Part shown: positions 1 to 64,000 of the stretch, in pieces
Position numbering within the stretch: position 1 is the first letter of the stretch
How the letters are laid out: the number at the start of each line of letters is the position of its first letter
Origin: Escherichia phage I29
Strand: one strand, 5' to 3'
Sequence record: ON286975
Length of the DNA stretch: 64,000 nucleotides
Notes under the pieces: generated by a model
Seen by the model: the letters and a program-made list of their open reading frames with translations, nothing else
Databases searched by the model: none
What the model was told of the DNA's origin: nothing
Made by a program: the position numbers and the translations under genes

Positions 1-373
1 GCTCCCACGATACCAGATCTCCATACGAGGAAATAGGATTACCGTCGATGAGTATGTCCTCTATACCTTCCAGAGGATGATTAGCAAGAACAATGGCACA
101 ATGGAGGGTTCTGTCTCTGTCCTGCTCCAAAAACGCAAGCAGTCCAGACGTGCGTGTCTTCCCATACACTACAGAGCAGGGTGCAGCAGAAGATCTGAGA
201 AGCTTTTGTCTATCTTGCTGACTTCTGTAAGATTTGTTGCCCTCAAAAATCTTATCCAGAGTTCTGGTGGTAACAGTGTTCAGGCTGTCAGCCAGAGCTG
301 CCTTGGATGCGTTCCAGTCATAACTTGAAGATCTTGCAGAAGCAACGATGTTATCAATCATTGCAATTGGCAT
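1..373 (-). CDS. hypothetical protein, 3'-truncated by window edge
   Basis: Own translation of minus strand: ATG at 373..371 overlaps the TAA of the upstream gene; frame stays open for 124 codons (MPIAMIDNIVASARSS...GNPISSYGDLVSWE) to the window edge. Absent from ORF track because there is no stop inside the window. Confidence 0.4.
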   Translation of the reverse strand, partial: MPIAMIDNIVASARSSSYDWNASKAALADSLNTVTTRTLDKIFEGNKSYRSQQDRQKLLRSSAAPCSVVYGKTRTSGLLAFLEQDRDRTLHCAIVLANHPLEGIEDILIDGNPISSYGDLVSWE

Positions 374-798
374 TAATACCTCCAGACATCAACAACGATA
401 GAATCTTTCATGTCGAACATAAAGACCCCTTTATCACCTTTCGCCCAAATCTGGTTGTTCCAGAACACACCAGCGGTGAGCCCGTTCAGACCTTCGAAGA
501 TAACAATATCGCCACGCTGAACCTGTTTAGGAGTATCTAGTCGAGTCATAAAGAGATCAAAAATAGTAGGCAGGTGTGTGGTTTTGAAACGGAGCATGCA
601 CCATCTTTTGCTTTCCAACTCTGTTTTATACGTTCCTTCGAAGTTAGAAAGAAAATCTGTTCCGTATTGGGCATCAACACACTTAGCTGCAAAGGTGCAG
701 CAATCGTGGAATCCCCATTCAAAAGGTATGGTGGCCTCTTCGTCAAACACTCTCCACAATCTTTCTTGCCAATCCACTAAACGAGGGTGTGTGCTCAT
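373..798 (-). CDS. NlpC/P60-like cysteine peptidase domain protein (lambda gpK C-terminal-like), putative tail-associated
   Basis: ORF track 373..810; ATG at 798 overlaps upstream stop (TAATG), whereas the track start at 810 is TTG. Motifs HDCCTFA ... GDIVIFEG ... TAGVFW match the Cys/His pattern of NlpC/P60 peptidases. Confidence 0.45.
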   Translation of the reverse strand: MSTHPRLVDWQERLWRVFDEEATIPFEWGFHDCCTFAAKCVDAQYGTDFLSNFEGTYKTELESKRWCMLRFKTTHLPTIFDLFMTRLDTPKQVQRGDIVIFEGLNGLTAGVFWNNQIWAKGDKGVFMFDMKDSIVVDVWRY

Positions 799-1349
799 TA
801 AACCTCCCAAATGATCGGGCGGCTCGCCACCTGATCCACATATTTAAAAAATCTGTCATTATCGTTTCTTGAGCTGTGGCTTTCCTCCGTGTACCGATAA
901 GGAAAACCTCTTAACCAGCTGTTGAAGATGGAAGAGATGGATATGGACAAAGCACTATTCTCACCTGTCTGAATAGCCATATCTGTTATAAGTCCGTCAA
1001 ACAAGCCATTAGTTGTAACAGGTAGACCATTCTCCATAGCGGTAATGTACAACGTGGCACGACAACCAGAATACTCCGTCTTCAGCAGATCACCCACATA
1101 CTTGGGATCAAACCCGTTTAATGTTGCTACCACAGATCCGAAGTTGGTGGCATCTTTCTCAGACACAGCAGTTAATGTTGCTGATCCACCTATCCCTATA
1201 AAATGTTGCCCCTCAATTACTACAACACCAGTGCCTGAGCACACTCTGACAGTTCCTGTCGGTAGCTCCAGCTTTGCAGCAATTAAGATCTCAACACCAT
1301 CAAGCTCCAGCTTTTCAAGAAATAAATTATCTAATGGCGCTCTGATCAT
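798..1349 (-). CDS. hypothetical tail-region protein
   Basis: ORF track 798..1364; first ATG at 1349 sits 1 nt after upstream TAA (track start is TTG). Co-oriented and tightly packed with tail genes. Confidence 0.45.
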   Translation of the reverse strand: MIRAPLDNLFLEKLELDGVEILIAAKLELPTGTVRVCSGTGVVVIEGQHFIGIGGSATLTAVSEKDATNFGSVVATLNGFDPKYVGDLLKTEYSGCRATLYITAMENGLPVTTNGLFDGLITDMAIQTGENSALSISISSIFNSWLRGFPYRYTEESHSSRNDNDRFFKYVDQVASRPIIWEV

Positions 1350-1350
1350 C

Positions 1351-1941
1351 TTAAAAATCCTCAAAGAAGTTGATAACTATATTATCACCTTTTTGCATAG
1401 CATCGACTTTTTGCTTAATTTTATAAATATCTCTGATATGAAACCTACCCTTCGGAGATTGAGTTATTATCTTCATGGTGTCCCCTGCGGCAATAGGTTT
1501 TCTAAGTCTTGGAGATATGCCTATAACAGCAGACCCAACACCATCACTACGCACTGGAGCTGTTACCACTTTCAACTCATCGTTCACAGATATTTTATCA
1601 CCAGCTCTGGCTATGTCTCTGTTTGGCTCCCACCCGACCGTCTTCAAAAAATCGTCGTTACCAGTAGGCCCAAGGGCGATTGGCTCGTTAGCTGTTACAG
1701 AGTGACCGTAAGTTTTAATAAGAAAGATGTTCCCATCTTTATACACCTGATCAACAAAGCTCTTAAGCTCTAGCAACTGTGACTCGCTGATATTGGAGAC
1801 CGTCAAAGTGCCTTTCCAGTTAGGTGTGGCATAGGTTACTTTTTGCGTTTTACCTGTAAACGGACTTTTAAACGTAACAATATCTGCCAGCAGCTCCAAT
1901 CTAATATCTGGAAGGTATCTAGGCCTTTCCCATAAAAACAT
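1351..1941 (-). CDS. hypothetical tail-region protein
   Basis: 196-aa ORF; ATG at 1941 preceded by GGAGG RBS on the minus strand. Confidence 0.5.
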   Translation of the reverse strand: MFLWERPRYLPDIRLELLADIVTFKSPFTGKTQKVTYATPNWKGTLTVSNISESQLLELKSFVDQVYKDGNIFLIKTYGHSVTANEPIALGPTGNDDFLKTVGWEPNRDIARAGDKISVNDELKVVTAPVRSDGVGSAVIGISPRLRKPIAAGDTMKIITQSPKGRFHIRDIYKIKQKVDAMQKGDNIVINFFEDF

Positions 1942-2002
1942 TGTGCCTCCAGGTTAAACAATCATGATAGTTATTTTACCAGATTTTGAGTTAATACGCA
2001 AT

Positions 2003-2033
2003 ACAAACAAAAAGCCCCCGCCGAAGCGAGGGC
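2003..2033 (-). terminator. intrinsic terminator downstream of long tail fiber gene
   Basis: Minus-strand reading GCCCTCGC-TTCG-GCGGGGGC (8-bp stem, one GU pair) followed by TTTTTGTTTGT. Confidence 0.65.
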
Positions 2034-2040
2034 AAAACAG

Positions 2041-5000
2041 TTACTTCAGTTTCTCTTGCAACCCAGTAACAACCTCTGTCAATTTTTTAACCTGCTCCTC
2101 AAGGGCGGTTATTTTATCGTCCTGTTCCCTGCAAACCTGGACAAGCAAGCCTGTTACAGCTGCATAGTCAACGTTATAGAATCTTTCCTCAGTCATCAGA
2201 GGGGTGCCGTCTTGAGTAGGCCCTGGAACCTCTTTCCTTTGCACGAAAGACCCAACCGCTTCTGGTAATGCTTCCATAACTTCTTGAGCAATTACCCCTG
2301 CGTAAGGCATACCATTCTCTTTTAAAGTATAGGTATAGCCTTTCATCTTCCGGATAGCTTCTACAGCGTTAGGTATGACCTCGATATTATCCTTCAGGTC
2401 ACGGTCAGAACTTTGACTAACAGTGGTGCATTCTACTGCACCATTGACAGCAAAATATCTTGATTTGGCCTCATCTGTCTTGGCCCCGCAATGGAATACC
2501 CAGTTGGAGAGTGTTGAGTTATCACTTATCTGGAACTCAAGCACATTCTTCCGGTCTGCACCATTGCCCCAATAATATAACCTACCTGTATTAGCAGGTA
2601 TGTTGGAACTGTTGCCAACAGTAGCTCCGCCGCCAGTGTGGATTATAAACTCTGGGTCAAGATTCGAACCTTGAGTTTTCAAAGTGATCCCTTTGCCACC
2701 AAGCTGCTGCCAAGGTCCCCATGTGAAAACACTACCTATTGTTGTTCCATAACGCAGGAATTTTTCCCCAAGATATGATACATATTCCTGCACACAGCTC
2801 TCAGGCACGTTGGCGTAATTCCTGTACACAATAAGTGTACCTGCCTGAGCACAAGGGTAGTTTCTCTCCGGAGTGGCCTGAGCATTGGCCTCTTGGTGAT
2901 AAAAACCCTCTCTATCCCCTTTGTAGTCGTTAAGGTCATTAGTTCCCAACCCTTGACCACGGTGCTGAATAACTTTGTTCCACGCTCTGTGGTTTCCCTG
3001 CTCTATGGAACGAGTGTACAGCTGGTCTAAACGACCTGCCATCTGGAAAGCGTAGTTTCCAGAAAAACCAACCGACAACCCTGCTACAACCATGGAACCT
3101 TCAGGTCCGTTGACGTTACCAGCCATTATTTTAGAAGGGTTGTTATTTCCGAACTGGTTGTTCCAGTCTGCACCTGTGTGGCATACAAAACCACCAGGAG
3201 CTGAGAAAGTGCCATCTTTGTTGAAGTTGTAGAATTTGTGAGCAGAACCTACAACATCACGAACAATAACTTGACCAGCCTCTGGAGTAGATCTGAACTC
3301 TGCCTGTCCTTTGAGACCAGCACCATTACCGCATTTAGAGGTAAACGTACCGTTAGTCAGATCCTCTGTCCCATCTGATGCACACTGGAAGCCTGCATTA
3401 GAGAATAACGCCTTTCTAGGACTGCCGTAGCACAAATAGTTAAGACCGTCTGCCCATAGCTCGACTTTTGGCATATTCATTTTGCTCATCACAGCATAGC
3501 GTTCAGCAGTGCCTATATAGTGCCACTGTGTGCCGCCACCAGTGTAGAACCCTGAAGTCCCTTTGAAGTCAACAATAGGTCTGGTGTTGGTATTATTATC
3601 TCCAAGAACAGCAAGATTCAAATCTGCTGACTGGAGAGGTGCAACGAACTTAACACCGTCCTGATTGTCTGTTACAGAGCCAACCTGGTAATCTTGCTCC
3701 CTGGTAAACACCTCGACAACATTTCTACTTGCGTATATGCTGACAGGGAAAGCACGCGCCTCTGCATAGAAAGCAACATATTCTTGTTTACCCCTTGTTG
3801 GAGCAACCATCCCAAGAAGTGCTTTTTCATTCTGGTAGAAATTTACTACCCCGTAGAAAGAGTCTCCTCTGTCTGTCCAACCACCAGTTCTATAGTGACA
3901 CTGTAAGGTCGCACAGTTCATAGGGTCATTTCCAGATGAAGACCTGGTGACTATAGTAATATCTGTACCTGTCGAAGGGGCGTAATACGGATCTGTTCTA
4001 ACGATGATTGGGTAGTATTTCCCATCTTCCATCCCTGCGGTTCTTGGCAGTGTTAAGAAGTCTTTTACACCTGCTGCTATAGGAACTTTGAACAGATTCT
4101 GAGCATCTGCTAAAGTTGTAGCCCCAGTGCCACCTGCGGCTTGAGGTAGAGGTTCCCACTTGGCCTTCCGGTTGTTATAAACACCCCATTCAAGCGTTCC
4201 TTCACCTTGCTCGTCCATACCGCCATCCCAGACAACCATCTTGGCGGCTTTCTTGGACCCCCAGAAGCCTCTTTCTGCCCCTGAACTACGGATCCACTCT
4301 CCAAGTCCCCAGTTTGCCAGCTGACCGTTCAGATCACCAACCTGCATATATTTAGGACAATCTAAGACCCCATCCTCACGGAAGCCTAAATAGCTATGAG
4401 TTTCAGATCCTTTTGCGCCTTTGTGCAGGTGGATTGTCAACCAAGCCTTATTGTCGTTTCTTACCTCAGAGTAGATCCTATACCCATGCTCAAGGACACC
4501 GTCAGCGCCGTATTTATCCCCATGGAGAATACCTGATGGAGACTTAACCTCAGAAGTGCTTTGAGATAGGTAAAGGTGCCCGAAGGTAGGGGTATTTCTA
4601 GACCCGAGACCGATGTGCGATCTAAAGGTATCATCGTTACGAGGTCTGACCATCGGCTGCCATGCAGTCCACTGATTTGTGTTGGCCTGATAGGTTCTCA
4701 AATACCAAACATCTACGTTAGAGAATGGATAGTATTCCTGACGACAACCTGTACCGCCGTTAGCATTGTTCTGCCAGACAATCAAGTGACCAGCACCAGA
4801 ACCTGCAGGGTAACCATTTGCCTCAGTTGCATAAGCAGTCATCGGCTGGTAGTATACACCATCCTGATTACCAGTCAAGTTATTGATATTGAAATTTGGC
4901 TCAAGGGCTGCACGTTGCTTATAGAAAGCACCGATATTGATACGGACTCCAGCGGCATCTCTAGCCCCTGTGCCGCCTTGCTCTATAGCAAGAGGTTGCC

Positions 5001-5841
5001 ACGAAGCTGTTTGTTGGTTCCACATACCCCAACGGCCTGTTGCATCAAGCTGCAAGTACCCTGCCGTATTTAAATCATCTCCAGCACGGATAACTGTTCT
5101 TGTTGGGTTGTTTGCCTCTAGGCGTTTAAATTCATCACGAAGTGCTATTCTTTTCGTTGTTGCTACACCGTTGGTTACTGCAATGGTGTACATGGCTCCG
5201 GTGGTAGCGCCACGGAAAATACCATCAACAGTTGTAGTATCACGACGAGATACCACACCGTTCAGAAATTTTTCACCAGCTGCTACAGAAGGGTAGTTGG
5301 TAGTTCTTCCCTCTTCAATAACTGCAGGGCCAACAAAGTTATCAAGGTGAATAACATCGCCTACAGTGTGCACTGTACCAAAATCTACACGCTGTGCAAG
5401 TGCTTTGGCATCGTTAGCTGTCTGAACAGTAACATCCATTACATCCTGGACAGACTGCCCTTCGGCTGTCATGATCATAGATGCGCCAATGGTAGATTCC
5501 AGCTCCTCCCTTAAGGACGGGTCAGTATATACCATCCATGCAGCATCAGTGATCCCACCATCGGAGTACGGTGAAGACAGTGCAGGAACAGTGTGCGGAA
5601 ATTCGCCTTTCCAACGTAGGTAGAGGTCTTCCTCTTCGAAGTAGGCAAAATCCATTGGGCCGTTTAACTTACCACCTTCCTTAAAGGAGATTACATGAGA
5701 AACAGTCCCATCAACATGGACAACATCGCCAATTTTTACACGACGGGTCAGGTCTGGTTGTTGAACAACCAGGTAATCATCCTCTGTCACTGCGGTAGTG
5801 GCAGGAAGAGATTCAATTCTGACAACTTTAATATCAGCCAT
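2041..5841 (-). CDS. long tail fiber / receptor-binding protein with C-terminal intramolecular chaperone domain
   Basis: 1266 aa; AGGAG RBS before ATG at 5841. N-terminal ~100 aa paralogous to the 8477..9145 product. C-terminal ~120 aa contains SDRDLKDNIEVIP...KMKGYTY, matching the conserved Ser-Asp-x-x-Leu-Lys autoproteolytic chaperone motif of tail fibers and tailspikes. Confidence 0.8.
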   Translation of the reverse strand: MADIKVVRIESLPATTAVTEDDYLVVQQPDLTRRVKIGDVVHVDGTVSHVISFKEGGKLNGPMDFAYFEEEDLYLRWKGEFPHTVPALSSPYSDGGITDAAWMVYTDPSLREELESTIGASMIMTAEGQSVQDVMDVTVQTANDAKALAQRVDFGTVHTVGDVIHLDNFVGPAVIEEGRTTNYPSVAAGEKFLNGVVSRRDTTTVDGIFRGATTGAMYTIAVTNGVATTKRIALRDEFKRLEANNPTRTVIRAGDDLNTAGYLQLDATGRWGMWNQQTASWQPLAIEQGGTGARDAAGVRINIGAFYKQRAALEPNFNINNLTGNQDGVYYQPMTAYATEANGYPAGSGAGHLIVWQNNANGGTGCRQEYYPFSNVDVWYLRTYQANTNQWTAWQPMVRPRNDDTFRSHIGLGSRNTPTFGHLYLSQSTSEVKSPSGILHGDKYGADGVLEHGYRIYSEVRNDNKAWLTIHLHKGAKGSETHSYLGFREDGVLDCPKYMQVGDLNGQLANWGLGEWIRSSGAERGFWGSKKAAKMVVWDGGMDEQGEGTLEWGVYNNRKAKWEPLPQAAGGTGATTLADAQNLFKVPIAAGVKDFLTLPRTAGMEDGKYYPIIVRTDPYYAPSTGTDITIVTRSSSGNDPMNCATLQCHYRTGGWTDRGDSFYGVVNFYQNEKALLGMVAPTRGKQEYVAFYAEARAFPVSIYASRNVVEVFTREQDYQVGSVTDNQDGVKFVAPLQSADLNLAVLGDNNTNTRPIVDFKGTSGFYTGGGTQWHYIGTAERYAVMSKMNMPKVELWADGLNYLCYGSPRKALFSNAGFQCASDGTEDLTNGTFTSKCGNGAGLKGQAEFRSTPEAGQVIVRDVVGSAHKFYNFNKDGTFSAPGGFVCHTGADWNNQFGNNNPSKIMAGNVNGPEGSMVVAGLSVGFSGNYAFQMAGRLDQLYTRSIEQGNHRAWNKVIQHRGQGLGTNDLNDYKGDREGFYHQEANAQATPERNYPCAQAGTLIVYRNYANVPESCVQEYVSYLGEKFLRYGTTIGSVFTWGPWQQLGGKGITLKTQGSNLDPEFIIHTGGGATVGNSSNIPANTGRLYYWGNGADRKNVLEFQISDNSTLSNWVFHCGAKTDEAKSRYFAVNGAVECTTVSQSSDRDLKDNIEVIPNAVEAIRKMKGYTYTLKENGMPYAGVIAQEVMEALPEAVGSFVQRKEVPGPTQDGTPLMTEERFYNVDYAAVTGLLVQVCREQDDKITALEEQVKKLTEVVTGLQEKLK

Positions 5842-5877
5842 TCTTTCTCCTGAAAGGGGGCAAACAGCCCCCCTATG

Positions 5878-8475
5878 TTAAAGGTACAATCCACGGTATT
5901 GAGCATAAAGGCCCAGACCGCGAAGGATTTCGCCAGAGTGATAGCCAACCGGATCAGAAACTGCCCAGCAGCCGTTTAAAATATTATCCCCATTAATGAA
6001 GTGGTGCTTTTGCAGTAGCTTCACACAGGCTTCCACAACAATATCTATTTGAGGTATTGTCTCTGAATACCCGCACAGACCTAGCCAGCAGCAACCTGCA
6101 AGCCATTCACCTACCACCCACATCCTGTCTCCTCTGTCCTGATAAGAATATCCCCCAGAGGTGTTAAAGTCTGTAGGCAGATTTCCTGAATGAGATGACT
6201 GGAATCTGTTGAGGAACCATGCCCATTTCTGGCAGAACAGGAATAGTCTTTCATCAACAGGTTCTTTATGTTTCTTGAGCTCATATATTGTGCGGCACGC
6301 AGCAACAAAAGATCTTGACTGGAGCTTAGAGTTATCTACCATCTCCCACCAACCAGTCAACCCTTCATTACCTCTTTGCCATACATAACGTGAGGCAACT
6401 GGACCCTCTGTCTTAAATGTATTATTATACCAGACTTGAGCGTCATACAGAAAGCCTATTGTATTTGACAATCTATGGCGATCTATGTTTTCTGCACCCA
6501 TGCAGTAGACTGCTGGGTATTGCATGCCAGGGTAGGGCCAATTTGGCCTTTCCTCTAAGAGATAGTTTTCCTTATCTATCACCTTTCCGGCAGGGAACAC
6601 ACCTGGTGTGTGCCTGTATGCACCTTGCTTGTAGTTTCTGACATAGCAATCACCAACCTTGGCGGTTGATTCTGTCTTGCTTGCCATCCATACGCTAAAC
6701 CAGATTAGATAAGCATCCCTATCTGCAATATAGAATTGCGGCAGTGTGTTGACGCAATATAGATCAAACAAGCCATTACCTATCTGCCTGTCGCTTAGGC
6801 TGAAATCTACAGAGGTGAGTCCCTTAGGATTAGCAAAGAAAGGTTTAATCTCTTCTTCAGTGTGATGAGGTTGTGTCGGATCTAGTTTGAAATCTCCTAG
6901 AGTAAGAGTTTCTGTTATCCATTGTCCATTAGTGGCATATAGATCAGCATACCATAACCACCTGTCTTTGTCAAGAAATTTGACCCTTACCATCTCATCA
7001 TCTGATCGATAAGTTACTGAGTTTAAAGAAATCTCTCTTCCAAAGTTGAAAGTTACTTTGCCTCTTGCTATATTACAACGGGTGAAGTTGTCAGAGTGGT
7101 TGTAAATGTCAGTATCGTACTGCATACTAACACTGGCACCACCGCTCACGGCAATGTTTTCCTCTTTAGGTAAGAGGTACGGATTACCGTCTTTACCAAC
7201 TACCTCTACGAAATCAGTAACCTTGGCAACTATTTCTGTTACCTCTGCCCCTCCAAAAGGAACCCCTATCCTGTACTGTTTTTTGTTATTGTTGCCATCA
7301 TTAAGGATGAAATGTGGCTGGAACAGAACCCCTTCTCCTCCGAAATTCATAACAATTTCAGCATCTCTGCCTATTTTGTATGTAGTCCCTTTTTGAATTA
7401 TTTCGCAAGGCTGGCGTGCGTTCATTCTAAAATTGATATACCCGTCACTGTCTCTGCTCATGACAGGAACTGTTCCTGCAACAAGACAAGTACCGTCTGT
7501 AAACGGTGCCTTAATCAACGTGGTCTTTCTAAACAACTTGTCGTAGGCGTTTATATCACTGAAATTAAGCAACTTGTTGTAAGACTGTTTAAACGCGGTG
7601 TAATACTTTTCCTCACCTGTCAAGGTGTAGAGTTGATAACAAGCGTCACACCACATTTCTTCCCCGTCCAACTCTGGGGCCTGATTATCTGCAACCACGT
7701 TTATAGGATTTACAATTACAGGGGATCCAGCAGGTATCACCGATCCACCCTGCTCTTGAGGTAATCTTACACAATAGGTCACCTTGTGGCTTCCTGTAAC
7801 ACCCTTATCTTGTAATTGGATTGTGCCGAACTCTATAGACGTATGCCCACTGTCGGCTATGCTCCCGTTAGCCCAATAGCGGTTACCATCCCATGCTATG
7901 TACCACTCAACCCACCAACTTAATCCTGATGTTGTCCAATCTGGGTTAGCATCTGTGCCACCGTAAACATCAGAGTCTACAGTGTTTCTTCCTAACACAC
8001 CGTTATACGCTTGGAATGCCTTGTCCAGGTATTCCCCCCATGTCGGAGATCCAGCTGGGATTTTTCCTCTACCGTTGGTAAAAGACACTACCACATCTTT
8101 AAACCCACCGTGTGATGGAACCCCATCTGTGGATAGAGGGTAGTGGGACAATCTTTGCATTTTACTTTCTACGGCATATGCACCCAGAAGATGACTATTG
8201 TAAGCTTCCCAAGCATCTTTTGCCCTATCCAGATAGAAATCGCTTTTCGATGCCCTGTATGCTTCAATGTATCCCAGAATCAACACAGCTTGGGACTCAT
8301 GCATTGCCCAATCGTTATTTATCTTATTACCTGCCCACCCTGCAGCTATAAGACCATCAGGGTTTACTAGCTTATTTTGTGTAGGTGTGTTGGTAATACC
8401 TGTGTTGTTATCGAGGCACTTCCTGTGCCCCTCAATCATCTGAAATACGTTATCAATGTTGTGTTGAATACGCAT
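5878..8475 (-). CDS. putative tailspike-like protein, possible glycan-degrading enzyme
   Basis: 865-aa ORF between two fiber genes; its ATG lies 1 nt after the TAA of the upstream 222-aa anchor-domain protein. No anchor domain of its own. Enzymatic assignment is inference only. Confidence 0.45.
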   Translation of the reverse strand: MRIQHNIDNVFQMIEGHRKCLDNNTGITNTPTQNKLVNPDGLIAAGWAGNKINNDWAMHESQAVLILGYIEAYRASKSDFYLDRAKDAWEAYNSHLLGAYAVESKMQRLSHYPLSTDGVPSHGGFKDVVVSFTNGRGKIPAGSPTWGEYLDKAFQAYNGVLGRNTVDSDVYGGTDANPDWTTSGLSWWVEWYIAWDGNRYWANGSIADSGHTSIEFGTIQLQDKGVTGSHKVTYCVRLPQEQGGSVIPAGSPVIVNPINVVADNQAPELDGEEMWCDACYQLYTLTGEEKYYTAFKQSYNKLLNFSDINAYDKLFRKTTLIKAPFTDGTCLVAGTVPVMSRDSDGYINFRMNARQPCEIIQKGTTYKIGRDAEIVMNFGGEGVLFQPHFILNDGNNNKKQYRIGVPFGGAEVTEIVAKVTDFVEVVGKDGNPYLLPKEENIAVSGGASVSMQYDTDIYNHSDNFTRCNIARGKVTFNFGREISLNSVTYRSDDEMVRVKFLDKDRWLWYADLYATNGQWITETLTLGDFKLDPTQPHHTEEEIKPFFANPKGLTSVDFSLSDRQIGNGLFDLYCVNTLPQFYIADRDAYLIWFSVWMASKTESTAKVGDCYVRNYKQGAYRHTPGVFPAGKVIDKENYLLEERPNWPYPGMQYPAVYCMGAENIDRHRLSNTIGFLYDAQVWYNNTFKTEGPVASRYVWQRGNEGLTGWWEMVDNSKLQSRSFVAACRTIYELKKHKEPVDERLFLFCQKWAWFLNRFQSSHSGNLPTDFNTSGGYSYQDRGDRMWVVGEWLAGCCWLGLCGYSETIPQIDIVVEACVKLLQKHHFINGDNILNGCWAVSDPVGYHSGEILRGLGLYAQYRGLYL

Positions 8476-8476
8476 C

Positions 8477-9145
8477 TTAGATAGCTCCTGCGATAATCAA
8501 TGCCCCGTACCAAGTTAACCCGTTGTCGTAGGTTTCCAACTTGAAAATGTCTGTTGCACCAGCTGTAAATGTTAGGATAGGATCTCTTCCGTAGGACCAT
8601 TTAACATTACCAGGCCAATAGACTTTGTTGCCGCCAGAGGTCTGAGTAATGCATACGGTTATAGTTCTCGCCACCCCTTCAAGACCTTCTGTTTGATTTT
8701 CAAAAGAGATTGTGGTATTTGAAGTTAGTCGAACCTTAAAGGTATCCGCAACTTCAAGATCCATATCAAGCTGACCACCGATAGATCCGTAATCAACTAT
8801 TCTGCCAGAAGAAGTTGCAGCAAGCTCACCAAAAACAGACCAGGCGTTTGCAGACACACCCCCAGCACCCTCTACAGTGGAGTCTGGGAGGATTATTTTA
8901 GGATAATCCCCGTTCCACGTGTAGTAGCGCTTAGTTTCTGGATCATAAGCAAAGTCCTTCTTGCTCTTAAGATAACCACCCTCTGTGAAATAGACTATCT
9001 TAGTAATGCTAAGATCGTTGACAACATCGTCAATCTTAGCCTTTCTTGTCCCATCAGTCTGGTTGACAACCAAGAAGTCATCACTCAGGACTGTTTCTGC
9101 ATCTTCAAGATCTGGAATTGGTATTGTAGGATAAGCTACAGCCAT
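8477..9145 (-). CDS. short tail fiber / adaptor protein with conserved N-terminal anchor domain
   Basis: 222 aa; N-terminus (DDFLVVNQTDGTRKAKIDDVV ... FTEGGYLKSKKDFAY ... WNGDYP) aligns with the N-terminus of the 1266-aa fiber. Confidence 0.55.
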   Translation of the reverse strand: MAVAYPTIPIPDLEDAETVLSDDFLVVNQTDGTRKAKIDDVVNDLSITKIVYFTEGGYLKSKKDFAYDPETKRYYTWNGDYPKIILPDSTVEGAGGVSANAWSVFGELAATSSGRIVDYGSIGGQLDMDLEVADTFKVRLTSNTTISFENQTEGLEGVARTITVCITQTSGGNKVYWPGNVKWSYGRDPILTFTAGATDIFKLETYDNGLTWYGALIIAGAI

Positions 9146-9154
9146 GATTTCTCC

Positions 9155-9871
9155 TTAGTTAACATCAATAGCACGACCAGACTGGTTGGCAATAGCCTCA
9201 TCATTGGAGGTAGCAATAACACCAGAGTATTCGCGCTCATCTGGAGCAAGAGTCCAGGTATTGCGGTTAATGGTTTGTTCTGCCTCGGTCATCAGCAGAT
9301 CTTTATCCTGAGTCAACAGAGAGCCTACAGGGATAGGGTTTTCCATCTCAGGACCAGCATACTGGTTCCACCATGTGGCATCTCCGGTTCTAGGCAATCT
9401 GAAGTTGATCAGGTAGTACAGTTTATTGGCCCACTTAATCCAACCTTCATCATCACAGAGAGAGGTTGTCCCAGAATCAGGCTGTGGGTAGGTAAACTGA
9501 TCAAGACCTACGAAAGCCAGCCTTACAATCTCGTTCTCTTTGGTAACAACCTCAAAGAACGCTTGGTATGTTCTCGATCTTCGATCCATGGTAGACTGGA
9601 AGTTTACGATGTTTAGCACATCCGGCTCTTGTCTTGCCACTTCCATAATCTTGTTATCAAGAACAGTCTTCATGACCTTCTTACTGAGAAAGTCCATATA
9701 AGGGAAGCCAAACAACTCGTCAAAGTACCAGCTCCCCTTCCACGTATTAAACCTCATCCACAAGCGCTGGCGCAGACTTACCTGGTTTGAATCTATCAAC
9801 TCAAGACCTTTGTCTATCGCCAAATCGCCTGTCTGTGGGTCCATCAATATATCACTATAAAGCGTAGCCAT
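9155..9871 (-). CDS. hypothetical baseplate/tail protein
   Basis: 238-aa ORF between spike-like gene and fiber genes; position only. Confidence 0.4.
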   Translation of the reverse strand: MATLYSDILMDPQTGDLAIDKGLELIDSNQVSLRQRLWMRFNTWKGSWYFDELFGFPYMDFLSKKVMKTVLDNKIMEVARQEPDVLNIVNFQSTMDRRSRTYQAFFEVVTKENEIVRLAFVGLDQFTYPQPDSGTTSLCDDEGWIKWANKLYYLINFRLPRTGDATWWNQYAGPEMENPIPVGSLLTQDKDLLMTEAEQTINRNTWTLAPDEREYSGVIATSNDEAIANQSGRAIDVN

Positions 9872-9883
9872 GAAAGCCCTCTA

Positions 9884-10561
9884 TTAGTGCGGTCCACTTG
9901 TCTCGCCATCAGGGCAAGAGTGGGTATGACCTTTATATTCTGCATAGAATGAATCCAAATCCACACCAGCAGCAGTTATAATTCTACCAGATGGGTCTAT
10001 TGTGGCACCATTCATTCTGATATTTCCATCCACAGCAGCTCGCAAATTGGCAGCACCGTTAGTGAAAGAAAACTCCCCGCTGCTGTCGCACCGTAATGTC
10101 CCACCCGGTGTTTGAAGCTCAAAATCTCCAGAAGGTGTCAGTTTAAAATAGACCTTATCATTCCATAACTCTACGTTATCAGGATCGATCTGTAAAGCGT
10201 TTGAGTCTGAATGAACAGAGGTTATTGCCCACCCAGGAAACAGGCCGTGAGTTTGTTGATCGTCGTTATTGTTTTCATTTCTCTCTGAAAACTGCAATCC
10301 TACAACATCACCAGCTTTAATAGGAAGTGTTAACCTTGCCTTTCCACTGTTTGCAGACATCACTTGAATTGGAACGTCATAGATAAGAGGGTATCTCTCC
10401 ACATCTCCATCATCAAACGTGGTTTCAGCTATTGGCTGCACGGCTGCAGAAGGGATACTGTAGTCTACACTGACAACTCTGGCCCTGATACTGGTGTGGT
10501 AGTCCCTCATTATTTTTTCTATAAAGGATCTTACAGCAGCATCTTTCCTATTTATTGCCAT
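9884..10561 (-). CDS. baseplate central spike-like protein (gpV / Mu gp45-like)
   Basis: 225 aa; C-terminal HTHSCPDGETSGPH resembles the His-rich apex of gpV-type spikes; located downstream of tape measure and hub-like genes. Confidence 0.5.
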   Translation of the reverse strand: MAINRKDAAVRSFIEKIMRDYHTSIRARVVSVDYSIPSAAVQPIAETTFDDGDVERYPLIYDVPIQVMSANSGKARLTLPIKAGDVVGLQFSERNENNNDDQQTHGLFPGWAITSVHSDSNALQIDPDNVELWNDKVYFKLTPSGDFELQTPGGTLRCDSSGEFSFTNGAANLRAAVDGNIRMNGATIDPSGRIITAAGVDLDSFYAEYKGHTHSCPDGETSGPH

Positions 10562-11565
10562 TATACCTCCTCAGTTTTGTCAACAACCCCACCGACTGTT
10601 TCCCCAAGGCCAAGCTCTGTGATGTAATCACCTCCTTCTATGGTTCCTTTATGATGCACCGTGATCACCTTATAGAAGCCTGTATATTGCTTGCTTTTAA
10701 GATAAATAGTGGACTCTGGGAGGATAGCTCCGTTAAGGCATGTGGTTACAGTAAGGCCAACATCCTCTCTCGGGTTTTTCTTTTTCTTTTTAGATGTCGA
10801 ACCACCTTTGGCAGCAGCTTTAGCTTTTCGTTTTTTAGCAGGTTCTGGATTTTTAGGGGTAGGAGATCCGTGCATCCCAGACTCTGCACTTATTTCAAAC
10901 ACAGAGTCTTTGAACCTTTTTCCAACCTTGGTCCAATACAAAGCCCCATCCTGAACGCTAAATGTGGAGTTGGTCAGCCTTGCAAACCTGCGGAGGTTCT
11001 CTGCAGTGTTTCCAGAGAAAGCCATAGAGTATTGTAAAGTCTGGTTTCCAAAACCAACAACCCTACCTTTTGGCAAGTTCATATCCTTCAGTAGGTCATT
11101 AAGCACAGAGTTCAGAGGCGTGCCTTTCTGATAAGATCTTGTGCTTTGGCACTTAATGATGTTCTCAGTGCCATCCCCAAAGATGAACTTAGTTTTTCTG
11201 GTAGGGCCTTCCCATCTGTCTTCAACAAACTCCACAGTTCCGGAGAATATCAACTGGTTCTCATTATCATAGCCAGCTTCAAACATAACTGCAAGGGCAT
11301 CAGCCTGATGCATATCCAAGTAGTTAACTGTATCGTCAGACAGGTTGTAAACTGTCACATAACCTTTGTTTGGCTCTTTGGTATTGTCCTTTTGTATGTC
11401 AAACTCTATATTGGCAGCACCAGTGTCCGAGCTAACTTCATAAACTCCGGAATCACTCTCCCCTTTCTTTTCAACAGATTTTGGGATATTGGTTTTTGAT
11501 TTGCCGCCATGTTCTACAGGACGACCAAACAATAATCGCCATGTTCTACGTCTGTACTCTGCCAT
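10561..11565 (-). CDS. baseplate hub-like protein (hypothetical)
   Basis: 334-aa ORF overlapping the spike gene start; Lys-rich internal stretch; assignment by position. Confidence 0.4.
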   Translation of the reverse strand: MAEYRRRTWRLLFGRPVEHGGKSKTNIPKSVEKKGESDSGVYEVSSDTGAANIEFDIQKDNTKEPNKGYVTVYNLSDDTVNYLDMHQADALAVMFEAGYDNENQLIFSGTVEFVEDRWEGPTRKTKFIFGDGTENIIKCQSTRSYQKGTPLNSVLNDLLKDMNLPKGRVVGFGNQTLQYSMAFSGNTAENLRRFARLTNSTFSVQDGALYWTKVGKRFKDSVFEISAESGMHGSPTPKNPEPAKKRKAKAAAKGGSTSKKKKKNPREDVGLTVTTCLNGAILPESTIYLKSKQYTGFYKVITVHHKGTIEGGDYITELGLGETVGGVVDKTEEV

Positions 11566-11945
11566 TATTCTAACCCTTGCTGTTCCTTGTAAAGATCAAC
11601 CGGGGTGCCGTATACAAGTTGTAGCTCAGATCTCGCCCCAAGGTTATATCTTCCAACCCTGCCCCAATATTGATCGTCTTTAAACGACAGCGCCATCAGT
11701 CTACCTTTCGGTAAATCATCTCTGTAATGCAGTCCGTCTAAAATATCTTGACAAGCTGTTACTTTTCTGGTTACTAAAGGACTGTCACCTACTGGACCAA
11801 GAGATAACCACCAGGACTCATCCCTCTCATTCCATTGCATACGCATTTCATACGTTTCATTGTCTAAAACAACACGCATGGTTTGATCAGGAAAGCCGTC
11901 AATGTCCCACACAAAGGTGATTATGCACCAATCTTTAAGCTCCAT
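11565..11945 (-). CDS. hypothetical tail protein
   Basis: 126-aa ORF, start/stop coupled to neighbours. Confidence 0.45.
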   Translation of the reverse strand: MELKDWCIITFVWDIDGFPDQTMRVVLDNETYEMRMQWNERDESWWLSLGPVGDSPLVTRKVTACQDILDGLHYRDDLPKGRLMALSFKDDQYWGRVGRYNLGARSELQLVYGTPVDLYKEQQGLE

Positions 11946-11957
11946 TATACGCTCCCC

Positions 11958-12842
11958 TTATTTCCCGTTAACTTTGTTGTAGTTTCCCTGCTCAGATGGG
12001 ACTATGGTAGAAGGTCTTCCATATTCCTGATAATACCAATCCGCAGCCGATTGGGTAACACCGTTTTCATCTGTCCACATCATAGATTTGTATGGCTGCC
12101 ACTCCTCTGCAGCGTTTGTGGATGCAGTGTCTGCGAATGCTCCTGTGTCCCTCTTGTTACCTACGTTACTACCATTCTTACAGTCGTTGACAGCGCCTTT
12201 TTGTTGGGTCTTGCCTACTTTCTTAGGATTGCTGTATACAGTTGCATTAACAACCTTATTCAAGTAGAATGTGCGGAACTCTGTAAGTTCTACATCAAAC
12301 ACCATTGCAGCGCCTTCACCAACAGACTTGTTGGCAGAAAGACTGGTTATGATGTAGTTCTCAAGAAGTCTCTCCTCGGTAACCAAAGAAACCAACTGGC
12401 GCTTATTAATGATCTCAGTCAAAGCCTCCAGTGCAGCGCCCGGTCGCATAGATGCTGCAGGGTTTTTAGAGTCAGTATTCCTGTCAATGTAGTTTTGCTC
12501 ATAGATTATATGTGGAGATGTATTTACCCTGCCAGTAAAAGAAAATACACCATCTTTAATTACAGCGTGGTCTGACAGGGTAGATTTATCTTCCACCGCA
12601 AACCCAGTCTTATCAACAGAATGTTTGAAAGAGTAATTCTCAACCTGATCGAAGATAATGGCAAGATCGTTAGTAAAGTTTTTACCCTTCATCTCCGTAT
12701 TGCGACCACCATAGTTAAGACCGCTGACAAACATAGTATACTTTACATCGCTTTCAGTTTGCTGCTCTGCCTTTTCAGCCTTTGGAGATTTAACCTCTTG
12801 AGGCTTGTACAGGTCTTTTTCATCAACTATATTGCTTGGCAT
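11958..12842 (-). CDS. hypothetical tail protein (immediately downstream of tape measure)
   Basis: 294-aa ORF; position after tape measure gene. Confidence 0.45.
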   Translation of the reverse strand: MPSNIVDEKDLYKPQEVKSPKAEKAEQQTESDVKYTMFVSGLNYGGRNTEMKGKNFTNDLAIIFDQVENYSFKHSVDKTGFAVEDKSTLSDHAVIKDGVFSFTGRVNTSPHIIYEQNYIDRNTDSKNPAASMRPGAALEALTEIINKRQLVSLVTEERLLENYIITSLSANKSVGEGAAMVFDVELTEFRTFYLNKVVNATVYSNPKKVGKTQQKGAVNDCKNGSNVGNKRDTGAFADTASTNAAEEWQPYKSMMWTDENGVTQSAADWYYQEYGRPSTIVPSEQGNYNKVNGK

Positions 12843-12946
12843 AACCTCTCCAGGACACTCCTATACCATCTAGATATTGTATCATAAAATAGCCGTTTTT
12901 ACAACACCGATAAAATAAAGGGGGCCGGAGCCCCCTGCACAGTTTA

Positions 12947-15283
12947 TTACCAAAGGTCGGTAGACATGAAGTTGATATCTTTATTGTTCTCCCACTCAAG
13001 TTTTGCATCAAATATTTTGTTAAACTCACCCTCATCTATTGAAATCGTGATTTTCCCATCACTGATCTCTAAAGGTAGCATTTCCATAGTTCTTAATTGA
13101 GAAGCAAAACCAGGGCCACCCGGCAACGGAAGAGTCCCGCCCGGTAAGGTGTCCAAAGGATTAACAAACCCGTTACCTCCCGATATGATATCTTTGCGAA
13201 TCATATCGCTGATAGTGTCCAGCTGCTGATTTCTTTCACTTAGTGGGTTGTAACGGTCATTAAATAATTCCCCGGCGCTTAGTATTGTACCGATAATGCC
13301 CAGCTTACCGAGCAGACCAACTTTGCCACCAGGTGTCTTGAGGCCACCCCCACCTTTTCCTGCCGGAGCTCCACCACCAGATCCTTCTGTAGTAGCGGCA
13401 CCCGCTGCTCCGGCTGCACCCCTTAGAGAGTTAAGGAATTTAAAGGTTTTTACAAGCATGGATGCCATGACAAAACCTTTTGTTAGGGCATTGACTACCA
13501 GCATGATGGCAGCAGCAAACCCTGCCCATTTAGCATAGCTAAAGGTGTCATGAAGCTCTTCAGAATATTCCTTCGTCTTAGCTGTTATGAATCCCCATTT
13601 AATCCCCCATTCAAGGAAAAACATGCGGATCTTGACTATGGTGTTGTTTAGTTCACCAACTACCCAGTTAAGGCCTCTCACAAACCCGCTAACAAAATCA
13701 CCAGAGGCATCCCACACAAATTGCAGAGTCTCACCAGTGCGGATTAGTGTATAATAGAACTCTGTTAGTTCGTCGGACCAACGGGTGAACAGTTTCTGAC
13801 GAGTCAGTTCGATGAAGGTTTTCAGTCTGTTTTCTGCCAGCACGTTAGACTTCTGCATTCTTTCATAACCAGCTGCAGATGCCTCGTTCATGTACTTAGC
13901 CACATACTTCATGATCTTGGCTGTTTTAACCTCACCTTTCTTCATCATGTCCATGAACTGATCCATGGAGAGTTCAGAAAGACCAAAAGCCTCTTTGGTG
14001 GCCTTGATAAAAGGTTCGTATGCACCGGGCAATGCTTCAGCAAGTTGTTGCTTCAGTTCTTCGGACATTACTTGTCCCTTGCCAAGCATCTGTTGGATAG
14101 CCATAATACCGCGCTGGTATTTTACCTCATCGGCACCATAAGCAGCAGCATACTGTGAGTATGCAGAAAACAGCTCATGCACTTCCTGATTTGTCATCTG
14201 GTTTTTGGCGTTTACCGACATCTGGGCGTAACCTTGAAGACCAGATTTGAGATCAAAACCAAGACGCATAGCCTCTTGCTGGACAAACGCAACCTCACTG
14301 TTGGCTTTGTTTGGATCTCCAGTAACAGCAGTAAGAGCAGCACTTGCCCCCTCCATCATGTGACCGGATCTGTTAACCGCAGCAAATCCAGAAAAAGCCG
14401 TATACGCAGCTGTTGCATTAATAACAGATCTACGTAAGTCTCTCATGGCATCGCCTAGTGTAAGCGTTTGGCTGGTGGCGCTTTTAAACCCAGACTGCAG
14501 CGCTGACAGGTGGGCGTTAAAGGTTGACTTCTTCATCTCCCCGCGAGCAAACCTGGACTCTAACTCTGAGTATCCTGGTAAGCTTCCACGGAATCCGGCC
14601 CCATACTTGGCAGAAAGTCTTATCGCGGAGTTGTAGAGGTGGGTTCTCCTTGCCTCACGATCCGACATAAGCTTATTATCCATACCAGCTTTACTGTCTC
14701 TTCTTAGCTGTCTATGATAACGATTCATAGCGGCTGTCTGAGCTTTCACAAGGTTAGGGTCGGAAGCCACACCACCCATATTAGGGTTACCGGGGATATA
14801 TTTGAAAGATTTGGCATTAGCCAAAACTCTTGCCTTAGGTGCCTTATAACCACCGTAAGACACTGGTGCAGATTTGGCAGCCTTTTTGGCCTCTTTAGCT
14901 TGCTGCTGGTAGAACTTACGCATCCTAGCCATTTCTGGATTTTTAGCGGTAAGATTACCTACAGCTTGTTTACGTCTCGCATTCTCCCTACGTTCTATTG
15001 CAGCCCTTACTGCAGCCTCTTTCTTGGCCTGTGCTACGCTCTCTCTGTGCAGTTTAGCATTTGCCTGAGATTGCTGTCTGGCAACCCGCTGCATTGTCTG
15101 CTGGGTTTTAACAGCTACCGCCTGCCATCTGCTCATGGGGTTGGCTGAGTTAAAATCTTCGCCCAGTTTCCTGAACTCCCTCCCAATACTGCGAATTTTC
15201 TCTACAGCTTTTTTGTAGGAGGAGTTCTCTATCTCAAAGCCAATCTTGTTGACTGTTGTGGCAACTATTTTGTTTGTAGCCAT
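12947..15283 (-). CDS. tail tape measure protein
   Basis: 778 aa, Ala/Gln/Lys-rich helical sequence with Gly-rich segment (GAAGAAGAATTEGSGGGAPAGKGGGGLKTPGG); located after the chaperone gene pair. Confidence 0.8.
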   Translation of the reverse strand: MATNKIVATTVNKIGFEIENSSYKKAVEKIRSIGREFRKLGEDFNSANPMSRWQAVAVKTQQTMQRVARQQSQANAKLHRESVAQAKKEAAVRAAIERRENARRKQAVGNLTAKNPEMARMRKFYQQQAKEAKKAAKSAPVSYGGYKAPKARVLANAKSFKYIPGNPNMGGVASDPNLVKAQTAAMNRYHRQLRRDSKAGMDNKLMSDREARRTHLYNSAIRLSAKYGAGFRGSLPGYSELESRFARGEMKKSTFNAHLSALQSGFKSATSQTLTLGDAMRDLRRSVINATAAYTAFSGFAAVNRSGHMMEGASAALTAVTGDPNKANSEVAFVQQEAMRLGFDLKSGLQGYAQMSVNAKNQMTNQEVHELFSAYSQYAAAYGADEVKYQRGIMAIQQMLGKGQVMSEELKQQLAEALPGAYEPFIKATKEAFGLSELSMDQFMDMMKKGEVKTAKIMKYVAKYMNEASAAGYERMQKSNVLAENRLKTFIELTRQKLFTRWSDELTEFYYTLIRTGETLQFVWDASGDFVSGFVRGLNWVVGELNNTIVKIRMFFLEWGIKWGFITAKTKEYSEELHDTFSYAKWAGFAAAIMLVVNALTKGFVMASMLVKTFKFLNSLRGAAGAAGAATTEGSGGGAPAGKGGGGLKTPGGKVGLLGKLGIIGTILSAGELFNDRYNPLSERNQQLDTISDMIRKDIISGGNGFVNPLDTLPGGTLPLPGGPGFASQLRTMEMLPLEISDGKITISIDEGEFNKIFDAKLEWENNKDINFMSTDLW

Positions 15284-15337
15284 GGTTTCCTCATAATAAA
15301 AAGGGCCAGATCCCAGAAAAGGAATCCGGCCCTTAGA

Positions 15338-15586
15338 TTATCCTCTCCTGCGCTTAGCTTTCGCAGCAGCTGCGGCAGCCTTCTGCTCCCGCTCCATTTC
15401 CCTGTTTTGGACGGTATCTAGGAATTCTTCGATATCAAGATACTCACAGAGCTTCAGGAAATACGCCATATCTGCAAGATTTAGCGATTCAAAATTTTCC
15501 CCTTTGAAATTCTTGAGCACCCTGCACCAAAGAAAGTCGAACCAGTTGAGTGAACTGTTCTTGGCTGCCCACTCACTGGCCCTCAC
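15338..15586 (-). CDS. tail assembly chaperone, downstream frame (possible frameshift extension)
   Basis: 82-aa ORF with GTG start at 15586; its frame is open upstream across the stop of 15598..16071 (own translation ...DSGRAGISKVV-MRA...), the usual G/GT arrangement before a tape measure gene. Confidence 0.35.
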   Translation of the reverse strand: MRASEWAAKNSSLNWFDFLWCRVLKNFKGENFESLNLADMAYFLKLCEYLDIEEFLDTVQNREMEREQKAAAAAAKAKRRRG

Positions 15587-15597
15587 AACAACCTTAC

Positions 15598-16071
15598 TTA
15601 TTCCTGCTCTTCCGGAGTCTGATCCAGGTTGTTCACCTGCTGAATCATACCCATCTGCTGTAACATCTCCAGAAGGCTTCCTAAACCGTCTTGTGTGAAA
15701 AAACAGCCGTAGTTAACCTCCAGAACCTTACCTGCCAGCTTAATCATCTCCAGCAGATGCCCTGCAAACACAACATCCGGGTTAAGCTTATCCACACCAT
15801 CTACGGTAATATCTTCGAACAAGATTTTAAATAACTCTTCAATAGAATTATCATCAAGTTCTTGGAACAGGTAAGCCAGAGCAGTAGGAAGGACCTCTGC
15901 CATATTCTGACCACCAGAGATAATAGATCCACCGATAGCACCTAGCGGGACAGCCACAATCTTACCGATTTTAGGCATGTTTTTCATTGCTTTCATCGGT
16001 CCCCAGTGGGTGATCACAAAGTTGTGCCCTGCTAAATCAATCTCTGTTGTAGGTCTAAAGTTTATAGCCAT
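15598..16071 (-). CDS. tail assembly chaperone (gpG-like)
   Basis: 157-aa acidic ORF directly upstream of the tape measure gene; RBS AAGGATG upstream of the ATG. Confidence 0.45.
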   Translation of the reverse strand: MAINFRPTTEIDLAGHNFVITHWGPMKAMKNMPKIGKIVAVPLGAIGGSIISGGQNMAEVLPTALAYLFQELDDNSIEELFKILFEDITVDGVDKLNPDVVFAGHLLEMIKLAGKVLEVNYGCFFTQDGLGSLLEMLQQMGMIQQVNNLDQTPEEQE

Positions 16072-16114
16072 TTTATAGCATCCTTATTAGTCATGTTGTG
16101 CACCATATTTGTGT

Positions 16115-16143
16115 ATTTTACCATGATTATGGTGCATTGTCAA
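16115..16143 (-). promoter_or_regulatory. sigma70-like promoter (TTGACA-17-TAAAAT) upstream of chaperone/tape-measure genes
   Basis: Minus-strand reading TTGACAatgcaccataatcatggTAAAAT. Confidence 0.5.
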
Positions 16144-16180
16144 TTTAACCTTTCAAGCAATTCAAGAACGTGTGTCAAAA

Positions 16181-16212
16181 CCATAAAAGCAAAAAGCCCC
16201 ACCCTAAGGTGA
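16181..16212 (-). terminator. intrinsic terminator after tube-like gene
   Basis: Minus-strand AGCCTCACC-TTAG-GGTGGGGCT (9-bp stem) followed by TTTTTGCTTTT. Confidence 0.65.
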
Positions 16213-16233
16213 GGCTTATGCTAAAATGTGCCC

Positions 16234-16707
16234 TTAGATAATACCTGCAAGACCTGCGAGGCCAGTGAGAGCACCAGTAATGTTATCACGGTTGAGCCAT
16301 GCATCCAGAATACCGATATCCCAGTCCAGTTGACCTACTTCGGTTCCGTAAGTCAGGTCAGGCTGTTTCTGGATCCAACCGATTGTGGAAATACCAGGGC
16401 CCTGGCTACCTTCCAGCAGAACCGGGAAGAATACCAGGCCAGTAATAGATGCCTGTTTCTGCCAGTCAGAAAGGTAAGCGTTCCATACAGAAGTGTTCTG
16501 CAAAGACACAGTCATAACACCAGATTGGTTACGGGACAGAGCTGCAGACATTTCACCATCCACACCAACGTGAGGATAAATGTTGTCTTCGTTTCTTGAA
16601 ACAACAATCTTGGTGTCAGCAGCGAAGCCAGTGACACGCTGCTGCATCAGATACAGTTTGACCTTTTTAGGGTCATACGCATAAGGAGTTAAAATTTGAG
16701 TTTCCAT
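16234..16707 (-). CDS. tail tube-like protein
   Basis: 157-aa ORF between the 458-aa sheath-like gene and the chaperone pair; assignment by gene order. Confidence 0.4.
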   Translation of the reverse strand: METQILTPYAYDPKKVKLYLMQQRVTGFAADTKIVVSRNEDNIYPHVGVDGEMSAALSRNQSGVMTVSLQNTSVWNAYLSDWQKQASITGLVFFPVLLEGSQGPGISTIGWIQKQPDLTYGTEVGQLDWDIGILDAWLNRDNITGALTGLAGLAGII

Positions 16708-16717
16708 CTAGGCTTCC

Positions 16718-18094
16718 TTATTCAGTCATTGCAACAGCATTGGTGGATTTAGAACCAACTTTGTCCAGAAGGACGTTGATCCGGATACGAACGAAGTGCA
16801 GGGCGTTGTTATACACCAGTTCTACTTTCACACCTTCCAGAACACGAGCAGCCAACTGATTGGTTGGGATTTCTGCACGTTTAGGAACTGTGATGATCGG
16901 GTCGTAGAACACATTGTTGTCTTCGTCAAAACCTGTCAGGATCGCGCCATTCTTAATGCCAGTATTGATCGGGTTGTTCATCAGAACAGACTTGATAACC
17001 GGAAGATCATCATCAGACATCTTCATGCTTAAACCCATGTTGGAGCGACGATGCATGTACCCAAACATAGATTCTTCAGATCTGAACTTGATCCAGTGTG
17101 CAAAACGAATAGCGTCTGCATACTGACCTGAAGCACACTTACCTTCCCAGAAAGCGCCAACACCGTTAATCATTCTGTAGAAGTTAACGTGGTTTTCCCA
17201 AATAGCCATACGCTGAGTTAAAGTCAGAGACGGTGCAATCACACCTGGCATCTGTTTTAAGTGCAAGCTGTCGCCGTAAGACGGATCGTTGGATGCCATA
17301 GCACCTATGATACCACCCTCCGGGAAGTCCTTATCTGCACGAGGATCGTACATGCCGACACTGTCATATTGTGCAGATTTCAGTTTGGTGGCGATGTTAT
17401 TATCTTTACCAGTCACATCTTCTGCAGTAGAGTAGACATGCAGCTTGTAGTTAGCCTGAGCCCACTTAGCACATGCTTCAATGTCGGTGTGGTCTTCATG
17501 GCACAGGAAGTACCAATTGTCACGCTCAGCATTGATCTTATCAACTACTGTAGAAGGTTTTTCAGCATTGGCGATATTTTTGATTGTATAGTTACCAGTA
17601 TGGTAACCAACAGTACAGTCACCAGTGATGGTGATAACACCATCAGCAGCCTCTACAGTGATATCGTCCAAGTTATCATCTGCTTCGATTTTAGTCTTCA
17701 TTGACTCTGCAATCTGAGTTGCAGCTGTTCCACCAGAGATAGGGACTATCAAAGAGGTATTGTAGCTACCTTTTGCAATAGTCATTACGACATCGGTATC
17801 AGCTGCGGCAGCAATACCTTTAAAATCTACAGTGGTCTTTTCTTTGGCCTGTCTGCCGATCATAACGTATTGTGGAGGGAATACACCACCAAAAGCTTTT
17901 GCTGCAAACTCATACGCTGCAGAGCCTTGTGCGAAACCATCTTCCACCATCTGATCCAGCTCTGCATATACGCGAGCTCGCTCAGTAAAGTTGTTGTGGA
18001 TAGCGATGAACAGGGGAGTTTCGAAACCTACAGTGTCAATAGGCTGGGTTCCGAGGTTAACTGTAACATCTACCACTTTATCTAAATATGGCAT
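16718..18094 (-). CDS. major tail protein, sheath-like
   Basis: 458-aa ORF followed by tube-size ORF, chaperones, tape measure and gpV-like spike, which fits a contractile-tail order; it could alternatively be a siphovirus major tail protein. Confidence 0.45.
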   Translation of the reverse strand: MPYLDKVVDVTVNLGTQPIDTVGFETPLFIAIHNNFTERARVYAELDQMVEDGFAQGSAAYEFAAKAFGGVFPPQYVMIGRQAKEKTTVDFKGIAAAADTDVVMTIAKGSYNTSLIVPISGGTAATQIAESMKTKIEADDNLDDITVEAADGVITITGDCTVGYHTGNYTIKNIANAEKPSTVVDKINAERDNWYFLCHEDHTDIEACAKWAQANYKLHVYSTAEDVTGKDNNIATKLKSAQYDSVGMYDPRADKDFPEGGIIGAMASNDPSYGDSLHLKQMPGVIAPSLTLTQRMAIWENHVNFYRMINGVGAFWEGKCASGQYADAIRFAHWIKFRSEESMFGYMHRRSNMGLSMKMSDDDLPVIKSVLMNNPINTGIKNGAILTGFDEDNNVFYDPIITVPKRAEIPTNQLAARVLEGVKVELVYNNALHFVRIRINVLLDKVGSKSTNAVAMTE

Positions 18095-18166
18095 TTGTTT
18101 CCTCTTAATATCTGTGCACGGATATCAAACACGCAGTGTAATCATTACACTACACAATTATAACGA

Positions 18167-18718
18167 TTACTGACCACTGTCTGTAACCGCTTTACCAGAA
18201 TTGGGTGAAGGGAAGTGTGTGGTTATTTCAGCCTTAATTCCCTGAAGATCCTCAAAAGCCCCAATGTCTGTTTCAACAAACCTTACGTTAAATGTCAGCA
18301 TCACAGTGGCTCTATTTTCATACGTCTGCTTATTCAACGGCACTCTTTGAGGTGAGATTGTTGAATTGTTAGAGTAGGCAAAGCACGATCCCAGAGGGAA
18401 ATACTTGTCATAAAACATTGGAAGGTTTATTGCTTGCAATACTCTGCTAAGTGCAGCATATGCCCTGCCACGATAAGCTGTTAACAGATAAGTAACAGTG
18501 TAGCTGTGGGTGACGTAAGCATTACCCTCCGCATCTTGAAACTCATTATCTTCCCAAGTGGTGGGATTGATCGCCAAGGTTTGTAAGAGTACAAACTCAC
18601 CTTCCGGCTTCGGTATGGTAGAGCTTTCTGCCAGAACTACAGTTCTTCCTGTGGCAACCTTGACAAGCTTAGCAATGGTTGTTTCAAGATCAGAAAAAAC
18701 TTTTTCGAAAGCTTCCAT
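18167..18718 (-). CDS. hypothetical head-tail joining/tail completion protein
   Basis: 183-aa ORF; position between head and tail genes. Confidence 0.4.
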   Translation of the reverse strand: MEAFEKVFSDLETTIAKLVKVATGRTVVLAESSTIPKPEGEFVLLQTLAINPTTWEDNEFQDAEGNAYVTHSYTVTYLLTAYRGRAYAALSRVLQAINLPMFYDKYFPLGSCFAYSNNSTISPQRVPLNKQTYENRATVMLTFNVRFVETDIGAFEDLQGIKAEITTHFPSPNSGKAVTDSGQ

Positions 18719-19143
18719 CAGTTTTCTCCTTCAGGCTCTTCTACCACAAAAAATCTATATCTCCCACCACCAGAGGTAACATATGCATCGCATTTTAAAA
18801 CAGTAAACCATTTCAAGTCACCACGGATGTCAGGCAGCTGAATTTGGTCAGCCATTGCATATGTTCCTTCGTCCGGACTATACAACTTGGTTGAGGAGTA
18901 AACTGTAAAAGCCTCGTACTGTCTGTCACCTTCAGGGTTTATTTGAGAGGAGTAATCTTTAGCTGCCCTTCCTGTCAACGGCTGCACAACACACTCTAAG
19001 ACATCAAACTCTTCATACTCAAGTTCTAACCCCTCGTTGGCAAAAGGGCCACCAACTGTTTTGTTATACACTCTGTGGCGACCTTTGAATGTTTTACGAG
19101 GTATTAGTCTGTTCTTTCCTATCAGCTTATAACCTGCTGCCAC
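18718..19143 (-). CDS. hypothetical head-tail protein
   Basis: 141-aa ORF overlapping neighbour by 1 nt. Confidence 0.4.
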   Translation of the reverse strand: MAAGYKLIGKNRLIPRKTFKGRHRVYNKTVGGPFANEGLELEYEEFDVLECVVQPLTGRAAKDYSSQINPEGDRQYEAFTVYSSTKLYSPDEGTYAMADQIQLPDIRGDLKWFTVLKCDAYVTSGGGRYRFFVVEEPEGEN

Positions 19144-19159
19144 TCAACCCCCTTATTTT

Positions 19160-19630
19160 TTACTGTCCGATTTTAAAGGTTGCAGATTCAAGCAGCACAT
19201 CGTAATGCCGCATAGCCTCGTTGAAGCCTTTCTCTTGTGCCCACTGCTCGCTAACAGTAGGATTACTAAACTGCCCAGCCTCAATAACAAACTGGATAGC
19301 TTTGGCCCCTGTGTCCCCCATCTGCTTAAGAATAGCCTCTGCACTTGATCCTCTAGCCATAGCTCTCAACAATTTTTCTGTCAAGGTCTGTAGTTGAGTG
19401 CTGTGAAATGCAAAGGCTGTCTCCATGAAATTGCGAACAGGCAGCCCGTTCCAACCGAAGTTGTGAATGGCTGCCAATGTTGCCATATTTAAGCCTGACG
19501 GGTGAGGTTCATCATAAAAGCCGTAGGTTATTGTTTTACTTTCAAGTCTCACAAGTTCTTTGTAGAAGCTATCTAAACGCTTTAGGTTGAACCTTGTTTG
19601 ACATTTAACCTTTAGCATTATATCCCTCAC
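19160..19630 (-). CDS. hypothetical head-tail connector protein
   Basis: 156-aa ORF; position. Confidence 0.4.
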   Translation of the reverse strand: MRDIMLKVKCQTRFNLKRLDSFYKELVRLESKTITYGFYDEPHPSGLNMATLAAIHNFGWNGLPVRNFMETAFAFHSTQLQTLTEKLLRAMARGSSAEAILKQMGDTGAKAIQFVIEAGQFSNPTVSEQWAQEKGFNEAMRHYDVLLESATFKIGQ

Positions 19631-19671
19631 TAATGTATTTTACCACAAAGATACATCAAAAGCAACAATTT

Positions 19672-20292
19672 TTAAAAACTGCGTTTGCGTCTTGGGTGGC
19701 GGGGAGGTTGGTTATTTAGACCACTGATAGGTGTAATACCCTGGACATCGAACGGCCCGTTGCTGTTTTCATTAAATTTAACCCGAATTCCTTCATCTAC
19801 ACGAACACCACCAATGATAATCATTCTGCTGTAAGCATCTAGCTCAGAATCTACATAGTCTGGGTGTGCCAGCAGCCAATCAAGGAAATCTTTCCATTGG
19901 GCGTAGGAAGATCCACCACGAATCTCTATGGTCTCATCACCTATTTTTTCCAGACGGGAAGTTATACTTGCATTACCGCTGGACACTTCCTGCATCATCA
20001 GCCACCGCACAAGCTGCACAAGCACATTGTACTTAAGCAGGGGCAGCTTATCAGGATCTGCCGGATAATTTAGTTTCAACTTCTCCATGTCAAGGAATGT
20101 TTTAATTACCTCATCAGGGAGGGTTTCCTCATCAACATTGCCAAGCAACAACCTCATAATATTAATAAGAGGTTGGTCTGGATCAGGTTCCGGAGGTACA
20201 GGATCTTCTTTTGGTGGTTCTTCTGGGGTATCGACTACACCATCATGGTTAGGCGGGGACGGGATAATCTCTTCATCTTCATACCATGCCAT
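19672..20292 (-). CDS. hypothetical head-tail protein
   Basis: ORF track 19672..20349 begins with TTG; ATG at 20292 (MAWYEDEE...) has a GAGG RBS and avoids overlap. Confidence 0.4.
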   Translation of the reverse strand: MAWYEDEEIIPSPPNHDGVVDTPEEPPKEDPVPPEPDPDQPLINIMRLLLGNVDEETLPDEVIKTFLDMEKLKLNYPADPDKLPLLKYNVLVQLVRWLMMQEVSSGNASITSRLEKIGDETIEIRGGSSYAQWKDFLDWLLAHPDYVDSELDAYSRMIIIGGVRVDEGIRVKFNENSNGPFDVQGITPISGLNNQPPRHPRRKRSF

Positions 20293-20351
20293 TTGAAAAT
20301 ACCTCGTAAAAATAAAGCCCCATTCCTGATTTGGAAGGGGCCTTAACAAAA

Positions 20352-21197
20352 TTATGCCAGTGCAGCCTCAAAATCTTTCATCATATTTTGGAAAGTTTTT
20401 GCCTTACTTAAGGTAACACCGTGCTCTTTGGCGAAGGTTTGGAGTGCATCTTTTGAACCACTTTTGTCATCTTCGTTGTTAAGAGCTGCGGCCTGCTGCA
20501 GTATGGCATCAATATCACTGCGAGAAGATCTTGATTCTTGTGCCTGTTCAGGATCCTGCTCAGTACCTCCCGGTGCAGCCGGATCTGGGGATTCTTCACC
20601 GTCACCACCAGGTTCAGTAGGACCTACAGGCAGCTCCGGTTCTGGTTCAGGCGGTGGAGCTATCGTAGAAACCAGTCCAAGATTTACAACCTGAGAACGT
20701 TTCTTAGGCCACTCAATGGTGAAAGTTTGGGTATCTTCTTCATAAACAATGTTGCATTGCTCATCGTTTATGGTCACTTTTTTAGGCATCCCTACAGGGT
20801 CCCATAGATGGCCCTCTGCCACGGAAACTTGGAAAGCAGCATCTACCTCTTTAAACACTGACGGGGTGAGGGTGATATTGACATCCCCGCTTTGCAGTGT
20901 TAAAGTGCTTTCATCAAGGTTCTCTGTGAAGAACAGAAGAATAACACCCATACGGATAGTTGAAATACCAGTATCAATTGGCAGGCCTGTATGTTTTGCA
21001 ATCTTCTCGAAGAAGTCTACAATCGTTCTACATGGATAGTGAACACTGCCAATAACGAATTCTGTTGGTGGCAGCAGAGCTGATAAACCAACATTGATTT
21101 CTTGATTGTATTGTGCTAAAAATTGATAAAAACTTAATTGATTGTTGAAAACTCTTAATAGAGGATCATACTCAACTGGATATACAGCTCTCTTCAC
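20352..21197 (-). CDS. hypothetical head protein with Pro/Glu-rich linker
   Basis: 281-aa ORF, GTG start with AGGAG RBS; internal PPPEPEPELPVGPTEPGG low-complexity linker. Confidence 0.4.
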   Translation of the reverse strand: MKRAVYPVEYDPLLRVFNNQLSFYQFLAQYNQEINVGLSALLPPTEFVIGSVHYPCRTIVDFFEKIAKHTGLPIDTGISTIRMGVILLFFTENLDESTLTLQSGDVNITLTPSVFKEVDAAFQVSVAEGHLWDPVGMPKKVTINDEQCNIVYEEDTQTFTIEWPKKRSQVVNLGLVSTIAPPPEPEPELPVGPTEPGGDGEESPDPAAPGGTEQDPEQAQESRSSRSDIDAILQQAAALNNEDDKSGSKDALQTFAKEHGVTLSKAKTFQNMMKDFEAALA

Positions 21198-21223
21198 GGG
21201 ACACTCCTGTTAAACCCTAATAA

Positions 21224-21254
21224 ATAAAAAGGGGAGGGGAGAACCCCCTCCCCA
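21224..21254 (-). terminator. intrinsic terminator immediately after major capsid gene
   Basis: Minus-strand GGGGAGGGGG-TTCT-CCCCTCCCC followed by TTTTTATTT. Confidence 0.7.
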
Positions 21255-21277
21255 TATGGGATGAATCACCTTAGTGA

Positions 21278-22288
21278 TTAGCCACCGTTTTTCAGAGTTA
21301 CTTTAACAACCAGCTCTGGGCGGGTGTTAACTGCCAGCATAGAAGTTTCAGATTCAATCTTCTCTTCACGCAGGTATGCAGAGTGTTTATACCACATATA
21401 CAGTTCCTGTGCTGGGGTATTTGCTTCGTTAACATCGTCTGCCGGAGCAAAGTGCAGCTGGAACATCTGATCAATACCCATCGGCAGAATGCGAGCTTCT
21501 TTCTTAGGAATATTGCCAGAGATATCTTCGATAAAGGTGATACCTTTATGCTCAAACACACGGTATACGCTGTCTTGACCGCCAGCACCCAGACGGCGAC
21601 GCAGAGGTTCCTGAGCAGAGCCGTAATAGGTGTATGCCAGTTCTACCAGCGGGTGATGGGTAATAGCACTGAAGAACTCTGGTGAGCACAGGGCTACAAT
21701 ACGATAGCCAGCTGCATTATCACCAGCTTGCAGTGCGATGTGCAGACGAGCTTCTTCCAGAACCTCCATAGGATCCTGATCTGCTTTTGCAGGGTCAATT
21801 TCAACAGATTTCTGAGACACACCCCACAGAGTGTAGTAATCATACTGACAGGTGGTGTCACCAGGTGCATAGGATTTACCCAGAATAGCCTGGAACAGCG
21901 CTTTCTCACGCAGTGCTTCATGAGAAACACGGATACGGCGAACAACGCGGGTTACTACGTCCTGAACAGTTTTCGGAGCATCAGGAGTGAAGTAACGACG
22001 GAAGTTCTGAACATCTGCGGCAGTGATGCCTTTGTCCAGAGGGAAGAACGGGATGTTCAGGTTTTTAACCTGAGCACGTTCACTACCAACGTAGTTACGC
22101 TCACCACCACGACGGCGTGCCGGAATGTCGGTTACAACTTCATCAACACGTTCGATCTGAGCAATTGTTGAGGTGCCGAGACGAGTTTCGAACAGATCCA
22201 TACCAGTAATCAGGCGGAATTGACGCGGAACAAGGTCCAGAGTAGCACCTAAATCAACAATGCCAAATTCATCTTTACGAGTAATCAT
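21278..22288 (-). CDS. major capsid protein
   Basis: 336-aa ORF downstream of scaffold and decoration-like genes and followed by a strong terminator; size and position typical for a major capsid protein. Confidence 0.6.
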   Translation of the reverse strand: MITRKDEFGIVDLGATLDLVPRQFRLITGMDLFETRLGTSTIAQIERVDEVVTDIPARRRGGERNYVGSERAQVKNLNIPFFPLDKGITAADVQNFRRYFTPDAPKTVQDVVTRVVRRIRVSHEALREKALFQAILGKSYAPGDTTCQYDYYTLWGVSQKSVEIDPAKADQDPMEVLEEARLHIALQAGDNAAGYRIVALCSPEFFSAITHHPLVELAYTYYGSAQEPLRRRLGAGGQDSVYRVFEHKGITFIEDISGNIPKKEARILPMGIDQMFQLHFAPADDVNEANTPAQELYMWYKHSAYLREEKIESETSMLAVNTRPELVVKVTLKNGG

Positions 22289-22336
22289 TTATTTCTCCAA
22301 AATAAAACTTAAATATTTTCCCGAACAATTTAGGGC

Positions 22337-22726
22337 TTACTCTTCACCAAGAGTCTGGACCTGAACCTTGTTGCCCAGAGCCTCAAGCTTGTCTAACACA
22401 GCCTGTTCTGCTTTAGCGCCACCAGTTGCCAGCAATTTATCCTTGGCAAAAGTAACACCACGCACAGCAACAACCAGTTTATATTTCTTTGTGCCAAGAG
22501 GTTCAGCGATATGTACTTTACCAGCAGAGTCTGGAATTAAAGCACGATCCACCAGAACGCCGTAGGCGTCTGAACCGTCCTGATTAGCAATGCTGCCATC
22601 TTTGGTCACAACCGTGCCAGCATGATGGTGCTCTGTCAGTGTAATTTCCATCTCTTTAAAATTGTAGCCAGCATCGCTAGAATCAACTTTGCCGAGCACG
22701 ATATCAGAATATTGAGCGGTAATCAT
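22337..22726 (-). CDS. head decoration-like protein (hypothetical)
   Basis: 129-aa ORF between scaffold and capsid genes. Confidence 0.35.
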   Translation of the reverse strand: MITAQYSDIVLGKVDSSDAGYNFKEMEITLTEHHHAGTVVTKDGSIANQDGSDAYGVLVDRALIPDSAGKVHIAEPLGTKKYKLVVAVRGVTFAKDKLLATGGAKAEQAVLDKLEALGNKVQVQTLGEE

Positions 22727-22746
22727 TTATTTCCCCCGTTAATGTC

Positions 22747-23724
22747 TTATTTGTTAGATTCTGCACGTGCACGAGCAAGTGCTTTTGCAACGTTTTCAGC
22801 AAGAATTTCTTCTGCGGATTTTGCAATATCATCCACAACAGGTTCGCCATCATTACCATGTTCAGTGGTGGCAAACTCTTCTTTGGTTTTATGAACCTCT
22901 GCTTCCAGCTCTTCAATTTTTGCTTGAGCTTTCTCCAGCATAGCTACGATAGGTTCGTTAGCTTTTTCCAGCATGAAGTCAACCAGGGTTGCGTGATCTT
23001 CTTCACCAACAAAGCTTAAAGCTTGAGCCTTAGTCAGCATTTTAGCTTTTTCAACTTCAACCTGGGCCTTGATAATTTCTTCAGCTTTACTCTGGGTTGC
23101 TTTCAGCTCTTCTACTTGCTTCAGCAGATCCAGATACTCTTTAGTTTTGGTTACGTCCACCGGATTCTCCTCGGTATTTGCGGATTTTGCAACATCATCC
23201 ACCTCGGTAGTTTTATCCACCTCAGCAGGTTCCTGTACCGCCTTGATCAGGTTCCCTTCTTTATCGAAGAGATCAGCGGTTACTTGTTCAAAAATCTGTT
23301 GTGTTTTTAACAGACTGTACTGATCTACCACACTAAGCTGCTTGCCTTCTTTTGCAGCTTTATGAATGGTCACGTTATCACAACGCTCTTCCAGCCATGC
23401 AATACAAGACTCTGCGTCAGCTTGCGCCCATTCCCAATCGGGGTGCTCTTTAGCCCAAGCCTCTTCTTCAATCTCAAAACCAAGCATGTGTGCAAGTGCT
23501 TTAGCATCATCATACCACATATCGAAGAAACGACGCAGGTATTCTTCAAAACTAAGCTCCACAGTAACTTGGCGAAGTGCCTTAACAATATCGTCTGTTA
23601 ACTGCTCCGGCTTAAGATCACTCTTCATCAAAAGAGATACAGGTCTGTTGTTAGCGCTATAGCCTTGCGCCTTATGGCACAGGGCGATCCCCTTCTCTTT
23701 AATAGTAATCGTTTTTTCAGACAT
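22747..23724 (-). CDS. scaffolding protein
   Basis: 325 aa, acidic, Ala/Glu/Lys-rich with coiled-coil character; located between portal region and capsid gene. Confidence 0.55.
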   Translation of the reverse strand: MSEKTITIKEKGIALCHKAQGYSANNRPVSLLMKSDLKPEQLTDDIVKALRQVTVELSFEEYLRRFFDMWYDDAKALAHMLGFEIEEEAWAKEHPDWEWAQADAESCIAWLEERCDNVTIHKAAKEGKQLSVVDQYSLLKTQQIFEQVTADLFDKEGNLIKAVQEPAEVDKTTEVDDVAKSANTEENPVDVTKTKEYLDLLKQVEELKATQSKAEEIIKAQVEVEKAKMLTKAQALSFVGEEDHATLVDFMLEKANEPIVAMLEKAQAKIEELEAEVHKTKEEFATTEHGNDGEPVVDDIAKSAEEILAENVAKALARARAESNK

Positions 23725-24155
23725 TATTCATTGCCCTCTTCTACAACACTGATCCCGAAGTTTACGTTGGTAATTTCACCAGTTTCTTCATCAACATTAC
23801 CTGTTGCCTGAATGCTTAGGCCACCGACAATGCCAGCCTTCTTAGCTTCCCATAGTTCAGGATTATTGTATTTAACTTTAGCAACCCAAGAGCCAGCCTT
23901 GATGACCTGCTCAGTGCCAATTACTACAACATCAAACTCTTCTTGAATCCACGTCTTTTCAATAGTGAAAGCATCTGTAGAGGTCAAGTGGAAAAGGTTT
24001 TCAGAAACTAGGCCTGCAGCGTATGCTGCGTCCCAGTTATCTTTAGCCTTTTTGATGGTGTCTTTACTCATCCACTCACCGTGAGCATCTTTAGTGTCAG
24101 GCTCGTAGATGATTTCGTAGGAAATCATTTCTTCCTGTGGCATCTTATTCCCCAT
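23724..24155 (-). CDS. hypothetical head morphogenesis protein (start uncertain)
   Basis: ORF track 23724..24299 overlaps the portal 3' end by 89 nt; internal ATGs at 24155/24143/24128 are more plausible starts. Confidence 0.35.
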   Translation of the reverse strand: MGNKMPQEEMISYEIIYEPDTKDAHGEWMSKDTIKKAKDNWDAAYAAGLVSENLFHLTSTDAFTIEKTWIQEEFDVVVIGTEQVIKAGSWVAKVKYNNPELWEAKKAGIVGGLSIQATGNVDEETGEITNVNFGISVVEEGNE

Positions 24156-24210
24156 GTGGATTATTTTATCACGCCAAAGGAGGTTTTGCAACCCCCTGTG
24201 TTGATAATTT

Positions 24211-25767
24211 TTAATTTTCCATGTTGGATATGGAATTATCTCTGGTTGATGATATCTTAGAAGTGCCGTTGCCAGTGGATCCTGCAGCCATTCCATCACC
24301 AGCTCTACTGATGTCCTGGCCCAAGAGCTTCATCAGCTCTTCCTGATCCATGTCCTCGTCAAATCTTTCATCAAACCCGCCTACTTCAAGAATCTTATTA
24401 ATTACTGCAGGAGTTTTTGGCAAGTAACCTACAGCACCGATCCTCTGGACAAACTTGGAGAAGCTCTCCATATCCACTTCTTCAATCAGACCAGGTTTCA
24501 GTTTAGGCATATCATCATCTTCAAGGATGATACCATTCAATGCCAGAAGCTGTGGAATAAGATCCTTATTGAAGGCTTCAGTGATAATATCTATATCACG
24601 CTGAACAAAATGACCATGGATAGACTGTTTTGACTCAGACAGAGAGAAGGATCCAACGTTATCGTTACCGAGGTTAATAAAGCCAGCACCGAAACGGTCA
24701 AGAATCGCCTTCTTACGGGCATCAATCAAATCTTTAGTGGAATACTGCTTACCCATACCGTCAACCCCCTTCAGGGTCATGGAGTAAAGCTCTTTACCAG
24801 ACTTATCTCTATCAGACGGAAGTATAAAGAAACTTTGCTCACCACTATGGGCGTTTGCTGCGTCAAGCATAAGGTCTGCAACCATTCTCCCTTCCATTGA
24901 ATTCGGGTCAATGCTGGCCTTGTTCAAAATATTGGAAGGAATTTTCAGCTCAAGCACACCACCAAGGTCTTTGGAACAGCCAACAACCTCAAGGTTTTCA
25001 ATCAGAACTTTCTCACGGAAAGATCTGTAGCAACCTATCATAGGTGACACACCTGCAGGGTTAGATTCTGTTCCTGACAGGGTCATGAGCATAAGCTTTT
25101 TAGCAGGGATGAAAATTTCAGGCTCATTAAAGCCTTTTGAAGGCATTGCAGCAAGAGGTCCAGCCCAGCGTGCATTCTGAGTGTTTAGAAATGCATTAGG
25201 TGACTGATAAATACCTGTCAGTGTTCTGCTATTCTTATCAAAAACAAACGGCTCTGATCTGGACAGGCTGGCCTGAGGCCGGAATGCAATTTTATCGATA
25301 AGAAGCATCCCGGCATATTTACCTTCTTTCTCTCTGCGGTATACTTTCTCAAACAGTGAAAAACCATACTCGTTAAAGGTAGCTGCGCTTCTTGCAATAT
25401 CTCGAAGAGTTTGTTGGTTTGCCAAATTACGCAAAGAATACTCTATAAGCTCGGCAGCTTTCTTAGAGTCTTCACTTTTAACATTATAAAGGATCTTAAA
25501 ATCATTGAATGCTTTCGTGATGAAAACATATTTTGTATCTAAGGCAGTAGCAACTGTGGAATCACATTTCATAGTCTCCACTGTGGCAATCAGCTGAGGC
25601 CAACGCAATTCCTCAACCATCATAGATTGCGATTCTGCCATAATTTGGGAAAGTGCGCCAGAACCGATCTCACTCATACGAACATTATGAGTTGGTGCGC
25701 CTGCGTTCCCAGATTTATTCACAGTTTTGGCTGTGGCGTTGTGTTTCCTGCGGTTCTTTTTGGACAC
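24211..25767 (-). CDS. portal protein
   Basis: 518-aa ORF immediately downstream of large terminase; size and acidic C-terminus typical of portals. Confidence 0.7.
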   Translation of the reverse strand: MSKKNRRKHNATAKTVNKSGNAGAPTHNVRMSEIGSGALSQIMAESQSMMVEELRWPQLIATVETMKCDSTVATALDTKYVFITKAFNDFKILYNVKSEDSKKAAELIEYSLRNLANQQTLRDIARSAATFNEYGFSLFEKVYRREKEGKYAGMLLIDKIAFRPQASLSRSEPFVFDKNSRTLTGIYQSPNAFLNTQNARWAGPLAAMPSKGFNEPEIFIPAKKLMLMTLSGTESNPAGVSPMIGCYRSFREKVLIENLEVVGCSKDLGGVLELKIPSNILNKASIDPNSMEGRMVADLMLDAANAHSGEQSFFILPSDRDKSGKELYSMTLKGVDGMGKQYSTKDLIDARKKAILDRFGAGFINLGNDNVGSFSLSESKQSIHGHFVQRDIDIITEAFNKDLIPQLLALNGIILEDDDMPKLKPGLIEEVDMESFSKFVQRIGAVGYLPKTPAVINKILEVGGFDERFDEDMDQEELMKLLGQDISRAGDGMAAGSTGNGTSKISSTRDNSISNMEN

Positions 25768-25782
25768 AAGCTTTACCCCTCA

Positions 25783-25817
25783 AAACAGTATAACAAAATA
25801 GCCCTCGTCAGAGGGCT
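25783..25817 (-). terminator. hairpin with T-rich tail after terminase gene (weak terminator or attenuator)
   Basis: AGCCCTC-loop-GAGGGCT 7-bp stem; minus-strand downstream sequence ATTTTGTTATACTGTTTT. Confidence 0.4.
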
Positions 25818-25867
25818 AGTATCTCCAATTACTTTATTGTACCACATCTAATTAAGATTGGCAACAC

Positions 25868-27415
25868 TTAGATAAAACGCTTGAACATAGAAGGTGATGA
25901 GATTGATGGAATCACACAAGGAAGTGCTACCTCCTCTTTCTCTAGGAAATTAATCGCAGAAGCTACACAGTCGGCCCAGTCGTCTTTTCTGTTAAATGTT
26001 GATCTTTCCCCGTTGAATTTTTCAAGTTCAGTCAGAAATGCTTCCAGAGTATCAGGATGGAAACTGGATTTTACAATCCTCACCATTCCTTGTTGGGCAA
26101 GATTGGCAAAAGGTGAGAACCTTGTCAGTTTAGACTTGTTGGAAGGCATTGGGTCTTCTTCAACCCTGAACCCTTCGGCAAGCAAGGATCTGGAGGAGGT
26201 TAAGAACTCACTCTTACCTGCCTGCCCTGGGTCCACAGAGAAGACGATTATGCAATCATCACCATCGAACTGCGCCTGTTTCCTGATGATCACATCTCGT
26301 TCACCAGCCTTTTTACAGAACTTGCCTTCCAGACCTGTGGAATACCTCCCGTCATCCACGTTCTCAGGACAATAATCACCGGACAGGTAATAAAAGCCGT
26401 CGCTATCTTTACTTACCTTAATACTGGCAGTAAAGTCAGGAAATTTATTACCGGAAGTTCTCTCGGTTCCTGCCTTATCCCATGCCCTGCAAGATACTGA
26501 CCCAAGAGGTACTCTATCGGCATCACGAAGGAAAGATCTTTGAAAATAGTTTGCACCCTCAGGCTTTGCAAACCAGTTACCATGGAGAAGCTGAGCTTTT
26601 TCCAGCTCTGGTAGACCTTCGAGGAAAGCAAGGTATTCTGGGTTGTCTCTCAAACAGACAGGATTATCGAATATTGTTGCGCCTATGAACGAGAATGACA
26701 ACGGTCTTGGCTTGATCTCTACGCCAAGTCCGTTAACCGTGGTGTATTTCTCTATCAACTCTTCTTTAGAGTCTCCCCAGATAAATTCACCGTCGCGTCG
26801 GATAAAATATCTTTTCTTACCGCATTTCTCCGGATCTGGATACCCTTCATCGTCCAACCACCATCTAACCAGTTTGGCAAGCATGTGTTCTGAATCGGGG
26901 TTACAGCTGATAACCATTCTTGATGGATACTTTGACTGAGATCGCAGACGAGACATCAGATAGTCTATCTGCTCCCATTCGAACTGCGTGCCCTCATCGA
27001 AGCAAACCATGGTGTACTCAAGCCCCTGATGGTTAAGCTTATCTTGTACATACTCCATATGGCAGTATTTTACAACAGCTCCCTTTTTGCTTCTATCCCA
27101 CTTACCAGTGTTCGGATCAAACCGTGGAAAAATGAACTTATGATCCTTCTCTCTGAACTTTGGCTTAATGTTTTCAGGCAGATCACTGTAAATAGCTACT
27201 GCTTTAGGCCATAGTCCACCCTCACCTTCCAACTGTGGGGTTGTTCTTCGGAACATAACCACAGAGCTGTGGGGGTCATCAATAATTTTAAGTGGCATCA
27301 ACTGCAAGAGGAACGACTTGCCAGACCCTGCGGCACCGCCGATTACCAAAATATCTGCATCGTTTTCTAGGATCATCTTCTGCTTTTCAGAACACGGTCC
27401 GTAAATCTTAGACAT
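25868..27415 (-). CDS. terminase large subunit
   Basis: 515 aa; Walker A GGAAGSGKS near N-terminus, Walker B-like VCFDEG, nuclease-type C-terminal half. Confidence 0.85.
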   Translation of the reverse strand: MSKIYGPCSEKQKMILENDADILVIGGAAGSGKSFLLQLMPLKIIDDPHSSVVMFRRTTPQLEGEGGLWPKAVAIYSDLPENIKPKFREKDHKFIFPRFDPNTGKWDRSKKGAVVKYCHMEYVQDKLNHQGLEYTMVCFDEGTQFEWEQIDYLMSRLRSQSKYPSRMVISCNPDSEHMLAKLVRWWLDDEGYPDPEKCGKKRYFIRRDGEFIWGDSKEELIEKYTTVNGLGVEIKPRPLSFSFIGATIFDNPVCLRDNPEYLAFLEGLPELEKAQLLHGNWFAKPEGANYFQRSFLRDADRVPLGSVSCRAWDKAGTERTSGNKFPDFTASIKVSKDSDGFYYLSGDYCPENVDDGRYSTGLEGKFCKKAGERDVIIRKQAQFDGDDCIIVFSVDPGQAGKSEFLTSSRSLLAEGFRVEEDPMPSNKSKLTRFSPFANLAQQGMVRIVKSSFHPDTLEAFLTELEKFNGERSTFNRKDDWADCVASAINFLEKEEVALPCVIPSISSPSMFKRFI

Positions 27416-27702
27416 TAACCTCTCTCCTTTGGAAACAGTGTTCTAATATAGTCTTGCAAAATGATCAATTTAGCTCTATCATTGCTACAAGACAGATTAT
27501 TATCCCTCATAATGCCAGAATTCACTGCATCTGGCGCACCTTTCTTCAAAGGCATAGCTTTAGCAGGTGGTTTCATGGCACCTTCCGGGGGTTTAACAAT
27601 CAACCTTCCTACATCCGGAGGGTCAATCTTGTATTCTCTCTCAACGCTGGTTGCACACCCACATAATAACAAGCACACAATAAACAGTGTAGCAACTCTC
27701 AT
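27415..27702 (-). CDS. o-spanin-like outer membrane lipoprotein (Rz1-like)
   Basis: 95 aa; signal peptide with Cys-containing lipobox-like LLLCGCATS; Pro-rich mature region; ends ...ERG as lambda Rz1 does; overlaps upstream i-spanin-like gene by 4 nt. Confidence 0.6.
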   Translation of the reverse strand: MRVATLFIVCLLLCGCATSVEREYKIDPPDVGRLIVKPPEGAMKPPAKAMPLKKGAPDAVNSGIMRDNNLSCSNDRAKLIILQDYIRTLFPKERG

Positions 27703-28097
27703 CTACCCTCCTGATTAATACTCTCATTATAAATATCTATAAGCTGATCAGGGAGTGTTGACTTCTTACCCTCAGGTGACTGGAGGTAAATAATCTGCTT
27801 TTCTTTACCTGCCTTCTCAGCCATATTTAATTTATCCTGTAGATCAGAAAGGGATTTTTCAAGGTTTTTAACCTCCTCTGCGTGGCCCATTTTAATTTTG
27901 TCGGCCTGCTTTTGTTGCTGATCAAGGATCCGTTCCCACTTTAACTCTGTTGCTGACACACCTTCTTGGTAGGCATCATTAAGCTTAGAGTTAAACCAAT
28001 ACACGGCCCCAAGATAAGCTGTACCTATCGCAGCTGCAAAAACTAAACCTTTTATGATCCATCTATACCTGCTCAGCCATGTTAAAACTGAAATCAT
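27699..28097 (-). CDS. i-spanin-like protein (Rz-like)
   Basis: 132 aa; N-terminal transmembrane segment (WIIKGLVFAAAIGTAYLGAVYWF) followed by charged coiled-coil-like region. Confidence 0.55.
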   Translation of the reverse strand: MISVLTWLSRYRWIIKGLVFAAAIGTAYLGAVYWFNSKLNDAYQEGVSATELKWERILDQQQKQADKIKMGHAEEVKNLEKSLSDLQDKLNMAEKAGKEKQIIYLQSPEGKKSTLPDQLIDIYNESINQEGR

Positions 28098-28113
28098 TTT
28101 AAGGCTCCAGAAA

Positions 28114-28148
28114 CGAAAAAACCCCGCAGCTATACAGCTAACGGGGCG
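28114..28148 (-). terminator. hairpin plus T-tract (terminator) upstream of spanin genes
   Basis: Minus-strand CCCCG...CGGGG stem enclosing AGCTGTATAGCT, followed by TTTTTTCGTTTCT. Confidence 0.45.
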
Positions 28149-28202
28149 GGTTAAAATTGAGTAACCTAAATAGATCGAAACTAACTAAAAGGAGACTAAT
28201 AC

Positions 28203-28472
28203 TTATCGAGGCACTCGGTGGATGATTCTAACAGTAACTGCATTTTCATTCATCAAGTATGCATCTACATCTCTGTAAATATAAAACTTCTGCTCACTAT
28301 CAACAACACAAGCTACCGCCCCTTCAGAGTTGTCTTCAAAAAAGACCACCACTGCATCGCAGCTGAGTTCATGATATGACTCTCGAAGATTTACAGCCAG
28401 AGGATTGAAATCGTCACGAAAATCTACGGTATGGGTTGGATTTACACGCTCTACAATTTTAAGTGTATACAT
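28203..28472 (-). CDS. hypothetical protein
   Basis: ORF track 28203..28562 would overlap tRNA-Pro; internal ATG at 28472 (MYTLKIVERV...) has an AAGGAAC RBS. Confidence 0.4.
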   Translation of the reverse strand: MYTLKIVERVNPTHTVDFRDDFNPLAVNLRESYHELSCDAVVVFFEDNSEGAVACVVDSEQKFYIYRDVDAYLMNENAVTVRIIHRVPR

Positions 28473-28518
28473 TTTAAAGGTTCCTTTTGTTTGTATATGT
28501 TTAAAGTATAACTGAAAG

Positions 28519-28595
28519 TGGTCTCCACGGAGTGATTCGAACACTCGACCTCCTGATCCCAAATCAGGCGCTCTACCAAGCTGAGCTACGCGGAG
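28519..28595 (-). tRNA. tRNA-Pro (anticodon UGG)
   Basis: Hand-folded: acceptor CTCCGCG/CGTGGAG (C1-G72), anticodon stem CCTGA/TCAGG, loop TTTGGGA, T-arm GAGTG-TTCGAAT-CACTC, encoded CCA. Confidence 0.8.
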
Positions 28596-28606
28596 TATTT
28601 ATTATT

Positions 28607-28681
28607 TGGTGGCCCTGGGTGGAATTGAACCACCGTCTGGCGATTATGAGTCGCTTGCTTGAACCTTCCAGCTACAGGGCC
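28607..28681 (-). tRNA. tRNA-Met or Ile2 (anticodon CAU)
   Basis: Hand-folded: acceptor GGCCCTG/CAGGGCC, anticodon loop CTCATAA, T-arm GGTGG-TTCAATT-CCACC, encoded CCA. Confidence 0.75.
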
Positions 28682-28682
28682 A

Positions 28683-28758
28683 TGGTGCTGATGGCAGGAC
28701 TTGAACCTGCAACCTATTGATTACAAATCAATTGCACTACCAATTGTGCTACATCAGC
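28683..28758 (-). tRNA. tRNA-Thr (anticodon UGU)
   Basis: Hand-folded: acceptor GCTGATG/CATCAGC, D-stem GCAC/GTGC, anticodon stem ATTGA/TCAAT, loop TTTGTAA, T-arm GCAGG-TTCAAGT-CCTGC, CCA. Confidence 0.8.
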
Positions 28759-28763
28759 AAAAA

Positions 28764-28862
28764 GGTGCTAGGTGATGGAATCGAACCACCTATGTATTCA
28801 ACGACTACCTCGTCTATTTTCAGGATTAAAAATCCTCGCCCTTGCCAAAGGGCTTACCTAGC
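28764..28862 (-). ncRNA. atypical tRNA-like element (possible pseudo-tRNA or small stable RNA); anticodon not assignable
   Basis: 7/7 complementary acceptor ends GCTAGGT/ACCTAGC, D-arm GCCC-TTTGGCAA-GGGC and T-arm GGTGG-TTCGATT-CCATC, but the 46-nt middle has no canonical anticodon arm and contains a tight AGGATT-TTT-AATCCT hairpin; 3' end is ACC-T rather than CCA. Confidence 0.35.
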
Positions 28863-28960
28863 TCAGTATGTTGACCATGTTGCTAGTCGGCGATGACGAC
28901 TGTAACATTTGATAATCCGGTTCTGCTTCCGGCTTTCGCTTAATTACAAGGTCAACAATA

Positions 28961-29051
28961 TGGCTGAGGGTAATGGAATCGAACCATCATCAAGTCATCC
29001 TCAACGGGACGGTTTTCAAGACCGCTTGAGCACCATTGCTCCCTACCCTCA
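28961..29051 (-). tRNA. tRNA-Ser (anticodon UGA), type II with long variable arm
   Basis: Hand-folded: acceptor TGAGGGT/ACCCTCA, anticodon stem GCGGT/ACCGT, loop CTTGAAA, long variable arm, T-arm GATGG-TTCGATT-CCATT, discriminator G, CCA. Confidence 0.7.
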
Positions 29052-29165
29052 TTTATAAACAATACTGATAATGACACTGATTTTCGAGCAGTTAGTGACT
29101 AGTATAAACGACGATAAATATCAATGCCATTATCTGTATGATTTATGCATTTAAAACTATAAATT

Positions 29166-29252
29166 TGGTGGGGAGTGGTGGAGTCGAACCACCCGAGTCG
29201 CAATGACAATAGATTTACAGTCTACACCGCTACCCCTACGGGATAACTCCCC
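29166..29252 (-). tRNA. tRNA-Tyr (anticodon GUA), type II
   Basis: Acceptor GGGGAGT/ACTCCCC, anticodon loop CTGTAAA and variable arm TGTCATTGCGACTCG closely resemble bacterial tRNA-Tyr; T-arm GGTGG-TTCGACT-CCACC, CCA. Confidence 0.8.
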
Positions 29253-29256
29253 AATT

Positions 29257-29331
29257 TGGCACCCCGTACTGGACTCGAACCAGTGTCAACGGCTTAGAAG
29301 GCCGCTGCTTTATCCACTAAGCTAACAGGGC
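29257..29331 (-). tRNA. tRNA-Arg (anticodon UCU)
   Basis: D-arm TTAGCTTAGTGGATAAAGC, anticodon stem-loop GCGGC-CTTCTAA-GCCGT, T-arm ACTGG-TTCGAGT-CCAGT, CCA; resembles bacterial tRNA-Arg(UCU). Confidence 0.75.
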
Positions 29332-29389
29332 ACTGGGTGGCTTTCTTTTACACCTTAGCCGCCAGAAAAGGTGGGAGACCATGTTTACA

Positions 29390-29419
29390 ATATTACACTG
29401 TTAAGCAAAGTTTGTCAAG
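29390..29419 (-). promoter_or_regulatory. sigma70-like promoter (TTGACA-18-TAATAT) upstream of tRNA cluster
   Basis: Minus-strand reading cTTGACAaactttgcttaacagtgTAATATtg, about 60 nt upstream of the first tRNA. Confidence 0.5.
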
Positions 29420-29427
29420 AAAATATT

Positions 29428-29766
29428 TTAGCTATTGCTAACAGGTTGTATTTCTGTGGTAAATGGCATAAAAGGTGCTGGTTTTTCAGCCTCTTCTACT
29501 ACCACCTCTTCCTCTTCACCAAACATCTCATCATATTCTTCCTGCATTCGGTCTGCCTTATCAAGAACATACTCTGCAATGCTTTGACGAATATTTTGTT
29601 TGGTTTTCGGGTCCAACATCAGCTCTCTTAAAACTTTGTGAGCTTCTGGAACCATCGCTATAAAAGATTCCTTCATATCAAGGATGTTCTTCTCTAGCTG
29701 AATGGCGTTGGACTCCTCTTTCAGAGGTCTGCCTCTACGGCGACGCTTTTTAGTTGTATCCGCCAT
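29428..29766 (-). CDS. small DNA-binding-like protein with AT-hook-type motif and acidic C-terminus
   Basis: ORF track 29428..29886; ATG at 29766 has a GGAGGAAAC RBS and sits downstream of the promoter at 29795..29823. N-terminus MADTTKKRRRRGRPLKEE contains an RGRP core; C-terminus is Glu-rich. Confidence 0.45.
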   Translation of the reverse strand: MADTTKKRRRRGRPLKEESNAIQLEKNILDMKESFIAMVPEAHKVLRELMLDPKTKQNIRQSIAEYVLDKADRMQEEYDEMFGEEEEVVVEEAEKPAPFMPFTTEIQPVSNS

Positions 29767-29794
29767 GTTTCCTCCATTATCACGTGATAGGTGG

Positions 29795-29823
29795 ATTTTA
29801 TCATAGCAAATACTGATTGTCAA
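29795..29823 (-). promoter_or_regulatory. sigma70-like promoter (TTGACA-17-TAAAAT)
   Basis: Minus-strand reading cTTGACAatcagtatttgctatgaTAAAATcc; same TTGACAAT...TAAAAT pattern as the promoter at 16115..16143. Confidence 0.55.
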
Positions 29824-30110
29824 GTTCGCCGCAGGGTGGTATTCCCTGCGACTTGTCCAGCGTCCTGGACCAGAAAGACCCAACAAGTGGGTTACCAGAG
29901 CCCATTACCGCACTTTGGCTCGACCTTATTACAGGTTGGCTGGGGTCACATCGTCATGTGCTGGCTGCCCCTACCATTTTAAGTGTGGTGCACTATCAAG
30001 CCCTCTAAGGGGAACTCAGCCTTCTCCGAACCCTGTTTCAAAGCATCCGGAGATAAAGCCATCAAATTCATCTTTAAATTGGATATTCATCATGATACAC
30101 GAAAACAACC

Positions 30111-30353
30111 TCATTGTAAAGCACAAATAAATAAAACATACTTAATTTGTTTGTTATCAGGCTCAGGGTAGAAGTAGAAGATCTTGCTATCACCGATCTG
30201 AACACCACCATCCCAACAGCATAGCCCATAACCCGTATTCATACAAGCTAAGTCGTTGGCAAAATCTATTGCATCATCCAGTGCACGAAATTCACCTTCA
30301 TCTTCTAAATAATCCTCATTCATGGAACGAAAAACGAGCTTAACCTTAAACAT
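30111..30353 (-). CDS. hypothetical protein
   Basis: 80-aa acidic ORF. Confidence 0.35.
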   Translation of the reverse strand: MFKVKLVFRSMNEDYLEDEGEFRALDDAIDFANDLACMNTGYGLCCWDGGVQIGDSKIFYFYPEPDNKQIKYVLFICALQ

Positions 30354-30429
30354 AGCATTACCTGTAGACCTCGTAAGTTAAAATTGCATCACATCATATT
30401 GCAGATCTTATCAGGTAACACTATTTTTG

Positions 30430-30639
30430 TCAACAGATTCCGGCCTTATCCTTCCTGTCTGCGTATTCTTTAATCGCAACCTCATCTGCATTAGTGACCA
30501 GGTCTTCAAAGTAACTCTCAAGCTCCTCGTCAATGTCAGGAGACCAGCTCTTTTTCCTGTCAGTGTGAATTGCAGACTTGTTGAACTTATTACAGTTCTT
30601 TGCTACCGGGTTGTTCATTAAGCGCTCCTCAGCGTTCAT
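30430..30639 (-). CDS. hypothetical protein
   Basis: 69-aa ORF overlapping the stop of the upstream gene. Confidence 0.3.
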   Translation of the reverse strand: MNAEERLMNNPVAKNCNKFNKSAIHTDRKKSWSPDIDEELESYFEDLVTNADEVAIKEYADRKDKAGIC

Positions 30640-31207
30640 AGTAAATCTTATTTAACATTACCTCATCCTTTGCAGAAAGGATATCAAGATATGCATCACC
30701 AAATCTTCCTGCAACAACCTCTGCATGATACATCACTTCGTTAACATCGTCAAGAGTGATAACCGGATGACCATATCTTTCTGAATATTGTCTCAGGGTG
30801 CGATGTAACGAGTCGTCATCATATGCAGACTTTTTAATATCACAAACACGACGAATAGCCTTGATGTCGAAAAAACCTGTGCGATACCACCCAAGAAAAA
30901 GGTTTCGTGCAGTGTCAACATCTACATTGATACCATCAAGAACCTTATCTACAAGATAGCTGTCATCCTTTGGACCAGCGTCCTTAGTGCGAATGTAGTT
31001 GCCATCTTTTCCAGGCGACATCTCCTTCTCATCCCCAACCTGCATGCCATCATTTGGCGGTGTTAGCCACTTATCCGGATGCTTACGATCACGAGCGTTA
31101 GAATGATTACGCTGGAAACCGGGCTTCCACTTGAAAGTTTTCTCCATCTGTTCTTCATTCTGATAACGTTTTGCAATCTTTTCACGGTCATCTTTGCGTG
31201 AACCCAT
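30629..31207 (-). CDS. hypothetical protein
   Basis: 192-aa ORF; first gene leftward of the iteron-containing intergenic region. Confidence 0.45.
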   Translation of the reverse strand: MGSRKDDREKIAKRYQNEEQMEKTFKWKPGFQRNHSNARDRKHPDKWLTPPNDGMQVGDEKEMSPGKDGNYIRTKDAGPKDDSYLVDKVLDGINVDVDTARNLFLGWYRTGFFDIKAIRRVCDIKKSAYDDDSLHRTLRQYSERYGHPVITLDDVNEVMYHAEVVAGRFGDAYLDILSAKDEVMLNKIYYER

Positions 31208-31711
31208 AGCTGCCTCCTCTTCAAGTTATAGAAAAACTAACTGTATCGCTTTGTAACGAGCTTTTCTATCAAACTGGTGCGATTGCATTACCTGGTATAG
31301 TTTATATAGCTGTGGAGCGATTTAGGGGCCTTCTTGTCAGTTTCCACACATAAACTTCATCCAAGCTCGCGCGGGAGACTCTCAACCGACTCCTTACGGC
31401 GCTGGCAAGCTTTCGTCGGTGGTCCACATCAGTGCTCGGCCTTTGGCCTGCGCTATCGCTTCGCTCCCACACATGTTAACAGACCTGTATGTATGAACTT
31501 CTGTTATTGTGTGCACCAAAGAGGCCCGGCATCTCGCCCCTCGTAGGCGAGTGCCAATGAAGGGCCGACACTGCCCATAGTAAGTAATAAATTTAAAACA
31601 TGGTACTTAGGATCTAGTATATTCTACATAAGTTAAGTATATGTACTTAGTACCATAAGTACTAGATCTTTTATTTTTTTATTATTTAGTTATTTTAGTT
31701 ATATTCTTTAT

Positions 31712-31820
31712 GTGTCCGTATCACGGACAGCTAGTGTCCGTATTACGGGCAGATGTGTCCGCGTGACGGACAGTAGTGTCCGTATCACGGACAGTTAATA
31801 GTATCCGTTCCATGGCGAAC
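31712..31820. repeat. array of four tandem ~21-bp direct repeats (iteron/operator-like), each with internal inverted repeat, plus one degenerate copy
   Basis: GTGTCCGTATCACGGACAG at 31712-31730 and 31776-31794 (identical), GTGTCCGTATTACGGGCAG at 31734-31752, GTGTCCGCGTGACGGACAG at 31755-31773, degenerate copy about 31800-31820; spacing 22/21/21 bp; each unit contains GTCCG...CGGAC. Confidence 0.8.
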
Positions 31821-31868
31821 ATAAAACATACGAATCCTTATAGTACAGATATTTAAGTTTTTACTGGT

Positions 31869-32219
31869 CTAACCAGTTGTTGACATCCGAATAACTTCTT
31901 CTGGTGGCAAAACTTTGGAAAATGTGCATCTTTTACCTCTCCCTTGTGTGGATGTTTCAACCACTCCTGCACATTCTAAAGTTTTAACGCACGCTGCTGC
32001 TTTTGTTTTCTTTATCCCAACATCTGCTGCAATTTTCCTTGTGCTTGGTGTGAAGCGTGAATTTCCTCCAAGCTTATACCAGTTGTGCAGGTAGCAGTAT
32101 ACGATCTTGTCATACAAGTCAAGAACAACAACCTCCCCAGTTGTGTCATTCAAAACTTTTGACATAGATAGTATTTCAAGGGGGACTTTAAGATATAGCA
32201 GCTTATCCCCATCTTTCAT
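31869..32219 (-). CDS. hypothetical protein, possible helix-turn-helix DNA-binding protein
   Basis: 116-aa ORF; segment STRKIAADVGIKKTKAAACVKTL has helix-turn-helix character (inference); 3' end abuts the iteron array. Confidence 0.35.
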   Translation of the reverse strand: MKDGDKLLYLKVPLEILSMSKVLNDTTGEVVVLDLYDKIVYCYLHNWYKLGGNSRFTPSTRKIAADVGIKKTKAAACVKTLECAGVVETSTQGRGKRCTFSKVLPPEEVIRMSTTG

Positions 32220-32266
32220 ATCTCCTGATTCTCCTTGTGTGGCAATTTTCTTTAAAATAGCAGGGA

Positions 32267-32821
32267 TTACTCCCTGCTGTCAATATCAAAACTCATTGCA
32301 ATACGGTATGCCTCTTCTAATGGTAAGAGTCTCCCCCACACATCCCAACCGACATCAAGCTGCCTGCCAAACAACTGTTGTGTGGTTCCGTGAGCATGAC
32401 CGAACAGTTGGACTGATCCGTGAGGCTTTCTGTTCCACTTTGCAAACTGGTAATGGCTCATACAGATCAAATTCTTGTTGTGGCGAAGCTCGTAATAATC
32501 TACAACCTCATGACCGAACTCTTTCATAATTCTGACAGTCGTCCTTGTGTCATGGTTGCCACGAACAAGAATAATATGTCCGTTCAACATATTTAGAATA
32601 TCTGGAAGTAAGTTGTTGATATTCTTATCATTAGTGCACGCAATATCTCCCAAGTGGAACACAGTGTCTGCAGGTGACACAACAGAGTTCCACTTGGCGA
32701 TGATTCCCGCATTCATACTGTCAAGATTGTGATCATACTGAGATCTGTGTTTTTGACATGAATCAAACTCCATGACCCGCTGGTGGAGAAAGTGTGTGTC
32801 GCTTGTTACAAAGTATTTCAT
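32267..32821 (-). CDS. calcineurin-like metallophosphoesterase (candidate RNA 2',3'-end phosphatase)
   Basis: ORF track 32267..32926; ATG at 32821 (MKYFVTSDTHF...) has a GAGGAA RBS. Motifs SDTHF, GDI, GNHD, GHAHG match binuclear metallophosphoesterases. Confidence 0.7.
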   Translation of the reverse strand: MKYFVTSDTHFLHQRVMEFDSCQKHRSQYDHNLDSMNAGIIAKWNSVVSPADTVFHLGDIACTNDKNINNLLPDILNMLNGHIILVRGNHDTRTTVRIMKEFGHEVVDYYELRHNKNLICMSHYQFAKWNRKPHGSVQLFGHAHGTTQQLFGRQLDVGWDVWGRLLPLEEAYRIAMSFDIDSRE

Positions 32822-32828
32822 ACATTCC

Positions 32829-33239
32829 TCATTTAAGTTTAATGCAGTTTTTAAGCTGGCGTTCCATACGATCCACAACCTTGTCTGGAACATCATGAAT
32901 GCTTTTATTACCGTGGCGGTTTTCAACCACGATCACGGTATAACTATACCCATGACTGATTGCCATGTCAACATATTCCTGCACATGTTTTTCTTTTGTA
33001 AACGTATTACTTACCACGATACGGTCGTATCCCATACGCATCATATCTTCTACGTTATCTTTGCACCATTTTGCTGCGAGTGTTACTTTACTTGCATCCC
33101 AGTTGTAATTGCCGTCATCGTCATACCAGAACATGTCGTTCTCAAAATGTGGATACAGACCCTCTAAAGATAGCGCATTTGCCAGTGTTGATTTGCCAGA
33201 CCCTGGTAGACCACGCACGATATATAGCATTTTAGACAT
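32829..33239 (-). CDS. P-loop kinase, polynucleotide kinase-like
   Basis: ORF track 32829..33296; ATG at 33239 (MSKMLYIVRGLPGSGKST...) has a GGAGGG RBS; Walker A GLPGSGKST at the N-terminus as in polynucleotide 5'-kinase domains; adjacent to phosphoesterase and RNA ligase-like genes. Confidence 0.55.
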   Translation of the reverse strand: MSKMLYIVRGLPGSGKSTLANALSLEGLYPHFENDMFWYDDDGNYNWDASKVTLAAKWCKDNVEDMMRMGYDRIVVSNTFTKEKHVQEYVDMAISHGYSYTVIVVENRHGNKSIHDVPDKVVDRMERQLKNCIKLK

Positions 33240-33339
33240 AGTGACCCTCCGTTTTAATTTCAACGGTAGTATACCTGACTGTTTTGTTAATTTCAAGTGT
33301 TGACACTAGGTTATTTGTGTGGCAGGATAGACTGACAAA

Positions 33340-34275
33340 ATGACAAATGAGGAACGTATGATGAAGTATTTTAATGCAGACGACCTAGTTGACAAAGGTC
33401 TTGTAACCAGTAGGTATTACCCAGATCTCGGGTTAAAGATCTATAAATATGCTAGAAAAGTATTTTACAACAATTTATGGCATTTGTCCCCTCGTTTACT
33501 GGAGTGCCGAGGCATTGTTGTAGGTAATGAAGGAAATGTTGTGGCATGGCCCTTCACAAAAGTGTTTAACTTGGGAGAAAACTCCACCAACCTGCCTGAC
33601 AATAAGCTTGTGACTGCGGTAGAGAAAAAGAACGGATTCCTTGGTGTGGTATCATCTCATAAAGGTGACCTATTGTTCTCAACAACCGGGTCTCTTGATT
33701 CTCCATATTGTAACCTTGCAAAGGAAACCATCCAAGAGCAATGTGGTAATTTAGATCTTATCAAGAAGGTTATGGGCAATGAAAACATGACATTCATGTT
33801 TGAAATTTGTCACCCTTCAGATCCGCATATTGTTCAAGAAGACCATGGCGCATATTTGATAGGTTGCAGATATAATGATTCTGGAATAATGCTACCAGAA
33901 GCAGCTTTAGATGGGATTGCCAAATACCTTGGTGCAAAACGTCCTCACACTGTGCGTGAAATCCCGTTCAGCTATGCAAAAGAATTAGCTGCAGAAACAA
34001 GGGGCGAAGGGTATATGATCCGTAAGCCTTACTACCCTTATGACCTGCAGCTGAAGATCAAGTCTCCATACTATTTGGCACGGAAGGCCGTAATGAGGGG
34101 TAAAGCTTGGAAGATTTGGGATGATGATATCTTTAAACGTATTGACGAAGAGTTTTATGGCATGGTAAACTTCATTCGTAGCAATTACACAGAAGATGTG
34201 TGGAACTGCCTCCTGGAGCAGGAACGCCGTGAGATACTTGATTGCTATTTTCACAACGAGGACTATATGCAATGA
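33340..34275 (+). CDS. RNA ligase-like nucleotidyltransferase
   Basis: 311 aa; covalent nucleotidyltransferase motif I-like VEKKNGFLG (KxNG); distinct from the DNA ligase at 36746; divergent from the kinase/phosphatase pair. Confidence 0.5.
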   Translation: MTNEERMMKYFNADDLVDKGLVTSRYYPDLGLKIYKYARKVFYNNLWHLSPRLLECRGIVVGNEGNVVAWPFTKVFNLGENSTNLPDNKLVTAVEKKNGFLGVVSSHKGDLLFSTTGSLDSPYCNLAKETIQEQCGNLDLIKKVMGNENMTFMFEICHPSDPHIVQEDHGAYLIGCRYNDSGIMLPEAALDGIAKYLGAKRPHTVREIPFSYAKELAAETRGEGYMIRKPYYPYDLQLKIKSPYYLARKAVMRGKAWKIWDDDIFKRIDEEFYGMVNFIRSNYTEDVWNCLLEQERREILDCYFHNEDYMQ

Positions 34276-34622
34276 AGAAGTTGATTGTGTGGCTAGATGA
34301 CTTGAGAGATCCGTCAAATTACGGAATCCAAGATGCTCTTTGGCTGAAGAACTCTTCTGAGTTCATGGATTTTATTAACGATAATAGAAAGCTCTACAGG
34401 CGCGTTTCTGAGTGGCATTTTGACAATGATCTAGGTGAAGTGCTTGAAGGGTACGACTGCTTCTCTGCGCTAGAGGAGAAACTTGTATTCGGAAAGCCAC
34501 CACTTATTGACAACGTGATTATTTTCGTGCATACTTCTAATCCATCGGCAGCTCGTAAATTTATGCTTGCTGCTGACTCATTCAAGAAGTTTGGAATAGA
34601 GATTAAACAAAACATCTACTGA
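34272..34622 (+). CDS. hypothetical protein, receiver (CheY-fold)-like residue pattern
   Basis: ORF track 34242..34622; ATG at 34272 overlaps the RNA ligase stop (ATGA). Pattern LIVWLDD ... HFDNDLG ... IFVHTSNP ... AARKF recalls the acidic/Thr/Lys positions of receiver domains (inference). Confidence 0.4.
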   Translation: MKKLIVWLDDLRDPSNYGIQDALWLKNSSEFMDFINDNRKLYRRVSEWHFDNDLGEVLEGYDCFSALEEKLVFGKPPLIDNVIIFVHTSNPSAARKFMLAADSFKKFGIEIKQNIY

Positions 34623-34630
34623 GGACACTT

Positions 34631-35392
34631 ATGCGACGACTGATTATTATCTCCGGTGCTGGTTTGAGCGCTGAATCTGGTATTCCCACTTTCCGATCTG
34701 GTAGCACTGCAATGTGGGAGAATTTCAGCATCGATGAGGTGTGCAACATCCACACCTTTGCCAAGAACTACTATAAGGTGCATGACTTTTACAATGCACG
34801 TCGTGTAGCTCTGGGCAGTGTTGATCCTAACCTTGCACATCTTCGGATCGCTGAGTGGTATTCCCGCTGGTCTGGTCGTGTGATCAACCTTACTACCAAT
34901 GTAGATGATTTGCTGGAGCGTGCTGGTGTAAAACATGAAGATATTTTACATGTCCACGGGTATTTGCCTGAAATCACCTACGAAGATGCTGAAGGTAATG
35001 ATGTAATTAAAAATATCGGATACACGGAGGTAGATACAGGCAAGTATACCTGGGTTAAGCCCAATGTAGTGTTCTTCGGTGAGGTTGCTCCTAAGTATAC
35101 AGACATGTATGACCTGTTGACATCTCTCACAAGCAATGATATGGTGATCCTGGTAGGTTGTTCTAACACAGTTATTAATTTTAACTGGGAATTGTTTCCT
35201 GCTACTTGTAAAGGCACAAAACTGCTGATTGTAAACAAGTATGATTCGCAGAGTGCAGATGGAAGTGGCATTTCACGTAGCGACCTTTATCAATATGAGG
35301 ATCGCGGGATCCCTGTATGGTTTAACGGTGCTGTTGACGCTTTCTCTGATAAAGCATTTATTGAAACTGTAGAAAACTTTATGGAACTTTAA
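34631..35392 (+). CDS. Sir2-family NAD-dependent deacylase/ADP-ribosyltransferase-like protein (zinc-ribbon-less)
   Basis: 253 aa; N-terminal GAGLSAESGIPTFRSG matches the Sir2 NAD-binding signature, with later HVHG; the canonical tetracysteine zinc module is not evident. Confidence 0.75.
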   Translation: MRRLIIISGAGLSAESGIPTFRSGSTAMWENFSIDEVCNIHTFAKNYYKVHDFYNARRVALGSVDPNLAHLRIAEWYSRWSGRVINLTTNVDDLLERAGVKHEDILHVHGYLPEITYEDAEGNDVIKNIGYTEVDTGKYTWVKPNVVFFGEVAPKYTDMYDLLTSLTSNDMVILVGCSNTVINFNWELFPATCKGTKLLIVNKYDSQSADGSGISRSDLYQYEDRGIPVWFNGAVDAFSDKAFIETVENFMEL

Positions 35393-35405
35393 AAGGAGAC
35401 CTTTA

Positions 35406-36119
35406 ATGCTGAATACTAAACTGATCGACAACCTGGAAAAACTGTCCCAGCCTGAAAACTACCTTTGGTCTGCCAACTGGGTGGAAAACTGGAACCGTGT
35501 GGCAGCTAAAGTGAAAAAATCATACACACCATTCGAATTACAGCTTAGCTTCATTGAGGAAGAGTTCAATGAGGTTTTGGAAGAGCTGGAGAAAGGTGAT
35601 GGTGGAGATCACCTGCTAAAAGAGGCCTGCGATCTTCACGTTGTCACAAGTTATGCAGCTTATCTTGTTAATGATAACCACGAAAAGTGGTCAAACCTGT
35701 TTGATAATCCGCGAGGTCTTAAGTTCAAGATCGGTGAGTTCTATGATACACTGATCGCTGCGAAAAACACATCCAAGCAAAGAGCGTCAGCTTACCGACT
35801 AGCGGAGTTATCAACAGCTTTGCTGTTCCAGCTTAGCGGGGATGTGTGTGGGATGATGCGGAAGGTTCTAAAATCTAATGACAGTAAGTTTGCACGGATC
35901 AACCATCTACGGCATTCACACGGTGCCAGTGCAGATATGCCTGCTGAACAACTCATCGAGTTGGAGATTAAAGATCTTGAGCGTCGTTTTGGTGGTCGCT
36001 ACGAAGGTTTCGTTGCTAAAGAGGAGTTCTACAACGGCAATAAAGTTATTATATTCCTTGACAGTAAAGGTAAGATTATGAAGCCTTCGAGCTTCAAGGA
36101 TGTAACAGAGTATATTTAA
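35406..36119 (+). CDS. hypothetical protein, possible MazG-like NTP pyrophosphohydrolase
   Basis: 237 aa; EEEFNEVLEELEKGD ... LLKEACDLH resembles the EExxE...D metal-binding motif of MazG-like enzymes (weak). Confidence 0.35.
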   Translation: MLNTKLIDNLEKLSQPENYLWSANWVENWNRVAAKVKKSYTPFELQLSFIEEEFNEVLEELEKGDGGDHLLKEACDLHVVTSYAAYLVNDNHEKWSNLFDNPRGLKFKIGEFYDTLIAAKNTSKQRASAYRLAELSTALLFQLSGDVCGMMRKVLKSNDSKFARINHLRHSHGASADMPAEQLIELEIKDLERRFGGRYEGFVAKEEFYNGNKVIIFLDSKGKIMKPSSFKDVTEYI

Positions 36120-36124
36120 CAACA

Positions 36125-36150
36125 TAGCCGGGATTACCCGGCTTTACTTA
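36125..36150 (+). terminator. hairpin terminator after 35406..36119
   Basis: AGCCGGG-ATTA-CCCGGCT 7-bp stem followed by TTTACTTATTAT. Confidence 0.5.
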
Positions 36151-36181
36151 TTATGGAAAGTATGCAGTGAGGTAGTCAGTT

Positions 36182-36490
36182 ATGTACAAGCATTCCAGAG
36201 ATCTTGAAAAAGATGCTGTGTTTGGCGACCAGATGAAGGAGCTGATCAAACTTATTGGTAGAATGGAAGATAAGTTTGACACTAAAATCTACATCGATAG
36301 CAAGGTCTTCAACCACAAAATATGGACAAATGTGTGTGTTGGGCTACATGGTGATAAAGATATTGTAAATTTGGTTGTAATAAAGTTCATAGTGTGGCAG
36401 AATAGGACTATACGTTATTACGACCCACACTTACTTGTTTATCCTATAAAAGACCTACTACAGAAGGAGGACTGCAATGCCGTTATTTAA
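36182..36490 (+). CDS. hypothetical protein
   Basis: 102-aa ORF. Confidence 0.4.
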   Translation: MYKHSRDLEKDAVFGDQMKELIKLIGRMEDKFDTKIYIDSKVFNHKIWTNVCVGLHGDKDIVNLVVIKFIVWQNRTIRYYDPHLLVYPIKDLLQKEDCNAVI

Positions 36491-36746
36491 TCTTGCTAAA
36501 CCTGTAGAAGCACATCAGTTTGACGGAAGCTCTTCATCAGTATCTGATCTGCAACGGTGGATTGATACAGGTGTGTTTACATCGTCACCTGTTCGGACCA
36601 GAGATCTTCGTCGCATGTGTGAGCTTGTCGAGCCTTTTGGTAACCTTGTCTTGTACCAGGGAGATTGGCTAGTTGACTTTATGGGAGACTGGTTGGTAAT
36701 GAGTAAAGAAGAGATGTTTAAAATTTTTAAGGAAGAGGCCGAGTAA
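36477..36746 (+). CDS. hypothetical protein
   Basis: 89-aa ORF overlapping neighbours at both ends. Confidence 0.4.
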   Translation: MPLFNLAKPVEAHQFDGSSSSVSDLQRWIDTGVFTSSPVRTRDLRRMCELVEPFGNLVLYQGDWLVDFMGDWLVMSKEEMFKIFKEEAE

Positions 36747-38029
36747 TGCATCAGATCAAAACAACACTGTACGCACTGAATAAAGATGGCAGCTACCAAC
36801 AGTGGAAAGTATTCACGGATGGTGATAAGGTTATCGTAGAGTTTGGCAAGCTTGATGGTAAACTGCAGTACAAAGAGACGGTATGCACACCTAAGAACGT
36901 AGGTCGTGCCAACGAGACTACAGCTGAGCAACAGGCCGAGCTTGAGGCTATCAGCAAGTGGGAAAAACAAGTCCGTCTGGGGTATGTTGAAAACATGGAA
37001 GATTGCGAGCAGGGTGTTGATCTTTTACCCATGCTGGTGCATGACTACCTGAAGCGTGGCAAGGCACTTAAATTACCTTGCTGGATCTTGCGTAAGTTAG
37101 ATGGCCTTCGTCTGCTTGTTGTTTTCCAAAATGGTGAGCCTAAATTTATTTCCCGTGGTAATAAGTCCTACCCTATTCAAGGAAAGCTTTTAGAGCAACT
37201 TCGTTCTTTCCATTCTACCACTGGGATTAAACAACTTGATGGGGAACTATACATTCATGGTCTTCCTTTGCAGAAAATAGTGTCTCTTGCTAAACGGTGG
37301 CGCACACAGGAAGAGATTCAGGCCGAGATCGATAAAGACTATGAGGCAGATAAAAAACGCCGTCATGCAGCAATTAAGGCAGGTTTATCAACATACAAAA
37401 ACTTCAACAAGGTAGATATTCCTGTCGATGTTGAGCCTGTTCGTGATGATTTGCGTTACGGTGGGTACTGTAGCTACGATCTGGAGTATCACATTTTTGA
37501 TATTCCTAGCGACAAGGTGTGGTGGGATCCAGAAACAGAGTCTGGACGCTGCAAGGATCTTATGGATGCAGAGGATACCGTTACCACTCTGATGCTTGAC
37601 CATATCAAGGTTGTTGACGCAGAGCTTGCGTACACAGTTGATCATTGCGAAGAATCTGTTGGTATATTCATGTCCGAAGGATATGAAGGTACTATCATGC
37701 GTAATTTCTGCGGTAAATACGAGTACGGTCAGCGAACATCTGAAGCATTGAAATGGAAAAAGTTCAACGACGCAGAGGTGAAAGTTATTGACGTTGAGAA
37801 AGATAAGAATGATGAAGGTGTTCTTATCTGTGTTGACAAGGAAGGTGTTATTGTTAAAATGAAGATGAAAGGCACGCACGAGGAGCGTAGCTATGACAGG
37901 ATGCAGGAAATGATCGGCAAGTTTGTCACCTTCAAATATCAATCAAGGACAGAAGACAACAACTACCAATTCCCTGTCGGTATCTGCGTCCGAAATGTTG
38001 ACCCAGACACTTGGGAGGTTCTGGAATGA
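36746..38029 (+). CDS. ATP-dependent DNA ligase
   Basis: 427 aa; motif I KLDGLR (KxDGxR) at about residue 118. Confidence 0.65.
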   Translation: MHQIKTTLYALNKDGSYQQWKVFTDGDKVIVEFGKLDGKLQYKETVCTPKNVGRANETTAEQQAELEAISKWEKQVRLGYVENMEDCEQGVDLLPMLVHDYLKRGKALKLPCWILRKLDGLRLLVVFQNGEPKFISRGNKSYPIQGKLLEQLRSFHSTTGIKQLDGELYIHGLPLQKIVSLAKRWRTQEEIQAEIDKDYEADKKRRHAAIKAGLSTYKNFNKVDIPVDVEPVRDDLRYGGYCSYDLEYHIFDIPSDKVWWDPETESGRCKDLMDAEDTVTTLMLDHIKVVDAELAYTVDHCEESVGIFMSEGYEGTIMRNFCGKYEYGQRTSEALKWKKFNDAEVKVIDVEKDKNDEGVLICVDKEGVIVKMKMKGTHEERSYDRMQEMIGKFVTFKYQSRTEDNNYQFPVGICVRNVDPDTWEVLE

Positions 38030-38153
38030 TGTAGGAAGGTTTAGTAGGTAACGGTAGCCAATCGAATGATGGTTTTTCAATTGGCACCTACATAACCACA
38101 CTGTGTAGTGTTGTTGATCTGGTTAGTTATGAGTAAACTGGAGAGTATGAAAA

Positions 38154-38624
38154 ATGAAACTTGATAAAAATGTTCAACGAAAAGCTTTCTTGGATATGAT
38201 CGCATATTCAGAAGGCACAGATAATGGTAGACAACCCACCAAGGATCGGGGCTATGATGTCATAGTTGGTGGCAAGCTGTTTAGCGATTACAGCAAGCAT
38301 CCAGGTGTGTACGTTAAGCTAAATGCTAAACTTACCTCCTCCGCTGCTGGGCGTTACCAGGTTTTGGAGAAGTTTGCTAAACACTACATGGAACAGTTAG
38401 GATTGCCAGATTTTGGCCCTGCCAGTCAGGACAAGATTGCGTTGCAACTGATCCGTGAGTGCAAGGCTCTCGCCGACATTGACGAAGGGCGTATCCACGA
38501 GGCTATCCATAAATGCCGTTCCCGCTGGGCTTCGTTACCTGGTGCTGGATATGGTCAGCATGAACAGAAGATTGAGAAGTTGATCGAGGTGTTTAAAAAG
38601 GCAGGCGGTGTTGTCCTTGATTGA
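38154..38624 (+). CDS. endolysin, lambda R-like lytic transglycosylase
   Basis: 156 aa; near-colinear similarity to lambda R as recalled: QRKAFLDMIAYSEGTDNGRQ ... GYDVIVGG ... AAGRYQ ... WASLPGAGYGQHEQ. Confidence 0.85.
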   Translation: MKLDKNVQRKAFLDMIAYSEGTDNGRQPTKDRGYDVIVGGKLFSDYSKHPGVYVKLNAKLTSSAAGRYQVLEKFAKHYMEQLGLPDFGPASQDKIALQLIRECKALADIDEGRIHEAIHKCRSRWASLPGAGYGQHEQKIEKLIEVFKKAGGVVLD

Positions 38625-38687
38625 TCATTGACATAACCACACGGACGTGGTATTGTTGCCTCATAGAATGTTCGAAAGGGTTTAACC

Positions 38688-38894
38688 ATGAAAGATTTTC
38701 TGTTGGCAATTTTGTTCATGGCAGCATGTCTGGCCTGTGGTGTCGTGTTTGCAGGTGAAACAGCGTATCTTGTCGATGTATATCGGGACAATGGTAAACG
38801 TATTTGCCTTTATGAGACAAGCCAAGGTGAGCTCTACGAGCTTGTGAAACAAGGCGAGGCTGGATCTTGTCCTCGCACCCATTTCTTTGAATGA
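38688..38894 (+). CDS. small secreted/membrane protein (signal peptide, Cys-containing)
   Basis: 68 aa; hydrophobic N-terminus FLLAILFMAACLACGVVFAG; immediately downstream of endolysin. Confidence 0.4.
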   Translation: MKDFLLAILFMAACLACGVVFAGETAYLVDVYRDNGKRICLYETSQGELYELVKQGEAGSCPRTHFFE

Positions 38895-38903
38895 GGAGAA
38901 TAC

Positions 38904-39368
38904 GTGGAAGACGGACGTTTAATGAAGTCTGAACGCAGGCTTATTGTGCAACTGATCCCAGAAACAGCTTGGTATAATAACCTACGAAACGCTGTGAAGA
39001 AGAGTGAGTGGGATAAGATCCGTAAGAAGTGCTACAGAGAAGCCAACTACACTTGTGAGGTGTGCGGAGGTAAAGGCAGCAAACATCCAGTGGAGTGTCA
39101 TGAACTTTACACTTTCGAAGAGGGAGTGATCCGGCTTGTCGGACTGATAGCGTTGTGCCCAGATTGTCACACATCTGTGCATCCTGGGTTAGCAAATATC
39201 CGTGGAAAGTATGCTCAGGCAGTTAATCAGTTGGCTAAGGTGAATAAGATCACCAAGGGTATGGCAGAGGCCTATTACCGAGACTGCTTTGCAGAGTGGC
39301 GTGAGCTTAGTAAAGTTCCAGAATGGAAGACTGACTTTTCGTGGATAGAAGGTTACCTTGATGGCTAA
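38904..39368 (+). CDS. HNH-like zinc-binding nuclease (putative)
   Basis: 154 aa; CEVCGG ... ECHE ... CPDCH...VH Cys/His pattern. Confidence 0.45.
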   Translation: MEDGRLMKSERRLIVQLIPETAWYNNLRNAVKKSEWDKIRKKCYREANYTCEVCGGKGSKHPVECHELYTFEEGVIRLVGLIALCPDCHTSVHPGLANIRGKYAQAVNQLAKVNKITKGMAEAYYRDCFAEWRELSKVPEWKTDFSWIEGYLDG

Positions 39369-39651
39369 GAAACCTGCAAAAGAGAAATTTGATAAGACAG
39401 CTTTTGTATTCGATACACCTCTGGACGATATCATCAGAGGTATGCAAGCCTTGTATCGGAAGTCTGAATCTGAGCAGTTGTCGGAATCAGAGCTTTACTG
39501 GTTGGGTTGGTGGGAGCTTAATCTACCTAAAGCTGAAAGCTCTGATCTAAAAACCGTTAAAACGTGTGCCCAAGAAAATGCTGCACTTGGAATTTACCAC
39601 AAAAGAAAAAGATCAACAAAAAGCTCTCCAAGAAAGACTAAAAAGTCTTGA
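39358..39651 (+). CDS. hypothetical protein
   Basis: 97-aa ORF, basic C-terminus. Confidence 0.35.
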   Translation: MMAKKPAKEKFDKTAFVFDTPLDDIIRGMQALYRKSESEQLSESELYWLGWWELNLPKAESSDLKTVKTCAQENAALGIYHKRKRSTKSSPRKTKKS

Positions 39652-39677
39652 CAAATGAGTCTCTGATCTGATATTAT
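39648..39677 (+). promoter_or_regulatory. sigma70-like promoter (TTGACA-18-TATTAT)
   Basis: TTGACA at 39648-39653, TATTAT at 39672-39677; downstream AGGAGAACTAGGT-ATG start of 39711 gene. Confidence 0.5.
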
Positions 39678-39710
39678 CAGTTAACTATTTATTAACTAGG
39701 AGAACTAGGT

Positions 39711-40019
39711 ATGCTTAAAATTTTTATTGTTGAAGATAAAGATATCGTCCAGTTGTATGCAAATGAGAATCACAAAGGTATGATTCTGAAGAAGGCAAGC
39801 AACCTTCATGAAAACACAATTCAACCTGGCGATGTAATTAAGATCTGTGGCTATCTGATACCAGACTCCTTGATGAAAATAACCCACCACTGGGGGTCTA
39901 ATCCGTTCCTTTTTGAAAAGTATTGGGATGTTGAGTCACTTATTGCAGAAAGTGATGATGCATTTCATTACAGCATCCAACCATCTTGCAGAGTAACTAA
40001 CAGGAGGGGCTTTGAGTAG
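39711..40019 (+). CDS. hypothetical protein
   Basis: 102-aa ORF with RBS. Confidence 0.4.
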   Translation: MLKIFIVEDKDIVQLYANENHKGMILKKASNLHENTIQPGDVIKICGYLIPDSLMKITHHWGSNPFLFEKYWDVESLIAESDDAFHYSIQPSCRVTNRRGFE

Positions 40020-41151
40020 AGAATATCCACTTATTGAATCTGTAGATTGTCTTGCTGATCTTCTCGAACCTGACGCTATAGTTTATTATGACTTCGACCA
40101 GGTTGCATATCAAGCTGCGGCAAGTTGTGAAAAAAGGACAATTGAGGTAACACACAAAGCCTCCGGACGCAAGAAGATGTTTAAAACACGAACAGAGTTC
40201 TGGGGGCGGCAGAAGAACACCGTTGGTGGTTGGTTAAAAGCTGAGAATACCAACCGTGAAGCCGCATGTAAAAAGGCTGGAAAGGAGTTTATTCCGTGGA
40301 CACGCGAAGATTTCGATGTCTTGGATATCCAAACCCCTGATCCTGTAGAGAACTGCTTACACACAATTAAGTGTAAAGCTAATGCAGTTCTTAACTATCT
40401 AGGTATTCCGGAAGAGCGATGTGTCGGGGTGTTGGGAGGCACAGGTAACTTCAGACTAGATCTTCCAATGCCGGAAAGATACAAGGCCAACCGTAACAAT
40501 ACTCTTCGACCACTGCTGCTTGGAGATGCAAGACAGTATCTACAAAAGCAGTATAATGCTCAAGTGATCAACGGTATCGAGGCTGACGACTGGTTAGCTA
40601 TTCAGCAATTTGAAGGTTGGAACCACTACCAAAAAACAGGTAAGTTCAACAAGTTTATTATCTCTATTGATAAGGACCAAAGAACACTACCTGGGCTTGT
40701 GTTCGATCCCATGCGAAACGATAAGGGGGATTTTGTAAGGGAAACCCCTATGCTGATCGATAACGGTATGGGGAACATCTTCATGAAGCCTAATGGAGAG
40801 GTTGGTGGTTACGGAATGCTGTTCTTCGGATACCAAATGCTGTGTGGTGACTCTGCTGACAACATTAAGCCGTATCAAGGACTTATCGGTAAGGGTAAGT
40901 TCGGGGATGCCTCAGCATTCTACCTACTGTCTCAGTGCAGCACTCCAAAGGAGATGTGGGTGGCTATTATTGATCAGTACAAGAAGTGGTTCCCGAAAGG
41001 TGTTGTTAAGTATACTGACTTCAATGGTGTTGATCGTAGAATTTCCGTAGGTCAATGGATGAGTATAATTTTTGACTGTTTGTATATGAAGCGAACATTC
41101 AATGATCAAACAAAACTTGTTAACGTTCTTAGAAATGTTGGAGCAATTTGA
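40012..41151 (+). CDS. 5'-3' exonuclease / flap endonuclease (RNase H-like, FEN family)
   Basis: 379 aa; H3TH-type motif LCGDSADNIKPYQGL. Confidence 0.6.
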   Translation: MSREYPLIESVDCLADLLEPDAIVYYDFDQVAYQAAASCEKRTIEVTHKASGRKKMFKTRTEFWGRQKNTVGGWLKAENTNREAACKKAGKEFIPWTREDFDVLDIQTPDPVENCLHTIKCKANAVLNYLGIPEERCVGVLGGTGNFRLDLPMPERYKANRNNTLRPLLLGDARQYLQKQYNAQVINGIEADDWLAIQQFEGWNHYQKTGKFNKFIISIDKDQRTLPGLVFDPMRNDKGDFVRETPMLIDNGMGNIFMKPNGEVGGYGMLFFGYQMLCGDSADNIKPYQGLIGKGKFGDASAFYLLSQCSTPKEMWVAIIDQYKKWFPKGVVKYTDFNGVDRRISVGQWMSIIFDCLYMKRTFNDQTKLVNVLRNVGAI

Positions 41152-41483
41152 TGACTAAAAATTCTGTAGATAATGCAATTATGGAAGCTGTTTTTGAGGA
41201 TGATCATACAACAGGGACCATTAAAACAAAAAATACATTTATTGTTGCCACAGGTATGTGGCGGTTGTATGAAGATGACACTATTTCATACATCCTGTAC
41301 ACGGATGATTACGCAGATGACCGTGTATGGTCTGCTGTTTTAAAAGAGGATTGTGAGCTGATTGAGGGCGAGCGGTTATGCATGTTCACCAGTGTGGAAA
41401 CAGATGTTAAGCTTTGCTCTCTCGTCCTGTTCAAAGATAAGGCTTATGCTCCTGATGAAGGAGAGGAGGATGAGGAAGCATGA
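41148..41483 (+). CDS. hypothetical acidic protein
   Basis: 111-aa ORF, Glu/Asp-rich C-terminus. Confidence 0.4.
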   Translation: MMTKNSVDNAIMEAVFEDDHTTGTIKTKNTFIVATGMWRLYEDDTISYILYTDDYADDRVWSAVLKEDCELIEGERLCMFTSVETDVKLCSLVLFKDKAYAPDEGEEDEEA

Positions 41484-42109
41484 GAGAGCGTCTATTATCC
41501 ATAGACCAGTCGTTGACACACACAGCTTGCGTTGTATGGGACGATGGAAAGCCTGTTCACAAGGTTGTGTTACGAACTCAAAGCTCATCTGCAAAAGAGA
41601 AGAAACCAGGGACGGTTTCTTTTGCAACAGCTGCTGAGCGTATTGACTGGATCTGCAAACAGGTCAGATATTATATCCACACGCACCACGTTGACACCGT
41701 GGTTATGGAAGGGCTTTCCTTTGGATCACGCGGGGATGCCACACGTGAACTGGCTGGGTTGTTTTACGGTCTCGAAGTTATGCTTTGGGATGCTTTAGCT
41801 GATTGTGAAAATGACGGCCTGTTTAAGGTTCACACAGTGACACCAACAACTGCCAAAAAGTTTGCTCGTAGTCATCTTCCTGAGGAACTTGCTTTTGAGG
41901 AGAAGAAAAAGCTTGACAAAAGGACAGGTAAAGAGCATACTGTGAAGAAACCTGTTACGATGGATAAAAAGTTGATGGTTAAGGCCTGCGAAGTATCTGA
42001 ACCTGGGTTCCTAGATGGGATCAATTTGGTACAAGGTAAGGCCGATCTTGCAGATGCTTATTGGATAGGCAGGGCGCATCTGGAGGGATTATCGCAAAGC
42101 GTAAAATAA
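41480..42109 (+). CDS. RuvC-like Holliday junction resolvase (putative)
   Basis: 209 aa; N-terminal LSIDQSLTHTACVVWDDG and C-terminal DAYWIGRA resemble RuvC-fold catalytic segments (inference). Confidence 0.5.
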   Translation: MRERLLSIDQSLTHTACVVWDDGKPVHKVVLRTQSSSAKEKKPGTVSFATAAERIDWICKQVRYYIHTHHVDTVVMEGLSFGSRGDATRELAGLFYGLEVMLWDALADCENDGLFKVHTVTPTTAKKFARSHLPEELAFEEKKKLDKRTGKEHTVKKPVTMDKKLMVKACEVSEPGFLDGINLVQGKADLADAYWIGRAHLEGLSQSVK

Positions 42110-42666
42110 GAAAGAAAGCTGTCAAAGCTCCCGTTCATAACGGGTGGTTAAAAGATTCTAAGGACATAGCCAACTTTCGAAAAGAATTGTCAGAGGAGCA
42201 GGATGGTCTTGATCCAATCTTGTGCGAGCCACTTCGTAAGCCTTGTTTAGATCATGATCATCTGACTGGTCGTTGCAGGGGTGTTTTGTCTCAATGCACT
42301 AATACCTTTGAGGGGTATGTGCTTAAATACTGGATGAAATACTGTAACGAGTATACAGATTGCAGTTTATCAGAGGCGTTGCGCCGGATGGCTGACTATT
42401 TGGAGAAAGACTACAGCGACTTCCCGCTCCACAAAAACTACAGAGATGATATGACAAAGTTCTTGAGGAGATGCTCTAAAGCTACGATCATTGCACGAGC
42501 AGAATCAGATCTCAATCTTGTCATTAATCCGGAGTGCACCAAGCATGAGGCTATTGAGTTCTACATGCAGGAGTTTATAAAGAAAACTGAGGAGAGAGAT
42601 TTCTATGGGGATGAAAAAGGTATTCAATCCTTGCGACTCAGTCCTGATCAGGATGAAATACCGTAA
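42061..42666 (+). CDS. endonuclease VII-like (T4 gp49 family) HNH nuclease
   Basis: 201 aa; CLDHDHLTGRCRGVLSQCTN matches the DHDHxTGxxRGxLCxxCN signature. Track start is TTG and overlaps the RuvC-like gene by 49 nt, so the true start is uncertain. Confidence 0.6.
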   Translation: MDRQGASGGIIAKRKIRKKAVKAPVHNGWLKDSKDIANFRKELSEEQDGLDPILCEPLRKPCLDHDHLTGRCRGVLSQCTNTFEGYVLKYWMKYCNEYTDCSLSEALRRMADYLEKDYSDFPLHKNYRDDMTKFLRRCSKATIIARAESDLNLVINPECTKHEAIEFYMQEFIKKTEERDFYGDEKGIQSLRLSPDQDEIP

Positions 42667-42826
42667 CTGGAAAGGTGTTGTTGCAGATCGCTGCGTTACT
42701 GAGCCTAATTTATGGTTTGGCTCTACAGAGTATCATAAAGAAGAGCAGTGGTTGATGCGTGCCTTCGATGTAGACAAGGGCGAATATCGTGACTTCGCTT
42801 TAAAAGACATTCTTCAGTTTTACTAA
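42605..42826 (+). CDS. hypothetical protein (start uncertain)
   Basis: 73-aa ORF overlapping the endonuclease VII-like gene; internal ATG at 42653 is an alternative start. Confidence 0.3.
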   Translation: MGMKKVFNPCDSVLIRMKYRNWKGVVADRCVTEPNLWFGSTEYHKEEQWLMRAFDVDKGEYRDFALKDILQFY

Positions 42827-42838
42827 GGAATCTTAACG

Positions 42839-43822
42839 ATGATGACAAAGTTAACTCTTGAGCAAATTTTAACACTAAAGCAACAGGGATACACTAATAG
42901 ACAAATTGCTCGTGAATTTTTAGGCCGTGAGTCACGTGAGAGCTGGATCCGACTACAGCTTAAACGTGCACAAGAGAATATGTCAGAGATTGTAGGAGAA
43001 GCAACGGAGCGCTTCCTTGAAGAGCACAAAGGCGCTAAAGTTTGGGTGTATGATACAGAGACATCCCCAACAAACGGCTGGTTCTTTGGGCACTATAAGA
43101 CCAACATTCAAACCTGTGGTATTGAAGTTATGCCTTATATGCTAACTTTCGCAGGTAAGTGGTTAGACAGCCCTAGTGTGGTTGACTGCGCTCTTCCCGA
43201 TTACAAAATGTGGGATGAGGATATTCACAATGATCTCGAATTGATTCAGGATTTGTGGTATTATCTGGATAAATGCGATGTCGCAGTAGCCCACAATTCA
43301 GGTTTTGACTGCGGGTGGGCCAACCAACGATTTGCATTTCACGGGTTGCCTCCAACAAGCCCCTACAAAGAGGTTGACACCCTTAAAATGATCAAGAAGG
43401 CATTCCGTTTGAATGCAAACACTTTGGAGTATGCATGCAAATACTTCCAACTGGCCAGACAGAAACTGATTGATCACACATTTGAAATGTGGATCAAGTG
43501 TGTCCATGGCGATCTTGAGGCATTTAAACAGATGCGGGAGTATAATGTTGGTGATATCCTGTCTCTGGAAGGACTGTATTTGCTGGCTCGCCCGTTTGCT
43601 AAGCAGCACCCAAACATGTCATTGTACTACCAGGACGAGGAGCCAAAGGTTCGTTGCCCACGCTGTGGTGGAGAACACCTTCACGAGGAAGAAGCTTTGG
43701 CATATACTCAGCTGAGTGCATTTAAAACATACCGCTGCGAAGGTTGTGGATCTGTTGTTCGTGACCGTAACAACATCCGTACCAGAGAAGAAATGAAAAA
43801 CACCCTGATTCAGATAATCTAA
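42839..43822 (+). CDS. DEDDh-type 3'-5' exonuclease (DnaQ-like) with N-terminal HTH-like segment
   Basis: 327 aa; Exo I VWVYDTETS, Exo II AHNSGFDCGW, Exo III YNVGDI; C-terminal CxxC...CxxC. Confidence 0.65.
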   Translation: MMTKLTLEQILTLKQQGYTNRQIAREFLGRESRESWIRLQLKRAQENMSEIVGEATERFLEEHKGAKVWVYDTETSPTNGWFFGHYKTNIQTCGIEVMPYMLTFAGKWLDSPSVVDCALPDYKMWDEDIHNDLELIQDLWYYLDKCDVAVAHNSGFDCGWANQRFAFHGLPPTSPYKEVDTLKMIKKAFRLNANTLEYACKYFQLARQKLIDHTFEMWIKCVHGDLEAFKQMREYNVGDILSLEGLYLLARPFAKQHPNMSLYYQDEEPKVRCPRCGGEHLHEEEALAYTQLSAFKTYRCEGCGSVVRDRNNIRTREEMKNTLIQII

Positions 43823-43837
43823 CAATTATAGGGAGGC

Positions 43838-44686
43838 TTGCGCCTCCCTTTTCCTTTTGGAGGCACTTTGAGCAAGAAAGAGTCCAACGACAAATATTAC
43901 ACAAACCCTGAGTATGCAGAATATCTTGTTGGTAAAGTAAAAGATAAGTATGGAAATTGTGCATACGTTGAGCCTTCTGCTGGAAGAGGTTCTTTTTCAA
44001 AACTATTTTCAGAGATACTGTCGTACGATTTAGTACCAGATCCTGAATTTGAAGGGCCAACACCGTGCATTCAGGCAAACTTCTTGGAGGTGCACCCCAA
44101 GGCAGATGTCTTCATAGGTAACCCACCATTTGGCAAGAATTCATCTTTAGCTTGCAAATTCTTCAACCATTGTGCATCATTGCTAGAGCTTGGAGGGGCC
44201 ATAGCCTTCATCTTGCCACGGACATTTGAAAAAATATTTTTTGCAAACAAATTGGACATGTCGATGCACCTTGTCTACAGCGAAAGGTGCCCTAAGAATT
44301 CGTTTTTACTTAATGGCAAACCTTATGACGTGCCGTGTGTTTTCCAAATTTGGGAGAAAAAGGCGTGTAATAGGGATCCTGTAGAGATTGGAGAGAATAA
44401 GTTATTTTCTTTTAGCACTCCAGATGACTACGACTTCTGTGTAAGACGTGTTGGGTATAATGCTGGAAAAGTATTGGGGGATGATGACCCAAAATCTGAA
44501 GAATCGACATATTTCATAAAATCTTTAGTTGACGGTGTTGACAGAGTGTTTTCTGAATGCTATTCTTCTTTTCAAGAAGAAGCAGGTAAGACTGCCGGAA
44601 TGAAGAGTATAGGCAAGAAAGAACTACAATACATTTTGGAGACCAGGTATGATCAAAAGCATAGACTTGACCAAAGAACTCACTGA
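43838..44686 (+). CDS. DNA amino-methyltransferase (N6-adenine or N4-cytosine), orphan
   Basis: 282 aa; motif I VEPSAGRGSF and motif IV GNPPFG. Confidence 0.7.
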   Translation: MRLPFPFGGTLSKKESNDKYYTNPEYAEYLVGKVKDKYGNCAYVEPSAGRGSFSKLFSEILSYDLVPDPEFEGPTPCIQANFLEVHPKADVFIGNPPFGKNSSLACKFFNHCASLLELGGAIAFILPRTFEKIFFANKLDMSMHLVYSERCPKNSFLLNGKPYDVPCVFQIWEKKACNRDPVEIGENKLFSFSTPDDYDFCVRRVGYNAGKVLGDDDPKSEESTYFIKSLVDGVDRVFSECYSSFQEEAGKTAGMKSIGKKELQYILETRYDQKHRLDQRTH

Positions 44687-45107
44687 TGCGAAAGCTTTTG
44701 GTGAGACAGCGGTACAAAGGGGGCAGGCAATGGGACTGGCACTACCTTTCGTCTTAAAAGAGCACTTTACAGATTTTCAACTTATCAAGGGCGATAAGGG
44801 AATGCTTATCCTGGAGCATAAGTTGAGTAAGAAACGCTATAAAGTTGTTTTTAATTCTAAAGCTCCAACAAAACTGGGATTCAGAACTTACAATCTTAAC
44901 CCATCCTACACTAAGGGTGTTGGAAGGGTAGAACAACAGCATTTCAGTGCCAGAGCTTCTTTAGCCCCTTTGATGCTAAATTTCTCAGGGGTGGCTTTAG
45001 GATACCTTGATAAGAAAAGAGTTCTTCATGTCCGTTTCACAGACTTTGTAACGCTTTTAGCTAACAACGAGGTTGATGAAAAGGGACGTGTAAAAACAAA
45101 CTTCTAA
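44649..45107 (+). CDS. hypothetical protein (start uncertain)
   Basis: 152-aa ORF overlapping methyltransferase end by 38 nt. Confidence 0.35.
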   Translation: MIKSIDLTKELTDAKAFGETAVQRGQAMGLALPFVLKEHFTDFQLIKGDKGMLILEHKLSKKRYKVVFNSKAPTKLGFRTYNLNPSYTKGVGRVEQQHFSARASLAPLMLNFSGVALGYLDKKRVLHVRFTDFVTLLANNEVDEKGRVKTNF

Positions 45108-45122
45108 TAACGCATAATATGA

Positions 45123-45326
45123 TTGGAGACCACAATGACACTAAAGTTAACAATTCCAGACAGCTTTTCAGAAAACTTTATCCCAGAAATGATGAGTAAG
45201 ATGCGATCATTGCTTGATCAGATTGAGGAGGCTGTTTGGGAAGACGATGCTGTAGTGGCTAACGAGCTGGTAGATAAGTGTAAAAGTATTATTGATGCAG
45301 TTGAAGAATACCACGGAGGTTTTTGA
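45123..45326 (+). CDS. hypothetical protein
   Basis: 67-aa acidic ORF. Confidence 0.35.
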   Translation: METTMTLKLTIPDSFSENFIPEMMSKMRSLLDQIEEAVWEDDAVVANELVDKCKSIIDAVEEYHGGF

Positions 45327-45940
45327 TGGATATTATTGTTCTTAACGCCCCACCCAGCAGTGGTAAGGATCACATTGCAGATCTCTTGTTGGAAGCTATT
45401 CCTAACTCACACCACCGTGAGGTTAAGGAGATGCTCTTCAGTGTGGCAATTAAGGCAGCTGGTGTAACTCCTCAACTCTGGAATGCCCTTTATGACCGCC
45501 ACTACAAAGAAGAGCCTTGCCCTTTCTTAATGATAGACGGCAAGCATGTTTCTCCGCGAGAATGGATGATCCATTGTAGTGAAAATCTGATTAAACCTAT
45601 CTTTGGTGAAGATGCTTTCGGTAAAGCCGCAGTCACATCTTTGAAGAAAGATTTCCCTGAAGGTAAAGGGGTTATTGTTTACTCCGATGGGGGATTCAAA
45701 GAGGAGCTGGCATGCCTTAGTGAGTACGCATACAGTACAGGTGGAGATCTGTTGTTGTTCCGTATTCACCGTGTAGGATATGACTGGGGAAATGATTCCA
45801 GAACCTACCTAAGTCTGGAAAAGAACGGAATAAAAGGGGTTGAGTTTGATGTTGTAAACCCTGAAGGTGCACCTTGGGAGTGTGCATCGGAGATTGTGTG
45901 CAAGTATATTGATGCTAAAGAGGCCCAAGAAGAATGTTAA
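45323..45940 (+). CDS. deoxynucleoside monophosphate kinase-like P-loop protein
   Basis: 205 aa; N-terminal IIVLNAPPSSGKDH resembles the phage dNMP kinase P-loop. Confidence 0.45.
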   Translation: MMDIIVLNAPPSSGKDHIADLLLEAIPNSHHREVKEMLFSVAIKAAGVTPQLWNALYDRHYKEEPCPFLMIDGKHVSPREWMIHCSENLIKPIFGEDAFGKAAVTSLKKDFPEGKGVIVYSDGGFKEELACLSEYAYSTGGDLLLFRIHRVGYDWGNDSRTYLSLEKNGIKGVEFDVVNPEGAPWECASEIVCKYIDAKEAQEEC

Positions 45941-46527
45941 TCGGAATTGATGTAGATCTGACACTGGTAGATTCAGGAACAGCATGGTGGGAGTGGTTGG
46001 AGCGTTTGTATGGTCCAGCCAGTAAGACAGTCGCTAAACCTTCTAATGGGTTAATGTATTACGATCTGTCAAAGTATTGGCCTGATCGCCCCAAAGAAAA
46101 CATCATAGGGCCTTTTGATTTCTGGAGTGACCCGTTCCTTTACGACTTTCTTAAGCCTGAAGAGGGGGCTATTGAGGTTATGAAAGATTTGGTGGCTCGT
46201 GGTCACAAGCTTGCGTTTATCTCGGTATGCAAGAAAGGTCACCTTGCATCTAAATCAAGGTTCTTAAAGCGTTGGACCAGTGATTTTATGGATCTGGACG
46301 ATCACACCCAGGGCCACGGATTCTACGCCACACATTTCAAAGGGAATGTGGCTGTAGATGTTATAATTGACGACAGGCATGAATACCTGAACCAATTCGC
46401 TTCACGACCTGAAGTTATTAAAATCCTAAAAGATACGCCTTATGAGCAATTCGAGGAGTTAAAGGTCAGTATTGACTATACCGCCAATAGCTGGTATAAA
46501 ATAGGAAAGTTTTTAGAAGGTATTTGA
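45934..46527 (+). CDS. HAD-superfamily phosphatase, 5'(3')-deoxyribonucleotidase-like
   Basis: 197 aa; motif I GIDVDLTLVDS (DxDxT) and later VIIDDR. Confidence 0.55.
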   Translation: MLIGIDVDLTLVDSGTAWWEWLERLYGPASKTVAKPSNGLMYYDLSKYWPDRPKENIIGPFDFWSDPFLYDFLKPEEGAIEVMKDLVARGHKLAFISVCKKGHLASKSRFLKRWTSDFMDLDDHTQGHGFYATHFKGNVAVDVIIDDRHEYLNQFASRPEVIKILKDTPYEQFEELKVSIDYTANSWYKIGKFLEGI

Positions 46528-46528
46528 A

Positions 46529-46729
46529 ATGGGCAGATGTTCTAAAGGTGGCGATCCTGTAGTCAGATACGGAGACTGGCTAGAGGTATATAATCTGGAG
46601 GGAAAGCTAGTGTATGCTTCCAGGATCACCCAGGATATGTGCTCTGATATGTTTAACAGGTACCTTGCATTTAAGGCCAACATAAACCCAGACGAAATTT
46701 CCAAAATTAAAACAAGGAGAGCTAAATAA
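46529..46729 (+). CDS. hypothetical protein
   Basis: 66-aa ORF. Confidence 0.35.
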   Translation: MGRCSKGGDPVVRYGDWLEVYNLEGKLVYASRITQDMCSDMFNRYLAFKANINPDEISKIKTRRAK

Positions 46730-47712
46730 TGCTAAAACTGTGCACTGCAAAGATTATTGCTGACAGCATTTCCGAGAAAGGTAAGCGTATAACCACTTTT
46801 GAGCTAGAGTATCCTAGAATCATTCACTCTGAACTCATGACACACCGAGTTTTCAGCAGAAACGCCATGTCCTCTCGTGCAGTACCTGTTAACAAAATGC
46901 TGCAGCAGGTTGTGGAAAATCCTGCAATGCCAGTTCGTTTTGGTGTAAACCAGCGAGGTATGGAGGATGGTGGCGATCACGATCAGAAGATCCGTGTAGA
47001 GTATACTGATCTTGAGTTCTCTCCTGAAGAGTTCTGGAAAGAAGCTGCCAAAAATGCAGCCTGGCATGCAGAGAAGTTCGCACTTGCTGGTTACCATAAG
47101 CAAGTATGTAACCGCTTAGTGGAGCCTTTTCAGCGCATGAAAACAGTTGTAACAAGCACCGAGTGGAATAATTTTTTCCACCTCCGTTGCTGGCACGATG
47201 CGGATCCTACGATTCAGATGTTGGCTAATTGTATGTGGGAGGCTCTTGGGAATAGCACTCCTGAAATCCTTAAACCGGGTCAATGGCACACCCCATATGT
47301 AGAGCACGTTTATTTGGACGGAGAGTTTAACTACGCTGTGCGTGACACAGAAGGAAAGCTCTGCATTCTCGATACTAAAGAAGCTCTGTCTATCAGTGCT
47401 AGTTGCTGTGCACAAGTATCTTATCGAAATATTGACAGCACGTTTGAAAAGGCAGACAGTGTGGCTAAAAAATTGATTGGTGGGGATCGTATTCATGCAA
47501 GCCCTTACGAGCACCAGGCAACACCTATGGATCACGATAACGCAATGGAACGTTTAAACTACTACCTGTCTTCATGTGAAATCACACAAGACATCAGTAC
47601 TTGGCAGGAAGGTGTAACCCATCAAGACCGTGATGGTAAATTCTGGTCTGCCAACTTTTGTGGGTGGGTTCAGCACAGACAACTGCTTAATAACCACTTC
47701 GTGAAAGGTTAA
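46729..47712 (+). CDS. thyX: flavin-dependent thymidylate synthase ThyX
   Basis: 327 aa; ThyX signature THRVFSRNAMSSRA (RHRxxSxxxxSxR). Confidence 0.85.
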   Translation: MLKLCTAKIIADSISEKGKRITTFELEYPRIIHSELMTHRVFSRNAMSSRAVPVNKMLQQVVENPAMPVRFGVNQRGMEDGGDHDQKIRVEYTDLEFSPEEFWKEAAKNAAWHAEKFALAGYHKQVCNRLVEPFQRMKTVVTSTEWNNFFHLRCWHDADPTIQMLANCMWEALGNSTPEILKPGQWHTPYVEHVYLDGEFNYAVRDTEGKLCILDTKEALSISASCCAQVSYRNIDSTFEKADSVAKKLIGGDRIHASPYEHQATPMDHDNAMERLNYYLSSCEITQDISTWQEGVTHQDRDGKFWSANFCGWVQHRQLLNNHFVKG

Positions 47713-47713
47713 T

Positions 47714-47738
47714 CCTATCACAGCGATAGGTAACTTTT
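47714..47738 (+). terminator. hairpin after thyX (weak terminator)
   Basis: CCTATC-ACAGC-GATAGG followed by TAACTTTTGTG. Confidence 0.35.
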
Positions 47739-47741
47739 GTG

Positions 47742-47770
47742 TTGACTAATAGTATCAGATAATCTATAAT
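47742..47770 (+). promoter_or_regulatory. sigma70-like promoter (TTGACT-17-TATAAT)
   Basis: TTGACT 47742-47747, 17-bp spacer, TATAAT 47765-47770; followed by GGCTCAC-TTTGTTA-GTGAGCC hairpin at 47774-47794. Confidence 0.6.
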
Positions 47771-47810
47771 AATGGCTCACTTTGTTAGTGAGCCAGAAAT
47801 GGAGACAGAT

Positions 47811-48272
47811 ATGAGTAATGTTATGATTCCTAAAAAGACATTTATTTCAGTTACTTTGGATTTCCTATCTACCGTTCCCGGGTTTAACGTTCGCACACGA
47901 AACGGTCTCCGAGCTGCACTCTTTGCCGTAGGGTTCGATTTAAAAAGTATTGATGTTCTTCGTGGAAAAAACGTTCGATGCAAAAATAAGCCAACACATT
48001 ATCGAAAGGCAGATGTATTTGCTGGTGTCATGCGTGCAGACTTTAGATATCCGCAAATGTATAACGGTGTAGATATTTTAGATGTAGATAAAGCACCCGG
48101 TGAGGCAATGCTTGTTCAAGATCTTCCGTATGATATCCCTGTAGAGGATCGTGTTAATGTAAGAAAGTATACAAAACAATCTGAAAAGGCTGAAGATATT
48201 CATATTGTTGATGAACCTTTCAATTTTGAAGATCTGCATCGCCTGGAAAAATTATTCGGTATTGAAAGCTAA
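47811..48272 (+). CDS. hypothetical protein
   Basis: ORF track 47772..48272; the ATG at 47772 lies inside the -10 region, so ATG at 47811 (MSNVMIPKK...) with GGAGA RBS is the likely start. Confidence 0.4.
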   Translation: MSNVMIPKKTFISVTLDFLSTVPGFNVRTRNGLRAALFAVGFDLKSIDVLRGKNVRCKNKPTHYRKADVFAGVMRADFRYPQMYNGVDILDVDKAPGEAMLVQDLPYDIPVEDRVNVRKYTKQSEKAEDIHIVDEPFNFEDLHRLEKLFGIES

Positions 48273-48285
48273 GGTGGTGAAGATG

Positions 48286-48513
48286 AGTCATAACTCCAAG
48301 TGGAAGGATCTTGGTTTTGCAAGCCGGGCAGAGTATGTTGGTTGGCTTTGGTTCAATGGCCTGACAAACGATATTAAAATGTATGATGATGTCTATTATG
48401 ACGAGTATACAGGTAAAATTATAAATATCTCTGTAGAAGAGGATACTTTTATCCAGCAAGATACTGATACCTGCCTTGATAAATACGTTAGTGAAGTGGA
48501 GGAAGCAAATTGA
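48286..48513 (+). CDS. hypothetical protein
   Basis: ORF track 48205..48513; internal ATG at 48286 (MSHNSKWKDLG...) avoids the overlap. Confidence 0.35.
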   Translation, partial: SHNSKWKDLGFASRAEYVGWLWFNGLTNDIKMYDDVYYDEYTGKIINISVEEDTFIQQDTDTCLDKYVSEVEEAN

Positions 48514-50825
48514 TCACCAAGGTAATTAAAAGCAACGGATGTGAAGTGGCATTCGATCCAGAACGTTTAAATAAGGCAGCTATTTTCGGTGACGACGGTA
48601 ACGGCAATTGGTCACACATTGCACTGGATGCATACAAACGACTGTATGATGGATGTACAACCAAAGAAGTTAACCAAGCTATCATAGACTCCTGTGTTAG
48701 CCGTAAAGACGAAGCACATTCCCGTATGGCTGGTCGTGTTCTTATTGGTCAGATTTATAAAGAGGCTTTTGGAGGGTTTACAAAGATCCCTTCCTTACCA
48801 TCATTTTACAATACCATGGTTGAGAAAGGGTATTGGGAGGATATGGGCTATAGCTTTACCGAGCTAAACACTTTAGACGCTGTTATTGACCACAGTAAAG
48901 ATCTCGGTTATGGCTATGCAGTCCTTAAACAGTTTCGCGACAAATACGGGATCAAGGATACTCTTAAAGACACCCTGTTTGAATCTCCCCAGATGATGTT
49001 TATGGGGATAGCAATGGCTGTCATGAAGAATATGCCGAAAGAACGTCGTATCAACGATGTTGTAAAATTGTACACTTATCTGTCCGACTTAAAGATCAAT
49101 GCCCCGACACCGTACTTAAACGGGCTGCGCACAGGTAAGACAGGGTATGCATCTTGTTGTGTAATAAAAGCTGACGATACAGCAAAATCTATTGGTGTGG
49201 CACGTGAAGTTGCGTACACAATGACGGTTAACCAAGCAGGTATCGGCTACTATTTATCATCAAGATCTGCAGGCGATGGTGTTCGTGGTAACACTATTAA
49301 ACATATGGGTAAGATTCCATATTATCGAGGTATTGATGCTGGGGTTAAGGAGAACAGACAACAATCACGTGGCGGTTCTGCAACAGTATCATTCCTTGCA
49401 CTGGACCCGCAGATTGATGAGCTAATCCGTTTGAGAAACCCTATGACTGTTGCTTCAAAAAGAATCAACACCATGGACTACTCCATCGGTATTAATAGGT
49501 CGTTTATCAACCGTGTGGCTAAGAATTTGGATTGGATGCTTGTTTCTTATAAGCACGCGCCTCAACTGCATGAGGGTATCTTCACCATGTCTATGGAGGA
49601 GTTTGATGCAGAGGTTGATCGTATCGCTAAAGATGACAGTATTCCTAAAACATGGATCCGAGCTAGAGATCTTGCTGTTGAGCTGATCACGCAGCGTACC
49701 GAGGTGGGAAGACTGTACGTATACTGGACAGATGAGATGAATAGACATACACCTTTTAAAGATGTGATCTATTCAAGTAACCTGTGTGCAGAAATAGCTC
49801 TCCCGACAAAAGGCTATTCAGATATGCGTAATATCTTCAAGCACGATGTTGATGATGGCGAAGTTGCATTGTGCTTCCTGTCATCTCTTGTAGCTGGAAG
49901 GGTTACCCCAGAGGAGTATGAGGATGTTGCATACTACACGGTGCTTATGATTGACAATGTTATGGAAATCATGACATATCCGTATGAAAATATGGAAAGC
50001 ACAGTTAAAAAACGCAGATCCATCGGGGTTGGCCTTACCAATGTTGCACATTTTATTGCCAGCCACAAGGTTACTTACGGATCTCCTGAAAGTAAACAGC
50101 TCGTTCACGATCTTGCAGAACTTCACAGCTACAGCTTGCATAAGGCAAGTTTACGGTTGGCAAAAGAGCGTGGTGTCTGCGAGTGGATGCATAAAACAAA
50201 ATATCCAGAAGGTTGGTTACCAATCGACACCTACAACAAAGAGGTCGATAGCGTGGTGAAAGATCCTTCTCTTAAACAGGATTGGGAAGGGTTACGTAAA
50301 GAAATCATTGAAAATGGTGGGCTACGTAATAGCGTTCTTGAAGCATATATGCCTAATGAAAGCTCTTCGCTGGCAACAAACACCACTAACGGGGTTTATC
50401 CTGTCCGTGAGCACATTATCTTTAAAAAGTCGCCACAAGGGCAGGTGCTGTTTATCGTTCCTGACTATGATGAGTTGAAAGAGTATTACACCTCGGCTTG
50501 GGACGTTGATACTAACGACATGATCGATATGTATGCTGTAATTCAAAAATTCACAGGTCAGGCAATCAGCGCGGATTTATACATAGACTACACCAAGTTG
50601 AAAGATGGTAAAATTTCAATGAAGGAGCAGTTAGGGTACCTTATCCGTGCCACTAAATTCGGGATGAAGACATGGTATTATTTAAACTCTAGGGTTGGTG
50701 CTGGTGACTCCTTGGCAGAGGAACTTCATGCCAAGAAACAGGCTGAAGATGAAACCAGAAAGAACTATCCTTTGATTGCAGATAGTTCAGTTGAAGATCC
50801 GTATTGCGAAAGCTGTGCACTATAA
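48510..50825 (+). CDS. nrdA: ribonucleotide reductase class Ia large subunit
   Basis: 771 aa; N-terminal ATP-cone (VIKSNGCEVAFDPERL), active-site SNLCAEI, C-terminal CESCAL. Confidence 0.9.
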   Translation: MITKVIKSNGCEVAFDPERLNKAAIFGDDGNGNWSHIALDAYKRLYDGCTTKEVNQAIIDSCVSRKDEAHSRMAGRVLIGQIYKEAFGGFTKIPSLPSFYNTMVEKGYWEDMGYSFTELNTLDAVIDHSKDLGYGYAVLKQFRDKYGIKDTLKDTLFESPQMMFMGIAMAVMKNMPKERRINDVVKLYTYLSDLKINAPTPYLNGLRTGKTGYASCCVIKADDTAKSIGVAREVAYTMTVNQAGIGYYLSSRSAGDGVRGNTIKHMGKIPYYRGIDAGVKENRQQSRGGSATVSFLALDPQIDELIRLRNPMTVASKRINTMDYSIGINRSFINRVAKNLDWMLVSYKHAPQLHEGIFTMSMEEFDAEVDRIAKDDSIPKTWIRARDLAVELITQRTEVGRLYVYWTDEMNRHTPFKDVIYSSNLCAEIALPTKGYSDMRNIFKHDVDDGEVALCFLSSLVAGRVTPEEYEDVAYYTVLMIDNVMEIMTYPYENMESTVKKRRSIGVGLTNVAHFIASHKVTYGSPESKQLVHDLAELHSYSLHKASLRLAKERGVCEWMHKTKYPEGWLPIDTYNKEVDSVVKDPSLKQDWEGLRKEIIENGGLRNSVLEAYMPNESSSLATNTTNGVYPVREHIIFKKSPQGQVLFIVPDYDELKEYYTSAWDVDTNDMIDMYAVIQKFTGQAISADLYIDYTKLKDGKISMKEQLGYLIRATKFGMKTWYYLNSRVGAGDSLAEELHAKKQAEDETRKNYPLIADSSVEDPYCESCAL

Positions 50826-50832
50826 TTTTAAA

Positions 50833-50851
50833 GGGGCTTCGGCCCCATTTT
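50833..50851 (+). terminator. GC hairpin with TTCG tetraloop between nrdA and nrdB (attenuator or RNA stabiliser)
   Basis: GGGGC-TTCG-GCCCC followed by ATTTTAG; lies in the 38-nt nrdA-nrdB gap. Confidence 0.4.
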
Positions 50852-50863
50852 AGAGGTAGAATA

Positions 50864-51952
50864 ATGGCTGTATTTAATGCTGAGAACACCGCTCATAAAA
50901 CTGGTGACTATCCGCTGTTTCTGGGACAGCAAATGGGTATGTACGACTCTATCAACAAAAAATATCCACAACTGTTTGAACTATACAAAAAACAAAAAGA
51001 GCAAGATTGGGCAGAGGATGAAGTGGATTTGTCGCAATCTATTTCAGATTTTGTAACATGCTCAAAGTCAACTTATGACGTGATGGTACAGACCTTGATG
51101 TGGCAATGGGAGGCTGATAGCGTTGCGGCAAGATCGATCATCTGCCTCTTTTCACCATTCATCACTAATAGTGAGCTTTTCACTCTATTGATGAAACAGT
51201 CAGAGATTGAAGTTCTTCACGCACTAACTTACTCAGAGATTGTTAGACAATGCCTCCCCAATGCCCGTGAGATTATAGAAGAGATTCAGGAAAACCAAAA
51301 CGTTCTGAGCAGATCCGGCGTTATTGTCAAATACATGCAAGAGCTTGAGGTTATTGGTGCAAAATACCGCCTGGATCCTTCTAGTGTTGAAGAAGATATT
51401 GTGCGGAAATGCATTCTTAGAGCGCTTTTTGCACTTTTAGCCCTGGAAAGTATTGAGTTTATTGCAAGTTTTGCATGCACTTTCGCAGTAGCTGAACAGG
51501 GTATTTTTGTTCAGGTGGCGCAGCTTGTTCAAAAAATCATGCTTGACGAAATGCTACATTCGAAAGGTGATTTTGCCATCATTGATATCTTGCTTAACGA
51601 TCCCGCATGGGAGAAAAGCTTCCTGGAGATAAAAGGGGAGTTAAAAGAGATTCTTGATGAAGTACGAACCAAAGAGTACGGTTGGAGTGACTATATTTTC
51701 AGCGAAGGAAGAGCGATTATAGGTCTTAACTCACCGTTGCTTAAAGAATGGGTTGACTATAACTGCTCACCGATTTATGATTACTACGACATCGACAAAG
51801 ACTTTGTGCCGCCAACAAAGGACCCGCTACCGTTTATGCAGGTGTGGATGAAACCTTCATTGCAACAGACGGCGAACCAAGAAATGTCGAACACTGACTA
51901 CCGCGTCAACACAACTGTTAACGACGCTGAAGAAGAAATTTGGGAGTTTTAA
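50864..51952 (+). CDS. nrdB: ribonucleotide reductase class Ia small subunit
   Basis: ORF track 50804..51952; ATG at 50864 (MAVFNAENTAHK...) follows the hairpin and an AGAGGTAGA RBS; helical di-iron type protein, adjacent to nrdA. Confidence 0.85.
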   Translation: MAVFNAENTAHKTGDYPLFLGQQMGMYDSINKKYPQLFELYKKQKEQDWAEDEVDLSQSISDFVTCSKSTYDVMVQTLMWQWEADSVAARSIICLFSPFITNSELFTLLMKQSEIEVLHALTYSEIVRQCLPNAREIIEEIQENQNVLSRSGVIVKYMQELEVIGAKYRLDPSSVEEDIVRKCILRALFALLALESIEFIASFACTFAVAEQGIFVQVAQLVQKIMLDEMLHSKGDFAIIDILLNDPAWEKSFLEIKGELKEILDEVRTKEYGWSDYIFSEGRAIIGLNSPLLKEWVDYNCSPIYDYYDIDKDFVPPTKDPLPFMQVWMKPSLQQTANQEMSNTDYRVNTTVNDAEEEIWEF

Positions 51953-51955
51953 TAT

Positions 51956-52234
51956 ATGAGCTGCGAAAAATCTTTTTTCATCATCATTTACGGTAAGGAT
52001 AACTGCCCACATTGTGTCAGAGCAAAAGAATTTGCAATCAGCAAAGGTCTGCCTTTTGTATATAAGACACTTGGCGAGGGCTACACAAAAGAAGAGCTTA
52101 TTGAGAAGTGTAGTCCAATCGTCCCCCGAACGTTGCCGCAGATCTTCTTAGAAAGCGATCTTGACAGTATCCATATAGGCGGTGCCGACGATTTCATCTC
52201 TTTTGTTAAGAATGGTTTTGGAGAGAAAAAGTGA
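51956..52234 (+). CDS. glutaredoxin/NrdH-like redoxin
   Basis: 92 aa; CPHC active site (IIYGKDNCPHCVRAKEF). Confidence 0.7.
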   Translation: MSCEKSFFIIIYGKDNCPHCVRAKEFAISKGLPFVYKTLGEGYTKEELIEKCSPIVPRTLPQIFLESDLDSIHIGGADDFISFVKNGFGEKK

Positions 52235-54369
52235 AAGTTGTAAAACGGGACGGTAGAGAAGAGTTCTATAACGGAATTAAGGTGATCAAGGCGGCAGAGT
52301 CCGCCTTACTTGAGTCTGGACATACTGAAGAAGAAGCTTACCGGATCGCTTGTGCGGTTAATGAAGTTGTTGCTAACAATCTGCCAACCGACCAGTGCAC
52401 GATCTCTGTAAAAAATATCCATATCCTTGTTGAAGATGCTCTTATGGATATGGGTTTAAAATGTGCAGCCAGAGAATACATCCAGTATAGACAGACAAGA
52501 GATAATAACAGAGAGGCAGGTGGAAAACTGCTTGCAGATATTAGTGGCTTCTTGGATCGAACTTGTGATGAATTTACAAAAGAAAACGCAAATAAGCCCA
52601 CTAATCATGTACACACTCATCGTGACCTGCTTGCAGGCATCCTTAGCAAACACCTTGCATCAACACAGATCCTGCCAGACCGTGTCTCCGAAGAGCACAA
52701 TAAAGGCTTCATCCATGTGCATGATCTTGACTACTTGATCAGTCCGTTAACAAACTGTTGTTTGGTAAATTATCCAGATATGCTGGAAAACGGATTCAAC
52801 ATTGGTAACGCCCATGTCAGTAAGCCGAAGTCAATAGGGGTTGCAACAACAATCCTTAGCCAAATCTCCAGTGCGGTAGCTAGTGCTCAATATGGTGGTC
52901 AGACTATGAGCCATATTGATCATTATCTGGCACAGTATGCTGAAGCGACCTATGAGAAGAACCTTAAATTTTGCCAGGAACATTGGTTGCCAGATGCTGA
53001 GACCGTTGCAATGCAAATGACAGATAAAGACGTGTTTGACAGCATGCAGACTTTGCTCTATCAAATCAATACGTTAACCTCTGTCAACGGGCAAACTCCA
53101 TTCATCACATTAAGTTTAGGACTGGATACCTCGGTCTTTGGTAGAATGATTACCAAAAATTACTTGAAAGTCCACAAAATGGGTCTTGGTGAAGAACGGA
53201 TCACACCTGTGTTCCCTAAAGTGCTGTTCTTCCTAGAAGAGGGTGTCAACATGAGCCCTAGAGATCCTAACTATGATTTGAAACGATTAGCTCTGGAATG
53301 CTGTGCAGAACGTATCTATCCTGACTTCGTATCTGTACCACTAAATAGAAAAGTGACAGGCTCGACAGATGGCAAAGTAACGAGCATGGGTTGCCGGAGT
53401 TTTCTTAGCAAATACAATGACTTGGAAACAGGCGAGGAGAAATACCTTGGCAGATTTAACTTAGGCGTTGTTAGCCTTAACCTGCCAATGATTGCGGCAA
53501 AAGCTAAGACGGAAGGTGTTGATTTCTTTGCAGTTCTTGACGAATACTTAGATCTTGCATACGAGGCTCACCTTGTAAGGGTTAACCGTCTAAAAGGAAC
53601 AAAGGCAGGGCAGAACCCCATCATGTGGTGTGAAGGCGCTCTTGCTCGCCTGGATCCTGAAGAAAGTATTGATAAACTCTTCTATGACGGGTACGCTTCC
53701 ATCAGCATTGGGTACATTGGTGTGTATGAAACCTGTCAGATTTTGGGCAGAGAAGGTGACAAGGCTTTAGCTCTTGGAATCCTTCAGCACATGAGAGATG
53801 CTTGTGAGCGATACAAGAAGGAAAGTAGACTAGCATTTAGCTTGTACGGCACTCCTTCTGAGAGTCTATGCTATAAAGCTGCAACCTGTCTGGATCGTGA
53901 ATATCCAGAAGTGTTAAAGCACGAGCATGAATATCTCACCAACAGTTTCCATCAGCCAGTATGGATCAATAGCTCTCCTTTTGATAAGTGGGAGTATGAG
54001 GAAGGTTTTGCTATGATCTCCTCCGGTGGCAACATCGGATACGTAGAGACACCTAACCTGAAAAACAACCTTGATGCTTTAGAGGCTCTTGTTGACTTCG
54101 GGTATAAACACATTATGTATTTTGGTATTAACCAACCTGTGGATAAATGTCTCAAGTGTGGTTTCTCTGGTGAGTTCAGTGCAACAGCTAAAGGGTTCTG
54201 CTGCCCTGCGTGCGGATGCCACGATGAACAATATATCTCAGTGATCCGAAGAGTGTCTGGCTATCTCTCCAGCCCGAACAGTAGGCCGTATAACACAGGT
54301 AAACAAGCAGAGGTTATCGAACGTGTTAAACATGTTGGGAATGTAGACTGTTGTCCGTTGAGTAAATAA
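52231..54369 (+). CDS. nrdD: anaerobic ribonucleoside-triphosphate reductase
   Basis: 712 aa; N-terminal ATP-cone, C-terminal Zn-ribbon CLKCGFSG...CCPACGCHD and glycyl-radical-type RVSGY. Confidence 0.85.
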   Translation: MKVVKRDGREEFYNGIKVIKAAESALLESGHTEEEAYRIACAVNEVVANNLPTDQCTISVKNIHILVEDALMDMGLKCAAREYIQYRQTRDNNREAGGKLLADISGFLDRTCDEFTKENANKPTNHVHTHRDLLAGILSKHLASTQILPDRVSEEHNKGFIHVHDLDYLISPLTNCCLVNYPDMLENGFNIGNAHVSKPKSIGVATTILSQISSAVASAQYGGQTMSHIDHYLAQYAEATYEKNLKFCQEHWLPDAETVAMQMTDKDVFDSMQTLLYQINTLTSVNGQTPFITLSLGLDTSVFGRMITKNYLKVHKMGLGEERITPVFPKVLFFLEEGVNMSPRDPNYDLKRLALECCAERIYPDFVSVPLNRKVTGSTDGKVTSMGCRSFLSKYNDLETGEEKYLGRFNLGVVSLNLPMIAAKAKTEGVDFFAVLDEYLDLAYEAHLVRVNRLKGTKAGQNPIMWCEGALARLDPEESIDKLFYDGYASISIGYIGVYETCQILGREGDKALALGILQHMRDACERYKKESRLAFSLYGTPSESLCYKAATCLDREYPEVLKHEHEYLTNSFHQPVWINSSPFDKWEYEEGFAMISSGGNIGYVETPNLKNNLDALEALVDFGYKHIMYFGINQPVDKCLKCGFSGEFSATAKGFCCPACGCHDEQYISVIRRVSGYLSSPNSRPYNTGKQAEVIERVKHVGNVDCCPLSK

Positions 54370-54380
54370 GGAAAGAGGTG

Positions 54381-54419
54381 GAGAGCAAGGATGCTCTCAT
54401 TTTTTTTTTTTTTGTTTTT
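54381..54419 (+). terminator. strong intrinsic terminator after nrdD
   Basis: GAGAGCA-AGGA-TGCTCTC 7-bp stem followed by a run of about 20 T. Confidence 0.75.
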
Positions 54420-54420
54420 A

Positions 54421-54449
54421 TTGACTTCTATTCCTCTTTTCTATAGTAT
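54421..54449 (+). promoter_or_regulatory. sigma70-like promoter (TTGACT-17-TAGTAT)
   Basis: TTGACT 54421-54426, TAGTAT 54444-54449, upstream of 54488 gene. Confidence 0.4.
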
Positions 54450-54487
54450 GCAATATAAAGTGAATAGCGGAAGGGTCTGGTCTGGTA

Positions 54488-55420
54488 ATGAGAAGACTAA
54501 CAACCGAAGAGTTTATAGAAAAAGCTCAGACTATACATGGTGACAAATATGATTACTTCAAAGTGGAGTATAAAAACAACAAGACACCTGTGTGTATAAT
54601 TTGTCCTGAGCACGGTGAGTTCTGGCAAACCCCTGTGGCACATGCTTTCAAGAATCATGGTTGTCCAAGGTGTGGTGGGTCAGCGAAAAAGAACACTGAA
54701 GAGTTCATAAAAGAGGCTATGGCTGTTCATGGGGACAAGTACGATTACTCATTAGTCAAATATGCGAACATGAGAACGCCTGTAAAAATTGTTTGCCCTG
54801 AACACGGTGTGTTTGAACAATACCCTGAAAACCACTTATACCAAAGAAACGGCTGCCCAGAGTGCTATGACTTAAGACGTGGGCAAAGTCAAGCGTTAAC
54901 CCATAAGGAGCATGCTGCAATTATCCACAAAGCCAACCCAGACATAGAAATATTAGAGAAAATTGCCAATGATAACACAAAAGTGCAATGTAGGTGCAAA
55001 ATTTGTGGGTATAAGTGGTCTGCTAAACCTAATAACCTAAAAAGTGGTCGTGGCTGCTGTAAATGCGCACAAAATGGATTCTTATCTCATGAGTACGGTA
55101 AACTCTACATTATGGTTGATGACTTAGAAGTGCCAACACTTATGAAAATCGGTGTATGCGTTAAAATGCACAGGAGGAAAAATGAGGTGCTTAACAGTGC
55201 TCGTAAATCTGGCGCAGGTGTCCACACTCTTCACGTAGTAAAAACATGGAGCGGATCAACTCAAAACATGGTAGATTTAGAAAAATCTGTGCATAAGGCC
55301 TTGAGCAAGTATAAAATAAACTTTCCTGTAAAATTTGACGGTAGCACTGAGTTTTTCTACTACAGGCCTGAAGTGTTTGACACGGTAGAAGAGGTATACA
55401 AGAAGATTTGTGGTAAATGA
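54488..55420 (+). CDS. homing-endonuclease-like protein (repeated Zn-finger modules plus T5orf172/GIY-YIG-like C-terminal domain)
   Basis: 310 aa; three repeats of HGDKYDY..V.Y.N..TPV.I.CPEHG.F.Q.P..H....GCP.C; C-terminal GKLYIMVDD...KIGVCVK...VHTLHVV...GSTEFF. Inserted between nrdD and nrdG with own terminator/promoter. Confidence 0.45.
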   Translation: MRRLTTEEFIEKAQTIHGDKYDYFKVEYKNNKTPVCIICPEHGEFWQTPVAHAFKNHGCPRCGGSAKKNTEEFIKEAMAVHGDKYDYSLVKYANMRTPVKIVCPEHGVFEQYPENHLYQRNGCPECYDLRRGQSQALTHKEHAAIIHKANPDIEILEKIANDNTKVQCRCKICGYKWSAKPNNLKSGRGCCKCAQNGFLSHEYGKLYIMVDDLEVPTLMKIGVCVKMHRRKNEVLNSARKSGAGVHTLHVVKTWSGSTQNMVDLEKSVHKALSKYKINFPVKFDGSTEFFYYRPEVFDTVEEVYKKICGK

Positions 55421-55472
55421 TTGTAGAAAGATATGCATATCTTAAACATGCTATTAACTAAGGAGGTGCAGT

Positions 55473-55589
55473 ATGTCATCAGGTATTTATAAAATTTGCA
55501 AGTGCGGCTGTAGTTGCAATCTTCGTTGGTGCAAGGCACTAGACGATTTTATTTGGCATTGCCCTAAATGTGATGCGGAGTATCTATGA
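55473..55589 (+). CDS. 38-aa Cys-rich micro-protein (zinc-ribbon-like), translationally coupled to nrdG
   Basis: Own translation MSSGIYKICKCGCSCNLRWCKALDDFIWHCPKCDAEYL; AAGGAGGT RBS 5 nt upstream; stop TGA overlaps nrdG ATG (ATGA). Below the ORF-track size cutoff. Confidence 0.45.
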   Translation: MSSGIYKICKCGCSCNLRWCKALDDFIWHCPKCDAEYL

Positions 55590-56059
55590 ACATTGTCGGA
55601 TACACAGAAATATCTTACACCGAAGGGCCAGGTATTAGAACTGCCTTGTGGGTATCTGGGTGCCCACACGCTTGCCCTGGTTGCTTTAATCAGGCATTTT
55701 GGTCAAAAGATAAGGGGAGGGAGTTCACTGAAGAAGACTTGCAAAAAATCTTGTCAGATTTAGATAACCCGTCTGTGTGCGGTATCTCTCTGCTGGGTGG
55801 AGAACCCTTAGCATACTATAATGAGCCAGATATTATTAGCCTGATGGAGAAAATTAAGGAAAAATTTGGTGACAAGAAAACTATTCTTGTATATACTGGG
55901 TTCACATTTGACCATATCTCTAGTGATGTTCTTAAACTGGCTGATATCATCATTGACGGTAAGTATGTAAAAGATTTACCAACCAAGAAACCGTTCCGAG
56001 GCAGTGATAACCAAAGAATGTTTAAAAAAGTATCAGGCGGTTGGGTTCAGGTAGACTAG
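55586..56059 (+). CDS. nrdG: anaerobic ribonucleotide reductase activating protein (radical SAM)
   Basis: 157 aa; radical-SAM cysteine motif CPHACPGC near N-terminus. Confidence 0.85.
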   Translation: MNIVGYTEISYTEGPGIRTALWVSGCPHACPGCFNQAFWSKDKGREFTEEDLQKILSDLDNPSVCGISLLGGEPLAYYNEPDIISLMEKIKEKFGDKKTILVYTGFTFDHISSDVLKLADIIIDGKYVKDLPTKKPFRGSDNQRMFKKVSGGWVQVD

Positions 56060-56062
56060 TTG

Positions 56063-56092
56063 TTGACAAAGCTTTGTTTAGATAGGTATAAT
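56063..56092 (+). promoter_or_regulatory. sigma70-like promoter (TTGACA-18-TATAAT)
   Basis: gTTGACAaagctttgtttagataggTATAATtatcg. Confidence 0.6.
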
Positions 56093-56123
56093 TATCGTAA
56101 AATGAAAGTAGAGGAGGTGCCAA

Positions 56124-56237
56124 ATGGCTAAAAAAGCCTTGAAGAAGGCGTACAAGAAAGAGATTGCGCTTGAGCTTAAGAAAAAACACAAGCGTGAAAA
56201 GAAACATCATGGAGATGAAGAGGGGGTGCAACAGTGA
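56124..56237 (+). CDS. 37-aa Lys-rich basic micro-protein (hypothetical)
   Basis: Own translation MAKKALKKAYKKEIALELKKKHKREKKHHGDEEGVQQ; GAGGAGGTG RBS; stop overlaps GTG start of next ORF. Confidence 0.3.
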   Translation: MAKKALKKAYKKEIALELKKKHKREKKHHGDEEGVQQ

Positions 56238-56584
56238 CACAAGAACGTATCGATTTGGCTAATAAGTTTGTAGATCTCATTTTGCCACGGTTAGTTACTC
56301 AACATGCAGATGCTATTTCTACTAATCTTGATGGCTTACGCCTAATGCTGAATCGCACAGATGACCCTCGTATTCGGGCTGATTTAGAAGCCTCTGCCAA
56401 CAAACTGGAAAAGTTCTTGCAAGTAGACACGCAAGAAGCCTTGCACAAGATTATGGTGGAAGGTTTCTCTAAAGAATTTACCATTAAAGAGCTTAAGGAG
56501 CTGATCCACCAAGAAGAGATGAATATCCGAGTTCAGGCTGTTGCAAGCAGCATGGAAGCGGCTATTGAAAAACTGTTGCAGTAA
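56234..56584 (+). CDS. hypothetical protein
   Basis: 116-aa ORF (GTG start). Confidence 0.4.
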   Translation: MTQERIDLANKFVDLILPRLVTQHADAISTNLDGLRLMLNRTDDPRIRADLEASANKLEKFLQVDTQEALHKIMVEGFSKEFTIKELKELIHQEEMNIRVQAVASSMEAAIEKLLQ

Positions 56585-56622
56585 AAGTACTTGGCACATC
56601 TCAATCTGAAAGGAGTCCCAAC

Positions 56623-57411
56623 ATGGGTCGAGCTAAAGAAACAAAACGCATGCGTGATGAAGCTAGAGAGGCTCGCAAATCTGATCGCTTGCGTAAGGCT
56701 GCTGAGAAATTTGCTGACGAAAGAGAGCACACCGCTCCAGCTCTCCGACCAATGAATAAGAAGCAGCAAAAGTATCTTGATTATCTAGGGTCACGTAAGA
56801 TTATTATTGTAAACGGTGTGTTTGGATCCGGTAAGACATTTATGGCATCTGCATATGCAGGTGATCTTCTGCGTAAGAACGAGATTGATAAGATCATTGT
56901 TGCACGTCCTTACGTCCAGACAGGAAAGACTTCAGGATTTAAACCCGGAAATGCAATTCAGAAACTGTGGCCCTATCTTCGAAGCATGATGGACACGATT
57001 TGTCGTCGTGTTGGCAAAGGTGCTTTTGCCGCAATGCTGGGAGACGGTCAGAACAGTCGTATCGAGATTTGTGAGGTTGAAAGCATTCGTGGTCGTAGTT
57101 TCGATGAGCGATGCTTTGTCCTGATTGACGAGGCACAGCAAACTAACCCTGAAGAAATGTTGTCAATTATCACAAGGATCTCTGATCAAGCCACCCTTGT
57201 AATTATGGGTGATAATAGCCAACGTGACATCCCTGGTAAATCTGGCCTTGCGTGGGTGACGGATTTCTTTACTCGTCATCCAGATCCTGAGGTTGGAATG
57301 ATCAGCTTTGATAGTCCAGACGATGTCGTTCGTTCCGGGTTGGGCCGTCAGATCGCACTCAATCTTATTGAGGATCGTGCAAATCATATTTGGACCCCTG
57401 TTTCCGAGTAA
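56623..57411 (+). CDS. phoH: PhoH-like ATPase
   Basis: 262 aa; Walker A VNGVFGSGKTF and conserved PhoH core (LIDEAQQ, IMGDNSQRD). Confidence 0.8.
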   Translation: MGRAKETKRMRDEAREARKSDRLRKAAEKFADEREHTAPALRPMNKKQQKYLDYLGSRKIIIVNGVFGSGKTFMASAYAGDLLRKNEIDKIIVARPYVQTGKTSGFKPGNAIQKLWPYLRSMMDTICRRVGKGAFAAMLGDGQNSRIEICEVESIRGRSFDERCFVLIDEAQQTNPEEMLSIITRISDQATLVIMGDNSQRDIPGKSGLAWVTDFFTRHPDPEVGMISFDSPDDVVRSGLGRQIALNLIEDRANHIWTPVSE

Positions 57412-57416
57412 TACAG

Positions 57417-57437
57417 AAGGGTGGTTATTCCACCCTT
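57417..57437 (+). terminator. hairpin after phoH (weak terminator)
   Basis: AAGGGTGG-TTATT-CCACCCTT 8-bp stem; downstream sequence is A-rich, so efficiency is doubtful. Confidence 0.35.
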
Positions 57438-57455
57438 AAATATCTAAAACAGTTG

Positions 57456-57484
57456 TTGACAAATAGGTAAGCTTTAGATATTAT
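57456..57484 (+). promoter_or_regulatory. sigma70-like promoter (TTGACA-17-TATTAT)
   Basis: gTTGACAaataggtaagctttagaTATTATcgg; shares the GTTGTTGACAAA -35 context with the promoter at 56063. Confidence 0.55.
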
Positions 57485-57512
57485 TATCGGACAAAACAGA
57501 GAGAAGGACAGT

Positions 57513-57824
57513 ATGGCTACAATACAAGAGAAACTGAATAAAATATACTGCCTGTTTGTCTATAACGGCGAGACAATTTTGGCAAATAAAGGATCCAAGA
57601 ATGTGTGGACCAAGGACAGCGGTGGTAATATAATTAACTTAGCGTTGCTACGTGAGCGCCGACACAGATTCTTTATCGAGTCTCGAATTATTGAAAGCAG
57701 CACTTGCTACAGAACAGGCGATAAAGTAATTGTTGACAATGATACGTGGTATGTGGTAGATTGGCAATCATTGAGTTGTGATGCTTCTGACAATCGTAAG
57801 TACTCCATAGTGATTGCTAAATAA
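57513..57824 (+). CDS. hypothetical protein
   Basis: 103-aa ORF. Confidence 0.4.
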   Translation: MATIQEKLNKIYCLFVYNGETILANKGSKNVWTKDSGGNIINLALLRERRHRFFIESRIIESSTCYRTGDKVIVDNDTWYVVDWQSLSCDASDNRKYSIVIAK

Positions 57825-57884
57825 AGGTAAATGTGAATCAGGTTTAAATAAATAGCTTTCAACTTCCAATATTAAGGATTTCTC

Positions 57885-58934
57885 ATGAATTTAACACCTC
57901 GCAGCACCATGGTACACGGCATGAAAGAAAAACAGAACGGTTTCGAACCTATGAGTAATAAAATGTTTGGTATGCCGGGCGGTATCATGGAAACATACAG
58001 CTACCCAACACCTGTTGTTGACCACGTTCTTTATATCGACGATTTGGAGGACCTGCAGGATCATATGTCTCGTCTGCAGACGATCCGTATGGCTCAGCCG
58101 GAAGAAAGCATTCGTGTGATCATCAATAGCCCTGGTGGTTGCGTGCACATTGCAATGGCTTATCTGCAGGCATTCCGCGAGTCTCAGGCAAGCGTTGTTG
58201 CACATGCTGAAGGGATGTGCTGCTCTGCTGGAACAATCTTATGGCTTGGTTGCAAAGAACGTACTGTGGCTCCGGACACAGAATTTATGTTCCACTACTA
58301 TCAAGGTGGCACTTATGGTAACGGTGTTAACATGAATACTCAGGTCAGCTACTGGAAAAAACGTTTTGAACACCTGATCGAAAAATACTACGGTGGGGTG
58401 CTGACAGAAGATGAGATCGCATCCATCACAGCTGGTGGCGAAGTGTGGTTGGACGGAGAAGAGTTGGCAGCACGCACTGGAGCTATTATTCTGGATGAAG
58501 GCAACATACAACGCATCCAGAACGGACAAAAACCGAAAAAGCTTCTGGCAAAAGGTGATGAAGAAGGCGTGTTAGGTGAAGCAGGTCTTCCGGAGATTCA
58601 TCAGTGCACATCTTTAGATGAGTTAGTTCATGCTGTTGAATCTGCAAAAGCGGGTGGTTCGAAAGGTGATGTTCACACTGTGTTCCTGAATCTGCAGATG
58701 GAAAGTGGCGAGACCGTCCGAATTGCCCTGGGTGAGATTACTTCAGAAGATCTGCAGAGATTCTCTGTCGTTGAACTTCAGGATATTCTGTCTCAATTGA
58801 AGACTACTCTGAACGGCGGTGAAGAGGTTAAGGTGAAAGATAAGACTCGCAAGCGTCTTGTGGACAATATTATTAAAACAGCAAAAGAGCTCAATGAAAA
58901 AATCCTGGGTGCAGGAATTGTCGAAGAAGCTTAA
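57885..58934 (+). CDS. ClpP-family (S14-like) serine protease homolog
   Basis: 349 aa; ClpP-like blocks VIINSPGG, AEGMCCSAGTIL (Ser) and FMFHYYQGG (His); long C-terminal extension; true start may be a downstream Met. Confidence 0.7.
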   Translation: MNLTPRSTMVHGMKEKQNGFEPMSNKMFGMPGGIMETYSYPTPVVDHVLYIDDLEDLQDHMSRLQTIRMAQPEESIRVIINSPGGCVHIAMAYLQAFRESQASVVAHAEGMCCSAGTILWLGCKERTVAPDTEFMFHYYQGGTYGNGVNMNTQVSYWKKRFEHLIEKYYGGVLTEDEIASITAGGEVWLDGEELAARTGAIILDEGNIQRIQNGQKPKKLLAKGDEEGVLGEAGLPEIHQCTSLDELVHAVESAKAGGSKGDVHTVFLNLQMESGETVRIALGEITSEDLQRFSVVELQDILSQLKTTLNGGEEVKVKDKTRKRLVDNIIKTAKELNEKILGAGIVEEA

Positions 58935-58947
58935 ACATTAATTCTAA

Positions 58948-58968
58948 AGCCCTCTTCGGAGGGCTTTT
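58948..58968 (+). terminator. intrinsic terminator after ClpP-like gene
   Basis: AGCCCTC-TTCG-GAGGGCT followed by TTTT. Confidence 0.6.
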
Positions 58969-58985
58969 ATGATCTGGAGATTTGC

Positions 58986-59519
58986 ATGACTTGTGCTAGA
59001 AAACCTGATGAACAACGTAACGCCTACGATGAGTATGTGACACCGGAGTGGTGTGCAGAAGGGCTGTATGACCTTATTCCGTTCCCAGAAGACTGGACCT
59101 ACTTAGAGCCTTGCAGGAATAGTGCCTCAGGTGTGTTCTACTCCCGTATGCCGTTAGGATCTGCATGGGGAGAAATCCAAGAAGGTGTTGACTATCTGAA
59201 TACAGAATACAACCATGTTGACTGTATTATCACCAACCCGCCGTACAGCCTGGCTCGTGAGTTTGTGGACAAGGCGTTGAAAGATGCCGACGTAGTTATT
59301 ATGCTTTTGCGTCTTAATTTTCTGGAAAGCAAGGCCAGATTTGAATGGTGGCTTGATAATGCACCTACCACTGTGATCACAATATCTAAGCGTCCGTCAT
59401 TCCAATCTAATGGTAGAACGGATGGGCAGGCATATGCATATTTTGTGTGGGATAAGAAAAACCGTTTAGACTTGCCGCCATTTATGTGGTTGGCACCCCC
59501 AGAGGTAGACCTGAAATGA
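58986..59519 (+). CDS. small DNA amino-methyltransferase (NPPY type)
   Basis: 177 aa; LEPCRNSASG (motif I-like) and ITNPPYS (motif IV). Confidence 0.55.
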   Translation: MTCARKPDEQRNAYDEYVTPEWCAEGLYDLIPFPEDWTYLEPCRNSASGVFYSRMPLGSAWGEIQEGVDYLNTEYNHVDCIITNPPYSLAREFVDKALKDADVVIMLLRLNFLESKARFEWWLDNAPTTVITISKRPSFQSNGRTDGQAYAYFVWDKKNRLDLPPFMWLAPPEVDLK

Positions 59520-59800
59520 AAATGAGTGCTAAGGACAAATTACACCAGTTAGCGCTAAAACGTCCTGTAACGCTCCCTGACGAGCTTAACTCCATTTATG
59601 ATGCGATTGTAGGGGAGATACAAAATAAAGCGTTAGCAGGCTTTCTGGGATGCGGATTTTCGATAAATCTACCGTCGCATCTCTCAGATTACTTCCCGCA
59701 CATTGTTGGAGATTTAAGGGCAGGAGGTTTGCAGGTAGATGTTGTCGGCATCTCTCCAGAGAAAAATAACACGGTTGCCTACTTGACAGTAACCTGGTAG
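59516..59800 (+). CDS. hypothetical protein
   Basis: ORF track 59486..59800; ATG at 59516 overlaps the methyltransferase stop (ATGA). Confidence 0.35.
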   Translation: MKMSAKDKLHQLALKRPVTLPDELNSIYDAIVGEIQNKALAGFLGCGFSINLPSHLSDYFPHIVGDLRAGGLQVDVVGISPEKNNTVAYLTVTW

Positions 59801-59807
59801 TTGTGTA

Positions 59808-60074
59808 TTGTTGTTCTCAACAAGGGGGTCATTTATGTACAAGTCATTCTCAATTTACTCAAGACAGGCGAAACACTACACAGAGATCCTGATTACTCAG
59901 AAAAAATCTGTAGAAGGTGAGTGGGAATATCACCATAAAATGTTGCGTCCAGATTGGGTTTTTGATAGACTTATTGCCATGATCCCTCTTGGGGAAGTAT
60001 ACCCTCTGACAGCCCATCGCGATGCTTGGGATTTAATTGATTACATAGATTCATTTAAGGAGCCTAGATTATGA
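59808..60074 (+). CDS. hypothetical protein
   Basis: 88-aa ORF. Confidence 0.35.
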   Translation: MLFSTRGSFMYKSFSIYSRQAKHYTEILITQKKSVEGEWEYHHKMLRPDWVFDRLIAMIPLGEVYPLTAHRDAWDLIDYIDSFKEPRL

Positions 60075-60472
60075 AGATTGAGATTACTAAAGAAGGTAAG
60101 AAAGTGTCCGGCAACTATGCAACAGTAATTCGGGATTTAATGTTTGAAGCCACCAAGATAGGTACATCTAAAGTTGGTCAAACTGTTAGTGTGAAAAGTA
60201 ATATCGCCACAGGAGAGAAGGTATTCATTGTGGTCAAAGGGCAGGATCCTGTGGAAGGAACAGTGGGCCGAGGAGGTTACCTGTGCATTTCTGAAGAGCC
60301 TCGTATGCTAGTGGCTGACTCCGCTACTATAGGTGGGAAACGTGTGTGCGAGGCGGATGAGGTAATGATTATCCAGCCTGTTGACCCAGATGATCCAGCA
60401 ACTTGGGTGGTAGGAAATGAAATCTTCTCTTTAGAAGAGTTATCCTTCCCAGCCCCGCGCTCTGTTCAGTAA
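60071..60472 (+). CDS. hypothetical protein
   Basis: 133-aa ORF, ATGA overlap with upstream ORF. Confidence 0.4.
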   Translation: MKIEITKEGKKVSGNYATVIRDLMFEATKIGTSKVGQTVSVKSNIATGEKVFIVVKGQDPVEGTVGRGGYLCISEEPRMLVADSATIGGKRVCEADEVMIIQPVDPDDPATWVVGNEIFSLEELSFPAPRSVQ

Positions 60473-60511
60473 TAATTTATCTTACCAGGGACGGTAGAAG
60501 CAGGAGGTAGC

Positions 60512-60745
60512 ATGAAAGTTAAATTTCTTACAGATTTAGGGTACCCTTCCTTGGTTGACTGTGTTGGTAAAATTGTGGAAGCAAAACGGCTATCTGCAAA
60601 CGAGAATGTTGTCCTGGTTAAAGGGAAGGATTTACTAGCTGCAGGTGCAGAGTCTGGCAGGATCTCTCCTGATTATATGTATTACCTATCTTTAAGTAAT
60701 CTGCCAGAGCGAGGCGGTAAAGGCCTTGAAGTTGTGGAGGAGTGA
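60512..60745 (+). CDS. hypothetical protein
   Basis: 77-aa ORF. Confidence 0.35.
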   Translation: MKVKFLTDLGYPSLVDCVGKIVEAKRLSANENVVLVKGKDLLAAGAESGRISPDYMYYLSLSNLPERGGKGLEVVEE

Positions 60746-61275
60746 CAGGTATGCTTCTGATTAACTGGGAAGACCTCTATGGGGACAAAGACCCTGTTGC
60801 GTTTGTTGATCGTAGGTGGAGATACACTGAAGAACAACTGGCGGCAAAAAATTTAACTGCAAAACGCAGAAAGATCATCCAGTGCAAGTACAAATACGCA
60901 CAGTTTGCTGCAAAAGTGTCTCCACAAATCGAGAGCTTTGTGCTTAAATTGTATGACGAGTACCTCAAATTCAAATTGGATTTTGTACAGGTGTACCGTG
61001 CACAGGTACGACCAGATACCAACATATGTAGATGGAAGGTTGTTTGTGACGGTAAAGATTTGCCGCTCAGCTTGACAATTGAGTGGCGTTATGGGTATCA
61101 TGAGTGTGGTCTGTATGATATTTGGGATGTCATTGTAGATCCTGCTAAGCATCTGAACACAGAGGAGCTGGAATATATCAATAAGGTTATTCTCGATATG
61201 TTTTTCAGCTACACCCATGAAAACTCTGAGAAAGAACGGGATAATTTTCTTGACACCCTCAGCTGCCATTTGTAG
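60742..61275 (+). CDS. hypothetical protein
   Basis: 177-aa ORF. Confidence 0.4.
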   Translation: MTGMLLINWEDLYGDKDPVAFVDRRWRYTEEQLAAKNLTAKRRKIIQCKYKYAQFAAKVSPQIESFVLKLYDEYLKFKLDFVQVYRAQVRPDTNICRWKVVCDGKDLPLSLTIEWRYGYHECGLYDIWDVIVDPAKHLNTEELEYINKVILDMFFSYTHENSEKERDNFLDTLSCHL

Positions 61276-61305
61276 TATACAATTTAACCTACAAAGGGAG
61301 GACCA

Positions 61306-61542
61306 ATGAGTATAAATGTTGTGCTAATAGGTTACCTGGTAATGTCCGTTATAACAGCGGTATTCTTGACAGGTGTATGCATCGTGTCCAGACGAAGGGT
61401 GAAGTTTGATGATTTTATCACCATCATCACTGCTGCACCTTTTTGGCCTGTTGTTATCTTCATCGTGATAATGTGCCTGGTTGATTACTACAAGAATATC
61501 CGTAAGGAGAAAAAGGAGGGTAGGGATGGAGACCGCACCTAA
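61306..61542 (+). CDS. small membrane protein with two predicted TM segments (holin-like topology)
   Basis: 78 aa; two hydrophobic stretches (VLIGYLVMSVITAVFLTGVCIV and ITAAPFWPVVIFIVIMCLV) and a charged C-terminus. Confidence 0.4.
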   Translation: MSINVVLIGYLVMSVITAVFLTGVCIVSRRRVKFDDFITIITAAPFWPVVIFIVIMCLVDYYKNIRKEKKEGRDGDRT

Positions 61543-61678
61543 AACTGTTTATACTGTTCTTAAAGAGATTGCGTTCTACGCAGATCTTAGTCAGGCACCT
61601 TTATGGGAAAAGAACATGTATTTAAAATGGTGCGTTAATTTAGGGAGACCTTCCAGTGTTTCAAGCCATGTTTATTGA
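61526..61678 (+). CDS. hypothetical small protein
   Basis: ORF track 61481..61678; ATG at 61526 (METAPKTVYTV...) has a GGAGGG RBS. Confidence 0.3.
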   Translation: METAPKTVYTVLKEIAFYADLSQAPLWEKNMYLKWCVNLGRPSSVSSHVY

Positions 61679-61743
61679 GATGCTATCTGGGGTATTGTTA
61701 CTGGTAGCCATCTTAGGTGGTGCAGTTCTGATGTATAACTATC

Positions 61744-61947
61744 TTGAAAAAGGAGACAGTAATGGCAAAAAATAAATCTTTAGAGCAGGCTGAAAACCTT
61801 CTCCACGAGCTGGTAAAGGAGTGGAAAGTCGAATACTCAGATTTTAATGCACGAGAGGGTGAAGATTATTGGCCTACGGAGCGCTCCGAGGGTGAATGGT
61901 ATCAAGATTTTATAGAGTGGTTATATCAGACGTGCGATGAGGGGTGA
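61744..61947 (+). CDS. hypothetical protein
   Basis: 67-aa ORF. Confidence 0.35.
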   Translation: MKKETVMAKNKSLEQAENLLHELVKEWKVEYSDFNAREGEDYWPTERSEGEWYQDFIEWLYQTCDEG

Positions 61948-62414
61948 CGATGTTTGTTAAATATGTAAAAACGTGCCTCAACAGCCTTGGCAGAGAGCAT
62001 TGGTACACCTTGCTTGAAAAAGGAGAAATTTTAACAAAATCTGGAAAGATAACTTTGATACCTCTTGATAGTAAAGGTAAAGACCCGTCACGACTTGTTA
62101 TAGATGATTACGTTACAGGTGTGACGTTCGAGGTCTCTGTGGAGAGGTTAATACGCAGAGCTGGCGGCCCTTATGACCGAAGAGAGTATGTTTTCGATTC
62201 CGTTACAGAGATGGGGGAGCATCCGTCTTTAATGTTCAGGATGGTAATCAGAGATATGAGGTCATCTATAGATAGGATCGTAAAGGACATTAAGGAACCT
62301 TTTAGAGTAAAAGTTAAGAAGTTTTTCGATTCTAAGATTAACATACTCGCCGTTGCACTAGGTGTAGTTCAACTTCTGTTAATTTTGCACTATTTTGAAC
62401 TGTTGTTTAAGTAG
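61944..62414 (+). CDS. hypothetical protein
   Basis: 156-aa ORF; hydrophobic C-terminus. Confidence 0.4.
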   Translation: MTMFVKYVKTCLNSLGREHWYTLLEKGEILTKSGKITLIPLDSKGKDPSRLVIDDYVTGVTFEVSVERLIRRAGGPYDRREYVFDSVTEMGEHPSLMFRMVIRDMRSSIDRIVKDIKEPFRVKVKKFFDSKINILAVALGVVQLLLILHYFELLFK

Positions 62415-62474
62415 TGTGCAACAAGGCACAAAGGATGTGCCATAATTAAACAAATTAAGAAAGAGGTAGAGAGA

Positions 62475-62822
62475 ATGTCAAAGATTAAATCGATATTAAT
62501 GTGGGTAGCTGTTGTGGCTTTTGTAGGATACTGGACTTGGGAAACTGAATTAAAAGATATCGGATATACCAGTCTTGAGAGCAAGGCGTGCATTGGCATA
62601 ACCGATGCATTCAGGCAAAATGCTATGGATCACGAATGTGTCGATGCAGATATAGATGAGAAACTGTCTAAGGACAAGGATTTTTACCATGGTCATGCCT
62701 TGCTTGATAGTGGTGACACTGTAGAATTCTGGTCGTGGTTCCGTGAAGATGGAACAATAAAGACAGCAGTAAAGATTTCCAACAAAGAGTTAATGCTGTT
62801 GCAGCAGAAGGAGGTGCAATGA
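62475..62822 (+). CDS. hypothetical protein with N-terminal TM/signal segment
   Basis: 115 aa; N-terminal SILMWVAVVAFVGYWTW. Confidence 0.4.
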   Translation: MSKIKSILMWVAVVAFVGYWTWETELKDIGYTSLESKACIGITDAFRQNAMDHECVDADIDEKLSKDKDFYHGHALLDSGDTVEFWSWFREDGTIKTAVKISNKELMLLQQKEVQ

Positions 62823-63106
62823 TTTGGATATCCTACACTGATGGCACCATGCTGTATACTGCAGGTACCAGATATGAAGTTCAGGAGAACGATAAAAAAT
62901 TTATCGTAAAAACATTTGACAAGGACGACAACCTTTTGCTAGAATTGACTTACAAAGTTGGAGAGGTATCCAATATCCAGTTGGATTGTGGTCATAAAGA
63001 TAATCCACTCAAAAAACCTGGAGTAGGTAAGGCTTCAGAAGAACGTCTGTCTCGTATTGCAGAAAGCGTTTCTCCCCAAAAATCTAAGAAGAGGACTAGA
63101 AAATGA
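62819..63106 (+). CDS. hypothetical protein
   Basis: 95-aa ORF. Confidence 0.35.
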   Translation: MIWISYTDGTMLYTAGTRYEVQENDKKFIVKTFDKDDNLLLELTYKVGEVSNIQLDCGHKDNPLKKPGVGKASEERLSRIAESVSPQKSKKRTRK

Positions 63107-63297
63107 AAAACTTACGTTTTAACACTTATTACTACAACACATTGAATGATTTGTATTATATTGTTCGAAGTAAAAGTCCTGAAACAGTCCTATTCTGCCG
63201 CGAACCTTTCAAAGGGGAGGAAGTAGAGTCTGAGATGAATGTTAGCCAGATCACCTCTTTGTTGCTCTCAGGCGCAATGGAAGAAGCAATATTCTAA
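63103..63297 (+). CDS. hypothetical protein
   Basis: 64-aa ORF. Confidence 0.3.
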   Translation: MKNLRFNTYYYNTLNDLYYIVRSKSPETVLFCREPFKGEEVESEMNVSQITSLLLSGAMEEAIF

Positions 63298-63315
63298 ACC
63301 AGGCGGGAGGGTTTT

Positions 63316-63501
63316 ATGAAGCACTATTGCCTGTCTGGTAGAATGGGTGCAGATTGTGATTGGGTTTTCTTAAAACTTGTCAGCATTCGAGAGTTCATCC
63401 CAGAGGAAGAGCAAGAAAGCGAGCTGATGTCATGGATCAACCATTACGGTAACACTTTTCGGCATGTTAAGGTGGAAGAGTTGCCAAGCGAGGCTGATTG
63501 A
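63316..63501 (+). CDS. hypothetical protein
   Basis: 61-aa ORF. Confidence 0.3.
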   Translation: MKHYCLSGRMGADCDWVFLKLVSIREFIPEEEQESELMSWINHYGNTFRHVKVEELPSEAD

Positions 63502-63596
63502 CTATGATTGCATCAATATTAACGTTTATGGGTGGCGTGGCATTCGGATTCATTGTTTGCCTGTTTATAGTGATTATGTCTATGCGAGGCTGAATT

Positions 63597-63893
63597 ATGA
63601 AACTTTTTGAGTGGTTTAAAAAGTTTAAATATAAAGCTGTAGCCATCGTGCCGTGGTCCATTCAGTGGGTTGATGAAGGTGGTCTACCAATACCTGGTGA
63701 CAAAGATACTGGGTACTGGATTATGATGGAGAACGGGTTTGGAAAGCGAAAGTATACGTGCACAAACTCTACTCGATCTGCACTTAATAGAGTGCCTGGT
63801 TACAAACTTATGGTTGTGTGGAAAATGTCAGGTGTGCCTCCAGCTAATGCTCAATTTCTTACTGACAATCCGACCACGGTGGAGGGAGATTGA
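63597..63893 (+). CDS. hypothetical protein
   Basis: 98-aa ORF. Confidence 0.35.
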   Translation: MKLFEWFKKFKYKAVAIVPWSIQWVDEGGLPIPGDKDTGYWIMMENGFGKRKYTCTNSTRSALNRVPGYKLMVVWKMSGVPPANAQFLTDNPTTVEGD

Positions 63894-63895
63894 TA

Positions 63896-64000
63896 ATGAA
63901 AAAGATTAACAGTGGTGAAGTTGAGTTTAAACTTGTCGGGAAAGGCACTTACTGGGAAGTTCGTCAAAAGGTATATTTGTTCGGTCTTATTCCCTATTGG
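63896..64000 (+). CDS. hypothetical protein, 3'-truncated by window edge
   Basis: ATG at 63896 preceded by GGAGGGAGA RBS; open to window end (MKKINSGEVEFKLVGKGTYWEVRQKVYLFGLIPYW). Confidence 0.3.
   Translation, partial: MKKINSGEVEFKLVGKGTYWEVRQKVYLFGLIPYW

Follow-up and report, generated by a model that had tools for sequence, protein, structure and literature searches.

In this work we have examined two methyltransferase genes in a window of 64,000 nucleotides of Escherichia phage I29 (sequence record ON286975), and we confirm that both encode genuine stand-alone DNA adenine methyltransferases. The source phage is an rV5-like Vequintavirus; the DNA of the window is 98–99% identical to rV5, to the BASEL Vequintaviruses and to about 120 records. 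Our best explanation, which we hold to be probable as a whole, is that the two proteins, named here A and B, are orphan AdoMet-dependent N6-adenine DNA methyltransferases of the γ (M.TaqI-like) lineage, which would methylate the replicating genome of this rV5-like Vequintavirus prior to its packaging. The finding stands, but most of it is not new, since A and B have been annotated since the rV5 genome, and in more than 100 relatives, and the activity of the B enzyme was published, with experiments, in 2025. The published methylome contains, however, a second, fully occupied motif, GTAC, which its authors left without an enzyme, and for which we name here one candidate gene and one rival.

The two genes and their neighbourhood

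Two amino-methyltransferase reading frames had been predicted in this DNA, and both are present, with EPSAGRG and NPPF intact in A and NPPY intact in B (Table 1). Their methyltransferase motifs are not due to chance: alignments of 39 diverse homologs of A and 36 diverse homologs of B show little or no variation in motif X (D-x-[FY]-Y-T-P), motif I (E-P-x-x-G-x-G) and motif IV (N-P-P-[FY]). The AlphaFold models of both proteins are confident (pLDDT 93 and 88, respectively). The catalytic domain of A occupies about residues 1–130 and is followed by a C-terminal target-recognition domain, about residues 130–272 (nucleotides about 44255–44683).

The reading frame of A had originally been taken as a protein of 282 aa starting at TTG 43838, in which EPSAGRG corresponds to residues 45–51 (43970–43990) and NPPF to residues 95–98. 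The frame stands, while the start has to be moved. TTG 43838 lies within a terminator-like hairpin (8 bp, six of them G-C pairs, with a T-rich tail) placed between the gene for a DnaQ-like exonuclease and A, and only 1 nt separates it from the sequence AGGGAGG. The second TTG, at 43868, is preceded at 4 nt by a GGAGG Shine-Dalgarno sequence, yields the protein of 272 aa given in the annotations of rV5 and of the BASEL phages, and is the start in all curated relatives of A. It is thus the likelier start, and the ten codons before it are probably not translated. Another hairpin is found upstream of B, at 58946–58969, which does not qualify as a terminator because it has no T-run.

Table 1. Features of the two methyltransferase genes and of their immediate surroundings; positions refer to the window
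Feature	Positions	Strand	Remarks
Terminator-like hairpin, AGGGAGGC-TTGC-GCCTCCCT then TTTCCTTTTG	43830..43849	+	Terminator scan and direct reading of the sequence
Ten extra codons of the 282-aa reading	43838..43867	+	Upstream TTG inside the hairpin
Methyltransferase A, likely true coding sequence, 272 aa	43868..44686	+	TTG start; orthologous to rV5 gp096 and bas51_0200
A motif X, DKYYTNP, residues 8–14	43889..43909	+	D8 and T12 invariant in 39 homologs
A motif I, AdoMet binding, EPSAGRGSF, residues 35–43	43970..43996	+	E35, P36, G39, G41 and F43 invariant
A motif IV, catalytic NPPF, residues 85–88	44120..44131	+	G84-N-P-P-F-G89 invariant
152-aa ORF, phrog_9938	44649..45107	+	Shares 38 nt with the 3' end of A; not a restriction enzyme, unrelated to the cellular partner
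Methyltransferase B, 177 aa	58986..59519	+	ATG start; orthologous to rV5 gp118 and bas51_0176
B motif X, DEYVTP, residues 15–20	59028..59045	+	Alignment of homologs
B motif I region, LEPCRNSASG, residues 40–49	59103..59132	+	Alignment of homologs
B D69, D79, T83 and NPPY (residues 84–87)	59190..59246	+	D69 59190-59192, D79 59220-59222, T83 59232-59234, NPPY 59235-59246
94-aa ORF, phrog_12158	59516..59800	+	ATG overlaps the stop codon of B; no match to restriction-enzyme or defence models

Both genes sit within the replication and nucleotide-metabolism module, with endonuclease VII, a DnaQ-like exonuclease, a dNMP kinase, a ClpP-like protease and small ORFs as neighbours. The absence of a restriction endonuclease nearby, which the original prediction had pointed out, is borne out: none of the neighbours of A and B matches a restriction-enzyme model and the restriction partner family described below is absent from the phage, so both are orphans. 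The count of two methyltransferases holds for the window, while this phage type encodes two further ones outside it, one type III Mod-like and the other Dcm-like. A third candidate inside the window, rV5 gp063 (23724..24299, − strand), bears the RefSeq name 'DNA methyltransferase' and was rejected, as it is an XkdF prohead protease (PF14550, 1e-17).

Enzyme class and cellular relatives

We classify A, from its sequence and its modelled structure, as a γ-class, M.TaqI-like, two-domain N6-adenine DNA methyltransferase, with predicted activity on DNA. The order of its motifs (X, I, IV and then the C-terminal recognition domain) is that of the γ class (X, I, II/III, IV, V–VIII, with the recognition domain last) and is conserved in the 39 homologs. 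In structure comparisons both domains were aligned only by γ-class DNA methylases with a recognition domain, covering 236 of the 272 residues in M.BseCI, 253 in MmeI, 239 in CamA and 226 in M.TaqI. Sequence identity to M.TaqI, M.BseCI, CamA and the methylase module of MmeI is only 15–20%, and M.TaqI and its relatives have 382–750 aa, whereas A is far smaller and B has no recognition domain. A also matches the PADLOC/REBASE-derived MTase_II model PDLC03255 (2.4e-34; residues 8–253 against profile positions 2–249 of 269). For A and B alike, every Pfam score stays below the gathering threshold; A has 15.5 against 25.3 bits for PF07669 Eco57I and 13.7 against 23 bits for PF05175 MTS. Precomputed matches to PF26055 Mtase_EDM2 exist for many homologs of A and are called 'weak' wherever their strength is given; our own scans against Pfam, covering A and two such homologs, gave no match to this model, although it may be absent from the set scanned. 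When A and B were compared directly with the PDB by phmmer, nothing meaningful emerged, and only profile searches were informative.

The catalytic core of A is most similar to METTL5-type rRNA methylases, which makes classification as an RNA enzyme a real risk. That A is an m6A enzyme for rRNA or tRNA, of METTL5/COG2263 type, is nevertheless very improbable in our judgement. METTL5, Ta1320 and PH1948 consist of one domain, have about 200 aa and act on rRNA, and matches of this type span only the Rossmann core of A, some 150 residues, whereas its C-terminal 100–140 residues align solely with the recognition domains of DNA methylases; the type II methyltransferase model of PADLOC, on the other hand, is matched over its full length. 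Moreover, the GTAC mark on phage DNA, which is phage-made, needs some enzyme, and relatives of A, unlike those rRNA methyltransferases, pair with restriction enzymes. Among 80 cellular loci there are 19, spread over several phyla, in which the A relative is followed, at a median distance of 2 nt, by the gene for a conserved protein of about 215 aa (one example is Poseidonibacter ostreae WFKJ01000010), and 16 of 17 of these partners match the PADLOC 'Type II restriction enzyme' model (REase_II; best 5e-15). Only this generic model recognized the partner, for which no Pfam, NCBIfam or PDB-profile relative was found and all of whose 616 homologs are annotated as 'hypothetical'. By hmmsearch the family is absent from the phage. 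Since its relatives adjoin a type II restriction enzyme with no counterpart in the phage, A is expected to act on DNA rather than on RNA and the phage copy is a true orphan. The original prediction had left both N6-adenine and N4-cytosine types open and had named classification as RNA or protein methyltransferases as an outcome that would refute it; the N6-adenine type is the one that stands, N4-cytosine being indicated for neither protein, and both come out as enzymes acting on DNA.

We propose that A descends from the methylase half of such a cellular type II restriction-modification pair, whose restriction gene is absent from the phage. A partner gene common to the phage and cellular loci was also considered and rejected, because the 152-aa phage ORF is dissimilar to the cellular downstream genes in BLAST and hmmsearch. 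Avoidance of GTAC did not separate the 19 loci with the pair (O/E 0.75) from the 61 loci with the methylase alone (O/E 0.83; Mann-Whitney p = 0.14), GTAC and CTAG being generically depleted in bacterial loci (GTAC O/E 0.75–0.83). The analysis exposes a widespread cellular restriction-modification pair, whose restriction enzyme would be a new enzyme family if it cuts GTAC.

B consists of a γ-like catalytic core, with the motif order of the γ class and no target-recognition domain; it aligns with residues 1–168 of A and its nearest structures are γ-class enzymes. Its match to a second PADLOC MTase_II model is faint (E about 1e-3). B belongs to PHROG 799 (8e-67), a family with 543 phage records, found in phages as different as those of Vibrio, Microbacterium, Streptococcus and Listeria. 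The members have 160–230 aa, so the view that 177 aa is unusually small is not supported. The mini-Dam family (PF05869 / TIGR01712, about 165–170 aa) is close in size, but its similarity to B is weak, lies around motif IV and downstream (PF05869, E 0.001, B residues 69–143; TIGR01712, E 0.006) and stays below the curated thresholds (19.2 against 28.1 bits for PF05869; 16.1 against 97 for TIGR01712 phage_N6A_met). PF05869 was matched by 10 of 36 members of the B family at E up to 0.01, none above the cutoff (best 25.1 bits), and the B family is nearer to the γ-class enzymes than to mini-Dam. The α-class Dam enzymes of E. coli and T4 make the same Gm6ATC product that is described below for the B ortholog, and T4 Dam is likewise a phage-encoded orphan; they nonetheless belong to an unrelated class, carry an inserted recognition domain and have about 260–280 aa, and B has no match to the Dam/D12 family of Pfam (MethyltransfD12) at E up to 1. 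The GATC specificity that B shares with them is convergent, a situation also described for other GATC methylases of phages (PMC7556043). The non-specific methylases Hia5/Hin1523 were rejected as analogues of B, as they have 281 aa and align with Dam/DpnII-type enzymes.

The GATC and GTAC marks

The closest evidence on B comes from phage Bas51 (WalterGehring), whose bas51_0176 is identical to B at 176 of 177 positions (99.4%) and equal in length. The two genes have the same neighbours, with a ClpP-like protease encoded upstream, D69, D79 and T83 are also common to both proteins, and the single difference, V in the window and A in Bas51, lies near the C-terminus and is not expected to alter function. 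The bas51_0176 protein makes Gm6ATC on phage DNA and triggers the retrons Asa1 and Squ1, and the substitutions D69G, D79G and T83P abolish this triggering and are loss-of-function, escape mutations (PMC12548924). At these same positions A carries Q, A and I. Nanopore 6mA calls in GATC fell from 1405 in the wild type to 35 in T83P (PMC12548924), and the Bas51 genome has 703 GATC sites, that is, 1406 adenines. The predicted methylation of the phage genome is thus supported for B through this ortholog, and B itself, which differs from it by one residue, would methylate the GATC adenine on both strands. In doing so, B may complete a GATC methylation that the host Dam cannot finish during infection.

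B had also been suspected of depending on a partner. That it reads GATC only with the help of a second phage protein, acting as partner or specificity subunit, having no recognition domain of its own, is suggested by its being a bare catalytic core and by the small ORF overlapping its stop codon, and the fall of 'other' m6A calls from 576 in the wild type to 349 in T83P hints at some relaxed activity (PMC12548924). We consider this improbable. Expressed alone from a plasmid, with no phage present, bas51_0176 is toxic in E. coli and triggers Squ1 in Serratia (PMC12548924); the B family keeps its small size throughout diverse phages with no conserved neighbour noted; and the ORF downstream of B has no recognisable domain. 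A homodimer, or recognition through loops of the core, would suffice.

The same data contain a mark that does not depend on B: m6A calls in GTAC numbered 509 in the wild type and 511 in T83P (PMC12548924). Bas51 has 258 GTAC sites, or 516 adenines, so that about 99% of them are methylated, on both strands. E. coli K-12 is not known to have a GTAC methylase, and the mark must therefore come from a phage enzyme that is not B. Our analysis suggests, as a reasonably likely assignment, that A makes GTm6AC, this second mark of Vequintavirus DNA. A characterised counterpart is M.HpyAXII of Helicobacter pylori, a small γ-class, TaqI-like GTm6AC enzyme of 331 aa with catalytic N87, which is often kept without an active restriction partner (PMC2588503). 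Compared by description, the two share an M.TaqI-like N-terminal fold and a similarly placed catalytic asparagine (N87 and N85), and differ in length (331 against 272 aa) and in that the partner of M.HpyAXII is a PabI-type 'half-pipe' glycosylase, whereas the cellular relatives of A pair with the different enzyme of about 215 aa. A search of a viral library gave no named GTAC enzyme, and a literature search returned no RsaI digests of rV5 DNA and no Vequintavirus methylome beyond PMC12548924. GTAC is depleted in the phage (O/E 0.53–0.59), which is not specific evidence because the site is generically depleted in bacterial loci too.

The rival maker of the GTAC mark is the β-class, type III Mod-like methylase (bas51_0070 type) whose gene lies beyond the window, in which case A would have another specificity, within the 'other' m6A calls, or would be weak or inactive on phage DNA. 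The bas51_0070 protein is a bona fide DNA methylase (PF01555, 4e-42) encoded by Bas51, the only phage with methylome data; some β-class enzymes recognise palindromes, the 349–576 'other' calls could contain another motif, and the link between A and GTAC is indirect. We nevertheless regard this source as unlikely. The closest solved relatives of bas51_0070 are type III Mod proteins (6k0w, 1e-28; EcoP15I Mod, 2e-24), and enzymes of this kind typically methylate one strand of asymmetric sites of 5–6 bp, whereas GTAC is a 4-bp palindrome methylated on both strands. The 349 residual 'other' calls are, moreover, close to the number expected for one asymmetric 5-bp site (2 × 140,659 / 1024 = 275), which leaves GTAC for A, with its M.HpyAXII-like architecture and its origin in a type II restriction-modification family. 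If A is the GTm6AC enzyme, its cellular relatives and their partner would constitute a GTAC-specific (RsaI-isoschizomer) type II family. That this is so, and that B, reading GATC as a dimer or through loops of its core, is at the same time among the smallest fully sequence-specific DNA methyltransferases, is a joint proposal to which we give even chances.

Protection, DNA metabolism and retrons

What are these marks good for? With both enzymes active, virion DNA would arrive already protected against GATC-specific restriction (MboI/DpnII-type) and also against GTAC-specific restriction (RsaI, Csp6I and PabI/HpyAXII-type), although the benefit is inferred in both cases. [quoted passage not shown] Because of this sensitivity to common systems, the candidate anti-restriction effect can only be narrow, confined to GATC- and GTAC-specific enzymes. 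None of the systems tested in that study targets GATC or GTAC.

It is possible, though we think it unlikely, that the main value of the marks lies in DNA metabolism instead, through escape from MutH nicking at hemimethylated GATC or as marks for replication, recombination or packaging, like those that Dam sets on P1 DNA; such a role would be compatible with our best explanation. The genome shows no avoidance of GATC (O/E 0.99–1.00) and the E. coli hosts are Dam+, so that enzymes cutting GATC seem to exert little selection on phages of these hosts; the location of A and B in the replication module and the lack of broad protection point the same way. The methylase mutants plate somewhat below the wild type even without a retron, with P values of 0.0011 or below (PMC12548924), and the role of phage Dam enzymes has been called 'still not well understood' (PMC7556043). 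On the other hand, T83P and the other mutants remain viable and reach titres that differ from the wild type by no more than about 2–3 fold (PMC12548924), and the derivation of A from a restriction-modification pair would fit the classic pattern of capture of a protective methylase.

Methylation is also costly to the phage, because a B-type methylase triggers the retrons Asa1 and Squ1. Phage methylases are therefore double-edged, since the mark expected to protect from GATC-specific restriction is the very one that the retrons sense, and this matters for choosing or engineering rV5-like phages for therapy.

The two methyltransferase genes and their phage

Both reading frames of the original prediction are present in the window with the motifs described for them, and only the start of the larger protein, A, has to be moved. 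TTG 43838, which opens the 282-aa reading, falls within a hairpin at 43830-43849 that resembles a terminator (8 bp with 6 G-C pairs and a T-rich tail), and TTG 43868, ten codons further on, has an upstream GGAGG at a 4-nt spacing and gives the 272-aa form annotated in every curated relative; we have corrected the predicted start codon from the former to the latter. The motifs are not chance occurrences: among 39 homologs of A and 36 of the smaller protein, B (30-86% identity), D-x-[FY]-Y-T-P, E-P-x-x-G-x-G and N-P-P-[FY] show no or almost no variation. The AlphaFold models built from the homolog alignments were confident (pLDDT 93.2 for A and 88.0 for B).

Neither protein reached the Pfam or NCBIfam thresholds (A, 15.5 bits against Eco57I; B, 20.1 bits against EcoRI_methylase and 19.2 bits against Dam, PF05869; all below threshold), and a simple sequence search of the PDB detected no relative of either. 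In PHROGs, B belongs to phrog_799 ('DNA methyltransferase', 8e-67) and A to phrog_5172 ('unknown function', 4e-129). The catalytic domains of the two proteins are homologous (residues 1-168 of A and 8-161 of B; hhalign 97.4%, E 1e-11), and B amounts to the A catalytic core minus the C-terminal 100-140 residues. Many A homologs (e.g. locus L017, 5001-5804) have precomputed matches to PF26055 Mtase_EDM2, weak where a strength is given. This family is the methyltransferase-like domain of EDM2, a chromatin regulator of plants, and the matches hint at a relationship between that domain and the type II methylases of prokaryotes and phages to which A belongs.

The rV5-like Vequintaviruses are E. coli myoviruses of 135-140 kb. 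The DNA of both gene regions is 98-99% identical to ~120 phage records, including rV5 (NC_011041), O157 typing phages and BASEL Vequintaviruses, which identifies the window as a portion of such a genome. Relatives, more than 100 genomes in all, have long carried annotations for both genes and their class, and one of the enzymes has been characterised by experiment. Among the matches to 43000-46000 and 58000-60500 there are also ~20 to 50 unannotated 'Campylobacter phage' records (GenBank MG0656xx, host C. jejuni) that share 97-99% identity with rV5-like phages of E. coli; these are probably mislabelled or contaminant assemblies, not genuine Campylobacter phages.

The count of two methyltransferases is correct for the window. 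A third gene, the ortholog of rV5 gp063, is labelled 'DNA methyltransferase' in RefSeq NC_011041 and PHROG 1530; it was rejected, as its product is an XkdF-type prohead protease (PF14550, 1e-17). The gene lies between the portal and scaffold genes. The BASEL label is correct, and the other is an annotation error propagating across databases.

Location of the genes and elements discussed (window coordinates unless a locus is named)
Feature	Location	Strand	Remarks
A, 272 aa	43868..44686	+	rV5 gp096; bas57_0196; annotated putative N6-adenine/DNA methyltransferase
152-aa ORF	44649..45107	+	38-nt overlap with 3' end of A; Vequintavirus-conserved; phrog_9938 (unknown function)
Stem-loop AAAGCCCTC-TTCG-GAGGGCTTT	58946..58969	+	between ClpP-like gene and B
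B, 177 aa	58986..59519	+	rV5 gp118; bas57_0174; annotated putative N6-adenine/DNA methyltransferase
Ortholog of bas51_0171	60742..61275	+	Bas51 'putative glycosidase'; five genes downstream of B
rV5 gp063 ortholog	23724..24299	-	XkdF-type prohead serine protease
bas51_0070, β-class, type III Mod-like	L008 (Bas51 genome) 14456..15781		outside window
'Dcm-like' protein	L008 (Bas51 genome) 17042..17806		outside window
~215-aa putative type II restriction enzyme	loci L021, L026, L042, L044, L045 and others, about 4780-5450		alignment A3

The GATC methylase

In a 2025 PLoS Biology study, all escapers of phage Bas51 from the retrons Asa1 and Squ1 were mutated in the 'Bas51 N6 adenine methyltransferase', and D69G, D79G and T83P were rebuilt in a clean background (PMC12548924). 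The stretch of Bas51 (phage WalterGehring, MZ501111) corresponding to the window has two genes annotated N6 adenine methyltransferase. At positions 69, 79 and 83, bas51_0176 (177 aa, identical to B at 176/177 residues) has D, D and T, and bas51_0200, the ortholog of A, has Q, A and I; the methylase that triggers the retrons is therefore the ortholog of B. We counted 703 GATC sites, or 1406 adenines, in the Bas51 genome, and nanopore sequencing called 1405 of them methylated in the wild type and 35 in T83P (Fig 4f source table, PMC12548924). Thus, B leaves virtually no GATC unmethylated on either strand and the host Dam adds almost nothing during infection, which fits an earlier finding that λ DNA is packaged with only around half of its Dam sites methylated (PMC3299994).

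B had been considered unusually small and perhaps dependent on a partner. This was not borne out, since, when produced by itself, the Bas51 methylase was toxic to E. coli and triggered retron Squ1 in the retron's native Serratia host (PMC12548924), which argues against the need for a phage-encoded partner. The protein has no recognition domain, which is unusual for methylases overall but normal in its family, whose proteins span 160-230 aa and which is represented in 543 phage records, including Escherichia, Vibrio, Microbacterium, Streptococcus and Listeria phages.

Protein A and the GTAC mark

Whether A acts on DNA or RNA was a genuinely open question at the outset. Its structural matches to RNA methylases span only ~150 residues, and the sole structures aligned across both of its domains belong to DNA adenine methylases of the γ class that have a recognition domain (of the 272 residues, 236 aligned with M.BseCI, 253 with MmeI, 239 with CamA and 226 with M.TaqI). 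A also gives a full-length match (2.4e-34) to the PADLOC model 'Type II methyltransferase', which derives from REBASE. Scanning one genome per bacterial and archaeal species gave 80 loci with A relatives, and clustering of their neighbours revealed, in 19 of them, a conserved ~215-aa protein downstream at a median distance of 2 nt (among others in Poseidonibacter and in MAGs labelled Sphingomonadales, Rhodobacteraceae/Paracoccaceae, Verrucomicrobiae and Gammaproteobacteria). The PADLOC 'Type II restriction enzyme' matches 16/17 of these neighbours (best 5e-15), so the family of A is the methylase partner in a type II R-M pair. These three lines of evidence disfavour an RNA substrate, and with it the classification of A as an RNA or protein methyltransferase. 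The partner restriction gene is absent in the phage, where the overlapping 152-aa ORF is unrelated to it, and further A homologs are orphans within T4-like replication modules; A is a true orphan DNA methylase. The prediction of orphan DNA adenine methylases marking the phage genome is upheld. The tight overlap suggests that A and the 152-aa ORF may be translationally coupled.

A second motif in the Bas51 methylome table is GTAC, with 509 methylated adenines in the wild type and 511 in T83P, and we found in that paper no statement assigning this mark to an enzyme (PMC12548924). By our count the genome has 258 GTAC sites, or 516 adenines, so ~99% of the GTAC adenines, on both strands, are methylated without a contribution from B. 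Since T83P keeps the mark and E. coli K-12 is not known to have a GTAC methylase, it is made by another phage enzyme.

Beyond the span corresponding to the window, Bas51 has two more annotated methylases. The Dcm-like protein has no Pfam match and is of the C5-cytosine type, which is irrelevant to m6A. The other, bas51_0070, is a β-class methylase (PF01555, 4e-42) and the rival, less probable candidate for the GTAC mark: the solved structures nearest to it are those of type III Mod subunits (H. pylori Mod, 1e-28; EcoP15I Mod, 2e-24), and such enzymes typically act on a single strand of asymmetric 5-6 bp sites. One site of this type would yield ~275 calls by our arithmetic, similar to the 349 'other' m6A calls that T83P retains (PMC12548924). 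The Mod-like gene appears variably present among Vequintaviruses, as it is found at ≥90% identity in 88 phage records, against ~120 for A. Type II pairs, for their part, are the kind that read short palindromes. M.HpyAXII, which produces GTm6AC (PMC2588503), is a γ-class enzyme of 331 aa with an M.TaqI-like fold and catalytic N87, and A shares this architecture, with N85. Given this likeness, the type II pair origin of A and the Mod-like character of bas51_0070, we propose that A probably makes the GTAC mark, an assignment of this orphan mark that goes beyond known annotation and is testable.

For the ~215-aa putative restriction enzyme we predict the same specificity, GTAC. Its family shows the motifs NQxHGKxFE, PTSIKS and DSKxQRRLQCS and has no Pfam, NCBIfam or PDB relative; 616/616 homologs are 'hypothetical'. 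This is, beyond known annotation, a candidate uncharacterised restriction-enzyme family partnering the cellular relatives of A.

Role of the marks and neighbourhood of B

Complete methylation of the phage genome has been shown for Bas51 (PMC12548924). An anti-restriction role, as originally predicted, is inferred; it is plausible but narrow. Protection could only extend to GATC-specific (MboI/DpnII type) and GTAC-specific (RsaI, Csp6I or PabI/HpyAXII type) restriction. The BASEL study described the Vequintavirinae as 'exceptionally susceptible' to the tested R-M systems, seeming 'to lack any effective protection' (PMC8594841), which limits but does not refute this role, since GATC and GTAC are not among the targets of those systems. 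GATC is not avoided (O/E 0.99-1.00 in the window and Bas51). With O/E 0.53 in the window and 0.59 in Bas51, GTAC is more depleted than any other 4-bp palindrome except CTAG; this is uninformative for the role because unrelated bacterial loci are also depleted in GTAC (0.75-0.83). The mark has a cost, the B ortholog being what retrons Asa1 and Squ1 sense (PMC12548924). That methylation serves DNA metabolism, through MutH escape or as replication or packaging signals, is a tentative alternative; A and B both lie inside the replication and nucleotide-metabolism module, and methylase mutants plated slightly below the wild type even without a retron (PMC12548924).

The stem-loop upstream of B has no T-run and the terminator scan made no call there; it may serve in processing or attenuation ahead of B. 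The product of the bas51_0171 ortholog has no Pfam or NCBIfam match and only a faint one to PADLOC REase_II (E 0.008, 13.6 bits). In Bas51, a premature stop (R87*) in this gene abolishes defence by retron Asa1, not by Squ1 (PMC12548924).

Follow-up and report, generated by a model that had tools for sequence, protein, structure and literature searches.

A putative free-standing T5orf172-type homing endonuclease gene between nrdD and nrdG of Escherichia phage I29

What is the 310-aa protein encoded between the anaerobic ribonucleotide reductase genes nrdD and nrdG of Escherichia phage I29, and is its gene a selfish insertion? The window analysed here is a stretch of 64,000 nt (record ON286975) from this rV5-like phage of the genus Vequintavirus. 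Region 52231–56100 of the window was 98.3% identical to the corresponding region of Shigella phage CM1, and matches to it were identified in 121 phage records of the phage database. A first-pass annotation had read nrdD, the 310-aa ORF (hereafter ORF310), a 38-aa ORF, and nrdG as lying in this order on one strand, and this layout was confirmed, all four being on the plus strand (Table 1). The same annotation took ORF310 for a free-standing, homing-endonuclease-like insertion, which is borne out by empty sites in relatives, a nuclease domain, and a cassette that is less diverged than its flanks.

Table 1 Features of the nrdD–nrdG region of phage I29 (positions in the window)
Feature	Position	Strand	Remarks
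nrdD	52231–54369	+	ATP-cone, NRDD, and glycine-radical domains
Resident Vequintavirus-type part of nrdD (upstream flank)	52231–54260	+	No insertions in the window
Foreign 3' end of nrdD (final 36 codons)	54261–54369	+	Approximately 22% base difference from the empty-site allele
nrdD intrinsic terminator	54381–54413	+	Stem GAGAGCA/TGCTCTC, loop AGGA, then A and 14 T
Sigma-70-like promoter candidate	54421–54449	+	TTGACT-17-TAGTAT; 9/12 matches, alone not significant
ORF310, 310-aa putative homing endonuclease	54488–55420	+	Pfam, PHROG, fold, and conserved residues
Zinc module 1 of ORF310	residues 1–64		DUF723 type
Zinc module 2 of ORF310	residues 68–128		DUF723 type
Zinc module 3 of ORF310	residues 137–195		CapR/DUF4379 type
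T5orf172/GIY-YIG-fold domain of ORF310	residues 200–310; 55085–55417	+	C-terminal
Cassette trailer and right junction	55421–55460	+	Identity with the empty site resumes at 55461
38-aa Cys-rich ORF (phrog_20137)	55473–55589	+	Outside the insert; stop overlaps the nrdG start (ATGA)
nrdG, radical-SAM activase (downstream flank)	55586–56059	+	Domain and PHROG matches

In the Pfam search, ORF310 matched DUF723 in two stretches (E 2.4e-13), CapR (E 2.2e-10), DUF4379 (E 7.5e-10) and, at residues 207–307, T5orf172 (PF10544; E 6.5e-8, 33.4 bits against a cut-off of 20). The match to the MUG113 profile was slightly under its cut-off, PHROG 681 ('endonuclease') matched with an E-value of 3.8e-65, and the search of NCBIfam found nothing. 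The AlphaFold model of the protein had a mean pLDDT of 86.5, and the nuclease domain showed the alpha/beta fold of GIY-YIG enzymes. The figures listed for the GIY-YIG comparison were 7.3 and 7.1 for Slx1, 7.0 for HIGLE, 5.0 for the catalytic domain of I-TevI, and 4.6–3.5 for AtGRXS16, Eco29kI, T4 EndoII, and UvrC; a sequence-only search starting from ORF310 reached no solved GIY-YIG structure. Three zinc-finger modules and a T5orf172/GIY-YIG-like domain had been proposed in the first-pass annotation, which named profile searches as a check and the lack of any nuclease domain as counting against its reading. T5orf172 was detected, and Pfam, PHROG 681, and the fold agree with the proposal.

Y207, K220, G222, R230, H269, and E288 of ORF310 were invariant in an alignment of 19 homologs. 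The catalytic set of the superfamily, namely the Tyr of strand 1 (Y207), the Arg of helix 1 (R230), and the Glu (E288), was kept, and Lys takes the place of the second Tyr in the GIY-YIG motif, as is usual for T5orf172. For Odn, the only T5orf172 protein whose DNA cutting was demonstrated, catalysis is ascribed to this Arg and this Glu, and the E180A mutant is inactive (PMC8263062). Judged from position in the fold and from that study rather than from residue-level superposition, R230 and E288 would be equivalent to R27 and E75 of I-TevI and to E180 of Odn. Comparison with a 75%-identical ortholog (locus L015, see below) gave dN/dS values of 0.14 for the whole gene and 0.09 for the nuclease domain, indicating purifying selection, and no second copy (paralog) of ORF310 was identified elsewhere in the 64-kb window. 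Sequence and model together place ORF310 in the T5orf172 branch of the GIY-YIG superfamily, with a predicted nuclease activity.

The distribution of the gene was investigated using a probe of 126 nt across the junction from nrdD to the 38-aa ORF of phage Murica, in which the site is empty. This probe was contiguous in 92 records, and segment 54370–55472 of the window (1.1 kb) was found in only 18 phage records; the ORF310-type gene is absent from three quarters of close relatives. The first-pass annotation had suggested a comparison with insert-free relatives and regarded conservation of the ORF in all of them, with no empty site, as evidence against an insertion. In view of the 92 empty sites, a lineage-specific, fixed feature was rejected. 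Simple deletion was also rejected as the source of the empty sites, because these carry the standard nrdD tail as well. In 8 more records (JEP1, Mangalyan, phiWec189, ECML-10, WalterGehring, nom, O157 typing phage 14, and SophiaRose), the probe was broken at its position 79–81 by other alleles, which have the T5orf172 domain in common and contain three or four zinc modules in differing orders. Their point of entry follows 'gtggca[c/t]a', approximately 29 nt beyond the nrdD stop, and on the right they reach as far as the ribosome-binding site of the 38-aa ORF. The WalterGehring allele is annotated as 'putative homing endonuclease' and that of SophiaRose as 'putative GIY-YIG nuclease family protein'.

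Several observations concern the carrier records themselves. Most of the annotated records among the 18 carriers label the ORF310-type gene 'hypothetical protein' in GenBank, and nine Campylobacter-labelled carrier records have no annotation. Nineteen 'UNVERIFIED Campylobacter phage' records of the GenBank series MG0656xx are rV5-like Vequintavirus genomes near-identical to coliphages, and their host label is doubtful. The copy in Shigella phage CM1 (L009 4013–4822) has zero substitutions relative to the window, yet it is frameshifted; its product of 269 aa is devoid of E288, and either decay of the copy or an error in sequencing seems to be the cause.

The borders of the insert were located by alignment with Murica. 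The two nrdD genes were 98–100% identical up to 54260, the last 110 nt differed by approximately 22%, and the sequences were then unalignable until 55461, a position within the ribosome-binding site of the 38-aa ORF. On this comparison, the mobile unit extends over about 54261–55460, with the 38-aa ORF outside. The span originally assigned to the insertion, 54370–55589, was correct as to its presence and has to be shifted at both borders, as the import starts at approximately 54261 inside nrdD and ends at approximately 55460. The recoded nrdD end leaves the protein unchanged up to ERVKH save for one K-to-T substitution, after which the carrier tail VGNVDCCPLSK replaces YGSCGC of the empty-site allele, each followed by the stop codon.

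A strong terminator and a promoter had also been attributed to the insert. The terminator proved real: a GC-rich stem of 7 bp (54381–54398) is followed by 14 T, the folding energy was −17 kcal/mol (z −4.1), and compensatory changes in the stem were identified at the distant loci L015 and L018. It was rejected as the terminator ending the endonuclease gene, for it is positioned upstream of ORF310 and ends the nrdD transcript; folding indicated no convincing terminator 3' of ORF310 (z 0.04). As for the promoter, the scan returned 11 sites against 10 expected, so that by this measure alone the site at 54421–54449 is no better than chance, and the proposal gains from the −35 hexamer and 17-nt spacing being kept in L015 and L018, two lineages that are approximately 30% diverged. 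Transcription of the endonuclease gene, the 38-aa ORF, and nrdG probably starts from this site. Because a terminator follows nrdD and no convincing one follows ORF310, the insertion has probably altered transcription, with nrdG read from the cassette promoter.

The variant nrdD end, the terminator, and the promoter were present in precisely the 18 records carrying ORF310, and in the sampled data the terminator and promoter were always linked to an ORF310-type gene. Searches for the foreign nrdD tail in a gene-less state gave the tail in the 18 carriers only in the phage database, no match in IMG/VR, and one further carrier, with no gene-less locus, in the JGI metagenomes. Between the carrier and empty alleles, the recoded nrdD end and replaced spacer are strictly linked to the gene, and a patchy tract was observed in JEP1, in which a cassette-type nrdD patch (54261–54300) lies inside a standard nrdD end.

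The last 180 nt of nrdD are a mosaic hot spot. The gene is interrupted in relatives at two sites, corresponding to window positions 53090/53091 and 53391–53401, both of which are uninterrupted here. The first site holds either a 257-nt ORF-less insert (L002 2361–2617) or an insert of approximately 800 nt with a 177-aa HNH_3 ORF (L003/L005/L014 2361–3157), and the second an insert of approximately 770 nt with a 169-aa HNH_3 ORF (L005 3459–4228); L010, L011, and L012 are also listed for nrdD interruptions. GenBank annotators join the nrdD exons across these inserts, and no group I intron model of Rfam matched them at the gathering score. A third haplotype of the Cys-rich zinc-ribbon of NrdD (54195–54260; L003, L004) has GFVCPECGNHEEGT in place of GFCCPACGCHDEQY and occurs in phiWec189 and ECML-10.

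The first-pass annotation had further supposed that nrdG expression depends on coupling to the 38-aa ORF, and this was not upheld. By tblastn, the 38-aa ORF was present in 121 of 121 Vequintavirus records, full length in 120, and no match was obtained beyond this genus. Its ATGA overlap with nrdG is the same in empty-site phages, nrdG has its own GGAG five bases 5' of the ATG, and in naam-type relatives the two do not overlap but are approximately 380 nt apart. Therefore, the coupling is ancestral and non-obligatory, and no product of the insertion. The 38-aa protein matched nothing in Pfam or NCBIfam, contains seven Cys and one His (MSSGIYKICKCGCSCNLRWCKALDDFIWHCPKCDAEYL), and is encoded by an ORF in which synonymous changes exceed non-synonymous ones; this small protein possibly binds metal and acts as a partner to the anaerobic reductase system.

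Two alleles of NrdG with 52% protein identity were observed in Vequintavirus (window 55594–55941; L008 4856–5595; L013, L014, L038). They differ mostly in the first approximately 120 residues, the last approximately 37 being near-identical, and both occur among cassette carriers. The naam-type NrdG is accompanied by a 78-aa ORF (phrog_3249) between the 38-aa ORF and nrdG. Immediately 3' of nrdG, a perfect sigma-70 consensus (TTGACA-18-TATAAT, 56063–56092) precedes a 37-aa ORF (phrog_7670) and a 116-aa ORF (phrog_7650).

A likely source of the cassette was identified in metagenomic phage contigs of two kinds (141 kb and 135 kb), which are 67–75% identical to the window in the nrdD–nrdG region. 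Both kinds, L015/L016 and L018, carry ORF310 orthologs between nrdD and nrdG, with 75% and 59% aa identity, respectively. In these contigs, the native end of NrdD reads VKHVGNVDCCPLS[RK] before the stop codon, and nrdD is followed by a hairpin with a T-run and then by a TTGACT-17-TAnnAT element. As the same features are native there, the nrdD tail, terminator, and promoter of the window arrived with the gene from an L015/L018-like lineage. Between the window and L015, pS was 0.59 for the endonuclease gene, 0.82 for nrdD, and 0.77 for nrdG; the lower value of the gene fits a transfer that took place after the host genomes had split. The T5orf172 domain also showed 69–71% nt identity with genes of mEp021-like temperate phages of approximately 53 kb (L037 1876–3363; IMG/VR loci L019–L032), where it is part of a 495-aa zinc-ribbon protein; the gene for this protein lies among replication genes and precedes those for an HNH endonuclease and the helicase. 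This likeness indicates exchange across unrelated phage groups.

The spread of the cassette inside the genus was examined with the window and eight other carriers. Mean pairwise divergence among them was 0.80% in the cassette and 3.76% in the flanks, and the difference between cassette and flank was significant for each carrier (Fisher p 6e-5 to 4e-22). The haplotypes of nrdD and of the downstream region vary among carriers, several being shared with empty-site or other-allele phages, and the nearest flank neighbours of carriers are often non-carriers. For example, the downstream flank of the window is 0.11–0.16% from that of the empty-site phage HeinrichReichert and 1–5.7% from those of other carriers. 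The tract from 54160 to 55421 is identical across all carriers, and the ends of the shared tract vary with the carrier, between 53550 and 54159 on the left and between 55422 and 55615 on the right. What emerged is the pattern of a homing gene: presence/absence polymorphism at a defined site, a distribution discordant with the flanks, and a younger element. In all carriers, the foreign nrdD sequence starts at 54261, which suggests one entry into the genus followed by spread inside it; a single entry with recombinational spread explains this common left edge no less well than repeated invasions from outside do.

Here, we propose that ORF310 is probably a free-standing homing gene whose endonuclease belongs to the T5orf172 branch of the GIY-YIG superfamily, cleavage and homing being predicted from the evidence above. 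In the proposed model, three tandem treble-clef zinc modules would bind a long DNA target, and the C-terminal nuclease would cut co-infecting, gene-less rV5-like genomes at or near the 3' end of nrdD or in the nrdD–nrdG spacer. Repair of the break from the carrier genome would then transfer the gene, and flanking DNA with it, into the cut genome. The carrier allele itself would be immune, its last approximately 110 nt of nrdD being recoded and the native spacer replaced. The cassette stems from a more distant phage lineage, whose nrdD tail, terminator, and promoter it brought along, and the 38-aa ORF and nrdG of I29 would probably be transcribed from the cassette promoter.

Other explanations have to be weighed against this model. 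ORF310 might be a competition or exclusion nuclease directed at co-infecting relatives or satellites, its spread being a by-product. ICP1 uses the T5orf172 nuclease Odn in this manner (PMC8263062). The strong purifying selection (dN/dS 0.14) and the long persistence of the gene in three diverged lineages, each time at the same position, are likewise compatible with a gene that benefits the phage. On the other hand, no PADLOC defence-system model matched at E ≤ 0.01, and presence/absence, an allele series at one site, and a linked recoded flank form the classical signature of homing. Exclusion is, moreover, compatible with homing, as marker exclusion and homing share one mechanism; as the primary role of ORF310, we consider it unlikely. 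The idea of a domesticated DNA-binding protein that no longer cuts, such as a repressor of the CapR kind or an nrd-operon regulator, draws on the precedent of CapR of PLE satellites, which is such a relative (PMC8096241, PMC10448857), and on the cassette promoter that probably drives nrdG. However, CapR has no nuclease domain, whereas the T5orf172 domain of ORF310 is complete, keeps R230 and E288, and evolves with a dN/dS of 0.09; in addition, three quarters of close relatives manage without the gene. This is the least probable of the explanations considered.

Low divergence of the cassette and its patchy distribution could also stem from ordinary recombination plus selection. In a further alternative, ORF310 plays no part in its own transfer, and general homologous recombination shuttles it among rV5-like phages as a passive accessory gene. 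The nrdD–nrdG region is indeed a mosaic, with two nrdD insertion sites, two NrdG alleles, and an optional 78-aa ORF, and the left edge of the foreign sequence is common to all carriers. Passive movement nevertheless leaves three things unexplained: the upkeep of an intact nuclease with a long DNA-binding array, the occupation of exactly this site by six or more different alleles from one family, and the position of this family beside conserved essential genes in many phages. We regard it as very unlikely. Returning to the homing model, a bolder extension, which we offer tentatively and think less likely than its opposite, is that the nrdD–nrdG spacer is an arena of at least six competing T5orf172 alleles with one nuclease domain and reshuffled zinc-finger arrays. 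The window allele would have gained an edge through its foreign tail, terminator, and promoter, which would remove the native target and make nrdG expression dependent on the cassette. If this is true, the allele series is a natural data set on how zinc-finger modules specify DNA targets.

The locus offers a well-resolved natural case for the recently described T5orf172 homing genes, with an empty site, alleles, junctions, a co-travelling flank, and a likely donor. It also presents a candidate selfish element that recodes the C-terminus of an enzyme, NrdD, and probably affects the transcription of its activase gene too. In practice, carrier records with a 'hypothetical protein' could be re-annotated, and the nrdD–nrdG region is best left out of Vequintavirus phylogenies.

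The kind of gene to which ORF310 belongs is already described, and no new kind of system is revealed; the literature search returned no paper on this particular nrdD–nrdG element. Free-standing homing endonucleases of T4-like phages, such as SegF, SegG, and MobE (GIY-YIG and HNH), are located between conserved genes including nrd genes, cleave the gene-less allele, and cause co-conversion of flanking markers, and I-TevI is their structural reference. ORF310 resembles these enzymes in its free-standing location between conserved genes and in the GIY-YIG catalytic fold, and a like mechanism would be expected. It differs from them in the reversed domain order with the nuclease at the C-terminus, in zinc fingers instead of NUMOD or helix-turn-helix domains, and in the Lys that replaces the second motif Tyr. 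With Odn (ICP1 Gp88), ORF310 shares a T5orf172 domain with conserved Arg and Glu, but Odn has a RepA_N DNA-binding domain and is an anti-satellite weapon, not a homing element.

Phage T5orf172 homing endonuclease genes with CapR/DUF723 zinc-finger repeats were described by Barth, Dunham and Seed (2023, PMC10448857), who observed ribonucleotide reductase genes nearby in 33% of the neighbourhoods, domain shuffling, and a location at genetic-exchange boundaries. Like ORF310, the genes of the ICP1 gp165/gp174 type encode N-terminal CapR/DUF723/DUF4379 fingers and a C-terminal T5orf172 domain, are free-standing beside ribonucleotide reductase genes, and are shuffled between alleles. Unlike the surveyed genes, ORF310 resides in an rV5-like Vequintavirus, has approximately 25–37% aa identity to those of other phage groups, and belongs to a locus whose empty site, junctions, and co-transferred foreign flank can be read directly. 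Closer still are bas51_0186 of WalterGehring in the BASEL collection and the SophiaRose gene, which come from the same genus, occupy the same place in the interval from nrdD to the 38-aa ORF, and have a homologous T5orf172 domain with approximately 75% nt identity. The zinc-finger array of bas51_0186 is, however, unlike that of ORF310, and this gene is inserted past the native hairpin behind a standard nrdD tail; it lacks the terminator, the promoter, and the foreign 3' end of nrdD that distinguish the cassette of the window.

Follow-up and report, generated by a model that had tools for sequence, protein, structure and literature searches.

In the genome of Escherichia phage I29, a reading frame of only 38 codons ends on the start codon of nrdG, the gene for the activase of the class III ribonucleotide reductase. 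This locus raises the question of whether so short a frame encodes a real protein and, if it does, whether that protein belongs to the reductase system beside which it is found. We addressed both points in a window of 64,000 nucleotides of this genome (sequence record ON286975), to which all coordinates refer, and in related phage records and metagenomic contigs.

The micro-ORF, its neighbours and its database records

The micro-ORF occupies 55473..55589 on the plus strand and was recovered by ORF calling, by annotation and by family match (PHROG 20137). Translated from the ATG at 55473, it gives the 38-residue product MSSGIYKICKCGCSCNLRWCKALDDFIWHCPKCDAEYL, a putatively zinc-ribbon-like micro-protein. 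Direct reading places a Shine-Dalgarno sequence, AAGGAGGT, at 55460..55467 (+), separated from the ATG by the 5-nt spacer GCAGT, and an AGGAGGT, AGGAG or AAGAGGT box is present at the matching site in all related alleles. At the other end, the stop codon TGA (55587-55589) overlaps the nrdG start codon at 55586 in an ATGA (55586..55589, +). The gene nrdG also has a Shine-Dalgarno sequence of its own, GGAG at 55577..55580 (+), which lies 5 nt before its ATG and within micro-ORF codons A35-E36; this box, which reads AGAG in L021-L024, is retained in all alleles, including those in which the two frames are uncoupled. The position, the strong Shine-Dalgarno and the overlap with nrdG given in a preliminary description of this DNA were thus all found again on re-reading the sequence, while the eight cysteines it counted must be corrected to seven (C9, C11, C13, C15, C20, C30 and C33), arranged as CxCxCxC-x4-C ... 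CPKC.

The gene downstream, nrdG (55586..56059, +), codes for the 157-residue radical-SAM activase of class III ribonucleotide reductase, as assigned by matches to Fer4_12 (E=9e-43) and Radical_SAM and by the annotations of relatives. The reductase gene itself, nrdD (52231..54369, +), was recognised from its translation and from the annotation of relatives, and its product carries a C-terminal zinc ribbon of its own and the glycyl-radical motif RRVSGY. Inserted between nrdD and the micro-ORF in the window is a free-standing homing-endonuclease gene (54488..55420, +; Pfam DUF723 / treble-clef zinc fingers plus T5orf172; phrog_681 endonuclease, E=4e-65), which is context and stands outside the micro-protein unit. 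Most relatives are without this endonuclease, and their homology to the window restarts at about 55461. In one of them, Murica, the sequence TTGACA-18-CATATT, with a TG upstream, lies 30 nt before the ATG of the micro-ORF and is predicted to be a sigma-70-like promoter with an extended -10 element; the micro-ORF would therefore be the first cistron of a micro-ORF-nrdG unit. In the window, the endonuclease cassette stands in the place of such a promoter.

This region of the window shares 99.2% identity with Shigella phage CM1, and about 120 rV5-like Escherichia phages (Vequintavirus) are close matches to it. The existence of the micro-ORF is not new, as it is already catalogued: the identical peptide has been deposited as a hypothetical protein (QEG04578.1, that is CM1_00109; bas49_0184; bas53_0180), which is also the label used by most records, and UniRef entries (e.g. 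A0AAE8AYV3) name it "Uncharacterized protein". In several records (Murica, rV5_ev, slur16) it was not called, and the record of Murica has no CDS here and a terminator annotated inside the frame. The profile of phrog_20137 is matched from end to end (E=4.7e-30; residues 1-38 on positions 1-38 of 38). PHROG labels this family "ribonucleotide reductase", and a few records carry the names "putative anaerobic ribonucleoside-triphosphate reductase", "ribonucleotide reductase" or "HTH-type transcriptional regulator". When the micro-protein was considered as a ribonucleotide reductase subunit (NrdD or NrdG), there was no match to Pfam NRDD, Gly_radical or Radical_SAM, and hhalign gave a probability of 3% against the C-terminal zinc-ribbon region of NrdD. 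These names appear to derive from adjacency, since homology to NrdD or NrdG is absent. In the literature, neither expression data (ribosome profiling, proteomics) nor a description of the micro-ORF in rV5-like phages was found.

Selection, family extent and predicted fold

The length of 38 codons is uninformative on its own, since ORFs of 25 aa or longer are common here, with 89 of them overlapping the surrounding 6-kb stretch. We therefore turn to the pattern of conservation, for which the homology search used the peptide plus five in-frame upstream residues as the query, and 15 distinct DNA alleles were drawn from phage records, IMG/VR, metagenomes and Logan assemblies. By tblastn, the frame was intact in 120 of 121 phage records, the 121st being a short record cut off inside the ORF; in Alma, one of the 120, a 1-nt insertion near the 3' end alters the final residues. 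Over the core of 28 codons, pS was 0.5-0.77, near saturation in distant pairs, with a pN of 0.03-0.09 and hence a pN/pS of about 0.05-0.15, and the synonymous excess reached a binomial P as low as 8e-7. For NrdG in the same genome pairs, pS was 0.67-0.76 and pN was 0.32-0.39. Variable sites fell on codon positions 1, 2 and 3 of the micro-ORF in the proportion 9/4/20 (p=0.002), and every cysteine codon alternated between TGC and TGT among the DNA alleles compared, with the cysteine always retained.

At the protein level, six of the cysteines are invariant in 29 distinct 38-residue alleles and in the longer forms described below, and C20 is replaced by Arg in 1 of the 29. The other variation among the 38-residue alleles is confined to positions 3, 14, 29, 32, 34, 35 and 38. 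Since position 29 changes from His to Tyr in 8 of the 29 alleles, H29 is not a conserved metal ligand. When the distant lineages L008, L012, L020 and L021 were compared with the window, the 32-residue core of the micro-protein was 91% identical, followed by the C-terminal 300 residues of NrdD (about 81%), NrdG (48-56%), PhoH (about 51%) and a downstream 116-residue protein (35%). By this measure the micro-protein is among the most tightly constrained proteins of its neighbourhood. The micro-ORF stands above chance because its frame, start, Shine-Dalgarno and cysteine pattern are conserved in 121 phage records and several metagenomic lineages and its substitutions are overwhelmingly synonymous; a genuine protein-coding gene under unusually strong purifying selection is strongly supported by these comparisons. 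The earlier suggestion of a real micro-protein is thereby upheld by purifying selection, near-invariant cysteines, a conserved Shine-Dalgarno and a core conserved above all neighbours, and the conservation of the cysteine pattern in relatives, which had been proposed as a check, was confirmed apart from the single change at C20.

The family falls into two length classes, one of 38 aa in Vequintavirus and one of 41-54 aa in myophage lineages that are related yet plainly distinct; the forms of 53-54 aa have a Lys/Glu-rich N-terminal tail that is disordered by AlphaFold prediction. Both share the core C-K-(x)-C-G-C-x-C-N-L-R-W-C-K-x-L-D-D-F-I-W-[HY]-C-P-x-C-x-x-E-Y-L. When 1.84 billion cluster representatives were searched with a profile, two clusters were matched, both of them the micro-protein family itself, and 185,579 bacterial and archaeal genomes gave no match. 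Neither a Pfam family (at E<=1) nor an NCBIfam family was matched. Scans of IMG/VR and metagenomes added eight loci, including a duplicate of the genome of podophage ACG-C91 (see below), the others being Vequintavirus-size contigs or near-identical alleles.

Regarding the fold, two AlphaFold models were of low confidence (pLDDT 67 and 65) and were built on a shallow alignment (Neff of about 1.2), with strands that were mutually consistent: a beta-hairpin formed by NLRWC and DFIWHC (strands 16-20 and 25-30) and a short third strand after CPKC. The best Foldseek matches in the PDB were all zinc ribbons (RPB9, the NUDIX N-terminal ribbon, ZifS and HVO_0758), with TM of 0.6-0.74 and rmsd of 1.1-2.0 A, and with a best E-value of 0.63, which is non-significant. 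A profile search of PDB sequences gave matches at the level of single knuckles only, among them that of the stretch IWHCPKC to the zinc knuckle of eL43. The two knuckles of a zinc ribbon can be recognised in the peptide, namely an N-terminal CxCxCxC (CxxCxCxC in the forms of 41-54 aa) and the invariant CPKC, with the hairpin between them, and three cysteines are in excess of the four that a zinc ribbon needs. Because of the AlphaFold strands, the zinc-ribbon matches of Foldseek and the eL43-like knuckle, a zinc-ribbon-type fold is our best guess from modelling, and the micro-protein probably binds a metal, as judged from its sequence and model. The label "zinc-ribbon-like" used in the preliminary description can be kept with regard to the cysteine knuckles, the predicted hairpin with its third strand and the nature of the top matches, but Foldseek E-values of at least 0.6 and a pLDDT of 65-67 hold it short of an assignment. 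Three possible sources were tried and rejected: NrdD's zinc ribbon, the zinc fingers of the adjacent endonuclease and the protein found in phage K1E in the slot described below (hhalign probabilities of 3%, 2% and 38%, respectively, over 7-8 columns); with the K1E protein, the CPxC knuckle alone is aligned.

Arrangement relative to nrdG and a copy beside a DNA ligase gene

In every Vequintavirus-like contig examined, the micro-ORF lies between nrdD (or the inserted homing endonuclease) and nrdG, and the same position upstream of the nrdG unit is kept in at least four lineages with saturated synonymous sites. The junction with nrdG exists in two forms. In the window type, which includes L008, L012 and L021-24, the micro-ORF ends in an ATGA (GTGA in L009) that overlaps nrdG, and the N-terminus of NrdG reads MNI[VC]GY...; the ATGA overlap is also seen in L006, L010 and L015, and an ATGA/GTGA overlap is conserved in two diverged lineages. 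In rV5, L016, L017 and L020, the micro-ORF ends in TAA 150-390 nt before nrdG, with other small ORFs between, and NrdG begins with MNVVNIIEC.... This type of NrdG is only about 50% identical to that of the window, and in the rV5-type phages the 38-codon ORF with its TAA stop stands about 390 nt before the swapped nrdG.

Nucleotide identity between the window and rV5 is about 90% over the micro-ORF, drops to about 50% at its stop codon, stays at about 50% over the first 360 nt of nrdG and returns to 80-93% over the last 110 nt of that gene. The left breakpoint of the nrdG module swap is therefore exactly the stop codon of the micro-ORF, and the micro-protein has remained about 92-94% identical although the first 120 codons of nrdG were exchanged for an allele of about 50% identity. 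Since identity falls at the micro-ORF stop codon, the micro-ORF is a module separable from the body of nrdG, and the micro-protein does not co-vary with that portion of NrdG in which the iron-sulfur cluster is bound.

Outside the myophages, an unannotated copy, MSVFKICKCGCRCNLRWCKALDDVIWYCPKCNTEYL, was found in vB_EcoP_ACG-C91, an SP6-like podophage (Vectrevirus). It is 77% identical to the window peptide over residues 4-38 and lies between a nucleotide-kinase gene and a DNA-ligase gene, with an ATGA overlap onto the ligase; no homologue of nrdD or nrdG was found in the 6 kb of ACG-C91 examined. The start of the ligase gene, ATGAATATCT, is identical in all ten bases to the start of nrdG in L012, which suggests a microhomology-mediated acquisition from a vequintavirus-like donor. 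In the same slot, K1E has an unrelated 38-residue CxxC...CxxC ribbon (AQY55013.1) with a 4-nt overlap onto the ligase gene, and vB_EcoP_B has an unrelated ORF of 57 aa; as both hold unrelated ORFs there, the ORFs of this slot behave as exchangeable cassettes. Conversely, among phages that all carry nrdD-nrdG, the T4-like phages examined, Certrevirus CB7 and Felixounavirus have no annotated counterpart of the micro-protein, and no Cys-rich micro-ORF before nrdG is evident from the annotations of Felixounavirus, Slopekvirus and Clostridium phages.

Possible roles and comparison with known systems

A chance ORF over an intergenic regulatory region, such as the intrinsic terminator annotated in Murica, could be entertained because that record has no CDS here and places its terminator inside the frame, and a weak terminator-like hairpin can be drawn at 55526-55542 in the window. 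The Murica "terminator" was rejected, as its short hairpin relies heavily on G-U pairs and is not conserved in L008; in addition, the micro-ORF region has no Rfam match and folds no better than shuffled sequence (z = -0.11). Together with the codon-position pattern, the pN/pS and the conserved start, Shine-Dalgarno and frame across 121 records, this refutes the idea that there is no gene, as far as sequence analysis goes, and we give it a negligible chance. The proposal of a leader that enables nrdG translation, whose peptide would be irrelevant and whose translation would merely open the nrdG ribosome-binding site, draws on two features. The ATGA overlap places the nrdG Shine-Dalgarno within the micro-ORF and is kept in several lineages, and a predicted RNA hairpin of 9 pairs, several of them G-U (55553..55579, +), would occlude the first half of that Shine-Dalgarno and is able to pair with part of it in most alleles. 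In this hairpin, 92.6% of cells are paired, compensatory changes are seen at a single pair, and an equally high score was reached by 36 of 500 shuffles; given such marginal covariation, it could contribute to coupling when opened by ribosomes that translate the micro-ORF. Of the leader proposal, coupling in itself is plausible in the window. Against the rest, the peptide is under strong purifying selection while its synonymous sites are saturated, the 38-codon ORF persists in rV5, L016, L017 and L020, where a TAA ends it 150-390 nt ahead of nrdG, the ORF is attached to a ligase gene in ACG-C91, and both the covariation and the folding score are weak. A pure leader is largely refuted by the substitution pattern, and we regard it as very improbable.

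If the peptide acts as a protein, its small size, its cysteines and its overlap with a radical-SAM gene recall the classic layout of radical-SAM-modified peptide systems, in which a small Cys-rich ORF is coupled to such a gene, and the micro-protein might then be a precursor modified by its neighbour in the style of SCIFF/ranthipeptides or sactipeptides. This is hardly credible here: the neighbour is a 157-residue activase of the NrdG type with Fer4_12 and Radical_SAM only and no SPASM/twitch domain, it sits beside its substrate NrdD, the peptide matches no NCBIfam model, those for SCIFF included, it also occurs away from a radical-SAM gene in rV5 and ACG-C91, and a compact ribbon is predicted rather than a leader plus core. 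A metal or redox partner of NrdG had been suggested early on. In the form of a mini-rubredoxin or other iron-binding or Fe-S peptide that would reduce the [4Fe-4S] cluster of the activase as an electron donor replacing or alongside host flavodoxin, it would account for seven conserved cysteines where a plain zinc ribbon needs four. It would also suit the rubredoxin-like knuckles CKDCG and W-x-CPxC of the 53-54-aa forms and a peptide made immediately before NrdG, probably in fixed proportion. The knuckles of rubredoxins are about 29 residues apart. Those of the micro-protein are only partly present and are separated by about 19 residues, there is no match to rubredoxin (PF00301) or to any Pfam or NCBIfam family, the peptide does not co-vary with two very different N-terminal modules of NrdG that hold the cluster-binding loop, a copy exists in ACG-C91 with no NrdG nearby (6 kb examined), and the identity of the metal is not readable from sequence. 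We consider this role improbable. A far more serious competitor is a real zinc-ribbon micro-protein whose role is unrelated to ribonucleotide reduction, for example a small accessory protein, expressed early, that would bind a target in the host and serve host takeover, counter-defence or general DNA metabolism, its position between nrdD and nrdG being merely a matter of descent. It is favoured by the 77%-identical copy coupled by ATGA to a DNA ligase gene, with neither nrdD nor nrdG in the 6 kb examined, by the cassette-like exchange of slot ORFs in K1E and vB_EcoP_B, by the indifference of the peptide to the nrdG module swap, and by the other nrdDG-carrying phages examined, in which no counterpart is annotated; a constant host partner would also explain a conservation above that of any phage neighbour. 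On the other side, the position has been kept in at least four saturated lineages despite adjacent endonuclease insertions and module swaps, relatives without the endonuclease have a predicted promoter common with nrdG, and ACG-C91 is a single record. We hold a host target to be a realistic possibility, somewhat short of an even chance.

Our own explanation, to which we would assign a probability of roughly 40%, is that the micro-ORF is a real gene for a metal-binding micro-protein of the zinc-ribbon type, coupled to nrdG here, with the anaerobic reductase system guessed as its partner. The translated 38-residue peptide would fold into an N-terminal CxCxCxC knuckle, a beta-hairpin, the CPKC knuckle and a short third strand, as predicted. 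In phages without the endonuclease insert, the micro-ORF would be transcribed as the first cistron, followed by nrdG, from the sigma-70-like extended -10 promoter, and in the window it would be read from upstream transcripts instead. A ribosome that terminates at the UGA would sit on the nrdG AUG (AUGA) and, because of this and of the GGAG inside the micro-ORF, NrdG synthesis is probably coupled to translation of the micro-ORF. The peptide would act as a protein and be more than a leader. Almost all residues of its 32-residue core are under purifying selection, which is the constraint to be expected when a very small domain folds around a metal and fits closely onto a conserved partner.

That this partner is the anaerobic ribonucleotide-reductase system is itself a tentative proposal, below even odds, with the redox-donor version making up about a tenth of the reductase-linked estimate. 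It is supported by the persistence of the position across lineages and by the predicted promoter common to the micro-ORF and nrdG in relatives without the endonuclease, and it is opposed by the ACG-C91 copy, by the uncoupled rV5-type and L020 arrangements, by the nrdDG phages without an annotated counterpart and by the fact that nrdG has a Shine-Dalgarno of its own. A partnership with the radical-SAM activase seems somewhat disfavoured, because the peptide stays about 92-94% identical across the nrdG swap and a copy stands before a ligase gene in ACG-C91; as a guess, we favour the highly conserved NrdD, or its host equivalent, over the variable N-terminal two-thirds of NrdG. A bolder and unlikely form of the reductase proposal would make the micro-protein a hitherto unrecognised third component of a phage class III ribonucleotide-reductase system, which either docks on the glycyl-radical/zinc-ribbon end of NrdD (of phage or host) or feeds electrons to NrdG. 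If this were true, the micro-protein would adjust or safeguard the activation of the glycyl radical during infection, and this would explain both the highest conservation in the locus and a synthesis in step with NrdG.

Micro-proteins of fewer than 50 residues are often missed or mislabelled. What is new for this one is how strongly selection acts on it, that it can be separated from nrdG, that it has been transferred to an unrelated phage family and that its database names are misleading. Tight constraint and movement between unrelated phage families make it a good candidate for experiments. An action on the anaerobic reductase or on its activase would make it a new accessory factor for a well-studied radical enzyme system, and should it target a host protein, it would offer a compact binding module of 32 residues. 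In either case, what is gained for now is practical: the annotation is corrected and experiments have a clear target, but no new mechanism has emerged.

Compared with known systems, the micro-ORF/nrdG pair resembles AUGA-coupled operons in its stop/start overlap and in the downstream Shine-Dalgarno placed inside the upstream ORF, and such overlaps couple translation in phage and bacterial operons. It differs from them in that the upstream cistron encodes a protein under strong constraint of its own, and the coupling has been dispensable in evolution, as seen in the rV5-type and L020 arrangements without it. The K1E protein AQY55013.1 holds exactly the slot of the ACG-C91 copy and shares with the micro-protein its 38 residues, its ribbon logic and a 4-nt overlap with a downstream enzyme gene, but it has four cysteines against seven and no detectable homology (hhalign 38%, 8 columns). 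Finally, the RPB9/TFIIS ribbons, the eL43/L37ae knuckle, Thermus ZifS (8yoz) and Haloferax HVO_0758 (8q5b) are of comparable size and, like the micro-protein as predicted, have two cysteine knuckles around a beta-hairpin plus a third strand. The micro-protein departs from these zinc ribbons in having no detectable sequence homology to them, all E-values being non-significant, and in its unusual first knuckle, CxCxCxC, with three extra cysteines.

The endonuclease cassette between nrdD and the micro-ORF

In the window, nrdD (52231-54369) and the Cys-rich micro-ORF (55473-55589) are separated by a free-standing homing-endonuclease cassette (54381-55460), which is absent from most vequintaviruses. 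It comprises a terminator-like hairpin (54381-54398) with a T-run, a promoter-like site (54421-54449) and an endonuclease ORF (54488-55420; phrog_681) coding for DUF723/treble-clef zinc fingers and a T5orf172 domain. The cassette takes the place of the sigma-70-like promoter found in cassette-free vequintaviruses, and its right edge lies at the Shine-Dalgarno (SD) sequence of the micro-ORF. A related DUF723 gene occupies the identical position in the distant contig L009. The C-terminus of NrdD also differs, ending in ...KHVGNVDCCPLSK in the window (54300-54369) versus ...KHYGSCGC in rV5 (1380-1439 of its locus, L005), and this difference may be a co-conversion scar left by the neighbouring endonuclease insertion.

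Two nrdG types and the ATGA-coupled position before nrdG

Two types of nrdG exist among vequintaviruses, with a protein identity of only 54% between the window (55586-56059) and rV5 (L005 2002-2475). The swapped segment covers codons 1-120 and, in rV5, also ORF115/116; its left breakpoint lies at the stop codon of the micro-ORF, and over the final 110 nt of nrdG identity is back at 80-93%. Both types were found again in distant lineages, L008, L012 and L021 versus L020.

In rV5-type phages, the ATGA-coupled position before nrdG is occupied by the 78-aa ORF116 (L005 1769-2005), which carries the label "putative minor capsid protein" but matches phrog_3249, of unknown function. In one metagenomic protein, P0009, residues 1-20 of the micro-protein are fused to the C-terminal part of ORF116; this fusion represents either a natural deletion destroying the micro-protein or an assembly artefact.

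Micro-ORF variants and surrounding small ORFs

In phage Alma (L007 1501-1686), the micro-ORF has gained one nucleotide close to its 3' end, and its product ends in a 26-residue tail instead of EYL; the insertion is either a tolerated variant or a sequencing error. A 70-aa variant, P0022, encoded on a 523-nt contig, carries a second CxxC motif downstream of CPKCD. On the minus strand, a 60-aa ORF (55487-55669) overlaps the micro-ORF and the start of nrdG, and is probably spurious, since the codon-position pattern matches the plus-strand frame.

Downstream of nrdG lies a second conserved micro-ORF with its own promoter (56063-56237), coding for a Lys-rich protein of 37 aa (MAKKALKKAYKKEIALELKKKHKREKKHHGDEEGVQQ; phrog_7670, E=8e-20). 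It is preceded by a perfect TTGACA-18-TATAAT promoter (56063-56092) and the SD GAGGAGGT, and the following ORF (56234-56584) begins with a GTG that forms a GTGA overlap with the stop of this micro-ORF.

Related records and the small-ORF slot of vectreviruses

About 19 GenBank records (MG0656xx), named "Campylobacter phage" and lacking annotation, match this region of the Escherichia vequintavirus at 96-98% identity. Their stated host, Campylobacter jejuni, looks doubtful.

SP6-like vectreviruses have interchangeable small ORFs in the slot between their nucleotide-kinase and DNA-ligase genes. This slot holds a different 38-aa CxxC...CxxC zinc ribbon in K1E (L013 799-915) and a 57-aa ORF in vB_EcoP_B (L014 799-972), each overlapping the ligase start by 4 nt.
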